A stretch of 46,710 bases of DNA, from IMG/VR virus record IMGVR_UViG_3300047277_000078, positions 1 to 46,710 of that record, one strand, 5' to 3'. The translations under genes were made by a program, and so were the position numbers. This DNA is from a virus. Its lineage: Duplodnaviria; Caudoviricetes. The notes below the pieces were generated by a model that searched no databases, was not told the origin of the DNA, and saw nothing but the letters and a program-made list of their open reading frames with translations. Below, piece by piece: positions 1 through 46,710 of the stretch. The first letter of the stretch is position 1, and each line of letters begins with the position of its first letter.

Positions 1-127
<127 letters not shown>

Positions 128-141
128 TTCGTGGGATAGCA

Positions 142-215
142 AGGTACTACGAGAGGTCCCTATTGAATGCGTATAAGTACCACGTACACATCGTAAAAAT
201 ATAAAATTTTTTTCA
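142..215 (+). other. Candidate lambda-type cos site (cosQ-like AGGTACT, 18 nt, cosN-like dyad, then A/T tract)
   Basis: AGGTACT-(18 nt)-ATGCG|TATAAGTACCA|CGTA...AAAATTTT parallels lambda GGGTCCT-(18 nt)-TTACG|GGGCGGCGACCT|CGCG...AAAATTTT. The phage encodes a GpA-type terminase. Inference only. Confidence 0.3.
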
Positions 216-413
216 GCAAACTGGGTTTATTAAGTAAAATTCATACATACTAAGAAAATATCCCAAAAAATCACTAATAAAAGTTGATAATCAGGTTATT
301 TCTATATACTATAGTTTAGAAACTTTATCTCTTATAAGTTATTTCTATATAATAGAGCAAAAGTCTACAGTTATAAGTATATTTACAAGAGGTATTTAAA
401 GTTACTCTGCTTC

Positions 414-680
414 TTATTTTACTTTTATAGAAAAAGTATATCCGTTACCGTCAGCTCCCCATACATGTATGTTATTTATTATATATAATTTATTAGTTAG
501 ATTTAATTCCTCAGCTATAAGTTTTATTTTTGTAAGTAACTTCTTGTTATTTTTGTATTTAAATAGAGTAAGTAGGGTTTTTTCTGGAATGTTTATATTA
601 TAGTTATCTTCTTGGCTGGTATATGGGGTAAGGAGATTAGATAGTATAGAGGTGGCTGTTGAGTTATTGTGTATAGTCAT
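414..680 (-). CDS. Hypothetical protein (88 aa)
   Basis: ORF co-oriented with the rep operon; no recognisable motif. Confidence 0.55.
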   Translation of the reverse strand: MTIHNNSTATSILSNLLTPYTSQEDNYNINIPEKTLLTLFKYKNNKKLLTKIKLIAEELNLTNKLYIINNIHVWGADGNGYTFSIKVK

Positions 681-792
681 AGGTTTATTGGTCGAGGTAG
701 TTAGGGTAAGCTATTAATGTTATGTATTACACTAATCTGGGCAAAGTGACCACCTTTTTAGATGAGATGGGCATTTTATTTTTAAATATTGC

Positions 793-1317
793 TTATAAAT
801 CAGTAATTTGTGTTATATATTTATACCCTCTGACGGTTCGCTTTAATATAGTATCTAGTTTACTTAATTCATATATAGTAAATATATGGTAATTTAATTG
901 CTTTCCTAAGGTATTTATATCTTTTAAAGTATGGTAAGTATCGTTAGAAGTATCGTTAGAAGTATCGTTAGAAGTATCGTTAGAAGTAAGTTTTTCTATT
1001 ATTGTAATTAATTCTAGTTTTCTACTTGTAGGTATAGAATCTTCCTGACTGGGTTTAATTACTATATTAACTTGTTTATCATACCAACCTATTGTATTAA
1101 ATTCCTCTGGATAGCGTTCTCTTACTAAATTAATTACAGTATTTATATTATTTTGTGCTGTTATTAAGGGTATATAGCCATTTTTAAACTGGTTTTTAAT
1201 TAAAGTTAGTTCTGGTCTTACATGGTTATATGCTTTCTTAGTACCATGTTTAGATTGAAGTATCTTAGCTATAGGTAATTTATTTAATAAATCTTCTCTA
1301 GTTACTTTATATGTCAT
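793..1317 (-). CDS. Hypothetical protein coupled to rep, containing a (TSND)4 repeat
   Basis: Start overlaps the rep stop by 11 nt; basic 174-aa protein. Confidence 0.75.
   Translation of the reverse strand: MTYKVTREDLLNKLPIAKILQSKHGTKKAYNHVRPELTLIKNQFKNGYIPLITAQNNINTVINLVRERYPEEFNTIGWYDKQVNIVIKPSQEDSIPTSRKLELITIIEKLTSNDTSNDTSNDTSNDTYHTLKDINTLGKQLNYHIFTIYELSKLDTILKRTVRGYKYITQITDL
936..988. repeat. 12-bp tandem repeat (AAGTATCGTTAG) x4.4, in frame
   Basis: Seen directly; encodes TSND repeats. Confidence 0.95.
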
Positions 1318-1972
1318 GACGAAACTCCACCCTGTCGCCTACTACTTTTGTTTTTAAATGTATTCCTAGTTTATTTCCTATATCTTTTAAGGTAGGTTGT
1401 AGTAGAGTTCTATTTAATTCTTTATATTCTTTATATTCTCCTTCTTGTACGTTAGCTTGTAGGCGTATATCGGCTTTAGTTATATAAAATACATCATTTT
1501 GGCCTAATTTCCATAAACTTTTATGTATTAGTAGGTATAGACTGTATCTTTTCTGACTTTTTATTGTACTTGTTATGGGATCTATAGTTATGAAAGTACC
1601 GCTACGCATATTTCCGCTTATATAAGGTATGAATTTTCTATTCCAGTTTATTTTTACTATATAGGGGTCATCGGTGTAGATAACTTCATAGACTAGGCTT
1701 GTATTTATTTTATAGCCATTAGATAGGTCTAGGGTAAAACTTGTATCTCTAAGTTTATTCGCTATTGATAATACTTGGTTATAGGATTTTTTTAAAGTGA
1801 TTCCGCAAAGTGAGGCGTAAAGATGTAAATCTACGGGTATATATTGCTCGTCAGTGAATTTTTCTCGTTGGTCGATCCGTAGCAAGCTGCTATTTATGAA
1901 TCGGCTGTCACATAAGTCTAAATCTTTGAATAATGGTATGGTGTCATGATGTAATTTTACGGTGTTACTCAT
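1307..1972 (-). CDS. rep: Plasmid-type replication initiator, Rep_3 (winged-helix) family
   Basis: The C-terminal IKSQKRYSLYLLI...ITKADIR...YKEYKELNRTLLQPTLKDI resembles Rep_3 WH2. Start reassigned from 2044 to ATG 1972 (MSNTVKL), preceded by RBS TAGGAG. Confidence 0.8.
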   Translation of the reverse strand: MSNTVKLHHDTIPLFKDLDLCDSRFINSSLLRIDQREKFTDEQYIPVDLHLYASLCGITLKKSYNQVLSIANKLRDTSFTLDLSNGYKINTSLVYEVIYTDDPYIVKINWNRKFIPYISGNMRSGTFITIDPITSTIKSQKRYSLYLLIHKSLWKLGQNDVFYITKADIRLQANVQEGEYKEYKELNRTLLQPTLKDIGNKLGIHLKTKVVGDRVEFRHDI

Positions 1973-2021
1973 TTTATCTCCTATTGGTGGAGGGGGTATT
2001 ATAGCAAAAAAGGTGTATGGA

Positions 2022-2051
2022 ATTCTAGCTGTTTTTATGCCCATTTTTCAA
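2022..2051 (-). promoter_or_regulatory. Putative sigma70 promoter of rep (TTGAAA-18-TAGAAT)
   Basis: Consensus-like boxes lying between the iterons and an inverted half-iteron. Confidence 0.45.
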
Positions 2052-2056
2052 TATCT

Positions 2057-2097
2057 GGAAAAAACCTACACCTTTATGGGAAAAAACCTACACCTTT
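2057..2097 (+). repeat. Iteron-like direct repeats GGAAAAAACCTACACCTTT x2, 22-bp period
   Basis: Copies at 2057-2075 and 2079-2097; inverted half-site AAAGGTGTA at about 2009-2017; adjacent to rep. Confidence 0.75.
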
Positions 2098-2261
2098 TTC
2101 GACTTAAGTTATTGAAATGTATTGGGAATTTCGTGTACTACTGTAGAGATAGAATCAAGAGCATAAGATCAAAAGCATATAAGTGAATAGGTGTGATAAG
2201 TGGCTGCGCCTGATAATATATATATATATATAAAGTAGATAATTAATTAATTTATATATCA

Positions 2262-2303
2262 GCACGGCGTATACTAAGCGTAGCGTGTAAAGCAGCCGTG
2301 CGG
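2262..2303 (+). other. Conserved hairpin element C1 (candidate ssi/sso)
   Basis: GCACGGC-GTATACTAAG-C GTA G-CGTGTAAAGCA-GCCGTGC-GG; inverted homologue at 3658-3710. Confidence 0.6.
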
Positions 2304-2498
2304 CATCACTTATTTATATACTCTACTATAATTAATAGATATATAAATAAAGTATATAAATAGATATATATATATATATAAATAGATATATAAAGCCTCT
2401 ACCGCTCTACGATATAAGTATAATTAATATAGATATATATATAATATATAATATAAGTAAGTAAGTAGTTAAATTAATATAGATAGATAGATAGATAG

Positions 2499-3130
2499 TA
2501 CCTCTCCCTGCTGTCGTTAATATAAATAGATATAATTAAGTAAGTAGATATAATTAAGTAAGTAAATAGATAGCTACTTTAATAAATAGATAATTGACGC
2601 TAAATTAGCTCTAAATAGGATAACTATAGCGATAAATAGGTAAATTTGACGAAAATTGTCATAAATTGACTTTAAATTTAAATTAATAGGACATTAGAAT
2701 GGAATTTTAGCTAGATTTAATGAGTAAATTTATAACTTATAGCTTACTTTAAATAGATAAATAAGTAAGTAGATAGATAAATAAGTAGAGCTGGCTTAGT
2801 ATAAGCGGATTGGGTTATATATAAATATAAATAAATAGATAATATAACTTAGAATAAATATAGATATAAATATATTAGTTATTAAATATATAATACCTCT
2901 CGCTACTCTCGTTAAATATATAGATGAAGTAATATATATATAGATGAATTAATAAATAATATATATAAATAGATGAATAATATATAAATAGATGAATATA
3001 TAGATTAAATATATATATTGCTTGGTACAAGCGGATTGGGCTATACTTTATAATATATAATACTGTACCGATAAATATAGATAAATTAAGTTAAATTATA
3101 GATAAATCTACCTCTCGCTACCCTCGATAA
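2499..3130 (-). repeat. Dispersed repeat A (TTAWCGA-S-R-GNA-G-S-GAGAGGTA), 3 good copies
   Basis: Copies at 2499-2520, 2894-2915 and 3109-3130; degenerate copies at 2395-2413 and 3309-3324. Confidence 0.8.
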
Positions 3131-3416
3131 TCAATTAAATATATAATTTAAGTATAAATTAAGTTAATATATATATATTAAGTATAAATTAAGTTAATAT
3201 ATATATATTAAGTATAAATTAAGTTTAAATATAGTTTATTTAATTATTGCTCAGAATGAGCGGATTGGGATATATTTATATTTAATAAACTTATAAATAT
3301 AAATTAAGTATCTCTGCGCTAGCTAATTTATGTAAGCAATTAATTACATTAAGTATAAATTAATTAATTAGATATAAGTTTATTATTTAATTATTGCCTA
3401 GAATAGGCGGATTGGC
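2794..3416 (+). repeat. Dispersed repeat B: 5-bp stem, GNA loop, then GGATTGG, 4 copies
   Basis: 2794 GCTTA-GTA-TAAGC, 3020 GCTTG-GTA-CAAGC, 3249 GCTCA-GAA-TGAGC, 3396 GCCTA-GAA-TAGGC; each followed by GGATTGG. Confidence 0.9.
3148..3225. repeat. 30-bp AT-rich tandem repeat x2.6
   Basis: TTAAGTATAAATTAAGTTAATATATATATA repeated. Confidence 0.85.
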
Positions 3417-3657
3417 CTGAATTAGCTTGAATATTATTTAAATTAAGTTATTTAATTATATATATAAATGATAATCGCCAATGCCTGAGATACTTCGTAT
3501 CACGCCATAATGCCGATTATCTAAGTAAATAAGTGAATATATATATTTATAATTTATACTCTAGTTATATATCTATTTATATTAAGTAATTACCGAGTGT
3601 AACGAGTATAATTACCAAAGAATTTAATTTATAATTATAATTTATATATATATAAGT

Positions 3658-3710
3658 CCGCTCATGAGCTGCTTTACACGTCACTACGTTCCTTAGTATA
3701 CGCTCATGGC
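3658..3710 (-). other. Conserved hairpin element C2 (inverted homologue of C1)
   Basis: Minus strand: GC-CATGAGC-GTATACTAAG-GAAC GTA GTGA-CGTGTAAAGCA-GCTCATG-AGCGG. Confidence 0.6.
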
Positions 3711-3903
3711 TAAATAAGTAAGTAGATAAATTAGAAGGAGGGGTTAGAGCCAAAGGCTCATAAATCATTGATTAATAAAGGTTAAAAAGTCGGCTATAAA
3801 AACTCTAAAGATACTTTACTCTTTCTACTTTTAAGACTAAAGAATTATTGACAGAACCAGTTAAAGGTAGATTGGTTATAGAAAGTTTAGATGGAGAAAT
3901 TGG

Positions 3904-3959
3904 TGAGTTTAGAGAGTAGATGTTGAATGAGTTTAGAGAGTAGATGTTGAATGAGTTTA
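3904..3959. repeat. 24-bp tandem repeat TGAGTTTAGAGAGTAGATGTTGAA x2.3
   Basis: Seen directly. Confidence 0.85.
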
Positions 3960-4146
3960 AGAGGCTAGGCTGGTTAGTAGGTGGATGGCGTAGTGAAGTT
4001 AAGGAAGCTTGGGAAATAAATAAAGTATTATAAAGAATATAAATATCTAAATAAATATATATATATAGTATAAAAGAACTAGCCGAACTAGAAATAGTAT
4101 CTATACGACTAGAAGTTTTTAAGGTTAATGGGGTAAGGTAGAGGTT

Positions 4147-4383
4147 TTAAGGTATTGAGGGTGAGGTTAGAGGGATAAAGGGTTGTTGTAGTATAGTCAT
4201 AACTTCTTCGTCAGTTTTACCTATAAAGTTATCTATTAAAACACCATCAACCACAGAATATCTAGGAGAAAAAGTAGATTGCCCTTCGGCTAAGTCAAAA
4301 ACAGCTAGATAACCAAGTAATGTATCCGTACCATTACTATCTATTGTAATTAAATGATTGTCTTCTAATTGGTATAATTTCAT
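4147..4383 (-). CDS. Small protein after the fibre gene, possible fibre chaperone
   Basis: Position directly downstream of the fibre gene; acidic 78-aa protein. Confidence 0.55.
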   Translation of the reverse strand: MKLYQLEDNHLITIDSNGTDTLLGYLAVFDLAEGQSTFSPRYSVVDGVLIDNFIGKTDEEVMTILQQPFIPLTSPSIP

Positions 4384-4398
4384 TCTAAGTTACCTATA

Positions 4399-6723
4399 CT
4401 AAATTGATTGATTTATTGCGAACTCTAAACAAACCATACGCTTAAATGGTATATTTTTTACTGCATCATAGTCATTACTATTACATACTAAAGTTATTCT
4501 ATTATTTTCTATTAATGTAGCATTATAAGCTGAACTAACTGTAGTATTTATTGGTAAAGATATTGTAGAATGGTATTTAACAACACCTAAAGGGAAACAC
4601 TGAAATAACGCATAGCTATTATTGGTAACAGCTACAGTAGTTGCTGCTGTAGGGTACGCTATAGATATAAGTACCCAGCCACTACCTGTAACTAATATAC
4701 TTGTACCTATTGTTAGATTTAATAGCTCACCATTAGGATATGTAAGACCAGAAAAGTCTAAACCACCCTCAGTATTATTTTTATAAGAAATTATACCTGA
4801 ATAGGCTGCGCTAGGATTACCATGAGCAACAAGAAAACATTCCCTAGAATTATTAGGGAAAAAATCAGGTAAGATCGACCAAATACCTGTAATATTTTTT
4901 GCTGATGTAGTATATGTATTTAATGTTATAGCAGTAGAAGTAGTGGTAGTATCTATATACATATTTATAATTTTAATATAATTATTTAATCCTTGAAATA
5001 TATACTGAAATTTCCCTGGCCCTATAGAACGTAAATTATGTCTAGTAGGCATTTGCCCCAATGTTAATGTAGTATTTAATGTTATAGCATTAGCACCATC
5101 TAACTGTTTAGATGTTAAAAGTTCATGTGATAAGGTATTACTTGGTAAACAACCTTTTACACAAATAGCCCTCATAAAGTTGCCTGTTTGTGCTGCTACA
5201 ATCATACAAATATCAGGGTCTATATCTGGGACAATAGTAATAACTTTAGCTGTACCTAAATATAATAAAGTAGCTGCTTCTAATACTAGAGTAGTAACTA
5301 CAGACGTAGGTGGGCTAACAGAAGGTGTTATAACAAATTTGGTAATAGCTATATCTGAGGCTGTTGCTACTGTAGTTTGTACTACGACAAAACTAGCTGA
5401 AGTTATTGGTGTAAAATCTAATGAACCTAGTGTACCAAGTAAAGCTGTAGTAGCTGCCGTACCTACACTAATAACCCCAGATATACTTATAGTTACCACA
5501 GAAAAAGATACTATAGTAGCTGCAACAGTTGTTTTTGTAACTACAAATAACCCCGGGCTTTCTGCTAGTTGTTTAACTCCAGGAGAACCTTCAATACCAG
5601 TTCTACCAGAAGCAGTAAAAGCCGATAAACTAGAACTAAGGGTAGTAATAGCTGTTCCTGTGATATACAATGTATATATATCCGTACCAGTAAAAATACC
5701 TATAACATTAGGAGCCACTTTAGCAACTAATTGTATTACTGAATTAGCCGGAGTAAATATAAATGGTGAAGCTTGATTTAACGCTGGTAGGGTATCAAAG
5801 GCAGGCCCGTCATCAGCCCTATTCTCATGTACAAGACATATAAAAGTACTATTAGCGGTTAAAGCTAAAGAAAATATTCTTGAATCATCTAATTTTACAG
5901 TATATACAGGATTAACTCCAATAACATTATTATTTAAAATAGCCTCAGAATTTGGGATAAGAACTGAATTTTTTATAAATATAGGTTGTAAACCAGTACC
6001 AGAAATAGCCCAGTCACCTTCAAAATCTACTAATCCAGCTAATACAGCTCTACAAGTACCACCGGGAAGAACTGCTACAACTAATTTACCAAAAGTAGTT
6101 CTAATGGCTATAGTATACTCAGATGCGTTATGTATTGTAAAACCATCAGAATAACTTAAAGGTGCTACACCAGCAGGAAGAAATACAGAAGCATAGCTCC
6201 TAGCAGCAGAGATCATTATAGTATTAGATGAGTTAGCTGCAAGGAATAGATCAAAAACTGCTAGATCATTAACTTGATTATACGATACGTCACGCCATAA
6301 AGCTATGGTACCGTCATTAGATACTATTTTATCTTTAGTAGTTTCACTTATTAGAGGTACACCAGTACCCCCAGCAGCTAGTATTAACCAAGAATCTGCA
6401 TCATTAAATAAATCGTCAGCTATACTTATACTTCCTGATATAAATACCTTTTGTGCAATCCAGGAACTAGATCCATCTGTTACAATATCCTGTGGTAAAT
6501 ATTCTTTACTTGGTATCCAAGAGCCAGTCCAGCGCAATCCGGCGGCCATTAGTGACCAATAGACAACATTAGTAGGATGTATCCCTGAACTAACAGATAT
6601 ATTAGTATAACAATAGGAATTTCCGCCATAAGTTACTATATCATTATAGCTATAAGTAACTGCACCAGAATACTCTCCTAAAAAAGTAAGTCTAAGTTTT
6701 CCTAAATCAATTATTTGTGCCAT
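4399..6723 (-). CDS. Tail fibre / receptor-binding protein with N-terminal carbohydrate-binding-like repeats
   Basis: Two GxY/W...Y..xDIVTxGG/SxSY/W...W repeats typical of phage fibre N-termini, followed by a beta-rich body. Confidence 0.7.
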   Translation of the reverse strand: MAQIIDLGKLRLTFLGEYSGAVTYSYNDIVTYGGNSYCYTNISVSSGIHPTNVVYWSLMAAGLRWTGSWIPSKEYLPQDIVTDGSSSWIAQKVFISGSISIADDLFNDADSWLILAAGGTGVPLISETTKDKIVSNDGTIALWRDVSYNQVNDLAVFDLFLAANSSNTIMISAARSYASVFLPAGVAPLSYSDGFTIHNASEYTIAIRTTFGKLVVAVLPGGTCRAVLAGLVDFEGDWAISGTGLQPIFIKNSVLIPNSEAILNNNVIGVNPVYTVKLDDSRIFSLALTANSTFICLVHENRADDGPAFDTLPALNQASPFIFTPANSVIQLVAKVAPNVIGIFTGTDIYTLYITGTAITTLSSSLSAFTASGRTGIEGSPGVKQLAESPGLFVVTKTTVAATIVSFSVVTISISGVISVGTAATTALLGTLGSLDFTPITSASFVVVQTTVATASDIAITKFVITPSVSPPTSVVTTLVLEAATLLYLGTAKVITIVPDIDPDICMIVAAQTGNFMRAICVKGCLPSNTLSHELLTSKQLDGANAITLNTTLTLGQMPTRHNLRSIGPGKFQYIFQGLNNYIKIINMYIDTTTTSTAITLNTYTTSAKNITGIWSILPDFFPNNSRECFLVAHGNPSAAYSGIISYKNNTEGGLDFSGLTYPNGELLNLTIGTSILVTGSGWVLISIAYPTAATTVAVTNNSYALFQCFPLGVVKYHSTISLPINTTVSSAYNATLIENNRITLVCNSNDYDAVKNIPFKRMVCLEFAINQSI

Positions 6724-6749
6724 TTTTAGTTTCTCTATCTAATATAATA

Positions 6750-7028
6750 TTAGTTTATCGTTAATAATAAATGCCCATTAGCAGCAAGTTCAAAGTTTAG
6801 TTTAGTTTTTGACCATAACCATTGTCTGTAATCATTAGGGTCCACTTGATAAGCATTAGGTAGAACTATAATACCATTACCATCAAATATTTCATCTATA
6901 AAAAGATTACTAGATTCTCGTTCTACTCTAAGCCCATAAAATATTTTAGTAGCTAACGTCTCATCTATTAAAATACCAGCTAAAGGTAAAGCTGCTGTTA
7001 TTGGTAGTAACTCTGTAATAGCTGTCAT
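6750..7028 (-). CDS. Hypothetical virion-associated protein
   Basis: Tightly packed operon ORF. Confidence 0.65.
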   Translation of the reverse strand: MTAITELLPITAALPLAGILIDETLATKIFYGLRVERESSNLFIDEIFDGNGIIVLPNAYQVDPNDYRQWLWSKTKLNFELAANGHLLLTIN

Positions 7029-7029
7029 A

Positions 7030-7374
7030 TTATAATAGAATTTGTTCTAAGTCTACGATATAGGAAATAACAAAATCTGCACTAGTTTCTAAAGAACTAT
7101 TTACAAGAATTATATCATCAGGAAGTAAAATTAATTTACCTTTTATAACGTCTATATTAGTTCCCACTTCTACAGGACATTTTTTAACAATATTAATTGT
7201 ACTTTGACTACTAACTCTAAATATAGTAACAGTTACATAAATAAGCATGTTAGCTACATTAGCTACATTTATTCCAGCACAAATAGCCGAAATAACCGAA
7301 GGAGGTAGCGTTGTAATTATAGTAGGCTCTACCCCAACTGATATTAAACTATCGCTTTTATATGTTATAGTCAT
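7030..7374 (-). CDS. Small beta-rich putative structural protein
   Basis: GINVANVAN...VTVTI...KLILLPDDIILV pattern seen in phage fibre-associated proteins. Confidence 0.65.
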   Translation of the reverse strand: MTITYKSDSLISVGVEPTIITTLPPSVISAICAGINVANVANMLIYVTVTIFRVSSQSTINIVKKCPVEVGTNIDVIKGKLILLPDDIILVNSSLETSADFVISYIVDLEQILL

Positions 7375-7375
7375 A

Positions 7376-7615
7376 TTAAGACATAAAATAAGTGAATAAA
7401 GGGTCTACCCCAGTATATGTTGGCGGATTGTATTTATTATATTCTGAAATAGCAAAAGTAATAGTAGCTGGAGACATAGACCGTAGTAGCTTTGACGTAC
7501 CCATAGACATTTCAGCGTTAGTAGCTTCTTTTGGTAAACTATCCTTAATATCCCCATCTAAAGGTAATTCATTTATAGTACCATCAATCTGGACTAAAGG
7601 TCTATACGAGGACAT
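7376..7615 (-). CDS. Small fibre-associated protein
   Basis: RPLVQIDGTINELPxxD and ATNAEMxxGT...MSP motifs typical of fibre repeats. Confidence 0.6.
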   Translation of the reverse strand: MSSYRPLVQIDGTINELPLDGDIKDSLPKEATNAEMSMGTSKLLRSMSPATITFAISEYNKYNPPTYTGVDPLFTYFMS

Positions 7616-8300
7616 CAGCAGCTAACACAATAACAGCACCAGACTGAAAGTTTAATGTCGTATTACTTGTAGCAAAACCGACTAATTGAACTATATTATT
7701 TGCATTAGTTGGTGCCGATGCTGTAGAAGTACCTGCTACTAGAGATAAAAACTGTTTCCCAGGAACTAAGCCAGATAACCCTGTACAAGTTCCTTCAAAA
7801 TATACTGTAGCAGATGCTGTATTAGTAAAACTATCTAATACAAATCCATGTGCTTCTTTACCTACTGTAGTAGCGTCAGCTTTTCTAACGTTAGCTACAC
7901 CAGAATTATTCCATATATTAACTAGATCACCACCAGATAAGTCTTCTGATGTAACAATTAAAGCTGTATCTGCACCAACGCCAGTAGGTAACATAGTAGA
8001 ATGAAGTTTACCTGCAGAATCTAGTGCAATAACTTTTCCAGCGTCATCCGCTCCAACTGAACTTTGTTTACTATTAACTAAAGTACTATCAAGAAATCCT
8101 TGTGCATTTAGTGCTGCTATTTTTCCACTATCGCCAACACCAGCAGAGGTAGTTTTAGAGTTAATAATTGTAGAATCTAAAATACCAGATACATTAAGGG
8201 AGGGTATTTTACCTGCATCAGGCGCACCCACGGAACTTGCCGGGGCAATACGTTCTGTTATAGTACCCCCATTATTAGTTAAATATTTATTTATAGCCAT
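7602..8300 (-). CDS. Putative structural/fibre protein with 3 internal repeats and a cement-like C-terminal domain
   Basis: SxGxxDxGKIxxLxxxGxLDST x3; C-terminal EDLSGGDLV...RKADA...AHGFV. Confidence 0.7.
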   Translation of the reverse strand: MAINKYLTNNGGTITERIAPASSVGAPDAGKIPSLNVSGILDSTIINSKTTSAGVGDSGKIAALNAQGFLDSTLVNSKQSSVGADDAGKVIALDSAGKLHSTMLPTGVGADTALIVTSEDLSGGDLVNIWNNSGVANVRKADATTVGKEAHGFVLDSFTNTASATVYFEGTCTGLSGLVPGKQFLSLVAGTSTASAPTNANNIVQLVGFATSNTTLNFQSGAVIVLAADVLV

Positions 8301-8303
8301 GAG

Positions 8304-8843
8304 TTACCCTAAAATTATTGACGGTTGAATGTTAATTACTATTGTAGTGGTAGATATAGCAAGTCCTAGTTGTTGTATAAAGCCTACTGAAGGAATTGTA
8401 GAAGTAACAATACCATTAATAGATAAATATACCGGCATATCTGTAATAAGATCAGAAAATCCATTTAATTCTCCTATACTATCTATTGCTATAATATCTC
8501 CTACTATACAAGAGCCTCTCGTGATACCTATAACTTTATTTACACTAGCTAAACTCGTATTATCAGCATATCTAGCTAAGCCATTAGATAAGGTTATAGC
8601 TCTATGTCCACCAAGGTTTTCTCCTGCTATGACATTAATAGCTACACCACCAGATATTCCAGGCGGCCCTTGAGAAGAAGATATAACTAATGAAGATGAA
8701 GTATCAGTAAGAACTATACTATCGGCTGAGATAGTTTCAGTTATGACATTTGACTGTACTATTTCAGTAATAACTAAAGGGATTATAGTATCAATTATAA
8801 TACTATCTTGATTACCTATAGAGACAGTTATAATATCAGCCAT
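8304..8843 (-). CDS. Putative structural protein, paralogous to the C-terminal domain of 7602-8300
   Basis: AGENLGGHRAI...YADN...VIGIT...VYLS...IQQLGLA; short GPPG linker. Confidence 0.7.
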   Translation of the reverse strand: MADIITVSIGNQDSIIIDTIIPLVITEIVQSNVITETISADSIVLTDTSSSLVISSSQGPPGISGGVAINVIAGENLGGHRAITLSNGLARYADNTSLASVNKVIGITRGSCIVGDIIAIDSIGELNGFSDLITDMPVYLSINGIVTSTIPSVGFIQQLGLAISTTTIVINIQPSIILG

Positions 8844-9196
8844 TATCTAGTTACTTCAGGTTTAAATATAATTTTACCTTCAATTAATCTAGTAATATCA
8901 CCAGAAGTAAATATCACTTCTAAATCATAGATACCACCAATACCTTCTAATGTTGTAGTATCTTCAGCGGAGATATATAAATCTATCTTACCTAGGCCAG
9001 GAGAAATGGTTATTCTACCATTAAAGGTATTAAGTTCTATTAAAGGTGATGTAGATAAATAGGATTCTCTGATCTGCATACGTGCAGAAGCACCAATAAG
9101 ATTAATTGGTATATTACTACTATCTTTCCAGGTTAAACTATGTCTATAAGTAGAACCTTTCTCAACTACAGGTAAATTTACTGTTGCTGCTGCCAT
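8843..9196 (-). CDS. BppU-like fibre attachment/adaptor protein
   Basis: KGSTY...WKD...PINLxGxSARMQIR...YDLE...RLIEGK motif. Confidence 0.7.
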   Translation of the reverse strand: MAAATVNLPVVEKGSTYRHSLTWKDSSNIPINLIGASARMQIRESYLSTSPLIELNTFNGRITISPGLGKIDLYISAEDTTTLEGIGGIYDLEVIFTSGDITRLIEGKIIFKPEVTR

Positions 9197-9225
9197 ATTA
9201 GTCCTTAATACTAGATATTTTTAAC

Positions 9226-9254
9226 AATATAACTATAAAATAAGCTAAAGTCAA
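9226..9254 (-). promoter_or_regulatory. sigma70-type promoter for the fibre cluster (TTGACT-17-TATATT)
   Basis: Near-consensus boxes 30 nt upstream of the 9196 start. Confidence 0.6.
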
Positions 9255-9264
9255 CTTAAATATA

Positions 9265-9429
9265 TTAACCTTCTTCTGAGCGTAACTTGTATAAAGGGTT
9301 GTCTTTAACAACCATAGAATACACTTTCTTACCTTTTATATGCTTCTCTGTATAATCAATATAAGTTAAGCTAGGCATTACCCATAGATTAATGCTAGGT
9401 ATTGTAAATTCAGGCCAATATAGTACCAT
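9265..9429 (-). CDS. Hypothetical 54-aa protein (not in the ORF track)
   Basis: MVLYWPEFTIPSINLW...RSEEG*; GAGG RBS; fills the gap after the 9432 gene. Confidence 0.6.
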   Translation of the reverse strand: MVLYWPEFTIPSINLWVMPSLTYIDYTEKHIKGKKVYSMVVKDNPLYKLRSEEG

Positions 9430-9431
9430 AA

Positions 9432-9677
9432 CTACCTCGGTAAACTTTCATCTAAGCTATTTAAAGGCATAGGAATATGTGAAGGCTTATATAAAGTAAC
9501 CTCATCATACTCCATACTATGTTTTACTCTTTTAGGTAAAGATTTATTACCAGATTTTTTATCAGCCTTTTCAAAATCTTTGCCTACCTTTTGTGGGATA
9601 CCTACTTTATCTGCAAATTTCTTAGAATGTGCTACTGCTCGCATTAACTTTTGTTGATCTCTACTTTTACTTGGCAC
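9432..9677 (-). CDS. Basic phage protein of the MPSKS..Q..LM.AVAH...FA.KVGIP type
   Basis: Recurrent phage hypothetical N-terminal motif; GTG start with GAGG RBS. Confidence 0.75.
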   Translation of the reverse strand: MPSKSRDQQKLMRAVAHSKKFADKVGIPQKVGKDFEKADKKSGNKSLPKRVKHSMEYDEVTLYKPSHIPMPLNSLDESLPR

Positions 9678-9694
9678 TATATTACCCTCTTAAA

Positions 9695-10204
9695 TTAATT
9701 ATTACCTTTATTACCTTTATTACCATTATTACCATTATTACCATTACCATCACCCCTAGCAGTAGCAATAGTAGAGTTATCATTGGTATTATTTCCAACA
9801 CTTCCATCTAAAGAAGATACTTTTAGCTTAGTATCCATATTAACTTTATTTTTAGATGTAGTTTTAGATTTAGAGCTAGAACTATTTGTTATAGTAGATA
9901 TATTATTATTATTATTATCTGCATAACCACCTGTAGCTGAGGATGTGCCACCTGATGCCGTAACATTTACATTTATAACTTCTTCTGGTTGTGCCGCTAA
10001 CATACCTATAATTTTATAAAGTAAACCACATAAAGAGTCTAAACAGCAATGATCTGGTTTTGGAATTATATTACCTGTAGTCTGATTCATATATACAATA
10101 TTATGCACATTCATTGTAGTAGTATTATAGAAATTAGTTACAGAAATATGGTCTCCTTGGCTAAACCCTTGCCCTTGTGTATTAGCAATATATAAATCAG
10201 ACAT
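9695..10204 (-). CDS. Low-complexity Asn/Ser/Gly-rich hypothetical protein
   Basis: GAGG RBS; HCCxxxxC cluster; (GNN/GNK)n tail. Confidence 0.65.
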   Translation of the reverse strand: MSDLYIANTQGQGFSQGDHISVTNFYNTTTMNVHNIVYMNQTTGNIIPKPDHCCLDSLCGLLYKIIGMLAAQPEEVINVNVTASGGTSSATGGYADNNNNNISTITNSSSSKSKTTSKNKVNMDTKLKVSSLDGSVGNNTNDNSTIATARGDGNGNNGNNGNKGNKGNN

Positions 10205-10215
10205 TATAACCTCTA

Positions 10216-10671
10216 TTATTTATTAATTGATGCTAAACCAGCAAGTAATACTGCTTCAGCCGAACGCCTTCTAACTAATCCAGATAGCACTTTACCACCG
10301 CCTTTATTCCATCTATGAATTTCATTGACTGCTTCTACCCATCTAGCCGCATCTACTTTAGTTTTTAATGTACTAGAATTATAATTACCTAAGCCACAGT
10401 TATATATAAAGTCAGCTATAGCAGCAATTTTACCTGGGGATTGTGATTTAAGTATAGGACTAGCGGTTATTGCTTGTAATACTCTATCTTTAACCAATCT
10501 ATCTAAAGCGTTATCTGCTTGTTCTTGTGTCCATACAGTACCTTTAATAATATCTTTACCTGTAACACCATAGCCAATAGTCCATACCCCGGCAGGGCAT
10601 AAGTAAGAATGTAATTTACAACCTTCAAATTCTTTAATTAATCTAGCTAGAAGTTCGTAGGAAGTTTCCAT
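10216..10671 (-). CDS. Endolysin, GH24 phage lysozyme
   Basis: FEG..L..Y.CPAGVWTIGYG catalytic region; YNCG; WNKGGGKVLSGLVRRR..E. Confidence 0.95.
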   Translation of the reverse strand: METSYELLARLIKEFEGCKLHSYLCPAGVWTIGYGVTGKDIIKGTVWTQEQADNALDRLVKDRVLQAITASPILKSQSPGKIAAIADFIYNCGLGNYNSSTLKTKVDAARWVEAVNEIHRWNKGGGKVLSGLVRRRSAEAVLLAGLASINK

Positions 10672-11042
10672 TACTTTAACCTATAGTTAGAAGAACCACA
10701 AAGTCTTACACCTAAATAAGCTAAATAAGCTTTAGTTTTAGATGCGCCTAATTCCACCATAGTATTTCGTAAGATAGTATCGCACAAAGTTCTACTATGT
10801 ATATTTGTAGAGTAGTTATAATCATGGATAACAGCCGCATCCCGTATCTCCGGTGCATCAGTATCAATATACCAACGTAAAAATCTAGGTATATTAGCAA
10901 AGTTAGTTATAAACCCTTTCGGGGCCACTATGATAGATATACCAGTTATTTTATCTACATAACTATAAACTAGATCAGCAGTTAATGTAAAATTTTCAGT
11001 TTCACGTTCAAATTTACCTTGAAGTTCCGTTAAAAATGGCAT
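10671..11042 (-). CDS. DUF1353 family protein
   Basis: APKGFITNFANIP...AAVIHDY.Y...CD..L...M...G motif. Confidence 0.85.
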   Translation of the reverse strand: MPFLTELQGKFERETENFTLTADLVYSYVDKITGISIIVAPKGFITNFANIPRFLRWYIDTDAPEIRDAAVIHDYNYSTNIHSRTLCDTILRNTMVELGASKTKAYLAYLGVRLCGSSNYRLK

Positions 11043-11044
11043 AA

Positions 11045-11281
11045 TTATTTTCCAATAAATAGTTTAAGATAAAATACTGCTATGTCGATACCAATTTTAA
11101 TTATACCATCTTCAATATCATAGCCTATAAGTTTAAAGTCAGCTAACACTTTAGCTTTCTTTTCTGCTTTAGTTAAATCATGATTATCTATATCTTTAAT
11201 TAAATTACATAAATCAGTAAATATAACTTTACCTATATGTAATGTATATAGTTCTTTTAAAGCAAAGGCTAATATTCTCAT
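11045..11281 (-). CDS. Hypothetical lysis-cassette protein
   Basis: Overlapping operon ORF with a hydrophobic C-terminus. Confidence 0.65.
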   Translation of the reverse strand: MRILAFALKELYTLHIGKVIFTDLCNLIKDIDNHDLTKAEKKAKVLADFKLIGYDIEDGIIKIGIDIAVFYLKLFIGK

Positions 11282-11523
11282 AAACCTACTTTCTCACTTG
11301 TTGCTACATGAATATATGAATTAATAAAACTAGCAATAGTAACTATACCATAAGCCAGAATATTCTCTTGTTCAACTGTTAAAGCTATATTAGTTACTTG
11401 TGGGATAATAGCTAAAATACCTACTATACCATTAAGTATAATAGAATTATTTTTCCATGTAGTAGAATTTTTTAAAGCACTACCTACTTTTAAATTATCA
11501 AGTATTGATATAATATTAAGCAT
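11278..11523 (-). CDS. Putative holin (2 TM segments)
   Basis: Two hydrophobic stretches; C-terminal ATSEKVGL; upstream of the endolysin. Confidence 0.65.
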   Translation of the reverse strand: MLNIISILDNLKVGSALKNSTTWKNNSIILNGIVGILAIIPQVTNIALTVEQENILAYGIVTIASFINSYIHVATSEKVGL

Positions 11524-11591
11524 ATTTAATCTCGGGAAATTCCAATAATTTTACAGTGTACATAGCTATTTTAATTAATAAATTATAAAAG

Positions 11592-11613
11592 AATGGGCAA
11601 ATTAATGCCCATT
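11592..11613 (-). terminator. Intrinsic terminator
   Basis: AATGGGCA/TGCCCATT stem followed by CTTTT on the minus strand. Confidence 0.65.
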
Positions 11614-11618
11614 AATTA

Positions 11619-11891
11619 TTATACCATATCTTCTGTAGGCATAGCCATAGCCATATCTGTCACGTACATTTTAGTATCTGATGAATCAGAATCCATCTTA
11701 CCAATCTTCTTGCCTGCTTTAAAAGCTTTACTTACTACTTCTTCAATTTCAGGAGTAATAAGTGCTACCATAGCTGCTTTTTCATCAATTTCAGTAGCAT
11801 AAACTACTTTAGTTGCAGCAATAATAGTATTAATCATAGCATCTATACCATCAGGATCGGGAACAACCGAATGTTTAACTTTTACTTTCAT
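11619..11891 (-). CDS. Hypothetical protein (likely start MKVKVKH at 11891)
   Basis: AGGA RBS before ATG 11891; Met/acidic-rich C-terminus. Confidence 0.65.
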   Translation of the reverse strand: MKVKVKHSVVPDPDGIDAMINTIIAATKVVYATEIDEKAAMVALITPEIEEVVSKAFKAGKKIGKMDSDSSDTKMYVTDMAMAMPTEDMV

Positions 11892-12291
11892 AATATGTCC
11901 TATAAGATTTAAATACATTTTGAATAGCTAATTTACCTTCTTCAGTTTGTATATAATTATTCATAATAAAACTATCTACCCCTCGTAAAACGGCCGGGTT
12001 ACATAACCAAATAACTTCATCTTGCGTAAATAATAAATTAATACATTCTAACGGAGTAAGAGGTTTAGTTTCAACAGTTTCAGTAATTTTCATTTGGTTT
12101 CCTAATTCTTCTAGCTTCTTAGCTACACCATTATCTATCATAGATTGAATTTGCTCCAGAGTAATAGCTGGAACGGGAGCTTGTATAGTCCCTGATATAT
12201 TTATACCCTCTAGTGGTTTAACTTCATTTTGTAATTCAACTAATTTAGCATGTGAAGCTATTAATTGTTCTGCTAGTGTTAGGACAGCCAT
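11875..12291 (-). CDS. Hypothetical coiled-coil protein
   Basis: ORF with RBS; heptad-like segments. Confidence 0.7.
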   Translation of the reverse strand: MAVLTLAEQLIASHAKLVELQNEVKPLEGINISGTIQAPVPAITLEQIQSMIDNGVAKKLEELGNQMKITETVETKPLTPLECINLLFTQDEVIWLCNPAVLRGVDSFIMNNYIQTEEGKLAIQNVFKSYRTYYESKS

Positions 12292-12340
12292 ATTATATTT
12301 CCGTAGTTATTAAAACCAAACCATACTTTTTAGGTTTTAC

Positions 12341-13234
12341 TCATGCACCAACATTAGTTGCAGTTTGATTAGAGCGATTACCATTACCATTAACAATAGA
12401 GGTATTAGTAGCATGTTGAGCAGCGATTAACTGACCAAGCAACCCATTCATAACTACTTGTTGTTGTTGTTGCTGAGCTTGTGCTTGAGATTGACTAACA
12501 TTAGTAACTACATTTACATTACCTGAGTCAATAATACCTCGTGTAGCAGTATGTCTATGATCATCCAAAGCAACAGCTAATTGACGTTGTAGGTCAAGTT
12601 CTCTTGCATTAGGAATAGAAGCCGCTAAAGCAGAAATAGCAGCTCTAGTTTTATCTCCGTCATTACTAATTGCTAAAGAAGTAGCATAAGTGCTACTAGC
12701 AATATTAGTATTAACAGCACCAAAGGCAGCAGCAGTTGCAGCAGCTAAAGTACTAATACCACCAGATATTACATCACCTGTTTCATGTACTTCATTAATT
12801 ACATCTTTACTGGTATTGTTTATACTTGCAAGAATAGCGCCTTGACCTTGTAAGTTGGCAATTTCAGCATTAAGAGTTGTAATCTGTGCAGTATTACTTT
12901 GAGCAGCTAAGGCAGCTTGTAATTGACCTTCAGCTTTCCAAATCTCACCATCAATACTACCGAGTGTTTGTGCATTAGTATTAGCACTAACAATATTTTG
13001 AACGTCAGCAGCAGTTAAGTTATGCGTACCAAGAGTAGCTGCGGCTGCCTCAGTACCCAATGGATTCAAAACTTTACCTAAAAGAATCCCAGCTAATGCG
13101 CCACCACCAAAACCTAAACCTGTATCTGCCATGTTATTATCTCCTGAATTACTGGGTAAGATGCTAGAAACCATTTTCATAACATCTGGATTTTGTAAAA
13201 GACTTGTTATGCCTGTCATATCGCCTACAGCCAT
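12341..13234 (-). CDS. Gly/Ala/Gln-rich coiled-coil protein of unknown function
   Basis: Strong RBS AAAGGAG; GLGFGGGALAGILLG segment; DGDKTRA motif; polyQ. Confidence 0.8.
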   Translation of the reverse strand: MAVGDMTGITSLLQNPDVMKMVSSILPSNSGDNNMADTGLGFGGGALAGILLGKVLNPLGTEAAAATLGTHNLTAADVQNIVSANTNAQTLGSIDGEIWKAEGQLQAALAAQSNTAQITTLNAEIANLQGQGAILASINNTSKDVINEVHETGDVISGGISTLAAATAAAFGAVNTNIASSTYATSLAISNDGDKTRAAISALAASIPNARELDLQRQLAVALDDHRHTATRGIIDSGNVNVVTNVSQSQAQAQQQQQQVVMNGLLGQLIAAQHATNTSIVNGNGNRSNQTATNVGA

Positions 13235-13342
13235 ATTAATTCTCCTTTAGAAACATCTAGTAATGCTAGACTCATAAGTAGAGATAATTTCTCTAAATTC
13301 TATATCTAGTATTAACTAGACGTTACTACCCGTCCCCAGGAA

Positions 13343-13606
13343 TTATAATGTACCCAATAGCTTGATATAATCTTTTTTAATAGCATCTTGTGTAATAGGA
13401 TCATTAGTAAAAGATAGAGCAAATTTAGCTGCCTTACCTATATCTAATATGGCATCAATCCAATTAATAGAAGATATTATTTTTATGTACTCTTTAGTAT
13501 GTTGAGAGTTTATCATGAGCAATTCCGTTAGTCTAGCTTTATTTCTAAGTTGTTTCTCTAAAGAATACCGTTCATATATCTTAGTCTGTGTTACTGTATC
13601 TATCAT
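13343..13606 (-). CDS. Hypothetical protein
   Basis: Operon ORF. Confidence 0.65.
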   Translation of the reverse strand: MIDTVTQTKIYERYSLEKQLRNKARLTELLMINSQHTKEYIKIISSINWIDAILDIGKAAKFALSFTNDPITQDAIKKDYIKLLGTL

Positions 13607-13612
13607 ATTTTT

Positions 13613-13897
13613 CTATAGTATACCATCTAAAAGTAGATTATATTGTAGCAAGTAAGCTTTCAACTCACTAATGTTACTTGCTATATCAATATTAGCTTTA
13701 GTTATATTAGCTATATTTCTAATAGTATCTATATAAGAGAACATAGTAATAGCTTCCTCAGATGTAATGTCTCTACCTAAATTATGTTGTAAATAGAATG
13801 GATATTTTACTAATATTTTATCTCCTGCTAAGGCATTAACTTTATCTATTGCTTCTTTTTTATGTTCTACCATAGTTTTTGTAATTTCAATTCGCAT
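13613..13897 (-). CDS. Tail-fibre-assembly-like helical protein
   Basis: K.EAI.KVN..AG..I...YP...Q.N pattern typical of post-gpJ chaperones. Confidence 0.6.
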   Translation of the reverse strand: MRIEITKTMVEHKKEAIDKVNALAGDKILVKYPFYLQHNLGRDITSEEAITMFSYIDTIRNIANITKANIDIASNISELKAYLLQYNLLLDGIL

Positions 13898-14291
13898 TTA
13901 TTAAAACCTTTAAAGGTAAGTATTGTACATTAGTAAATGTAAAGCTATATATATCAGAAATAGATGTGTTAAAATCTATTAAAGTATCTTCTAATACATA
14001 GTCAATACAGCCTGTAGAATATGATATAGTTAAATTTGTATTTAAAGGTATATTAGTTATAGATATTTTATCTACATCATCGGCTGTTAGCTTAGTTTTA
14101 TCTATTAAAATAGGGAAAACTATTTTTTCAGTTATAATTCCTAAAGGTATATAGTATTTTTCTCCGTCTATATGTCCTTCAATAATCCCCTGCGTAGTAG
14201 TGTCATAACATCCTTCTACGTTAGCTACAGGACAAGCTAGAATGCCTGCTATAGCTCCAGTATTACTTAAATATATTGTGTAATTAGCCAT
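13887..14291 (-). CDS. Tail-associated protein downstream of gpJ
   Basis: Position; GIIEG..DG..YY motif plus an Ig-like C-terminal half. Confidence 0.65.
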   Translation of the reverse strand: MANYTIYLSNTGAIAGILACPVANVEGCYDTTTQGIIEGHIDGEKYYIPLGIITEKIVFPILIDKTKLTADDVDKISITNIPLNTNLTISYSTGCIDYVLEDTLIDFNTSISDIYSFTFTNVQYLPLKVLINAN

Positions 14292-14292
14292 A

Positions 14293-17200
14293 TTATACCC
14301 TATGAACTGTAAGTGAAAACCAAGGAAACTCTATCATAGCATTGGAAGTAACACCAACATTGTTGGTACTAACTAAAGTAAAGGTCAATGTAAAATTTGT
14401 AGTTCCTGCTATAGTTGGGGTAACTGTGGCTTTTGTTATAAATCCCCCTTTAGTTCCCGTAGGTATTACAGGGAAATTTGCCATAGTGTAAGTTGCTATT
14501 AGAGTAGTTGGTGTTGCAGTAGTAGCATTAGAAGTTATACCTACATCTACAGAAGTAGTACCACCAGTACCACTGGCCCCTACTAGAGTAAACCCTGCTT
14601 CTACAATTATATCTTGTTTATTACCATCTATGCTTAATACTAAACTTATATTAGTAGACGTATTAACGCCTTTTACAAATGTTTGCTGTCCCATTGTCCC
14701 TGGTGCAAAATAGGTAGATAGAACAGTAGTCGTAGTTAATTGTCCAGCAGTAGCAAAAGCACCTAACCCTGCTACATTTGCATTAGGTAATGCTGTTATT
14801 GCGTGAGTTACTGCGCTGCCGCCAGATAATACACCAGCAGCACTCAACGATATTAAATTATTTAATATAGAGACAGTAGGGTTATTCGCAGCAGCAGCTA
14901 TATTAGTCTTAGAAGCTAAAGTAGTACCAGAAGCCGCGCCAGAAACTACTGTACTAATAGCAGTACCACTCATAGTAGCAGTAACTGCGGCTTTACTCCA
15001 AGTAGGCCCACGCTGTATTCCAGCAATATAGTCACCATTAGATGATGATTTACATGCAGCAACACCAATACAATAACTTTTATCTACCGCTACACCTATA
15101 AATTGATAGTATGTACTAAAAGTTGCTGTACCCTTATATAATATTGGTACTGATACAGTCGAAGACCCGGCCATACCTGGGTAATTATATGGAATAGCTG
15201 CTACATAATAAGCACCATCTTTTATATACAGTATAAAAGAGTCAGCTTCTATAGTTCCTTGTGTGTATGTCCAAGCTATAGTTATATCTACTAAACCTAA
15301 AGCGGATACTGGACTAATAGTCATAGAACCTAATATAGGCAAAGCCCCATTAGGGGCAGCCTCAGTTGTAAAAGACGCTATAGTTGCCGCTACGTCAAGG
15401 GCAGCACTAGCGTTAGAAACCACTGTAGCTGCTGCAATACCAGCGATAGTTGCAGTAATATTTGGTACACCTGCGGCTTTAGTCCATCCAGTAACAATAG
15501 CTGTACTTTTAATACCACTTCCAGATAAACGAGAAGCTGTAATACCTACTTGATATGCTTTATCTATAGGAACACCTAATACTTTATAAGTATAGGCTTT
15601 ATTTAACTTTGTTGGATCAGCAGCTATCCCAGCAACTAATACTGTACTAGCTATAGTAGGTACAACTAAACCCTCTACAGCATATAAGGTAAAAGTTTCA
15701 GCCGATACTCCTGTAGCAGGTTGTTGGTATGTCCAAGTAAGTGTTACATCTACAGTCCCTGTAGAAGAGGCAGAACTTTGGGATACAGAAGATAACACTG
15801 GTAGTACACTAGGTATAGCTACAGAAGTATAGCTATCAACAGAGGTAACAAAAGTAGAAGAAATGCCTGCCCTAATCCAAGGGCCATACAGTAAACCATA
15901 TATAATCCCAGAAGATGTTTGTCTACTTGGGCAGATACTTACACTATAATTACCTTCAATAGGTATTCCTGTAACAGTGTAACTTCTAGTATTACCGTCT
16001 ACTACTGCTAAAACAGGGGAACTAGCGGTAGGCACTGAAGTAGGTATAGCTGTAGCATTAACTATACAATACAATGTAAAACTATCTGCTTTGTATGTTC
16101 CTTGTGTATATGTCCAAGATAGTGTTACATTTACATTACCAGTTCCTGTTTGTGACGCATTGATTGTAGTGTTATTTAATAATGTTATAGAAATACCACT
16201 AGAAGGGGCAGCATTAACAGTAAAATTAGGTTCATTACCATAAATATAATCATTAACTATTTTACCTAAGGCTTCTTTCTGTATATAATAGTTTTGGGCA
16301 TAAGTTCTAAAATCTATACCAGATTGTGCTGTTATAGCTGTTTCTACATTTATATTAGTATTATTTATATAAATAGGGACTGTAGTATTAGTTAATGGAT
16401 TAAGCCAACTACCTGCAACACCCGTATTTAAGAAAGAACCTAAATTACCTAATGCAGTAGCATATGTACTAGGAATCGCAATAGAATAAGATAAACAAAG
16501 ACTTGTTAAATTTCCGCGCTCTAATATTATATTATCCCATTCTTTACGTATAATAGCTTTTTCAAGTGTACTAATTACATTATCATTTACCATAGCATCA
16601 ATACTAACACCAATAGCAGCAACATTATCTGTAAGCGTTTTTGCTGGTACCCCATTAACTTGCGCAGTATCTTTAGATATATTTAATGACGTTTTATCTG
16701 AAGTAGCTACCCAAACATTATCATTAGGCGCAACACCAGCTTTACCGTTATGTATAAATGTTACGCCAGAGGTACTTTGAAAATATATATCACCTTTAGT
16801 TCCTGTTGTAGTTACAAGAGGGTCAGATGTACCAGAAGAGTAAATTGTATATGAGGCACCTGCTTTCCAAACATTAGCTATCTTAGTATATAAAATACCA
16901 GTATCAGTGCTATAACATAAATCACCATCTACACCAAGACTAACTAAAGGGGTACCTAAGCAAGTATAAGAATTATTATTAGACGCTTGTATTATCCAAT
17001 CAACAGCACGCCTAGCGTAAGTTCTTCCTAAAGATGTTGCATAACAAATATCTCCGACAGAACTATTAGCCGGTACAGATAATGTATTATCAGTAACATC
17101 TATAGTTGGTGCATTTAGTTGAACTGTAATAATGTTTTTAGTAGCATTATCTACAGGTTTCTTTCCGGTAGTGGTGGTTATACTTTCCCAAATAGCTTTC

Positions 17201-20200
17201 TTAGCTGCTTCGTCCGCAATACCTTGGGTTATTGCAGCTCTAGCCACTGTTTGATTTTTAGTAGCTATACGAAAATCTATTCCTATATCCTGGGAATTTA
17301 CTATAGTAGGAATACCAGTATTAGTTACTGTTCTTATATATGTAGGAGAAATAAAATATGGTATTACTGGTGGAACAGCTAAAGTAGCGTCTAATACCCA
17401 AGTAGTTGCTGTTAGTGATCCTGATTGTAAAAAGTTACCTAAAACAGTTAGTGTGGCTATATATGTTGTATATAAAGAAGATATATTATATGCAGTAGTT
17501 TTTGTTTTTAAGACCGTTAATTCAGCTAGGGAGGCATCCCAATAACCTCTAATTGTTTGTAGCTCGTCTAGCGATATAAATTTATCTGATAAAATATTAT
17601 CTAATCCTGCTACTACATTATTAGCCGTTTCTAAGGCGATAGCTGCTTCAGTGGCAGCGGTAGTTGCAGCTAATGTAAGTTCAGAAGCCGAAATACCATT
17701 AATATTAGCTGTTATATTAGCAGCACCTCCCTGCCTATTCCAGCCATTTGTACTAGAAACAGGGCCAGTACCCGTAATAATAGCAGTAGATTTAATTCCA
17801 TCATTAGATAAACGAGAGGCTATAATACCAACTTTGTAGCTCTTATCTGCCGGAACACCAATAACTTTATAAGAGTATGTTTCTTGTAAATTAATACCAG
17901 AAGAATTTACTGGTGTAACATCTAATTTTATCCCATCAATTAATATAGCTGAATCTATCGTAGGCTGACTAATATCAGTTAAAGTGACTTCGATTGCATA
18001 TAAAGTAAAAGTTTCTGCTTTAACTACCCCTTGTAGATAATTCCAAGTTATAGTTATATCAACAGTACCTATTGTACTACTATTAGCTACTATAGCATTA
18101 CTAGATGGTACAGAAGGTACATTACTTGGTATAGCAATAGATGTGTAATTTTTAGTGGATAATGCGGTAATATTAGCCCTAGCCGATAAAAAACTTGTAT
18201 TAATAGCTCTCCAACTAACGCCCACAGCAGAATTAACATCTATACCTTTATTAGTTACATTACCCAAATAAGTGTCTGTTAGAAAGTATGGTGTAGTTAT
18301 ATTAGTAATTGCTGTTATTGACGGTATTGCCCCAACTTTTGTACACCATGTAGCTATAGCAGGACTTACATTAGTTTCAGTTAGTATATTACCTGTATTT
18401 AAGAAATTACCTAATTGGTATAATGCAGTTAGATAGGTTACTTTTATTGGTGTTAGATATGTACTAGAACATTGTGCTTCTAAATTAGCCTTTTCATTTA
18501 CGTATGTTCCCCAGTTACCTTTTATAAGCTGCAATTCTAATAAAGAAATATTTCCATCAGATAACATGGTGTCTAATGAGGAAGCAGCATAAGCTATGGT
18601 TGCTACACTTACAGCATTTTTAGCAACTAAAAAATCTTTATAGGCAGCCCTATAGGTAGAACCTGTATTATCATCTATATGTAAACCAGAATTAGTTACG
18701 AGCTTTATAAAAGTATCAGATATAAAATTAGGTACTACTAATATTACAAGCGTAGTTGTAGTTACACCATTTAATGTAGTAGACGTATAAGTACACCAAG
18801 GAGTAGGTATGCCTGTATTAGAATTTGCAAGAGGATCACCCGTATTTAAAAAATTACCTAAATGGTAGAAAGCACTTAAATAGGCTAATCGTTCTGCTGG
18901 AAGTAGGTTATCAACACATTGTTTTTCAATACTAGATTTTTCTGTTGTAAATACATCCCAGGCAGATCGCATCATCTGTAGTTCAGGTAGTGAAATATTT
19001 TTATCCGATAACATATTAGTTAAAGCTAATACAGAGGTATCTGATACTGCTTTAATAACTTTAGACCTCTCAGTATAATAGTTAGTAAATACACTTCTAA
19101 AACTTTCTGGTGTATTAGGTGCTGTAAGTAAAGTATCTTTAGCTAATTCTGTAGCATCTTTTAGCCATAAAGGGGGTGTTGCTGTTACTAACCATACCCA
19201 AGCAGTACCACCATTTAAATAGGTAGCTACAGCTAATAAAGCTGTATAGTAAGCAGCAGAAGATACACTAGCATAAGATGCTTGTGCTTCAATTACTGTT
19301 TTTTCATTATATATAATATTCCATTCTTTGAGTAGCGCAGACTTTTCTATAGGACTAACATTAGCATCATCCGCCATTTTAATTATAGCTTCATTAGCTA
19401 ATTTAGCTTTTGCGTCAGCTACGCCGGACATACCTTCTAATAAAGTAATTTTAGCTTTTGTACATGTAGCTAATAAAGCTTTACATGTGGTAGCAGTAGT
19501 AGCAGATACTATTAATCCTGTATTATCTGTAACTACGGTAGCACCATTTACGATATTACTAGAGGTAGGAAATTTAATATAAGAGTCATTAAGATAATAA
19601 GGAACATTAGATATTATTTGATTAATATTGGTAATTACATTTGAGGTAATAGGCCAAACTATCCACGTATTTTCTGCCTTGCCGTTATTAAAGAAATTGC
19701 CTAAATCCCTGATGCTACTAATGTAATCTGCTGCTAAGACAGGTATATTATATATAGCTAATGCTTTAGGATATAAACTAACAATTTCTGATATTATTTG
19801 ATCCCATATAACCCTAATATCCTGTAATTCACTTCTTATAAGTATGTTATCTGCTAAATCATTAGTTAAGGTTGCCTGTGCGGCATAACCAAAAGTATAT
19901 GCGTCAGTTATTTCTGTGGCTAGTGCTGAGGTTAAATCGGTATCAGCTACTTTAGCTGTAGTACCTAAAATACCTATTGTATTACTTAAAGGATAGTAAG
20001 AAGAATAGTTTCCTGTAGTATCGACGGAGCGAATCCAGAAATAACCAGATAAGCCAGCAGCTAGTTTATGAAAACTATAAAAGTTACCACTAGATATTGC
20101 TACTTTGACTGCTCCAGGTACGGTAGGATTAGTAGTAGCAGCAAAGTTAGAAGTAAAATTAAACCATATCTCTGTTTCTTTTAAATCTACACAAACTGTG

Positions 20201-23200
20201 TTATCTGTATTAGTAGTAGGATTTTGCCAACCTAAACTGACTATACTAAAACCAGAGGTAGCAACTAACGCTGTTGGGGCATTAGGAGCAATAGAATCCC
20301 CATTAGCTATAATAGTAACTTCATTTGTATATAAACTATGTGCATCAACCAGATTAGCTCTAACTTTAACCTTATATGTCTTACCAATTAGAATATTAGA
20401 ACTTTGTATAAATAATTCACTGGTATCTAAATATGTATAAACTAATGGTAGAATATTTGCATCAGCTATACCTAAAGTATACGAAGATACTTTATCTAAG
20501 ACCGCTTCTTTAGTGCCTACGGCAGGAGTTGTACTAGGAGTCCACGTAGCACGTAAAGTCGTAAAAGTTTCACCAGATATTTGCTGTGCTTGTGTCTGTG
20601 TTACTACTAAATCTGTAGGTATATGTGGTGTTAAAAATACACCTGTAGTAGTATCTTTAGCTAGAATTAAAAGAAATTCTGATGACCAATTTAGTCCTAT
20701 ATCTGAGTAATTATCAGCTAAAGCTATTTTTACGTAGTAAGTGCCGTATGTCGGTGAAGTTATAGTAAAGCCGTCATGATATTGACTAGCTATGCCTTTA
20801 TAAAACCAAGTAGCAGGTACTGGATCAAAATCAGGGGTAACACTAGCGGCTAATATAAATTCTGATATATCGGATGGTATAGTACATGTAGCTAAATTAA
20901 CTATTATAGCTTTATCAAAACCTGTTATTAACGCTTCCGTTAAAACTATAGGAGCAGGATTAGTAAAATTAACTGCAACAGGAAGGCTAGTTGATCCTGT
21001 TATATCCCTAGAATATATTTTTAATTTAAACGCTCTAGGTGTTGTACCAAAATCAGATTTTATTTGACTTTTAGGGTATTGTGTAGTCACCCCTTTATAA
21101 TTAGGAGTTTTTAAATTATAGTTAATAATATAGTCATTATACATAGTAAGACCGTCCTCACTATATACTTCTACTACATAATCCTTTAGTTTATCTGTTT
21201 TATCATCATTTTCTATGGGATATTCCCAACTAATAGGGGCATCTTGAGAACTAAAAATAGTATCTAAGGTATCTGTTACAAAAATATTAATAGGAGGGAG
21301 TAGTGAGGAACTCATATCTAATTTATAAGTATAGGAACCTACAATACGACTAGATTTCATCTTAAACATATTTACTGCTTGTAAAGATACTTCATAAGTA
21401 CCACTAATAGCATTTTGTATGTCAAAAGTATTATCTTTTATATTTTCTACATAAGTAAAATTCTCTTTGTGTTTTCTATAACCTAAAGTATAACTATCTA
21501 TAACTGTATTAGCATCCCAGCTAACTCTTAAAACAGAGGCACCTACTACGCCATTAGTTCTATGACCTTCTACTATAGTTAATCCTGTAGGAGTAGATAC
21601 TGTAGTAGTTATTTTAGTATATATAGGGGGGTCAACAATAATGCCGTATTCAATAGCAGCATATTTAGCTGGATCATAAAATACAGCAGAAATAGTATAA
21701 ACTCCCCGGCTAGATTCTGTTATATTTCCTATTCTAAATTGTCTGGCTACTAATGTACCTACTTTATAAATATAATACTCATGGTTAGTGTAGTCACCGC
21801 TAATAGTACCCGCGACTGTAACAGAGGTATAAGTACCTGTAGATTGTAATAAAGGTATTTCTATAATATTATCATAAGTAATATTATTTACTGCTAGTAT
21901 CCAACCAGAGCCTGTTAAAGATACGGGAGTATCTAAAATAATAGTAGTACCGATAGAGCTGACTATACGCCCACCAAAAAATTCTGTATCAGAACTAATA
22001 AAGTCGTTATCCATGATTGATACGACATCACCTACGGATAGATCAACTATATTTAAACTCATACTAAATGCTACTTGATCTGCTTGGTGCATAGCAGTAT
22101 ATAAAGTCCATTTTGCTAATCTTCTTGCGGCTGTTTCAGTAACTACACCAAAAGCTACTGTATCCGACATGATAAAACCAAATTTAGCTATACCGGCATT
22201 ATCTTGCTCACTTATTGTCCTAGGTAAATAATCATTTGTTCGTTCATTAAAAGTTACATTAGCTACAGTAGGTCGGGTTGTACTAGAATCGGTAGAGTAA
22301 CTAAATGCACCTTGTATTACATTTGAATTATTAATAACTTTACTTGGTAAAGTAGGTCTATCTTGTATTAATGTTATAGTATCGCCTGTAATAGCTATAT
22401 TAGCTCTCATAGTAGAAGCTACTGCATGTAATAATTGCCAAGCGTCTTGTTGTGTTTGTATTACAGCATTAAATGTATATCTAGTTTCCATACCACCAGA
22501 AGCAGTATGACCATCTACTAAAGTAGTACCATCAGGAATTAGTTGATCGCAATAAACCGCTGCATCATAGAAAGCCCATTTATCTACTAGAAGTTCAGTG
22601 TTTAAATAACTTTTTACCCCATATCGCTCATTAACTAATAGATCATATAAACACCAAGCAGGGTTATCCGTCCAAGCGTATTTAAAAGTACCGTTCCACA
22701 AACCAGTATACGTTTTTGTTATAGGAGAATAGTTACTAGGAATCCGTATAATTAAGCCTTTTACATCATAACCTCTTGCAGGTATAGAATTACCTACTGA
22801 TTCTGCTGATACTGTTACACCAACAATAGCAGTATCTGGATAAGTTTCTATTTGATCTACAATTTGTGTCTGACGAATAACTTTAAAGGCACCTTTATCT
22901 TTTACAGTATCCATAGGATCATTAGAAGTACGCCTAACTCTATATGCCCAGCCACCTAATTTATTTACATCTGGATTAAGTAGTTTAAAGTCCATTTCAA
23001 AAGAACTTACTGCCTTACCTTCAATAACTTGTACCAATACCTCTTTAAATGTGCCGTTAGGAAGTGACCGCGTATCCATAGCTATACTAACAGTAGAACC
23101 ATGTAAATCACCTGGGGGTATAACTAATTTAGTTAGCCCTTCAAAGAAATTTAAAGTTACAATAACAGCGTCTACATTTGTTTCTGCTATAGTACCTGTA

Positions 23201-24942
23201 TAAGGTACAGCAGTACCTGGATTAGCTGCCATATATAAAGATAAATATTGGTCAGATAAGTTCTTATATGTCGCTTGCGCATCAGCATCGGCCGTCCAGG
23301 GCCTATTCATAGGAATACCATATCGAGCTATATGTGCTACATTAAATATACCTAATACTTTTTCCCATATATCATCGTCACTTTGCCCACTTATGTAGGT
23401 AGTAGGTATAGCTCCTATATTACTAGAGCCATTTTTTACAGTAGAAGCATCTATAGCAGTTATAGATTCTATATCAGTAAAGCCTGGAATAGCTGTTTGA
23501 TCTGGTAAACCTAGTCTAATATCTAAAAATACATTAAAGAAATTATCTGTCCCATCTACATTTTGTACTCTAGTATTATTAAAATATACTCCTTGTAGTG
23601 TAGAAGATAATGCTTCAATCGTATTTTGTCCAATTTCTATGTTTTTAATTCCTGCACTTCTACTAGCCTGAGATGCTATAAAATATAGACCTCTACCTGC
23701 TGTAGTTAACTTAGTACGTATAGTTGCGCCATTTCTTTTGTAGATTACAGAGGTAGCACTATATTCTATAGAAAATACAGTTTCTAATGTAGTAGATGCT
23801 TGACTTGTTCCTTTATGTACACCAGATTCATATATACTATAAGTAGAATCATCATTACAACGTATGCCAAAATCAACTGAATTAAAGGCAGCCAAAGAGG
23901 CGGCAGCAAGAGCAGCTTCACTTACTTGTCCTGTAATAGTATTAAAATTAGAAATATTAGAGGTAAGCCCAACTATTTGTACTTTATCTACTGTACTAAA
24001 CTGCCAACGAATTACTAAACTTCCTATAACGGTAGTAGGGCTATAACAACCTGCATCATAAGTTTCATAGACTGACTGAGGACTTTTAATACAACCAGAT
24101 AATGTAGTTAAACCAGTATCTGAGAAGGACATTAAGCCAGGTTCTTCCGTAGTAGCTGACGTAGGTAAAATTGTCATTACTGTAGGTGAAGAACTAATAG
24201 GAACTAATGTATAAGTAGTAGGGTGAAAAACTTTACCGATAGTTCCCCCACTCAATCCGACTAAACCTTCAATAGGACCTTCAGAAAGTATTTCTAATGT
24301 TCTAGCTACAGCACTAGATTGTATTGTATTAGGGTCTTCTACTGGGGCGCGATTAGAGGCTGTTTTCCCCCCACCACCATTATGAACTCTAGTCCAATTA
24401 GTACCATCACCAACAAAGTAAGTATGTTGTGGAATAACTTCAAAGTTATATACTTTATAACTATCTATTAAGCTATCAAAAGGTGTTATAGCTATAGAAG
24501 TAATAGTTACAGTATCTCCGTCTAAATTTACTAAAGTATCTCCTACTTTAAATACTTTAGCTTCTGTATGCTCATTAGTTTCTTTATTATAAAGTGCATG
24601 ATTACCTGTACAATCAGGTAGAGTATAAGTGAGTCCTTTAGTATCTAATAAAGTAAAGGTATAAATATCTTCACCATTTACCTCAGCTTTATCATGTATA
24701 TATGTTTGTGTAACTAAACCATGTTCTAAATTACCATACCTATCATAAGATATAACTAAATCACCTGAACGAACTTCTTGTATTGGTGTATAACCTTTAG
24801 CAGTACGTACTAAAGTATTATAAGCAAAACAACTACCACCACCACCACCACTACCAGAAATAACATCAGCACCTTGTAATGAAATTAAAGTATTTAATTC
24901 TGCTTCTGTTTCTAAATAGTTTAAACCATAATACTTTATCAT
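14293..24942 (-). CDS. J: Giant tip attachment / central fibre protein J (3549 aa) with an N-terminal Hint domain
   Basis: LSEGPIEGL, YPDTAIVG, W.GTFK.AWTDNPAWCLYDLL..ERYG, DKWAFY.AA.YCDQL and ARRLAKW.LYT are lambda gpJ motifs. Confidence 0.95.
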   Translation of the reverse strand: MIKYYGLNYLETEAELNTLISLQGADVISGSGGGGGSCFAYNTLVRTAKGYTPIQEVRSGDLVISYDRYGNLEHGLVTQTYIHDKAEVNGEDIYTFTLLDTKGLTYTLPDCTGNHALYNKETNEHTEAKVFKVGDTLVNLDGDTVTITSIAITPFDSLIDSYKVYNFEVIPQHTYFVGDGTNWTRVHNGGGGKTASNRAPVEDPNTIQSSAVARTLEILSEGPIEGLVGLSGGTIGKVFHPTTYTLVPISSSPTVMTILPTSATTEEPGLMSFSDTGLTTLSGCIKSPQSVYETYDAGCYSPTTVIGSLVIRWQFSTVDKVQIVGLTSNISNFNTITGQVSEAALAAASLAAFNSVDFGIRCNDDSTYSIYESGVHKGTSQASTTLETVFSIEYSATSVIYKRNGATIRTKLTTAGRGLYFIASQASRSAGIKNIEIGQNTIEALSSTLQGVYFNNTRVQNVDGTDNFFNVFLDIRLGLPDQTAIPGFTDIESITAIDASTVKNGSSNIGAIPTTYISGQSDDDIWEKVLGIFNVAHIARYGIPMNRPWTADADAQATYKNLSDQYLSLYMAANPGTAVPYTGTIAETNVDAVIVTLNFFEGLTKLVIPPGDLHGSTVSIAMDTRSLPNGTFKEVLVQVIEGKAVSSFEMDFKLLNPDVNKLGGWAYRVRRTSNDPMDTVKDKGAFKVIRQTQIVDQIETYPDTAIVGVTVSAESVGNSIPARGYDVKGLIIRIPSNYSPITKTYTGLWNGTFKYAWTDNPAWCLYDLLVNERYGVKSYLNTELLVDKWAFYDAAVYCDQLIPDGTTLVDGHTASGGMETRYTFNAVIQTQQDAWQLLHAVASTMRANIAITGDTITLIQDRPTLPSKVINNSNVIQGAFSYSTDSSTTRPTVANVTFNERTNDYLPRTISEQDNAGIAKFGFIMSDTVAFGVVTETAARRLAKWTLYTAMHQADQVAFSMSLNIVDLSVGDVVSIMDNDFISSDTEFFGGRIVSSIGTTIILDTPVSLTGSGWILAVNNITYDNIIEIPLLQSTGTYTSVTVAGTISGDYTNHEYYIYKVGTLVARQFRIGNITESSRGVYTISAVFYDPAKYAAIEYGIIVDPPIYTKITTTVSTPTGLTIVEGHRTNGVVGASVLRVSWDANTVIDSYTLGYRKHKENFTYVENIKDNTFDIQNAISGTYEVSLQAVNMFKMKSSRIVGSYTYKLDMSSSLLPPINIFVTDTLDTIFSSQDAPISWEYPIENDDKTDKLKDYVVEVYSEDGLTMYNDYIINYNLKTPNYKGVTTQYPKSQIKSDFGTTPRAFKLKIYSRDITGSTSLPVAVNFTNPAPIVLTEALITGFDKAIIVNLATCTIPSDISEFILAASVTPDFDPVPATWFYKGIASQYHDGFTITSPTYGTYYVKIALADNYSDIGLNWSSEFLLILAKDTTTGVFLTPHIPTDLVVTQTQAQQISGETFTTLRATWTPSTTPAVGTKEAVLDKVSSYTLGIADANILPLVYTYLDTSELFIQSSNILIGKTYKVKVRANLVDAHSLYTNEVTIIANGDSIAPNAPTALVATSGFSIVSLGWQNPTTNTDNTVCVDLKETEIWFNFTSNFAATTNPTVPGAVKVAISSGNFYSFHKLAAGLSGYFWIRSVDTTGNYSSYYPLSNTIGILGTTAKVADTDLTSALATEITDAYTFGYAAQATLTNDLADNILIRSELQDIRVIWDQIISEIVSLYPKALAIYNIPVLAADYISSIRDLGNFFNNGKAENTWIVWPITSNVITNINQIISNVPYYLNDSYIKFPTSSNIVNGATVVTDNTGLIVSATTATTCKALLATCTKAKITLLEGMSGVADAKAKLANEAIIKMADDANVSPIEKSALLKEWNIIYNEKTVIEAQASYASVSSAAYYTALLAVATYLNGGTAWVWLVTATPPLWLKDATELAKDTLLTAPNTPESFRSVFTNYYTERSKVIKAVSDTSVLALTNMLSDKNISLPELQMMRSAWDVFTTEKSSIEKQCVDNLLPAERLAYLSAFYHLGNFLNTGDPLANSNTGIPTPWCTYTSTTLNGVTTTTLVILVVPNFISDTFIKLVTNSGLHIDDNTGSTYRAAYKDFLVAKNAVSVATIAYAASSLDTMLSDGNISLLELQLIKGNWGTYVNEKANLEAQCSSTYLTPIKVTYLTALYQLGNFLNTGNILTETNVSPAIATWCTKVGAIPSITAITNITTPYFLTDTYLGNVTNKGIDVNSAVGVSWRAINTSFLSARANITALSTKNYTSIAIPSNVPSVPSSNAIVANSSTIGTVDITITWNYLQGVVKAETFTLYAIEVTLTDISQPTIDSAILIDGIKLDVTPVNSSGINLQETYSYKVIGVPADKSYKVGIIASRLSNDGIKSTAIITGTGPVSSTNGWNRQGGAANITANINGISASELTLAATTAATEAAIALETANNVVAGLDNILSDKFISLDELQTIRGYWDASLAELTVLKTKTTAYNISSLYTTYIATLTVLGNFLQSGSLTATTWVLDATLAVPPVIPYFISPTYIRTVTNTGIPTIVNSQDIGIDFRIATKNQTVARAAITQGIADEAAKKAIWESITTTTGKKPVDNATKNIITVQLNAPTIDVTDNTLSVPANSSVGDICYATSLGRTYARRAVDWIIQASNNNSYTCLGTPLVSLGVDGDLCYSTDTGILYTKIANVWKAGASYTIYSSGTSDPLVTTTGTKGDIYFQSTSGVTFIHNGKAGVAPNDNVWVATSDKTSLNISKDTAQVNGVPAKTLTDNVAAIGVSIDAMVNDNVISTLEKAIIRKEWDNIILERGNLTSLCLSYSIAIPSTYATALGNLGSFLNTGVAGSWLNPLTNTTVPIYINNTNINVETAITAQSGIDFRTYAQNYYIQKEALGKIVNDYIYGNEPNFTVNAAPSSGISITLLNNTTINASQTGTGNVNVTLSWTYTQGTYKADSFTLYCIVNATAIPTSVPTASSPVLAVVDGNTRSYTVTGIPIEGNYSVSICPSRQTSSGIIYGLLYGPWIRAGISSTFVTSVDSYTSVAIPSVLPVLSSVSQSSASSTGTVDVTLTWTYQQPATGVSAETFTLYAVEGLVVPTIASTVLVAGIAADPTKLNKAYTYKVLGVPIDKAYQVGITASRLSGSGIKSTAIVTGWTKAAGVPNITATIAGIAAATVVSNASAALDVAATIASFTTEAAPNGALPILGSMTISPVSALGLVDITIAWTYTQGTIEADSFILYIKDGAYYVAAIPYNYPGMAGSSTVSVPILYKGTATFSTYYQFIGVAVDKSYCIGVAACKSSSNGDYIAGIQRGPTWSKAAVTATMSGTAISTVVSGAASGTTLASKTNIAAAANNPTVSILNNLISLSAAGVLSGGSAVTHAITALPNANVAGLGAFATAGQLTTTTVLSTYFAPGTMGQQTFVKGVNTSTNISLVLSIDGNKQDIIVEAGFTLVGASGTGGTTSVDVGITSNATTATPTTLIATYTMANFPVIPTGTKGGFITKATVTPTIAGTTNFTLTFTLVSTNNVGVTSNAMIEFPWFSLTVHRV
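24379..24831 (-). other. Hint (intein-like) domain, 151 aa, C38 to N188 of gpJ, no homing endonuclease
   Basis: Block A CFAYNTLV, block B TGNHALY, blocks F/G VYNFEV..QHTYFV...VHN; the +1 residue is Gly. Confidence 0.92.
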
Positions 24943-25511
24943 TTTACTTGTATCCGTTCTGTTGTAATACCGGCTGATATAATTACTGATCCTGCTAGAT
25001 GACGACCATATATTAATGGTACTGGACCGCCTTGTTCTACAACATTGACAGCACCGTTAAAGATAAAGGAGGGTTTTTGTGCTATAGGTTCCGCGTTAGC
25101 ATAATTATCTACTTTAGGTGAGTTATTTGACATCATCATAGTAACAGCCCCATAGATAAGTAAACCTATTAATCCACCTAATATAGCTGCACCAATCCAG
25201 CCTATAACACTACCACCACCACTACCTTGTACAACCGGAAATATATGTAATTCTGTTTCTGGGAGTAGTAAATTTAATTCTTTTTCAGTTATAAATGTAT
25301 CTTCTTTGGTTGGTTCATCACCTATAACAACTAATTTACCTTTAGTTATATGCCATAAGCCTGTCCTTATTGTTTTTTTAAAACTTTGACCTAGATTACA
25401 AAACAATCCCTGCATAGCATCATTTACTGACGTAGCATATAAAGTTATAGGTTCTCTCCCATAAGTATTACCTAAACTACCATGAAAATTTATACTAAAT
25501 ACTTGTTCCAT
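24939..25511 (-). CDS. I: Tail assembly protein I (ubiquitin-like N-terminal domain)
   Basis: LHIFPVVQGSG; SFIFNGAVN..EQGGPVPLIYG...GS.IISAG. Confidence 0.92.
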   Translation of the reverse strand: MEQVFSINFHGSLGNTYGREPITLYATSVNDAMQGLFCNLGQSFKKTIRTGLWHITKGKLVVIGDEPTKEDTFITEKELNLLLPETELHIFPVVQGSGGGSVIGWIGAAILGGLIGLLIYGAVTMMMSNNSPKVDNYANAEPIAQKPSFIFNGAVNVVEQGGPVPLIYGRHLAGSVIISAGITTERIQVK

Positions 25512-25512
25512 C

Positions 25513-26211
25513 TTATCCTCTATATTCCAAAATAAGTTTTATATGTTTTTTCCATTTATTTATACTGTCATTACAAGATATTCTATCACGTAAATGATGT
25601 AAAAAGGTAATAGAATCTTGTACAATACCTATATGATTTACTAATGTATTACCTATATTTAATAGAAGAATATCCCCTGACTGTAGTATTCTATTCTTCT
25701 CTTTCTCTATAAATCCGCAGTTGATGAAATGTTGTTCAATATACATAGGATTCCAATCTTCCCAATTAGCTGGGCGAGGATGTAAGCCAAAATCTATATT
25801 TCTATTTAATCTATAGTAGTCCCTAGCTAATGTAAAACAATCTGTAACATTAGGAATATAGCTTCTATCCAATAATGGTAAAATATTTCTTGTATTAAAC
25901 CATAGTATATCTGTTGTATTATACCCGTCACAATGTACAATTCCATAAGCCGTACCAGAATTTTCTGCGCTAAGCATATCAGCATAAGATGGTGTTCTTG
26001 GATCACCACTATACTTTGCCATACAATGTGAATGTATTACAGGCAAGTCTAAATAACGTAAACTATCTTCCTGACTAAATTTAAAAGTGTTTACTGGATC
26101 ATCTGCTACATTAGTAACAGGTATAAATATATTATTACGTATAACTCCGCACATTTCCTGTGGATAACAATCTATAGTATGTTTTTCTAGTTCAGTTATA
26201 TTAAGTATCAT
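25513..26211 (-). CDS. K: Tail assembly protein K (JAB + NlpC/P60)
   Basis: P.EMCG, HSH...PS.AD; DC..LARDYY, NHIGI, LHH. Confidence 0.93.
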   Translation of the reverse strand: MILNITELEKHTIDCYPQEMCGVIRNNIFIPVTNVADDPVNTFKFSQEDSLRYLDLPVIHSHCMAKYSGDPRTPSYADMLSAENSGTAYGIVHCDGYNTTDILWFNTRNILPLLDRSYIPNVTDCFTLARDYYRLNRNIDFGLHPRPANWEDWNPMYIEQHFINCGFIEKEKNRILQSGDILLLNIGNTLVNHIGIVQDSITFLHHLRDRISCNDSINKWKKHIKLILEYRG

Positions 26212-27005
26212 CGTACCCTTACCCTACTTACACCAGGAAAAGCACTATTAACTCTACCATCACCATCACGTAAAACTTGTCTACGAGGTAATTTTAAGCC
26301 AGCCCTATCTAATGTACTTGATAACTCAAATTGCAGCATTGTTTTATTCTGAACTACTTTTCTAGTTATAAAATATATTTCAAGCGGGAAATGTGTGAGG
26401 CTATTGGGTTCTGTTCCATTATCAGTAAACTTATAGAATGTCCTACATCTAGTTACTTTCATACCTATTAGATTACCCAAAGACAATACACCAAGCATTA
26501 AGGTTTTACTTAGATTAGATAAACTTATAGTTGGACGAGATAATGCGCTACCATCACCTTTATTATCAATACCCGTAACTTCAAAAGGTAACGGGAGATA
26601 CTGGTGACCTTGCCAAAGAATATTAATAAATTGATTGGTTCCACCAAAACTTGTATTAGTGTAATACATTATGATATTTGACGTTACAGAAATTTCCTTA
26701 CTTACATAAGTTTGTCCTTCAGTGGCACCTGGAAAAGTCTGACTTACGTTTATTGTATAAGTACCTTCTTTACCAGATGTACCTGTTAATTGATTTACTA
26801 TTTTAGCCGGGAGTAAATTAAAACTAGATAAAGACATATCTACTGCCAATGATAATTGAATAGGTACTTTTGTAACAGTTAAGATAACTCCAACTATAGT
26901 TGCTTCTATTAATCCACCACTAATAGAGGAAAAATCAAAAGTAAATAATTCTACGTAGGTATCTGGGTTAAGTTTATTGCCTTCTTGTTCTATAGTTGTT
27001 GACAT
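26208..27005 (-). CDS. L: Minor tail protein L, with an insertion and no Cys-rich C-terminal domain
   Basis: VELF.FD; WQG.QY.PLP; RPT.S.SN; G.KVTR.RT; FELSS.LD...LKLPRRQ. Confidence 0.9.
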   Translation of the reverse strand: MSTTIEQEGNKLNPDTYVELFTFDFSSISGGLIEATIVGVILTVTKVPIQLSLAVDMSLSSFNLLPAKIVNQLTGTSGKEGTYTINVSQTFPGATEGQTYVSKEISVTSNIIMYYTNTSFGGTNQFINILWQGHQYLPLPFEVTGIDNKGDGSALSRPTISLSNLSKTLMLGVLSLGNLIGMKVTRCRTFYKFTDNGTEPNSLTHFPLEIYFITRKVVQNKTMLQFELSSTLDRAGLKLPRRQVLRDGDGRVNSAFPGVSRVRVR

Positions 27006-27026
27006 AATAAATAAAAGTAAAGTAAG

Positions 27027-27395
27027 TTATACACCTAGATCAAAGCATTGAGTAATCTTAACAGTGATTACATACATTGTAAAATTAATCATAGTTTTTT
27101 GTAAACTATCTTTATCTACTCTAAATTTTTTAGAGATAGTTTCTCCGATAGGTACCCAAGAAAACCAAACGTCACAACCAACTAAGGTAAAAAAGGAATT
27201 AAGTGTTGTAAGTGCTGTGCCAGACAAGGGGATAAAAGTTAAATCCCATTTATCTGTATTAGAATTAATACCATCTTTAACTACTTGAGAATAACCATTA
27301 CCATATTGTGCTACTAATATCCTATTCTGTACTGATTTCTTAGATTGAGCAGATAGTTTACATGTAAATTCTGGTGTTAATACAGGTGCAGTCAT
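27027..27395 (-). CDS. M: Distal tail protein M
   Basis: AQYGNGYSQ...DGIN...W.L.F...F.W.P motif. Confidence 0.9.
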   Translation of the reverse strand: MTAPVLTPEFTCKLSAQSKKSVQNRILVAQYGNGYSQVVKDGINSNTDKWDLTFIPLSGTALTTLNSFFTLVGCDVWFSWVPIGETISKKFRVDKDSLQKTMINFTMYVITVKITQCFDLGV

Positions 27396-27396
27396 A

Positions 27397-30300
27397 TTAG
27401 AAAGTAGCCGATAGTTGTGTTGGATTTAAAGTTCCGCCAGGGCGTTGTGCAGAAACTAATTCAGATTGTACCATACCTTTCATTTGTTCCCTAATAGCTT
27501 TACTTATAGCGGCAGCTTGTTCATCTGATGTAGCCCCTTCTTTATTAGGAACAGTAACATGAATAGCCCCTATAGTTACACCAGAAGATTGTGTTGTATT
27601 TTGTACTTTAGTTTGTTTCATATATGCGTTTAGATCGGCGTTCTGATTAGGTGATAACACTCGCTCACCTTTTTGTAATAAATAAGTTTGTTCTGCTGGT
27701 ACATTAGTTAAACCACCATGTGCTGCTGGCATAGGAGCAGTAGCTAGCATAGCTAATTGTACCGCACCTAATACTATAGCTGTACCAACTAATAATGGAA
27801 CCATAACTACAGCAGCAGGGCCAAAACCAGCACCAACTTCAGCCATTTTCATCGCTAAAGCAGCAGTAGACATAATAATTTCTGCTGTCTTTAACATTTT
27901 ATATATCATAAAGGCTGCTTTAGCTTGTTTACTTTGCGCTCCATACATTTTAGCTGATGCTTGTGTTAGAGACATAAAGGTATCTGCACCCATGCCAGCT
28001 ATGCCAGAATACATACTTAAATTATTAGCGGTAGTCATTCTACTATACTTTTGATCTGAAGCTAATTTAGCCGCATTGGCTGCTTCTTTTTGCTGTACTT
28101 CAGTTCCTCCAGCAGCTTTAGATTTTTCTGTTGCTTGTTGCATAGCTAAATTAGCATCAGGTTCTTTACCTTTAGCTAATGCTGCTGCTTGTGTATCGTA
28201 TGTATTTAAAAAAGAAAGTTGTGGCGTAGATTTAGCAAAAGCTTGTGCTGCCCCTGCTCCAGCCGTTTGTTGAGTATACAAAGTCTTATTAGCTGCTGCT
28301 GCTTTATCTTGTAAATCTTTATTTAAAGGGTTAGCCGCAGCCTCTTTTTCATACCCTGCTACTAATTCTTTTTGCTGCGCTATTTCTTTATCTCTTACAG
28401 CGATTAATCTTTCAGTAGCTTCTGTAGCTGAAATAAGCCCAGAGTTACGATAAATATTAATCTTATTTTCTTCTTCAGCAGTAATTTTAGTTTGTTCTGC
28501 TTGTAACTTATCTAATTCAATTAATTTACCTTTACTTATATTTAATTTTTCTATATCAGCTATTTGTTGTTTAGCTAATCCAGCTTCTACAACATACTTA
28601 CCCTTCATATCAATTATTTTCTGTAGTACAACTAGCCTATCTTTATTATCTTGGTCGTATTTAATTTTATTAGCTTTTTCTTGCATACCTATTCCTTCTA
28701 AATAGGTAGAATTTGCAGCAGAAAAGATAGCTCTAGTTTGTTTATCTAAAGTAGATGATTCACGTTTTAATGTGACTTCTTCCTTATCTAATCCTAAAAG
28801 TTCTTTTTGTAATTGAATTAATCTAGTATCTTCTGAAGCTTGTTGTTTAAGTTCTTCAGTAATAAACTTATTATTATTTAAATCTGTTACCGTATTTTCG
28901 GATAATTCTTTTCTGTTATTTACAGCATTAACATAACCAGACATTTCTGGAGTAAAACTAGCTTTAATTTTACTTATATCTTCAGGCTCATTAGACAATT
29001 TAGAAATATTTAATGATTCATATATCTTAGATACTTTACCTGGGCCTTGATTATAGGCCGCAATAGCAGCATCAGTATATTTAAAAGTTTCTAGTTGTTT
29101 ATTTAGATATAATTTACCTGCTTCTTGTAATTGGTCTGCGGAAGCTTTAGTTATATCAGAAGGCGCACCTGTTACTTGTTTATATACTTCTGAATAAGCA
29201 GGACTTCTGATTTGCATAGAACCAAAAGCACCCAAGCCACCACCACCAGTATTCCTAGCAGCCATATTACCACCACTTTCTACTTGCATAACTTTGTTAG
29301 CTAAGTTAGTAGAGGTAGTTATAGAGTCTTTTTGTGCGGCAATATTATCTATAGCTAGCTTATTTATTTCTGTTTGTGTTTCTAATTGACTTCTATATAC
29401 ATTAGCTTTTTGTGACTCTAGTTTTATTTCTTCTAAAACCGCATTTCTACGAAGATCAATATTTTTTTGTTGCTTAGTTATATATACCTCAGATGTTGTA
29501 GCTTCTTCTGATATACCTTGAGTAATACGTAATTCAGCCGCCTGTTCTTTTAATATATTAATTTTACTGTCAAAGGCAGCTTTCATTATAGCTTCTTCAG
29601 CAGCATACTTAGCTTTAATAGCGGTTAATTCCTTATCTCTAGCAACTTGTGCCTTATTATCTTCGGCCTCTTTAGCAGCAGCAAACTTTTCTCTTACTTC
29701 TTGTAAAAGTCTGCCTTTTCCTTCTTCAATATTTGCTAGGTCTTGTGTAGCTTTCGCGGCTATTGCTATTTGTTGTTCTGCTACTTTACCTGCTTCTTTT
29801 TCTGCCTCTGTAGCTTTTGGGGCTTGTCCTTTAAGTAAATTAGGTTCTGAAAGTCTACCTAACTCTATTAAAGCTTGTGATTTACTTTTTTCAGCTCTGG
29901 TAGCTTCGTTATATTTACTTAAAGCGAGCAATTCTTTGCTATGTAAATCTTTTCTACGTTCTAAATCTCTTTGTTCCATATCTAGGATATGTTTTTCATC
30001 TTCTTCTCGTACCTTTTGTTTGCCTGTATTAATTTCTAAATTTAATTTTGCTTCTGCTGCTACTATAGCGGCATTTAGATTCTCTTGAGCGTATATTTTA
30101 TCTTGGTTTATTATTTTATTTGCTTCTTTCCATTTTCCTATTGAAGGAGTAGTTAAAGATATAATGTCTATCGGAGTCATATTATCAGCAAGTTTTTTTG
30201 CTTCTCTAGCCGCAATAACGGCAGGGTCTTGCTCGATGTCAAAAGCTATTTTTTGCTCAGGAGTCTTAACTTCCACTTTCTTTTTTGCTGCATCATGAAC

Positions 30301-32856
30301 TTTTTCTATTTCCTCTAACGTAGATGTAGCTGAAGTTTTCAGACCAACAAGATATAAAGTAACCGCAGTTAATGTCGTAATAAGTAAAGTTGGTAATGAG
30401 ACAAATGCTTTAGATGCTGCTAAGGCTTCTGTAGCAAAAGTAACGCCATGTATACTAGCAGCAGCACTTATTGCTTCTACTTTTACAGCAATAAAGCCTA
30501 ATGCTAGTTTTCCTAATGAAACTATTGCGGCAGCCATAGCTATATCTACTACTATAGATAAACCTTTACCAAAGTCATTATTACCTTTAACAGCTTCTGT
30601 TAGATAATTTGTAATATTAGTTATACCTTTAGTATACGCTACCAATGGTCCAGAAGTAGATGCGTAAATAGCTTCACCTAAGTATGTAAAACTATTTTTC
30701 ATTCTTCCTAAATTAGCATTTAAACCTTCTGCGGCTAAAGCAAAAGATACTGCGAACTTTTCAGACATATAGTCAGTGAATTTTTCTACGTCTCCTTTTA
30801 CTCCAGCTATGCCGCTCCCAGCAGTAACTAGACTATTTTTCATATCAGAAGAAAGTTTCTCTGTACTTCTTCCAGTAGCCTCGGCAAAACTAGCAAAGGC
30901 TCCAGGTAATAAGTTACCTAATTGCTTAACTAATTCTTCAGATTGTACTTTATTTTTGTTAAATATCTGTGCCATAGCTAAAAATACACCATTAGCTTTA
31001 TCTGCGGTTAAATGTAACCCAGTCATTACAGTATTTAAGTTAGTAAACATGTGCCAAGTAGATTCTATACTTTGCCCAGCTAGACTTGTAGATGCTTGAA
31101 AACTTCTAAAATTCTCTCTTAAAGTACCAATCTCTATGCCTGTACGTGCAGCTTCTTTCTCTAGGGAAGCTAATGCTGCACCTGCTCTACCCCCTTCCCC
31201 TACTGTCGCAGATAGACTAGCTACGGTAGCATCTAATTCTATGCCAACGTGAGGTACAGCTTTAAGTGAACTAATTACTAGATTAATTACTGAATTATAT
31301 GCTTGATATATAGATGTACTAGCTATAATTCTTAAAGCTAAACTTCTATGTGCTTCTGTTGCTTGTCTATGCGATTCTATCATAACATTATTTGCGGCTA
31401 GCTCACGTTCAGCCGTACTTAATGCCGACAATCTAGCTAAGTTAGCTTGCCCTCTATGTTCAATAGTTCCTTCACGTAAAGCATTTTCTAATCTTAATAA
31501 TTCAGCAGTAAGTCTTTGTCTTATAGCTACTTCTTCCTGTGCTGCTTGTATTTCTAAAGTACGAATATGCCTTGCGCCATTTACTCTAATAGAAGACTCT
31601 AAACTTAATCTTTCGTTTAACGCTTGTATATGGGGATCAGATTGGCCTCTAAATGTGCTAGCTGAAGTAGCTTGTCTAGCCTGTGCTGCTTGTTCTGCTT
31701 GTATTAAGGCTCTAGCTAAAGCATCTGCAATAGCTTTACGTTCTGCTGCAATTAGTCTTGCATTTTCCAATAAGGCAGCATCATGTGCAGTATTAAAAGC
31801 ATCTTGTGCGTGCAGACGATCAAACATTTCAGCATATTGAATAACTCTAAGATTATTAGCTGCTTCTATTGTAAAATTTCTTTGTGCTAGATTTTCTCTT
31901 TCTATACGTATAATATTACTGTAATAATCTGCAATAGCTTCTTGTTCTGCTCTAATGATAGCTGCTTGAGAGTTCGTAGCTATATTAGAGGAAAGTCCTG
32001 CATTTGTTATAGCGGAACTACCTACTGCTCTAGTATCTTTAGCTGCTCCTGCTATACCAGAACTAGGCGTAGAAGCTAATGCTGCTTCTATATCAGCTTT
32101 TCTACGAATATAACTCTCTTTTATATTACGTTCTTCTTGTTGTAAGCTAAAGGCAATATTATTAACTTTTTGGATATTAGCTTTTCTGTGTGCTTCTACA
32201 GAATCAGTTAAAACTTGGTCTTCTTTAGCTAGCCTATCTCCTATATTTATATTTTGTACTTGGGTATTATGTTTCCTTTCTATTTCTAAACCAGCTAAAG
32301 ATAACTGTTCTCTAATAGCTAATATTTTATTTGCTCGTTCTTGTTCTGATGCTATTGCTATTTGTTTAGCTCTTTCAGCTTCTTGTTGTGTTTGTGTTAG
32401 TATAGAAGAAGATAGCCCAGTGTTCATTACTTCAGATGTACCTGGTCTAGCTAAGTTAGCTGGACTAAACGTAGCTGCTCCACTAGCGAAAGCAGCACTA
32501 ACTTTACTATTTTCTAGTTCTCTTAATTTAGAAACGGTATCATCAACAGATTTATTATATATCTTTAATGCCGCTATTGTATTATGTATTCCTTGTGTAT
32601 TAGCTAAGTAAGCAGCCGTACCCCCCTGACTTATTAAGTCATTTTGAAGAACAATTTCTTTTGTTAGTTGTAATTTAGCTTTATTTTGTGCTTCTATAAT
32701 ATCAGCATGTTGTTTATCTAAAGCTATCTGAGCAGTAGTTTTCTTATTTATAATATCTATAGCTTTAACTTGTTCATCATATACAAGTGATATTTTACCT
32801 GTTTCGGATGTATCTACTTTTAATTTAATCGTTAGATTCTGATCGTTCGCTGCCAT
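27397..32856 (-). CDS. H: Tape measure protein with an SLT lytic transglycosylase domain
   Basis: AMAQIFNKNKVQSEEL..QLG..LPGA tape-measure domain; QVESGG...GSMQI...AAYNQGPG; C-terminal AHGGL..VP...LLQKGERVL. Confidence 0.95.
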   Translation of the reverse strand: MAANDQNLTIKLKVDTSETGKISLVYDEQVKAIDIINKKTTAQIALDKQHADIIEAQNKAKLQLTKEIVLQNDLISQGGTAAYLANTQGIHNTIAALKIYNKSVDDTVSKLRELENSKVSAAFASGAATFSPANLARPGTSEVMNTGLSSSILTQTQQEAERAKQIAIASEQERANKILAIREQLSLAGLEIERKHNTQVQNINIGDRLAKEDQVLTDSVEAHRKANIQKVNNIAFSLQQEERNIKESYIRRKADIEAALASTPSSGIAGAAKDTRAVGSSAITNAGLSSNIATNSQAAIIRAEQEAIADYYSNIIRIERENLAQRNFTIEAANNLRVIQYAEMFDRLHAQDAFNTAHDAALLENARLIAAERKAIADALARALIQAEQAAQARQATSASTFRGQSDPHIQALNERLSLESSIRVNGARHIRTLEIQAAQEEVAIRQRLTAELLRLENALREGTIEHRGQANLARLSALSTAERELAANNVMIESHRQATEAHRSLALRIIASTSIYQAYNSVINLVISSLKAVPHVGIELDATVASLSATVGEGGRAGAALASLEKEAARTGIEIGTLRENFRSFQASTSLAGQSIESTWHMFTNLNTVMTGLHLTADKANGVFLAMAQIFNKNKVQSEELVKQLGNLLPGAFASFAEATGRSTEKLSSDMKNSLVTAGSGIAGVKGDVEKFTDYMSEKFAVSFALAAEGLNANLGRMKNSFTYLGEAIYASTSGPLVAYTKGITNITNYLTEAVKGNNDFGKGLSIVVDIAMAAAIVSLGKLALGFIAVKVEAISAAASIHGVTFATEALAASKAFVSLPTLLITTLTAVTLYLVGLKTSATSTLEEIEKVHDAAKKKVEVKTPEQKIAFDIEQDPAVIAAREAKKLADNMTPIDIISLTTPSIGKWKEANKIINQDKIYAQENLNAAIVAAEAKLNLEINTGKQKVREEDEKHILDMEQRDLERRKDLHSKELLALSKYNEATRAEKSKSQALIELGRLSEPNLLKGQAPKATEAEKEAGKVAEQQIAIAAKATQDLANIEEGKGRLLQEVREKFAAAKEAEDNKAQVARDKELTAIKAKYAAEEAIMKAAFDSKINILKEQAAELRITQGISEEATTSEVYITKQQKNIDLRRNAVLEEIKLESQKANVYRSQLETQTEINKLAIDNIAAQKDSITTSTNLANKVMQVESGGNMAARNTGGGGLGAFGSMQIRSPAYSEVYKQVTGAPSDITKASADQLQEAGKLYLNKQLETFKYTDAAIAAYNQGPGKVSKIYESLNISKLSNEPEDISKIKASFTPEMSGYVNAVNNRKELSENTVTDLNNNKFITEELKQQASEDTRLIQLQKELLGLDKEEVTLKRESSTLDKQTRAIFSAANSTYLEGIGMQEKANKIKYDQDNKDRLVVLQKIIDMKGKYVVEAGLAKQQIADIEKLNISKGKLIELDKLQAEQTKITAEEENKINIYRNSGLISATEATERLIAVRDKEIAQQKELVAGYEKEAAANPLNKDLQDKAAAANKTLYTQQTAGAGAAQAFAKSTPQLSFLNTYDTQAAALAKGKEPDANLAMQQATEKSKAAGGTEVQQKEAANAAKLASDQKYSRMTTANNLSMYSGIAGMGADTFMSLTQASAKMYGAQSKQAKAAFMIYKMLKTAEIIMSTAALAMKMAEVGAGFGPAAVVMVPLLVGTAIVLGAVQLAMLATAPMPAAHGGLTNVPAEQTYLLQKGERVLSPNQNADLNAYMKQTKVQNTTQSSGVTIGAIHVTVPNKEGATSDEQAAAISKAIREQMKGMVQSELVSAQRPGGTLNPTQLSATF

Positions 32857-33220
32857 TATCTTTATTCTCCAAGATTAAATTAACATAACTAGAATGTATA
32901 TAGCTTATATTGTCTAAAGCTTCACTTACTTTTAACTCTTTTTCTTTTATTAACTCAATAAGAAGTAAACTATCCATTACATAATGTTCATGTAGAAAGT
33001 TTTTAACTATATTAAATATATCGAATGTATCTTTATTAGATTCCCAAAGATATAAGTATTCGTCTATATCTTCATCGAGTGTGAGAGTTTCTTCTGAATC
33101 AAAATTAAGTCCGGGGAAAGCATTAGCTAAGTTAGTTTCTTTCTTTACATTCTTAGCTAAGTCCCATTCATTTTGAGAAGCAATAGATAATCTACCTAAA
33201 GCTTCCCCAGACTCTATTAG
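32825..33220 (-). CDS. T: gpT part of the G-T fusion, reached by -1 frameshift (not in the ORF track)
   Basis: The -1 frame stays open for 131 codons after A-AAA-AAC: LIESGEALG...LYLWESNKDTFDIF...ESND* (DUF1799-like W.xN...F..F). Confidence 0.85.
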   Translation of the reverse strand, partial: LIESGEALGRLSIASQNEWDLAKNVKKETNLANAFPGLNFDSEETLTLDEDIDEYLYLWESNKDTFDIFNIVKNFLHEHYVMDSLLLIELIKEKELKVSEALDNISYIHSSYVNLILENKDNGSERSESND

Positions 33221-33771
33221 TTTTTTACTTCATTATCCCTATAATTGTAGTTAAATACCGTTGCTGGTATAACTGTATGTAGGGAATCTCGAAAGGGAGC
33301 ATACTCAAAGTAAGTATCTAGGAGGACGACTAAACATTCCTCTGAAGTTCCCCAACGAGACTCAACTGGTTTAACTTCTCTACTATCTGCAATAAAAAGG
33401 TCAGTCTTTTTACCGTCAATATCTAATTGTAGGGAGGCATTTTTAATGTGTGTAACCTGCGAAATATAGAAAGCAGCCAGCCTATTTTGGATAAGTTTAG
33501 ATTCATTATCAATCTTATCTGTAAATAGCGCAATTTCAGCGTCTAATTCTTCATCAGATAAAGATAAATCTTCTTTAACTTTTTCTAGTTGTTTATTCCA
33601 GCGAATAATTTTAGTAGTGTCTAAAGCTGTCTGGAATTCTTTTCTAACTTCTTCTAACTCACTAGTACCATAGCATTTGCAGCCAATAGTAATGTTATCT
33701 TTAATACCTTTACCTTGTACTAGAACTTCAGTATAAGGTTTAGCGTTCTTTACGTATAATTTTAATGACAT
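33217..33771 (-). CDS. G: Tail assembly chaperone G
   Basis: Lies between tail tube and tape measure; ends ...VKN* on a slippery heptamer. Confidence 0.85.
   Translation of the reverse strand: MSLKLYVKNAKPYTEVLVQGKGIKDNITIGCKCYGTSELEEVRKEFQTALDTTKIIRWNKQLEKVKEDLSLSDEELDAEIALFTDKIDNESKLIQNRLAAFYISQVTHIKNASLQLDIDGKKTDLFIADSREVKPVESRWGTSEECLVVLLDTYFEYAPFRDSLHTVIPATVFNYNYRDNEVKN
33220..33226 (-). promoter_or_regulatory. -1 ribosomal frameshift site A AAA AAC
   Basis: X XXY YYZ heptamer directly before the G stop codon. Confidence 0.85.
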
Positions 33772-33794
33772 TAGATTTGTCCTCTAAGTTGATA

Positions 33795-33817
33795 GAAAGA
33801 GGGCTATTAACCCTCTA
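33795..33817 (-). terminator. Intrinsic terminator/attenuator after the tail tube gene
   Basis: AGAGGG-TTAATAG-CCCTCT followed by TTCT. Confidence 0.6.
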
Positions 33818-33823
33818 AATTGG

Positions 33824-35053
33824 TTAGTTTAATACAATATATGATTTACCGGTATTTCTAAACTTTACATCACGACCAAATAGATTACCTACTTTACCTT
33901 CTTTAACATCAGCAATTTGCAGTTTATTCCATTTATAAGTAACATATTTTCCTGCGCCAGTACCAAACTTTACTGCTACCGAAAAGAATTTAGAAATATT
34001 AGCATCAGGATCAAATGATAGTCCACCTACTTGATCTTCTAGCATTACTACTGATACGTCTGTTGGTACGGCAGATTTACTAAAACCTTCTTCACAACCA
34101 GTAAGATAACGAGTTAAGTCAAAACCAAAGAAGTTAGTAGCTGCTAGGGAGCTAAAACAGAAAGTTTTTACCAAAGTCTTATTAGTTACAATAATATTGC
34201 CTGTAGCCGTGGCAGTTAAAGCTGTAATGGTATATGTAAAAGTATTTACATCAATAACAGTAACAGAAATACCGGCATCAGCTACACCAGCTAGATTATA
34301 TGTTGCAGCATTAACACCAGTAGCCCCAGATATAGTAACTAGATTTCCTGAAGTTAATCCATGTGCAGGAGCAATAACAGTAGCAGTTGTACCAGAACTA
34401 ATGACAGAAGTAGCTGCAATAGCAGGAGCAATCGTAGCTGATACGATATTTTGTTGTCTGACCGTAGAAGCAATTAAGGATGTTTGTGAACCGAAATTAG
34501 GGGCTAATGTAGGAGAAGCTAAAGGAGCTGATGAATTACCTTTGAAAGCAAACTTTAATTTAGGTACTTCACCAATAGAAGCATTTACATCTACTGAACC
34601 ACGTAAAGCCAGGAATTTATATAGTTTTTGGTTCACAGAATCTTGAATAGATGATTTACGATAATCTACTGATAAGGTAGAATCACTAGCTGTAACATTG
34701 TCATAAATTACCTCACCTGTAGAAGAATTTACTGTAATATGTCCGCCGCAAGCTTGTAACCATTGACTTAAAGGTGCTGCTGACACTGTAATAGAAGGAT
34801 TAAGTACACCCAATACTTGTTGTAAAGTTTCTACAGAAGCTTCTGCAAAAGAATCTTTTTGATATGTATATTCATCACGTGATAGTGAATCACCTAGATA
34901 AGTTACCGCGCCTGTAGTATATGTAACAGAACCCGTCATAGAAGTAGCAGCTAATACGTCAGAGGCAGAAGGTACTACATATTCTCCTACGGTAGTTTCA
35001 ATTTTACCAAAGATAGCTACATTTTTTTCTTGGAATTTTACAATTTCAGTCAT
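33824..35053 (-). CDS. Major tail tube protein with an inserted beta-domain
   Basis: KIETT.G.Y..P...D; WLQACG; RGSV......GE.PKLKF.FKG; position in the tail module. Confidence 0.88.
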   Translation of the reverse strand: MTEIVKFQEKNVAIFGKIETTVGEYVVPSASDVLAATSMTGSVTYTTGAVTYLGDSLSRDEYTYQKDSFAEASVETLQQVLGVLNPSITVSAAPLSQWLQACGGHITVNSSTGEVIYDNVTASDSTLSVDYRKSSIQDSVNQKLYKFLALRGSVDVNASIGEVPKLKFAFKGNSSAPLASPTLAPNFGSQTSLIASTVRQQNIVSATIAPAIAATSVISSGTTATVIAPAHGLTSGNLVTISGATGVNAATYNLAGVADAGISVTVIDVNTFTYTITALTATATGNIIVTNKTLVKTFCFSSLAATNFFGFDLTRYLTGCEEGFSKSAVPTDVSVVMLEDQVGGLSFDPDANISKFFSVAVKFGTGAGKYVTYKWNKLQIADVKEGKVGNLFGRDVKFRNTGKSYIVLN

Positions 35054-35220
35054 TAGATTGTCTCAGGTAGTGTAGTAGAAATAATTTCTTCTGGTACTTT
35101 TACAACTAACGCTGCTTGAGCCATACCACAAGGACTTGTTGGTGATAAAGATGCTGGAGAGGAATCCTGCCCTACATCTACAATTAGCGTACCATCAGAC
35201 ATTAAATAACATCCAGACAT
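35053..35220 (-). CDS. Hypothetical 55-aa protein (not in the ORF track)
   Basis: MSGCYLMSDGTL...LPETI*; its stop overlaps the tail tube ATG (TAATG). Confidence 0.65.
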   Translation of the reverse strand: MSGCYLMSDGTLIVDVGQDSSPASLSPTSPCGMAQAALVVKVPEEIISTTLPETI

Positions 35221-35239
35221 ATATATATACCTTCTATAA

Positions 35240-35668
35240 TTAAAAATTTATATCTAAAGTAGGGAAGCCTATAATCCATCTATCTAACCAAAAACAACTA
35301 TCATTAGATAAACCCATCATACCGCCCCGTTCATAAGTAAAGCTAGAATGAATAGCCTCATTTGGTTTAGGATTCCAACCTATAAGTTGTTTATATACAT
35401 TCATCCATATCATAGGTAAGTCTACTTGTTTACATGCTATTTGTATATCAAAACTTTGTAATAAGTCTTCTCCATGTAGATTATATACGTCATAAGCTAC
35501 CGCGGCTCCTGGATTTTTAGAATCTATTGTTCTATAACCTATATATAAGATAGGTAACTCCCCTGTAAGTTCTGGTTCTTTAGCCCTAGCTGGTACTATA
35601 GTATAATTAGTAGTTTGTTGTAGTCTAGTTATAATAACATTTAAATCAATCATATTTTTGATACCCAA
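35240..35668 (-). CDS. Tail terminator-like protein
   Basis: Position before the tail tube; L.GWNP...F....GG......WLDRW pattern. Confidence 0.7.
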   Translation of the reverse strand: MGIKNMIDLNVIITRLQQTTNYTIVPARAKEPELTGELPILYIGYRTIDSKNPGAAVAYDVYNLHGEDLLQSFDIQIACKQVDLPMIWMNVYKQLIGWNPKPNEAIHSSFTYERGGMMGLSNDSCFWLDRWIIGFPTLDINF

Positions 35669-35982
35669 TCTACTGCAAAACGACTATACCCGGATAGATC
35701 ATCTACAGGTATTCCGTCTAAATTAAATGTATGTGTATAAGTGCCATCAAATAGCGTAAAAGATTGATCTAAATTTATATTATACTTTTTAACATCAGAT
35801 GTTTGTACTGTAAAATAAAATGTCTGCACTTCGACTTCATATATCGTACCAGCTTCTTTATATAATGAATTTATTATAAATTCGGGTATAGCTTTAATAG
35901 TATAACTAGGTGAAATACCTATTATAGGAAAAGTTATATCTTCACCTATAAGCTCAAAAGTTTTAGCTATGTCTTCCTTCAT
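35650..35982 (-). CDS. Head closure / joining protein (gpFII-like)
   Basis: Size, position and beta-rich pattern ending ..DDLSG... Confidence 0.6.
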   Translation of the reverse strand: MKEDIAKTFELIGEDITFPIIGISPSYTIKAIPEFIINSLYKEAGTIYEVEVQTFYFTVQTSDVKKYNINLDQSFTLFDGTYTHTFNLDGIPVDDLSGYSRFAVDWVSKI

Positions 35983-36578
35983 AGAGCTAGAGTACCTATA
36001 ATTAACTGTGTAGCCTTATCAAAAGCTTGTGTTATCAATGGATCACCGTCAACGAATACTTTTTTAGCCATTTGAGATAAACTTGGCCCTAGTAATAAGC
36101 GTAAATGGTTTCTATTCTTACCTATACGTTCAAACATTTGCGCTCCGCCTTTATAACCAAGCCATACATTAGTGTTATATTTTCTATTTCTAGGTACAAA
36201 ACCACCATTACCACTTTTACCTATTACTTTTTTACTACTTTTACGAATTACTGTAGTTGTATGTACAGCACCTGAATTAGTAATAGGTATATGCTCATAG
36301 GTATAAGGAAATTTAGATAAATCAATAGGAGCGTATTCATAAACTAAACATGTAGAGATGAAACTACCTTCTCTATCTACTCTACCTAATGTACTTTTCT
36401 GTAATACTGAAGTAAGTGACCTATTTAAACTATATTTATTAGTAATTGTACTATCTACAGCTTCGTGAATTAACATAGCTGCTGGAACAATACTTTTACT
36501 TATGTTATTAGTAAGTCTTTCAGAGGATAAGCGTTCTTTTAATGCGGCTAATCCTTGTATTTCTAATGTAAGTAACAT
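35979..36578 (-). CDS. Tail completion protein (gpZ-like)
   Basis: Basic protein; GF...MFER.GK.R..L..L.GPS..QM motif. Confidence 0.75.
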   Translation of the reverse strand: MLLTLEIQGLAALKERLSSERLTNNISKSIVPAAMLIHEAVDSTITNKYSLNRSLTSVLQKSTLGRVDREGSFISTCLVYEYAPIDLSKFPYTYEHIPITNSGAVHTTTVIRKSSKKVIGKSGNGGFVPRNRKYNTNVWLGYKGGAQMFERIGKNRNHLRLLLGPSLSQMAKKVFVDGDPLITQAFDKATQLIIGTLAL

Positions 36579-36668
36579 AGATACCTTTATAAAGAAGTTA
36601 CCTTAAATGCTTTAAGGTATATTTAATTTAGATTGCCCTTTCTTTCCAATAAGATAACTTCTTTATAA

Positions 36669-36690
36669 ATGGGGATATTTCTACCCCCAT
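36669..36690 (-). terminator. Hairpin/terminator after the capsid gene
   Basis: ATGGGG-TAGAAATAT-CCCCAT-TTAT. Confidence 0.55.
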
Positions 36691-36697
36691 AAATTCT

Positions 36698-37843
36698 TTA
36701 CATAACTTTCCAACTCACAACAGAATCAATATCAAGTGGAGCCAATACAAAATTAGATTGTAATGTTTGCTCAATTTCGCCTGTTTCAGAATCAGTAGTT
36801 ACATTTACCCAGATAGGCATAGCAGTCCAATTAGCTTTACGGTGCATAATACGCCCATATCTAACAATTTGGTTATTAGAAGGAGGAATACATACAACAC
36901 GACCAGGAACTTCAAATGATTTCTTAGTACCATCTACACGATCTTTATACACAGCACCATACGTGAAAATATCAATAGATTGTTGACCAATCATAACAGT
37001 TCTACGATAGTTCAATGTTTGATACTTCTTATAAATAGGAAGTACGTGCATACTAATACGTTGTTCTACTGCTAGGGTCAGAGTAGCTGCATCTTTATAA
37101 TTAGAATTAATATCAACTTCTAAAGCATCGGCAGCATCTTCACTCATCCAAACAACTTCTACACCTTGACGGCGATTAGCGGTTTGTACCATTTTAACTA
37201 AATCTTTGTATGGTGTAGGGCCGGTAGTCCCACCAGTAGAACCCCAAGCTCGCTTACCAACACCGCCATTACCATTTAATGTGGTTAAATCTACTTCAGG
37301 AATATAACCTTTCAGATAGTCAGCATCAGAAGTAATAACAGTACGGTTAAAATCCCATACTACAGGAGCATGTTTAGTAGAAGTAGCAGTATGTTTACCA
37401 TAGATAAGAATATCTCTAGCAGCTAGTTCCATTAGATTTTCTTTAGTACCTAAAGCTAGCCCTAGTTTTTGATCTAATCTACGTGCATCATTAGCTAGAA
37501 CGTCTACTTGACCGAACTGATCACCCATTTGACGTTGATTTAAAGTAATAAAGTCATCACTTTGTAATGCTTCTTTCCAGTAAGCAAAGCGTAATTCTGA
37601 AGTACCAAAATCAGGAAGCTCAATTTGACCAGCTTTAGCTTTAGGATGAACGTATTGACCCATAATATTACCTTGGTCAAATTCTCTATCTAAATTAATA
37701 GAAGTAAGTTCAGTTGTATCTCTATTACCAAAATGGCTTTGCAACCAATTCTGTCTAATATCTTTATTACCTGGAATAACGCCATCTAGGTATTTACCGA
37801 CATCATACGGAGACATAAAATCTGCGTTAGTTAGTGTACTCAT
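36698..37843 (-). CDS. E: Major capsid protein, lambda gpE family
   Basis: F...D.....I.LD...MGQYVHP; E.MELAA..IL..GK; follows the gpD-like gene. Confidence 0.9.
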   Translation of the reverse strand: MSTLTNADFMSPYDVGKYLDGVIPGNKDIRQNWLQSHFGNRDTTELTSINLDREFDQGNIMGQYVHPKAKAGQIELPDFGTSELRFAYWKEALQSDDFITLNQRQMGDQFGQVDVLANDARRLDQKLGLALGTKENLMELAARDILIYGKHTATSTKHAPVVWDFNRTVITSDADYLKGYIPEVDLTTLNGNGGVGKRAWGSTGGTTGPTPYKDLVKMVQTANRRQGVEVVWMSEDAADALEVDINSNYKDAATLTLAVEQRISMHVLPIYKKYQTLNYRRTVMIGQQSIDIFTYGAVYKDRVDGTKKSFEVPGRVVCIPPSNNQIVRYGRIMHRKANWTAMPIWVNVTTDSETGEIEQTLQSNFVLAPLDIDSVVSWKVM

Positions 37844-38697
37844 TATAGTCTATCTCCAATACCTACGAAACCAAGTTCAAATTCTGTATTTTCTACAAAT
37901 TTCTTTTTCAATAAATGTGATGCAGCGGATGTACCTGAACAACCTGTATTATATGCTGTTACAGGTACTGCTACGCCTGTTGCTGAAATAATAGTATCAG
38001 TTAATGTACTTACTTTCCATAGTAAAGCCACTGAACCATCGTCATCCCCCCAGAAAGACGCTTCAGTATATACTTCTGCGATTACATCACCAGCAGTAGC
38101 GTCTACATCATACATAGTAATACCAGCAATATAGTTTAGAGGTGCTGTACTAGCTACAATAGTCACAGTAGGTGCAGAACCAGTTCCCGTAACTGCCACG
38201 TCAGTAGAGTTACCAGAAATAGTTGCATTAAATAGTACTGAGGTTGCTGTAGTACCAGAAATGGTATTATAGCCAGCCAAAGTACCAGAAGTAAAAGTAC
38301 CTCCGTTAATAGCATTAGTAACACCTGTAAGTGCTGCATAGCCTGTGCCAGCAGAAATACCTAAACCATTATTAGACCAAGCTAATGCTAGTTGAGTTGG
38401 TGTAGTACCAGATGCCCCTGACGCAAAAACTAAACCACCCATAATGATAGTTTGACCAGAAGTAAGCGCCGCACTAAAAACTACTTGAGCAGATTCTACT
38501 AATCCTGAATGAGCAATAAGTTTACCTGTATTATCACTCTCTAAAAAAGTATAGGCTTTTAATACTTGTCCTTGTTTAATAGTTCCTGGCTGCGATTCAG
38601 TACATTCACGACCATAAAAAATCTTTTTAGTTACTCGATTAGGATAATTATTCCAACCACCAGCTACTGCACCATCTAATTCATTTCTAGCTGTCAT
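37843..38697 (-). CDS. D: Head decoration protein (gpD-like) with an inserted domain
   Basis: TIK.GQVLK...L...GK.....(insert)...AGI..YDVDATAGDV.A.VY....F...L.W. Confidence 0.8.
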   Translation of the reverse strand: MTARNELDGAVAGGWNNYPNRVTKKIFYGRECTESQPGTIKQGQVLKAYTFLESDNTGKLIAHSGLVESAQVVFSAALTSGQTIIMGGLVFASGASGTTPTQLALAWSNNGLGISAGTGYAALTGVTNAINGGTFTSGTLAGYNTISGTTATSVLFNATISGNSTDVAVTGTGSAPTVTIVASTAPLNYIAGITMYDVDATAGDVIAEVYTEASFWGDDDGSVALLWKVSTLTDTIISATGVAVPVTAYNTGCSGTSAASHLLKKKFVENTEFELGFVGIGDRL

Positions 38698-39086
38698 TAT
38701 AACAATCCTTTACTTGGGTTAGCTACGCCAGCCGCTTTCATATCTAATAATGTTTGCATAGCTGATTTAGCACTAGAGGGAAAGTCAGAAGCAGATACTG
38801 TAGAAGTAATTGCAGATACTGCAACATCTACATGACTAGCAATTTGACTATGTTCTTTAATAGTTTCAAAGGCGGATACTGCCATATCTACATTAGCACC
38901 TAACTTAATAAAGTTTACTGCTGCTGTTAGTGGTGTACCAAAAGTAGTAGATGCTTCAATAATGCCTAAGATTCTACCTTGTTCTGACATCTTGGCTTTA
39001 GCTTCTGCTAATCCCATTTCTGCCTTAGCTTTTGTTAATTCAGCACCGAGCTTAATAACTTCGGCCTGTAAGTCTTCTACATTCAT
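38697..39086 (-). CDS. Nested in-frame scaffold protein (Nu3-like), MNVEDLQ...
   Basis: Internal ATG preceded by AAAAGGG after a low-complexity linker; E..RI.GI motif; matches the lambda C/Nu3 arrangement. Confidence 0.6.
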   Translation of the reverse strand: MNVEDLQAEVIKLGAELTKAKAEMGLAEAKAKMSEQGRILGIIEASTTFGTPLTAAVNFIKLGANVDMAVSAFETIKEHSQIASHVDVAVSAITSTVSASDFPSSAKSAMQTLLDMKAAGVANPSKGLL

Positions 39087-39959
39087 ATTAAACCCTTTTT
39101 GTTGTGTTGATGAAACTGTTGTAAGTATATCTTTCTTAGTAACCGGAATTAAAATATCATTTACAGAAGAAATTATACCATCTATAAGATTAAGAGCTAG
39201 AGCTTCTTCTCCTAATACTGTGTTACCTTTTAAATTAAGAATACTTTCAATACTTAATAATGGTCTGAACTTATTAATAGTTTCATTCATTATAGTATCT
39301 AATGTACCTAACATTTTTACTTTATCTGCTAGACCTTCGGCAGTAATACCTTCATGTGGATTCCCTATAGCTTTTTCTGACTTACTTCTAATAATAGTAT
39401 AAGTTAATCCGGCTTTAGTATCGGCAGCAGTAGCATCTACTAGAGTCATGATAACTCCCATAGAACCAATGATAGAAGAAGTTGTAGCATAGACTTTTTG
39501 TGCGGCAGAAGCTAATACATAAGCAGCAGAAGTAGCCATACCATCTGTAACAGCTATAGTTTCAATACCATGTTTAGAGGGTAATTCTGCTATAAATTCA
39601 GCTAGACCAAATAAACCAGATACTTCTCCGCCTGGGGAATCTATGTAGAATACTAACTTAGTAGCGCCAGCTTCTATAGATGAAATTACTTGTCGTGTTA
39701 TAGCTTCATAAGAGGTAGAGCCAGAATCTCCGCCACCATTTTTAGATACAAGCGAATCAAATACTCTAATTACAGAAGTATTAGACGAAGCTATTGTAGT
39801 ATCTCTATTAGAAATTACTGAATCATTATTAACTAAAGATTCTATTTTCTCTCCTGCTAAAATTTTCAAAGTAATATTAGAAGATAAAATATCTAATTTA
39901 CATTGTGAGATAGCAAGAGGTGTATTCAATAATCTTGTTAAAACTCTAGGATAACCCAT
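38697..39959 (-). CDS. C: S49 capsid maturation protease with C-terminal scaffold
   Basis: IDSPGGEVSG, ATSAAY.LASAA, GSMGV, A.ALNLID.I. Confidence 0.93.
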   Translation of the reverse strand: MGYPRVLTRLLNTPLAISQCKLDILSSNITLKILAGEKIESLVNNDSVISNRDTTIASSNTSVIRVFDSLVSKNGGGDSGSTSYEAITRQVISSIEAGATKLVFYIDSPGGEVSGLFGLAEFIAELPSKHGIETIAVTDGMATSAAYVLASAAQKVYATTSSIIGSMGVIMTLVDATAADTKAGLTYTIIRSKSEKAIGNPHEGITAEGLADKVKMLGTLDTIMNETINKFRPLLSIESILNLKGNTVLGEEALALNLIDGIISSVNDILIPVTKKDILTTVSSTQQKGFNMNVEDLQAEVIKLGAELTKAKAEMGLAEAKAKMSEQGRILGIIEASTTFGTPLTAAVNFIKLGANVDMAVSAFETIKEHSQIASHVDVAVSAITSTVSASDFPSSAKSAMQTLLDMKAAGVANPSKGLL

Positions 39960-39981
39960 TAATTACTCCAATTTTTCTTAC

Positions 39982-40011
39982 ATGCTACCATAAGTTATTT
40001 ATATGTGTCAA
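39982..40011 (-). promoter_or_regulatory. sigma70-type promoter upstream of the protease-decoration-capsid genes (TTGACA-18-TAGCAT, extended -10 TG)
   Basis: Perfect -35 box in the intergenic gap. Confidence 0.6.
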
Positions 40012-40039
40012 CTATATATATTATAATAGTTTAATTTAA

Positions 40040-41515
40040 TTACATACTTGTTGTTTGTGTACTAGCCTGAGTATTTTTAGCCTGACTCATAGAAGGATTA
40101 CTAGCACCAGTGTTAATAAATATACCAAATTCTTCTAAACTTTTTACTGTAGCTCTATCTGCTATAATATCTTCTGGTGTATGTCCTCTTTCGGCTAAAG
40201 CACCTTCATAAGTTTGTAATCCATTTTGAATACCCAATACATCTGCTTGCATATCTTTTAAATCATCTACACCTCTCCAGCGTGGTAATTGAAAATATGG
40301 TTTAGCATTACTTACTTTTCCATTATATAATACAGCTAAGTCTTTAAATGCTTTTGCAATAGGTCTTTCTCGTAAAGGTATAAATAGAAAGTTATGTAGA
40401 TATTCTAATCTATTACGACTTAATATAGATAAACCTACTAAAGAACTAAAATTTAAACTAGCAGTATCCCCATTTAATTCATGTAACATTAAATCACAGA
40501 CAGAAGCGATCTTACGTAATTCCATAATAACCAAAGGTTGAAAGTTAGCGCCAATATCCCCACCCTGAAACCACTTAACACTTTCACCTTTATTAACATA
40601 CTGTACTCCTGTACTTCTATTTTGTAGAATTAACTTATCTTCTCCTGGTATACCATCATTTCTATAGACTGGTGCGCCTACTGGTAGCATATTAGCTGCA
40701 TTATTAGCATTTTCAACTACCATAGCAATAGCCTGTGCTGCTTTCTGCTTAGATACTGTAGCATCAATTAATTCATCTAATTCATACAAGGATAATAAGA
40801 CTGATGAAAGTAATGGTGTACCAAGCCATTGCCCAGGTTCATCACGAATAAACGTATGTACTAATTCATCGGCAGGTACAGTTATTAATATACCTGTTTT
40901 TAATCCATCAATCGTTTGTTCAGGTATACTTTTCCTAAAATAGTATTCTGCTGGTACGGAATCGATAAACATCATCCCATAACGTACTACACTATTAGGT
41001 AAATTTACATTTATAGATTTAGATTGTCCTATTGCATGAAGTTGTGCTGGGATAAGTTGTAATTTTAACGGTACTACATTAGAATTTCCAGTTCTCTTAA
41101 TTACTTTTCGTATATAAGAGTTACCATTAAGAAATATAGAGGAATTAGATACTCCTTGCATTACATTATAATCACCAAATCCATCTAAGTTAGGATTTAA
41201 ACAGAACTCATCCCACAGCTCTTGCATTATTTTATGACTTTTACCTTTATCATCTTTCCATAATATAGTTATAGCATTAGCATTAGTTACCCATTTTTTA
41301 TGTGCAATTTTAGCATAACCATTATTACGTACTGCGTGTGCTGATCTAAGTTGTAGATATTGTATTTCTCTAGCGGCTAATTGATCTGGCTCACCTTTAA
41401 GTAACCCTTTTAAGCCATTTTTAAAGTTAGTGGATGCTCCTTCAAACGCTTTAGCTTGATTTATAGGCCCATAAATATAATTAGGGTAATTACGTTCTTC
41501 TATAGTATCTGCCAT
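40040..41515 (-). CDS. B: Portal protein, lambda gpB family
   Basis: L..RS...VRNNGYA; PLKLQLI; VPADE..H.F....PGQ..G.P; P.W..VD.LKD. Confidence 0.93.
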   Translation of the reverse strand: MADTIEERNYPNYIYGPINQAKAFEGASTNFKNGLKGLLKGEPDQLAAREIQYLQLRSAHAVRNNGYAKIAHKKWVTNANAITILWKDDKGKSHKIMQELWDEFCLNPNLDGFGDYNVMQGVSNSSIFLNGNSYIRKVIKRTGNSNVVPLKLQLIPAQLHAIGQSKSINVNLPNSVVRYGMMFIDSVPAEYYFRKSIPEQTIDGLKTGILITVPADELVHTFIRDEPGQWLGTPLLSSVLLSLYELDELIDATVSKQKAAQAIAMVVENANNAANMLPVGAPVYRNDGIPGEDKLILQNRSTGVQYVNKGESVKWFQGGDIGANFQPLVIMELRKIASVCDLMLHELNGDTASLNFSSLVGLSILSRNRLEYLHNFLFIPLRERPIAKAFKDLAVLYNGKVSNAKPYFQLPRWRGVDDLKDMQADVLGIQNGLQTYEGALAERGHTPEDIIADRATVKSLEEFGIFINTGASNPSMSQAKNTQASTQTTSM

Positions 41516-41787
41516 TAGTAGTTACCTTTCTCTACAATAATAGGAATGTTAGCATTAAGTCTAAATATAGGCTTAACGTCTGGTTGTAATGTATTTATAA
41601 TAGAACGTAATTCATTACGTAAAACTGTAAGATTATCTATAGTTATCTCGCTATATTTATATCTTCTTTGTGTAGCACCTGTACCAATATTAAGTTCTGC
41701 TATTCTTTTACCAGCTATTAAATCAGATATAGCTATATTTACAGTAACTAATTGAGCCGAAGCCTCTTGTAGTGTCATGGCTGTCAT
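41515..41787 (-). CDS. W: Head completion protein (gpW-like)
   Basis: AI..L..GK.........R...Y....I..L...R..L; between terL and portal. Confidence 0.8.
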   Translation of the reverse strand: MTAMTLQEASAQLVTVNIAISDLIAGKRIAELNIGTGATQRRYKYSEITIDNLTVLRNELRSIINTLQPDVKPIFRLNANIPIIVEKGNY

Positions 41788-41802
41788 TATAATTCCTAAC
41801 TG

Positions 41803-43746
41803 TTATTTATCATATAAATAATCTTCTACAGCCTTCCATTGGGAATGGGTGTAGTTACGTATTCCTATAGCATAAGCACTATGTAAAGCATTTTTCTCAC
41901 TATCAATACTTTCTTTTCTAGCCCCAGGTTTTAACTTATATATACTTTTATTATACCCGGAATTAACATCAATTAATTTTCTACAGCTAGTCATTTGTTC
42001 TTCATAATTACCGTATGATTGTTCATTAAAGTAATATATATTTGACCTAGCATCTTTATTTTTATTTAGTAATACTCTATTAAGTATTTCTGTGTGTGCT
42101 ACGTGCGCCCCAAGTGGAAAGATAGCTACTCCCATTGTTTCAGCTAAGGTTTTTCTACTTTGCGTATCACTATCTACATCAAACATAGTAGGTATTCTAT
42201 ATATACCATCATCAGAAAAGCGTAAATCTCTGGTACCTTTTGTAGCTAATATATGTGGGTTATACTTTTGCATAGCTAGTACCCATTTATATACTAATTC
42301 TGTGTTATCGCCCGAATCAATAGATATAGCTGAAATCTTTAACAATTTTCCTGACGCATGGGGTATATTTGAATGAACTAATTTATCTGCTAGCTCACCC
42401 CATATACCATTAAAATCTCCATTAGTACCATACTCTTGTACTTTAACCTCACCAAATATTTCATACCAACTTACTAACCAAGAGTTATTATTTCTACCCC
42501 AAGCTCTAATTATAACAGCAAATCTATTATCTTGTACATCTATTCCAGCCGTTAATACTAATCCTTCCATAGGTACTATGTGTTCTGGGTAATTACTTCT
42601 TAGAATTTTCATTTCCTCTGCTTCTAGTGAAGTAATACCAGATGAATATGTTTTACCCATATTATTATTAGTAAAACTTTTCATTTTACCTTCATTACCT
42701 TTCTCTAAATCTAATTGCGCTAGTATTCTTTTCTTACTTAATTCATAGTAAGAGGACGCATCAAAAGAACTTAGTAGTTCGTTAAAGGAAAACCCATATA
42801 TTTCATCTATTTCAGGCTTTTGTGGGTGCCAACCTTTATTACCATGTTGCATTCCAGCAACTATATTACTTTTCTTCTGTTCCATAGTCCAAGGAGTTTC
42901 ACATAAAGGACATATATAATAAGAAGATTTAGGATTCTTTTTACCGTAAATTTCATCTATTAGTCTATTTGGGTAATCATCTTCATATAAATTATCAAAG
43001 GATAGTTCATGTAGTCCTTTACAATTATGGCATTCAGCTTTAAATACCATTTGATTTGACTTTTTATAGGCATCCTCTACTTTTGATAGATCAGAGTCTG
43101 TTGGTGTACCACCAAAAATTAACTTCTTTCTGCGTCTAGGGATAGTTTTCTGCCGTTCCATTATAATATCTAAACTATCTCCTTGTCCGTTTACGTCACC
43201 TTTTAAATCATCTGGTTCTTCTATAATAATTCTAGGTATAGAGGATGATTTCATTTCACTTACTGAACCCGCCGTAATAAGTTTTAGAAAACCATTAGGG
43301 AATTCAAAATAGTTAAAACTTTCTTTAGCTACTTTAAGATTAATTATATCTTTTAATACTTTAGTTCCTGTAAAGAATGGCTTAATCTTTTCTCTACTAT
43401 AGTTTCTTGCAGAAGCTAATCTTGGAAAAGCCATAATTATTTTAGATGGGTTATTATGTATCCAACATCCTAGTGCGTTATTAGTAGCCTCGGAAAATCC
43501 AACCTGTGCGCTCTTAATACTTACAATAACTGGTATATCAGGGTTATCAAAGCAATCATACATAAATTCCATGTAAGGTGTTTTAGCATTAGAGAACTTT
43601 CCTACCATAGAGGATTCTAAACTGGTCATTATACGGTATGTTTCCGCCCATTCTAGTATTCCCATACGTTTAGGTTGTTTAAAGATAGAAAGTAACTCAC
43701 CATATAAGTTACGTTCAGATATATTATCTAATTGTTTATCATTCAT
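41803..43746 (-). CDS. terL: Terminase large subunit, GpA family
   Basis: TPY; KSAQVG.SE; GTPT; CxxC...CxxC; LTAGIDVQ; IDSG; KG. Confidence 0.96.
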   Translation of the reverse strand: MNDKQLDNISERNLYGELLSIFKQPKRMGILEWAETYRIMTSLESSMVGKFSNAKTPYMEFMYDCFDNPDIPVIVSIKSAQVGFSEATNNALGCWIHNNPSKIIMAFPRLASARNYSREKIKPFFTGTKVLKDIINLKVAKESFNYFEFPNGFLKLITAGSVSEMKSSSIPRIIIEEPDDLKGDVNGQGDSLDIIMERQKTIPRRRKKLIFGGTPTDSDLSKVEDAYKKSNQMVFKAECHNCKGLHELSFDNLYEDDYPNRLIDEIYGKKNPKSSYYICPLCETPWTMEQKKSNIVAGMQHGNKGWHPQKPEIDEIYGFSFNELLSSFDASSYYELSKKRILAQLDLEKGNEGKMKSFTNNNMGKTYSSGITSLEAEEMKILRSNYPEHIVPMEGLVLTAGIDVQDNRFAVIIRAWGRNNNSWLVSWYEIFGEVKVQEYGTNGDFNGIWGELADKLVHSNIPHASGKLLKISAISIDSGDNTELVYKWVLAMQKYNPHILATKGTRDLRFSDDGIYRIPTMFDVDSDTQSRKTLAETMGVAIFPLGAHVAHTEILNRVLLNKNKDARSNIYYFNEQSYGNYEEQMTSCRKLIDVNSGYNKSIYKLKPGARKESIDSEKNALHSAYAIGIRNYTHSQWKAVEDYLYDK

Positions 43747-43797
43747 AATGTTTTCTATCTGCTTTATGCTGAAGCTACCCTAGTTAGTAACAAAACT

Positions 43798-44493
43798 TTA
43801 TAGCCCTAAACCACTTCTAATAGCGTCTTTATCTAATTCGGTATTCATAGCTATTTCAACTACATTTAACCTATCTTCTTGGGCTTGTTCAACAATAGCA
43901 GTACCGAGATTAAATAAACTTTCCATACTTTGATCTAACTGTTCTTGTATCTCAGGATTATCTGATGCCAGATCAACTAAGTTATTTTTAATTGCTTGAA
44001 CGAAAGGTGTTAGTATATTTAACATTTCAGTTGTTTTTATATATTCATTTCTTTCAATAGCTAGTTTCTGATGTATTTGGCGTTCCTTTACTACATTTAA
44101 CTTTATATCCTGCATAAGTTTTAAGCTAACCAATGGGTGCATACCATCTCCTTCATCTTCCCCACCAAAACTACGCTTATTAACTTTATTTCTTGCTTCT
44201 TCTGCTTTAATTAGCTCTCTATCTATTCTTAATTTATTAGCTTCCTCTAATTTAATTAATTTTAGCTCTTGCCCATTTTGTTCTTTAAGTAGTTTTACAT
44301 CCACTGATTTTTTAAAGTAAGCTAAGTAAGTTTGAATACATTCTCTATAAGTAGAATCTACTAAAGATATAGGTAGCCTACCTGACTGACTTTCTTGATA
44401 TAGTAGTGATACATTTACACCAAAGATACTAGCTAGTATCGCTGGGCTTACTTTACCGTCTAAGTCTATAATTTGTGATACTATTAAGTTCAT
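43798..44493 (-). CDS. terS: Terminase small subunit (Nu1-like)
   Basis: N-terminal wHTH (LA.IFGV.V..L.Q....G.LP) plus coiled coil; upstream of terL. Confidence 0.8.
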   Translation of the reverse strand: MNLIVSQIIDLDGKVSPAILASIFGVNVSLLYQESQSGRLPISLVDSTYRECIQTYLAYFKKSVDVKLLKEQNGQELKLIKLEEANKLRIDRELIKAEEARNKVNKRSFGGEDEGDGMHPLVSLKLMQDIKLNVVKERQIHQKLAIERNEYIKTTEMLNILTPFVQAIKNNLVDLASDNPEIQEQLDQSMESLFNLGTAIVEQAQEDRLNVVEIAMNTELDKDAIRSGLGL

Positions 44494-44528
44494 GATACTC
44501 CTATACCTTTAAAGGCTTATATTTATAT

Positions 44529-44557
44529 TTGCATAATGGATATTTATGGCTTATACT
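44529..44557 (+). promoter_or_regulatory. sigma70-type promoter (TTGCAT-17-TATACT)
   Basis: Near-consensus boxes upstream of the plus-strand mini-operon. Confidence 0.6.
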
Positions 44558-44608
44558 ATATAGAATTGTAACATTACTTTTTATACAAAGCAAATAAATA
44601 GTAATTTT

Positions 44609-44872
44609 TTGGATATATCTATGACAGAAACTACGTATTCTACTATATGCTTAGAGAAAGCTGCTAAATTTTCTGATTGTCCTCGCTTCAACACACAAGT
44701 TTTAATAGAAGATGATATATTACGAATAGCTAAATTAGCGGTTATATTAGCTAAAGAAGAAAACGAGAGGGAACTTGGTAGACTTACCAAGAAAGGTTTT
44801 TTATGGTTACTTGGGTCTATTGCTATGGCAACTTATACATGGTTGCTCGCTAACGGTTTTATTAAGCTATAA
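44609..44872 (+). CDS. Small protein with a C-terminal TM helix
   Basis: GFLWLLGSIAMATYTWLLANG; the true start may be the ATG at 44621. Confidence 0.7.
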   Translation: MDISMTETTYSTICLEKAAKFSDCPRFNTQVLIEDDILRIAKLAVILAKEENERELGRLTKKGFLWLLGSIAMATYTWLLANGFIKL

Positions 44873-44884
44873 CGCTATATATAT

Positions 44885-45307
44885 ATGAATAGATTACTGC
44901 TAATATTACTTTTTAATTACTCTACAACAATTCTTGCCTCATCGCATATACGAACTACAGACGTTTACTCTATATGTAATACTAAAACTTCTACAATTAG
45001 AAATGTAAGTGCGATACTTAAAAAAGCCGTATATAAACGTGATGGAGTTATTTTTACCTCTGGTAGTGGCTTATATGAAGTAGATCATAGAGTAGCTTTA
45101 ACAGATGGTGGGTCTAATGATATTACTAATCTAATGATTCAACCCTTTTTTGGTAAATGTAATGCTCATGATAAAGATAAATTAGAAGTTAAGTTACATA
45201 CTTTAATCTGTAAGGGTAAAATTGACGTAATATTTGCTCAAGAGTTACTTTATAATAATTGGATAAAAGGATATAAGTTATATGTTGATCCAAAAGGTTG
45301 TAACTAA
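44885..45307 (+). CDS. HNH-type nuclease with a signal peptide
   Basis: MNRLLLILLF...ILA; YEVDHRVAL.DGGSND..NL..QP; KD.LE..LH..IC.G. Confidence 0.8.
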   Translation: MNRLLLILLFNYSTTILASSHIRTTDVYSICNTKTSTIRNVSAILKKAVYKRDGVIFTSGSGLYEVDHRVALTDGGSNDITNLMIQPFFGKCNAHDKDKLEVKLHTLICKGKIDVIFAQELLYNNWIKGYKLYVDPKGCN

Positions 45308-45398
45308 ATGTATTAAGCAATGTAAGTTAGATAAAGATAAAGTATGTATTGGTTGTGGTAGACATATTGAAGAAATTAAACGTAGCTTTAGTAAATAA
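45282..45398 (+). CDS. DUF1289-like small Cys4 protein (38 aa; not in the ORF track)
   Basis: MLIQKVVTKCIKQCKLDKDKVCIGCGRHIEEIKRSFSK matches C-x3-C-x-LD...C-x-GC-x-R-x2-EEI. Confidence 0.7.
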   Translation: MLIQKVVTKCIKQCKLDKDKVCIGCGRHIEEIKRSFSK

Positions 45399-45424
45399 AT
45401 TTTAAAGCTACTATTTATTATTAA

Positions 45425-46267
45425 TTAGATAGCACAGCCACATCCACCTATATCAAATGTATCTTCTTCCGCTTTACCTATTTCTAGGTACTCCTCTCTG
45501 TATTGCCTCATAGTTATATAATTAGTGACATTATTTATAGTCTTTTTAAGAAAAGGTTTCGTATTACATTTATTTGCTAAAGATATTTCTATATCTTCAT
45601 GCTCTTTATATCTTTCAGGCATTACTTCGTATAATGTTTTAAAATGTCCCAGCCCTGCTTTAACACAGAATCCGCCACAATTAGCATGACCAAATCCCAT
45701 TTTATATAATCTAGGTTTTTCTATGCCGAACTTTTCGGAATAATCTTTTGGTATTATCCGTCCTTCTTCTACTAAAGTTGATCTATACACCCAAGGACGC
45801 ATATTATTTTGTACCCTTGTTAATCTATGGTGTTCTGAGAAGTCTATGCCTAAGTGTACTTCGGCAGCTAAATGACGTACTGTGCTAGTTAAACTTTTAC
45901 CGTATATATTAACTAAAGGTTCTTTTTTGTAGTCTAATACAGGCACTTCTACGTCTATTCCATAAGTTTTACCTATATATTTAATTAATAACTCTCTTTT
46001 TAACACTCTGCTACAGGAATCTAACCTACTATTGGCTACAAACCTCTGTTTTTCAAATAGTTCCCAAGGAGTCTTACCGTAGCAAAGTTTAACTAATTCA
46101 CAATCTAAATAAGTTGTAGCTTCCTGCAAGAATCTATAGTTATCTTCATCTTCTATAAGAGTATCAGCAAAAAGTAGTAATACATTTTCTTTACCAAACT
46201 TATCTACACAAGATTCGGCTTCAGCAAAGCTGCCCATGCCACTAGAAAAACTTACTATATGTTTCAT
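45425..46267 (-). CDS. PAPS-reductase-like (PP-loop, Cys-rich) phage protein
   Basis: VSFSSG.GS; LFADT..ED.D.YRFL; CSR.LK; HANCGGFCVKAG; GGCGC. Confidence 0.85.
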   Translation of the reverse strand: MKHIVSFSSGMGSFAEAESCVDKFGKENVLLLFADTLIEDEDNYRFLQEATTYLDCELVKLCYGKTPWELFEKQRFVANSRLDSCSRVLKRELLIKYIGKTYGIDVEVPVLDYKKEPLVNIYGKSLTSTVRHLAAEVHLGIDFSEHHRLTRVQNNMRPWVYRSTLVEEGRIIPKDYSEKFGIEKPRLYKMGFGHANCGGFCVKAGLGHFKTLYEVMPERYKEHEDIEISLANKCNTKPFLKKTINNVTNYITMRQYREEYLEIGKAEEDTFDIGGCGCAI

Positions 46268-46329
46268 TTTAATCTCTTTATTGGTTTAAATATGCTATTA
46301 TACCTTTTATCTTAAATACCACAACAACT

Positions 46330-46710
46330 ATGAAAACTATAGCAATATTAAAAACCATTCCTAAAGCTATATTATTACCTTATTTATCTAATAAATACTG
46401 CCCAGTTAATCGTAGAGTTTACACATATAAATACGGTTATAAGTTATCTATAAATAAATCTGCCTTAGTTTATTATATTAAATTTATACTTCCATCAGGG
46501 CTTATAGTATATAAAATAGGTTATACTTCTTTATCTTTAACTAAACGTATTGAGTATATGAAGTTACCATTAGATATTAAAGTAATTCCTATAGCGACTT
46601 ATCGGGCTAAGACTATTAAATTAGCGTATGTATTGGAGCAATATTTACATTCCTTATATCAGAAATCTAGGTATAGAGGATTACCTTTTCTAGCCTCAGG
46701 CAATACAGAG
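46330..46710 (+). CDS. GIY-YIG superfamily (T5orf172/Seg-like) nuclease, truncated by the window edge
   Basis: VYYIKF...YKIGYT...KR...LEQYLH...GNTE; the frame is open to the end of the window. Confidence 0.75.
   Translation, partial: MKTIAILKTIPKAILLPYLSNKYCPVNRRVYTYKYGYKLSINKSALVYYIKFILPSGLIVYKIGYTSLSLTKRIEYMKLPLDIKVIPIATYRAKTIKLAYVLEQYLHSLYQKSRYRGLPFLASGNTE

Follow-up and report, generated by a model that had tools for sequence, protein, structure and literature searches.

Genomic context of the paired elements

What do two matching hairpin elements, one on each strand, do in a long non-coding stretch of a phage genome? We addressed this question in a window of 46,710 nt, which is the whole of one virus record (IMG/VR record IMGVR_UViG_3300047277_000078); the record is a single contig, is estimated to be 48% complete, and occurs in freshwater and lake runs. 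The window encodes lambda-like virion proteins (gpA terminase, lambda portal, S49 protease, lysozyme, tail proteins M, L, and K, and a 3549-aa tip protein), and the closest annotated terminases are ≤33% identical to its own. The carrier family consists of lambda-like tailed phages with genomes of roughly 90-100 kb. The two elements, C1 and C2, and the array between them lie within a non-coding stretch (~1975-4145) that separates rep, a Rep3-family initiator gene, from the last tail genes; the terminase genes are 38 kb from the array. The features of the locus are collected in Table 1.

Table 1. Features of the C1-C2 locus and the adjoining genes (positions within the window).
Feature	Position	Strand	Description
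Rep partner gene	793-1317	-	Directly after rep; conserved; helical product
rep	1307-1972	-	Rep3-family initiator gene; PF01051 at E 7e-9, above cut-off; PF21205 below cut-off
Direct repeat pair	2057-2099	-	2 x 21 bp, 22-bp spacing; 127 bp upstream of rep; iteron or operator pair
A+T tract	2213-2260		Almost pure A+T, between repeat pair and C1; candidate unwinding element
C1	2262-2303 (hairpin 2262-2301)	+	Predicted single-strand initiation signal, oriented away from rep; 7-bp outer stem, GTA/AAGCA internal loop, 3-bp helix, bulges, GC-GTA-GC mini-hairpin
Low-complexity interval	2304-3657		80% A+T, 1.36 kb; G+C islands are A, B, and D
B1	2794-2813	+	Perfect 5-bp hairpin, GTA loop, then GGATTGG
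A repeats	2894-3130	+	CTCG-N5-CTCG type; copies at ~2894 and ~3109; degenerate at ~2395, ~2499, and ~3309; inverted at ~3594-3606
B2	3020-3039	+	5-bp hairpin, GTA loop; compensatory change relative to B1
B3	3249-3268	+	5-bp hairpin, GAA loop; compensatory changes
B4	3396-3415	+	5-bp hairpin, GAA loop; compensatory changes
D	3470-3521	-	Long interrupted hairpin, C-GAA-G loop
C2	3658-3708 (hairpin 3708-3663)	-	C1 architecture with another outer stem; tip longer via tandem G-A mismatches

Two hairpins of the same architecture on opposite strands

A preliminary description of this DNA had proposed two inverted copies of a conserved hairpin. We searched the window for the two conserved boxes of the element (gap of 3-15) and identified exactly two matches, at 2269-2294 on the plus strand and at 3670-3701 on the minus strand; this number was reached in 0 of 100 dinucleotide shuffles of the window, in agreement with that proposal. 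The outer stems had been described as different yet fully paired, and both are indeed perfect over 7 bp, with five of the seven pairs changed on both sides and pairing kept. The C-GTA-G apical loop attributed to both copies was likewise confirmed from the sequence. Both copies had also been said to end in GCGG; the trailing GCGG is present in each, but its register differs, as it overlaps the stem in C1 and lies one base past the stem in C2. Within each element, the conserved boxes pair mutually in a 3-bp TAC/GTA helix with bulges (TAA and GT), and because the boxes pair with each other, C1 and C2 are each best described as a three-tier hairpin, not a plain stem-loop.

Folding energy by itself is weak evidence for either element: based on DNA parameters, C1 has a z-score of -1.06, which 27 of 200 shuffles equal, and C2 has a z-score of -2.39. 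The energy model probably undervalues GNA triloops and tandem G-A pairs. Both elements are nevertheless predicted to form hairpins in single-stranded DNA, based on paired changes in the outer stem and inner helix among five copies (C1, C2, and three copies in other phages that are described below). Since these signals sit on both strands, both strands would have to become single-stranded.

Contigs of a second strain, assembled from lake runs, are collinear with the window and carry C1 unchanged (two runs) and C2 unchanged (three runs), with substitutions and indels in the flanks of both elements. Over ~50 bp, this invariance between two strains is not significant taken alone.

A hairpin-rich array between the elements

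Five further GNA-loop hairpins (B1-B4 and D) lie between C1 and C2, and their strands follow those of the flanking elements, with B1-B4 all on the strand of C1 and D on the strand of C2. DNA folding z-scores for D are -6.53 on the minus strand and -2.81 on the plus strand. Between 2200 and 3770, five of the six perfect triloop hairpins have GNA loops; the shuffle mean is 0.056, and five were reached in 0 of 500 shuffles. The other 42 kb of the window contains seven GNA triloop hairpins. GCGNAGC mini-hairpins are described in PMC13037366 as very stable DNA structures that occur at phage priming origins and are bound poorly by single-strand binding protein (SSB). The A repeats are likely candidates for protein-binding sites in duplex DNA. 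The B hairpins were also considered as promoters for an N4-type virion RNA polymerase and rejected as such, since their loops lack the C-G closing pair and the 3549-aa product belongs to the tail tip.

Run X1 is nearly identical to the window and may be the source of its contig. Contig depth in this run was 98 over rep and C1, 56 over the tail genes, and 20-30 in the array; depth of this kind does not equal copy number.

A Rep3-family gene beside C1

The preliminary description had left rep unnamed. Its open frame begins at 2044, and its likely start at 1972 is preceded by a GGAG site. The product of the partner gene had no Pfam match above cut-off, no PHROG, and no fold assignment; structure searches gave scores <0.8 in the Atlas, nothing at E ≤ 0.001 in Foldseek, and a best Z of 7.2 in VIA, to generic helical bundles. 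Homologues of the partner gene were aligned in 11 of the 17 relative loci inspected. A partial inverted copy of the 21-bp repeat lies at ~2006-2020. Similar repeat pairs, with 21-22 bp spacing and 126-170 bp upstream of rep, were identified in six of nine relatives scanned, and locus L004 carries a near-identical 21-bp repeat. Exact matches to the DnaA-box consensus were absent from 1900-3800, and the five found elsewhere in the window correspond to chance level.

Rep3 iteron replicons of the F RepE type, as well as phage-plasmids, resemble this locus in having Rep3 WH1 and WH2 domains, repeats spaced by 21-22 bp, and an A+T tract. The window differs in having only two direct repeats and no exact DnaA box near the origin; in addition, no partition genes were identified among the proteins scanned, and the relatives have their own family A polymerase (Pol A), ligase, and helicases. 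A Rep3 gene and an iteron-like pair beside C1 suggest that the elements likely sit at a replication origin. The simplest reading of the array and its flanks would be an origin with signals on each strand that are active when single-stranded.

Distribution of the element among relatives

A Rep profile search identified 62 subfamily representatives at E ≤ 1e-10. Searches with the Rep alignment yielded 5 viral and 19 metagenome loci, duplicates included, and a terminase search yielded 31 loci, with Rep present in 8 of the 23 records searched. No match was obtained when Rep was compared with plasmids, when viral contigs were searched with one or two Rep sequences, or when Rep relatives were sought in genome_contigs.

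Two of these loci, L067 and L075, were found via the Rep protein, not via the motif, and both contain a 16-nt core identical to that of C1, in the C1 orientation, at 699 bp (L067) and 382 bp (L075) upstream of rep. Their Reps are 42% identical to the window Rep and 74% identical to each other, and the latter value indicates a single lineage. In both copies the outer stem is unlike that of C1, and one pair of the inner helix is G-C where C1 has T-A. A second copy is present in L067, with the AACA/GGCA loop kept and the paired stems new; both L067 copies are in direct orientation. The element thus occurs three times upstream of distant Reps, on two contigs (twice in L067 and once in L075). A GTG follows the mini-hairpin, within the inner helix, in four of the five copies (C1, C2, L075, and the first copy in L067) and is missing from the second L067 copy.

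Because MAFFT misaligned the outer stems, the element was searched for with a hand-written descriptor in place of a covariance model. Built from the five copies, the descriptor matches them alone in 971 kb (94 sequences), a result that shows specificity, not independent support. The strict element is missing from 12 of the 14 Rep relatives with ≥300 bp upstream (L004, L069, L071-L074, L076, L077, G019, G009, G014, and G025), including G019, whose sequence is continuous for 22 kb upstream of rep. Allowing two mismatches, the core was found in 0 of 23 terminase relatives. At the same place and in the same orientation, L071 and L072 have another hairpin with a GAA loop, and G025 has a low-complexity array of its own. 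Judged from these loci, the C element is not family-wide; it occurs in 2 of 14 Rep relatives, in one lineage.

The preliminary description had also proposed a database search for the two boxes, and the exact pattern gave 0 matches in viral contigs and 0 in metagenome contigs. The core plus GCA gave 0 matches in 185,579 genomes. With the loop base left free, the core matched eight stretches in 2.9 million viral contigs, one of which has the exact 16-mer; among the matches listed, none is near a Rep, and the five inspected lack matching architecture. A relaxed two-box pattern matched 54 stretches in viral contigs, none with a flanking stem >4 bp; as a Rep was present only on the G001 contig (2 of the 54), the remainder were taken as chance matches. 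One candidate on the G001/L004 sequence, at 6915, loosely keeps the boxes and keeps the inner helix, and it was not counted, with an outer stem of 3 bp, a score of 18/24 like chance sites in other loci, and no match to the descriptor. In BLASTN searches, C1 had no match in plasmids, and C2 had nothing meaningful in phages.

Likeness to probable primosome assembly sites of ColE1 and phiX174

The best match to the 16-nt core in ColE1 is at position 1329 (13/16, with the next best at 11), a score reached by 5 of 200 shuffles. We take this match to be the mapped PriA primosome assembly site. A relaxed descriptor, the loop ranges of which were chosen after ColE1 had been seen, gave a single ColE1 match, at 1310-1352, that spans the whole tiered architecture (shuffle mean 0.05), and it had no match in phiX174 or in a 12-kb stretch of F. 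Besides 13 of 16 core bases, the ColE1 site has the GC-GTA-GC tip of the C elements and, like them, an outer stem of 7 bp and a 3-bp helix, which is in register with theirs. The site closely follows a DnaA-box-like 9-mer on the downstream side of the origin region and is oriented away from the origin, as C1 is; both systems have two sites, one per strand. According to PMC3167613, the PriA primosome assembly sites ssiA and ssiB of ColE1 are located downstream of the origin, one per strand, and PMC3640518 places a DnaA box near the first site.

The two systems also differ. The internal loops are unlike, and the conserved phage internal loop ending in GCA has no ColE1 counterpart. In the window, but not in ColE1, the same element is present on both strands, with 1.36 kb of A+T-rich array between the copies. 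The ColE1 origin is opened by an RNA primer, whereas the window origin would be opened by a Rep3 protein, and the carrier is a large tailed phage. The opposite strand of ColE1 has, at 1584, the plasmid's single match to a B-like hairpin with GCGGAT after it; this pattern had been modelled on a pBR322 site, so the match is not independent.

In phiX174, the best core match is at position 2353 (12/16, with the next best at 10), on the viral strand between genes F and G, with a GC-GAA-GC tip. This match is presumably the mapped PriA primosome assembly site of that intergenic region; with its score reached by 53 of 200 shuffles, it would be weak evidence taken alone. The phiX174 site is a single site on a single-stranded genome, and it lacks a matching outer stem or inner helix. 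Near ori2 of F, there is a hairpin homologous to the ColE1 site; the best core sites in F are at chance level and away from the origin, and the origin-side hairpin is matched by neither the core nor the descriptor. Primosome assembly sites are known from a few Escherichia coli replicons, and the host of this phage may differ. According to PMC5778457, the phiX174 site (pas) is a hairpin that serves PriA, PriB, PriC, and DnaT for the loading of DnaB, and what PriA reads in such sites beyond a fork-like hairpin is treated as not settled.

The core matches in ColE1 and phiX174 point to host primosome loading. We estimate a probability of about 0.5 that C1 and C2 are pas-type single-strand initiation signals that load host DnaB and DnaG, one per strand; taken more broadly, some kind of single-strand initiation signal is well favored for the pair.

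Replication genes of the relatives

Pol A is encoded by G001, G003, G019, and G020, none of which shows the strict C element. The first three also encode a Dda-like helicase, a ligase, and exonucleases in clusters that look continuous, and the relatives carry a UvrD-like helicase as well. No Toprim or DnaB_C domain was identified in 10 records, and no Prim-Pol, AEP, or DnaG zinc ribbon in 5, with positive controls detected in each case. RepB_primase was found in 0 of 5 incomplete records, in a search whose control gave no match. A 662-aa protein of G003 has no Pfam or PDB match and no primase motif by eye. The related records are all fragments (41-90% by CheckV), with many genes lacking an assignment, which leaves room for a divergent primase. 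Pol A accompanied by no detected primase or DnaB supports host priming without proving it.

Alternatives with a phage-encoded reader

The preliminary description had likened the pair to ssiA and ssiB of IncQ plasmids and had assigned it to a primase not encoded in the window; no primase was found in our searches of the window. The likeness, which we assessed by published description, extends to a pair of ~40-nt elements on opposite strands near iterons, with a GNA mini-hairpin tip. As described in PMC8567376, IncQ ssiA is a 40-nt element with one hairpin at nt 7-27 and six unpaired bases bound 5' of it, and priming occurs at a GTG 3' of the hairpin, by the plasmid-encoded RepB'. The window elements are instead three-tier hairpins with internal loops across 40-46 nt. 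The IncQ system has a RepC initiator, a RepA helicase, and its own primase, whereas the initiator of the window is Rep3 and DnaB_C was found in none of the 10 records. In the phage elements a GTG follows the tip, inside the inner helix, and one copy lacks it. One element per strand beside a likely origin is what survives of the proposed geometry; the features specific to IncQ and RepB' are mostly not seen, and that model is not supported.

In a wider form of the same idea, C1 and C2 would be priming or helicase-loading sites for some phage-encoded protein, such as a divergent primase, the Rep partner, or an SF1 helicase, and replication would proceed by strand displacement like that of ssiA/ssiB plasmids. 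We consider this rather doubtful, even though an opposite-strand pair at a Rep origin speaks for it. The internal loops of C1 and C2 are identical, which suggests sequence-specific recognition, and the GTG after the mini-hairpin in most copies is also consistent with such a reader. The incompleteness of the window, the Pol A and the Dda- and UvrD-like helicases of the relatives, and the conserved partner gene leave several candidates for it. Against this reading, no primase family was detected in the records tested (with the reservation noted for the RepB_primase control), and none occurs in the replication clusters of G001, G003, and G019, which seem to be without gaps. The second L067 copy is without the GTG. 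Furthermore, primers made in place would diverge, so that the 1.36-kb interval is copied last, an arrangement that is workable on a circle and less economical.

Other explanations

It is unlikely that the elements are genome-end, packaging, or recombination signals that act in terminus formation or concatemer resolution. In many related contigs the sequence stops a short way upstream of rep, and G001 is assigned to the class with inverted terminal repeats, rep lying within the repeats; however, low-complexity DNA alone is able to break assemblies, the assembly of the window runs through the array, and no joints are present at C1 or C2 in the contigs of two strains that span them. The A repeats are inverted beside C2 and give the array a rough symmetry, and the same non-coding regions of relatives contain a family motif at fixed spacing and GGCGAC-type repeats. 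The strand-specific GNA loops nevertheless point to single-stranded DNA, not to duplex binding, and the distance to the terminase genes also argues against this explanation.

Direct use of the elements by host DnaG, as at G4-type origins and without helicase loading, is very unlikely. The E. coli DnaG triplet is CTG, and other hosts use other triplets; by inspection, the folded strand has no CTG within C1 or C2 or directly following either. Among the sequences compared (ColE1, phiX174, and F), the best matches are the ColE1 and phiX174 sites. The failure to detect a phage primase would fit this explanation, as would the use of mini-hairpins at G4-type origins described in PMC13037366.

Structured non-coding RNAs or transcription signals on both strands would suit the long non-coding interval, and we regard them as highly improbable: the window had no Rfam match, no terminator-like sites were found, promoters were not in excess (14 vs. 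19.4 expected), RNA folding z-scores on the named strands were -0.60 for C1 and -1.09 for C2, and the GNA triloops and tandem G-A pairs are of a kind typical of DNA.

Least probable of all are the ends of an invertible segment or a MITE, which would account for two inverted copies around 1.36 kb; the outer stems differ, unlike inverted ends, L067 has its two copies in direct orientation and L075 has one, no recombinase was identified among the window proteins scanned, and the inversion raised in the preliminary description left no sign, as no joints were found in contigs of six runs (contigs drop rare variants).

Proposed mechanism and implications

If host primosome loading is the correct reading, Rep would bind the repeat pair and open the A+T tract beside C1, perhaps with the partner protein or transcription. 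The exposed strands would then fold C1 (plus) and C2 (minus), with GNA mini-hairpin tips that may resist single-strand binding protein, and host PriA-type proteins would recognize the folded elements and load DnaB with DnaG. Since DnaB travels 5' to 3' on the strand on which it is loaded, the C1 helicase would head rightward and the C2 helicase leftward, such that the two converge, cross in the 1.36-kb interval, and establish two forks with no unreplicated gap. Extension would be carried out by the phage family A polymerase or by host Pol III, and B1-B4 and D may be accessory single-strand signals. The conserved internal loop ending in GCA could be the site for a phage protein.

A more speculative proposal, in which we place limited confidence, is that the whole is a hybrid machine: a Rep3 protein opens a hairpin-studded array, and the host restart primosome is recruited on both strands by a phage without primase or DnaB, which would supply only a family A polymerase, SF1 helicases, and a ligase. 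Single-strand initiation signals and Rep3 origins are each of a known kind. A matched opposite-strand pair across a hairpin array in a large polymerase-bearing phage family with no detected primase did not appear in the literature searched, which contained nothing about the element or these phages and had most older and subscription papers outside its reach.

If the reading is true, the three natural variants would provide the first covariation-based structure of a primosome assembly site. These natural variants from unrelated phages keep the outer stem, the 3-bp helix, the bulges, and the GNA tip, and they constitute a ready oligonucleotide set for PriA recognition. Should the binder prove to be a phage protein, the elements would lead to a new initiation factor. 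If confirmed, the array would mark where replication begins in an uncultured family of freshwater phages, and host primosome loading would account for the ability of a large, polymerase-encoding phage to manage without a primase.

A conserved motif and possible genome-end features

A fixed-spacing motif of ~75 bp (AAGGTACT, 21 nt, GCGT, and later TTTTCC) is common to nine distinct records of the phage family, which is more records than contain C1 and C2, the opposite-strand hairpins predicted to act as single-strand initiation signals. The motif does not form a conserved hairpin; it may serve in packaging or as a promoter specific to the phage.

Repeats of the GGCGAC type are clustered in the non-coding DNA of locus L004 and of the related records G003, G019, and G025. 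These repeats seem to resemble the lambda cohesive-end sequence, a likeness that would agree with the lambda-like gpA terminase encoded in the window. The 40-kb record G001, to which L004 belongs, has inverted repeats of ~7.75 kb, one at each end; they begin at the 3' end of a tRNA gene and include rep (the Rep3-family initiator gene), its repeat pair, and early genes. This layout could reflect genuine terminal repeats or a middle segment that inverts, or it could have arisen in assembly. The window itself starts with ~31 copies of TTTA, which are either genuine low-complexity DNA or sequence added during assembly.

Locations of features in the window and in related phage loci (L) and records (G)
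Feature	Location	Strand	Remarks
~75-bp motif	window 138-210	+	non-coding DNA
~75-bp motif	L004 9581; L067 442; L075 1654		non-coding DNA
~75-bp motif	G003, G009, G014, G019, G025		non-coding DNA
GGCGAC-type cluster	L004 6625-6890
GGCGAC-type cluster	G003 right end
GGCGAC-type cluster	G019 about 17800-18100
GGCGAC-type cluster	G025 (L153 3000-4870)
Inverted repeats	G001 (L004 and L005, 6487-14238)
TTTA tract	window 1-125
GAA-loop hairpin	L071 400-447	opposite to rep
GAA-loop hairpin	L072 92-142	opposite to rep
rep partner gene	window 793-1317	-
Tail tip protein, 3549 aa	window 14293-24942	-	Hint domain at residues about 38-190

Tail tip protein and DNA polymerase A

Near its N terminus, the tail tip protein contains a Hint (intein-like) domain (PT-HINT, E 2e-14) whose last residues are VHN. 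The DNA polymerase A gene consists of two open frames in each of G001 and G019, and in G019 the Pfam domain is interrupted; an intron, an intein, or a natural split is possibly responsible.

The initiator locus

A gene of no assigned function is coupled to rep throughout the phage family. In the window, it contains a tandem repeat of a 12-bp unit, giving SNDT four times in the protein, which is shorter or missing in a 163-aa relative with 95% identity to the protein. At loci L071 and L072, the place of C1 is occupied by a second hairpin family with GAA loops and shared stems, and the tip of the L072 hairpin has tandem G-A mismatches, as in C2. In three relatives found through the terminase (G009, G014, and G025), a locus of this kind encodes a distant Rep3 protein of more typical form, and Rep is matched twice in G025; these observations suggest that the initiator module is swapped.

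Follow-up and report, generated by a model that had tools for sequence, protein, structure and literature searches.

Four mini-hairpins with covarying stems, GNA loops and an invariant GGATTGG tail lie in the non-coding tract beside the iteron origin of an uncultured freshwater phage. The DNA analyzed, referred to here as the window, is a viral record of 46,710 nucleotides that is estimated to be 48% complete and whose contigs were detected in freshwater metagenomes. The array is real and lineage-specific, and it looks selected. The reading preferred here, held at a probability of about 0.4, is that its units are reiterated single-strand initiation signals for the host primase. The position beside a Rep_3 origin, which the sequence-only reading had given to putative ssDNA recognition sites, is confirmed, and an ssDNA signal stays the best interpretation at that probability. 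The hairpins belong to a larger non-coding module, and the surrounding segment is likely a collapsed inverted repeat.

Hairpin Units and the Non-coding Module

The elements of the module are as follows.

2262–2301, + strand: element C, first copy, a long hairpin with a 7-bp closing stem round a conserved core
2394–3326, + strand: repeat B, five copies at about 2394, 2499, 2894, 3109 and 3309
2794–2813, + strand: unit A1, GCTTA-GTA-TAAGC, 5-bp stem, GTA loop, tail GGATTGG
3020–3039, + strand: unit A2, GCTTG-GTA-CAAGC, closing pair A-T changed to G-C, GTA loop, tail GGATTGG
3249–3268, + strand: unit A3, GCTCA-GAA-TGAGC, fourth pair T-A changed to C-G, GAA loop, tail GGATTGG
3396–3415, + strand: unit A4, GCCTA-GAA-TAGGC, third pair T-A changed to C-G, GAA loop, tail GGATTGG
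3470–3521, − strand: element D, a long hairpin capped by GATAC-GAA-GTATC
3588–3612, − strand: repeat B, an inverted diverged copy
3663–3708, − strand: element C, second copy, with core and fold as in the + copy (z −2.4 on the − strand)

The tail (GCGGATTGG) has exact + strand matches at 2805, 3031, 3260 and 3407, and the units are spaced by 226, 229 and 147 bp, exactly the four GNA hairpins with an invariant tail that had been described at first sight. All 20 stem cells (five pairs in four units) are paired. Relative to A1, the three other copies have a single base pair exchanged as a whole, each at another stem position and with no unpaired difference within the stems; three of the five pairs are thus altered on both sides and none on one side alone. 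All units keep the outer two pairs, G and A in the loop, and the 7-nt tail, and one of the six columns 5′ of the stem is invariant. The pairing pattern was equalled in 8 of 500 column shuffles, slid controls pair at 20–40%, and when three copies were each given two stem substitutions under a neutral model, 396 of 2,000,000 trials ended fully compensated. Between 2050 and 4200, five perfect GNA hairpins (stem of at least 5 bp with at least two G/C; the copies are not mutually independent) compare with 0.08 on average in 1000 shuffles, none of which had more than 2. These results support the view that the A stems are probably selected for structure, as the sequence-only reading had held on the ground that every stem change is compensated and every loop is GNA. 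The covariation evidence is firm but small, because it consists of three events among four paralogous copies.

The closing pair of the A stems is A-T in three units, G-C in one and C-G in none. Exceptional stability is established for GCGNAGC-type hairpins, which have C-G closing (PMC13037366), a feature that no A unit has and that element D has. Of the first description, the DNA-type GNA loop is supported, and the exceptional stability is not supported for these hairpins.

Elements B, C and D, together with the large inverted repeat that encloses the region, were overlooked in the first reading. Repeat B is an unpaired, pyrimidine-rich tandem 9-mer with the consensus CTCTCGNTA twice; three of its copies alternate with the A units, and a half copy lies at 147. 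The + copy of element C folds with z −1.1 when taken alone, and it is the covariation between the two copies that gives it weight: five of the seven closing pairs differ between the two, and all are still paired. Element D folds far better on the − strand (z −7.1) than on the + strand (z −2.7). Read 5′ to 3′, the order is C, B, B, A, B, A, B, A, B, A on the + strand and C, B, D on the − strand, and the two sets face one another with their ends 55 bp apart. On the + strand the module spacers contain 18 C in 853 bases.

Strain Variation and Searches for Related Arrays

Contigs of related strains were compared from six runs (X1, X3, X5, X6, X7 and X9). Unit A4 is covered by X3, X5, X6, X7 and X9, units A2 and A1 (the latter up to 2812) by X7, and unit A3 in X1 alone, which is the same strain as the window. 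None of the 21 substitutions listed at 2507–3832 falls inside an A unit; this conservation is weak and not significant, because only about 1.4 substitutions are expected over the covered units (an estimate). Element D has one change (3478, X7), at an unpaired position of its minus-strand fold. Repeat B has one substitution (3120, X7), which alters the CTA of that copy. The B copy at 3309 is 10 bases shorter in the window than in X3 and X5, where insertions at 3316/3318 restore it towards the consensus; this longer third B of X3 and X5 is without CTA. The module spacers are slippage-prone, and among the indels listed they differ between strains.

The sequence-only reading had named the absence of homologous arrays from related genomes as one result that would refute it, and that result was obtained: none was found in relatives by pattern, blastn, descriptor or covariance model. 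The five terminase relatives contain no such array. A descriptor search of 177 sequences (1.1 Mb) returned the four known copies alone, a covariance model run on 36 sources (541 kb) gave nothing above 17.5 bits beyond its four training copies, and blastn of 2200–3800 against phages and plasmids gave short AT-rich noise alone (best E 0.04). The exact-tail scan of IMG/VR gave one single match, unpaired and coding, and no array; its five two-copy matches are all GC-rich chance occurrences or gene repeats. Within 56 of the 64 collection parts of the JGI metagenomes, 120 tail loci were found, all single and none in an AT-rich array. Of these loci, 41 are fully paired against 15 expected, mostly GC-rich REP-like palindromes and duplicates, and two had a second relaxed match, both GC-rich.

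The Rep protein had no match in GenBank phages and two weak matches in plasmids, and none was confirmed in GTDB genomes or in single-protein IMG/VR scans. The nearest Rep is that of the P0002 cluster (55%), whose contigs lie outside the array comparison. The DNA common to the window and the relative G006 comprises the Rep genes and 64 bp of iterons alone, where the two are 86% identical; the hairpin array sits outside these 64 bp, at 0.7–1.3 kb from the iterons. In G001, G006 and G008 the array slot holds small genes, and RGTCGCY repeats also occupy it in the relatives. One GNA hairpin lies within 600 bp of the iterons in two of four relatives, with unrelated tails (chance 6% in G006 and 3% in G008), and none does so in G001 and G012.

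Proposed Priming Signals and Competing Explanations

A free stem, a fixed loop frame and a fixed 3′ tail make up the build of single-strand priming signals. The proposed course of events is that Rep would open the iteron origin and that a fork or displaced strand leaving rep would expose the + strand, on which the nearly C-free AT spacers would stay unfolded and protein-coated and the hairpins would stand out. The stem would be recognized by its shape, because its inner pairs vary freely, and the tail by its sequence. The host primase would then start a primer within the fixed tail, from which copying would proceed back across the hairpin; primers from the A tails would run leftward and the primer on the side of element D would run rightward, back to back. 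DnaG_N and Prim-Pol (PF09250) profiles gave no match in any of five records, including G008, whose sequence closes at both ends on its repeat, and the window (about 48% complete), and priming would therefore fall to the host.

Full compensation together with the invariant 3′ tail favors the priming reading. The GNA loops of the A units are all on one strand, and for elements C and D the better fold is on the strand that the priming layout predicts. In polarity and spacing the A units agree with two proven priming hairpins, those of G4 and ssiA. All four A tails have T at +5 and G at +6, an agreement that was spotted post hoc and has a chance of about 3–6% for one ancestral unit. The main point against this reading, above all others, is that the array is absent from relatives that share the Rep and the iterons. 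The weak closing pairs, none of them C-G, also count against it, as do the lack of T at +5 in element D and the CTA of repeat B, which is altered in X7 and missing from the longer third copy of X3 and X5. The single-strand signals known to us occur once per strand, against four copies here.

Among known systems, the array probably most resembles the IncQ ssi sites and the G4 origin, and it belongs to neither. The ssiA and ssiB sites of RSF1010 likewise consist of a GAA-capped hairpin with a 3′ single-stranded tail, and they lie on both strands beside an iteron origin, as the module does here (PMC8567376; PMC4434180; PMC13037366). In ssiA the hairpin spans nt 7–27 and RepB′ primes at T32 within GTG, five bases past it (PMC8567376); the A units share this spacing, as their T for templating is likewise the fifth base after the hairpin and precedes a G. 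The papers describe ssi as 40 nt long and present once on each strand; it has GTG and a 5′ hexamer that is read by sequence, and its primase is encoded by the plasmid, whereas the A units are four 20-nt units with TTG and without a conserved 5′ arm; the GNA-capped hairpin and the 3′ priming tail of the IncQ ssi are thus present, and its 5′ hexamer, its GTG and its single site per strand are not. The G4 complementary-strand origin (DnaG and SSB) requires the host primase only, and its annotated primer begins at a T that lies five bases beyond the base of the hairpin and has G after it, as found in all four A units. GNA or GNNA mini-hairpins are present at the G4 origin and at ssiA and bind SSB poorly (PMC13037366). 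The G4 origin differs in having CTG, a longer stem and one site, against TTG, 5-bp stems and four copies in the array. Three gamma-proteobacterial DnaG enzymes use CTG and CTA, and the triplets given for the enzymes tested (CTG, CTA, TTA and CCC) do not include TTG (PMC2978363). The A tail triplet, being neither CTG nor CTA, counts against a DnaG reading, with the limit that the known triplets may not fit this host.

The array does not fit the form of PriA sites or of N4 promoters. The earlier suggestion of a link to PriA rested on AAGCGG, which does occur in two copies, as had been noted. In the PriA site of phiX174, this motif opens the 12-bp stem of a large structure, whereas in the array it is found in two of four units, closes a mini-stem, varies, and is followed by no long stem, so that the link is not upheld. 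The promoters of the N4 virion RNA polymerase have, like the A units, a 5-bp stem (5–7 bp as the range compared) and a GNA loop, but they have C-G closing and share sequence 5′ of the stem, whereas the constant part of the A units is 3′; C-G closing and a conserved 5′ start region are both missing from the array. No virion RNA polymerase gene was found among the 45 ORFs of the window, which include the whole structural block.

An unlikely alternative, though the likeliest of the rivals, is that A and B are duplex or cruciform sites for two proteins, serving either as a centromere in partition or as an accessory site when the inverted repeats recombine, with the hairpins extruding under supercoiling in the AT-rich tract. 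The unpaired tandem 9-mer of B, present in both orientations, is typical of duplex sites, A and B alternate regularly with AT spacers of about 100 bp, and the array lies inside a repeat whose flanks appear to invert. However, a plain duplex site needs neither changes in both arms (three of three) nor a fixed loop G and A, and ParA, ParB and recombinase are absent from the 45 window ORFs, although about half of the genome may be missing. It is less probable still that the array is a recent lineage-specific expansion without an essential role, in which a single unit and its spacers were duplicated and stem changes were each repaired by template switching, so as to look like covariation. Such an expansion would fit the absence of the array from the relatives examined, the slippage-prone and indel-variable spacers, and the non-significance of substitution-free A units between strains (about 1.4 expected). 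Against this, the spacers are far diverged but all four units keep the 7-nt tail unchanged, element C has five compensated pairs in copies on opposite strands, and three palindrome repairs of 5-bp arms that leave no mismatch would presumably ask a great deal.

Hairpins that protect phage DNA or serve as decoys while it is transiently single-stranded, acting as nuclease stops, SSB-free marks or bait for a defense sensor, are judged similarly doubtful: GNA mini-hairpins withstand exonuclease and SSB (PMC13037366) and the relatives carry small early-type genes in the array slot, but the closing pairs here are weak, just four units stand 150–230 bp apart, and protection needs no fixed tail. The least probable alternative is a non-coding RNA of the sponge type, with four protein-binding hairpins and GGA directly after each stem. 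Repeated small hairpins with a constant GGA-containing linker suit this possibility, as do weak + strand promoter-like matches at 2424–2700. These matches are, however, no commoner than in shuffles, and a terminator search found none; the 20 stem cells contain no G-U pair, the GGA sits outside the loop, two of the four units refold differently under RNA parameters, and Rfam gave no match at gathering, nor any up to E 1 over 100–4250. No RNA data set is listed among those that contain the record, which has no bearing on expression.

Iteron Origin, Probable Inverted Repeat and Genome Layout

The priming reading is set in a genome whose layout may outweigh the array in importance. Its features are as follows.

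121–4195, no strand: inferred collapsed inverted repeat of about 4.2 kb, containing the array and the Rep3 origin
793–1317, − strand: Rep partner ORF, adjoining the Rep3 gene
1307–2044, − strand: Rep3-family initiator (Rep3_N scores above the Pfam cut-off)
2059–2121, no strand: two iterons, 22 bp apart, and an IHF-like site
3720–4195, + strand: island rich in G (GC skew +0.6) that forms the outer edge of the inverted repeat
4196–46710: lambda-type virion block with gpA terminase, portal, capsid, tape measure, tail tip J and lysis genes

Left of the virion block lie a 2.1-kb non-coding tract, the two iterons, the Rep3 gene and its conserved partner ORF. The Rep3 gene with upstream iterons at 22-bp spacing constitutes a Rep3 iteron origin; an inverted iteron-like copy lies at about 2006–2020, and the site beside the iterons is called IHF-like by its resemblance to the IHF consensus. 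The initiator belongs to a phage-linked subfamily. The partner ORF's N-terminal segment (about 80 aa) is helical and common to G006 and G007, and weaker in G003; a fold search returned generic helical bundles only (best Z 7.2), from which no function emerged. A 12-bp tandem repeat (TSND ×4) at 936–987 inside this ORF differs in length among strains. A second + strand G-rich island lies at 600–730, and the skew of both islands is 0.6–0.66; where genes run into them, the strand of those genes is rich in C, and comparable islands occur in G001, G006 and G008. The islands are possibly Rho-dependent terminators shielding the origin. A hairpin with an AAA triloop, GAGCC-AAA-GGCTC at 3747–3759, has a counterpart in G006 (GAGGC-AAA-GCCTC, 4532–4544) with one pair swapped and at a different distance from the iterons.

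The stretch 121–4195 is likely a collapsed inverted repeat. It joins position 4196 and also the reverse complement of the right end of the window: an X1 contig exits the window at 4195 and continues as the reverse complement of that end, and this junction ends the last ORF (T5orf172 family) with a stop nine codons on. The depth of the Rep contigs relative to the virion block is 1.8× in X1 and 1.7–2.1× in X7. Pieces of the AT-rich tract are shallower than both the Rep contigs and the virion block (4–33 in X1), which may be an effect of composition. Both copies of the repeat would then carry the hairpin module. At the left end, about 30 TTTA repeats (1–127) end the contig; the X1 contig enters them, and the X5 and X7 contigs stop short of them, at 182 and 227. 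This end may be a microsatellite break or a physical end, and the replication block or a physical end may lie beyond. Telomere-type palindromes at 121–260 were ruled out because this part folds no better than shuffles.

The repeat signature is found in three of five self-compared relative contigs (G001, G006 and G008); G003 and G007, which gave none, both end just upstream of Rep. In G006, an inverted repeat of 7,751 bp that includes Rep surrounds the replication genes, and the start of G001 matches 40,612–40,725 in reverse. The start of G008 matches 33,946–34,071 and its end matches 39,542–39,633 in reverse; the sequence thereby closes into a circle made up of the virion block, the 5.7-kb repeat, the replication block and the inverted repeat, in which the repeat with the iteron origin separates structural from replication genes. 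An inverted repeat that carries the iteron origin and parts virion from replication genes thus appears to be family-wide (the window, G001, G006 and G008), and the repeat of the window faces the virion block in the opposite orientation to those of G001 and G008. The replication blocks of the relatives, annotated from 82 ORFs with small ORFs and virion genes set aside, encode a family A polymerase, a ligase, UvrD- and Dda-like helicases and a Sak4-like protein.

The four-part plastid genome shows an assembly-graph signature like that of the window's repeat. In the jumbo phage Matilda, which has invertible segments between long inverted repeats (bioRxiv 10.64898/2026.10.21.760668), both ends of the unique block likewise join one end of a double-depth repeat, but that genome is linear with two unrelated repeat pairs, which are not known to hold an origin or hairpin, whereas here there is one repeat with an iteron origin. 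The open-access literature yielded no description of the hairpin unit or of a phage origin in a plastid-type repeat.

These features may be drawn together into a freshwater phage family with lambda-type virion genes, its own polymerase, ligase and helicases, no primase, and a plasmid-type origin in two inverted copies in the plastid fashion. Replication would proceed by strand displacement, the repeats of the displaced strand would pair to give a duplex origin, and in this lineage the hairpin with GGATTGG would be a new class of host-read priming signal. As a whole this picture is speculative and seems unlikely to hold in every part. Few designs of single-strand initiation signal are known, and the 20-nt unit with free stem and fixed tail would, if true, be the smallest. 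Short-read assembly collapses the origin-carrying repeat in four genomes, and the genome sizes and completeness of the family are therefore misjudged.

Along the outer margin of the repeat lie three to four RGTCGCY repeats in G006 (7354–7605), G008 (39551–39625) and G001 (42766–42821), and none in the window's own repeat; those of G006 and G008 match the reverse complement of GGCGACC, which occurs in the left cohesive end of lambda. Because these phages carry a lambda-type terminase, the repeats may be packaging sites. The replication block of G008, a genome without a recognized primase, encodes a 662-aa DUF8224 protein (L157, 6676–8664) with 45% identity to hypothetical proteins from phiCbK-like phages of Caulobacter. 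In the virion block of the window, a 3549-aa ORF considered as a virion polymerase was ruled out, as it is tail protein J; this tail-tip protein (14293–24942) has an N-terminal HINT domain (PF07591, residues 44–188).
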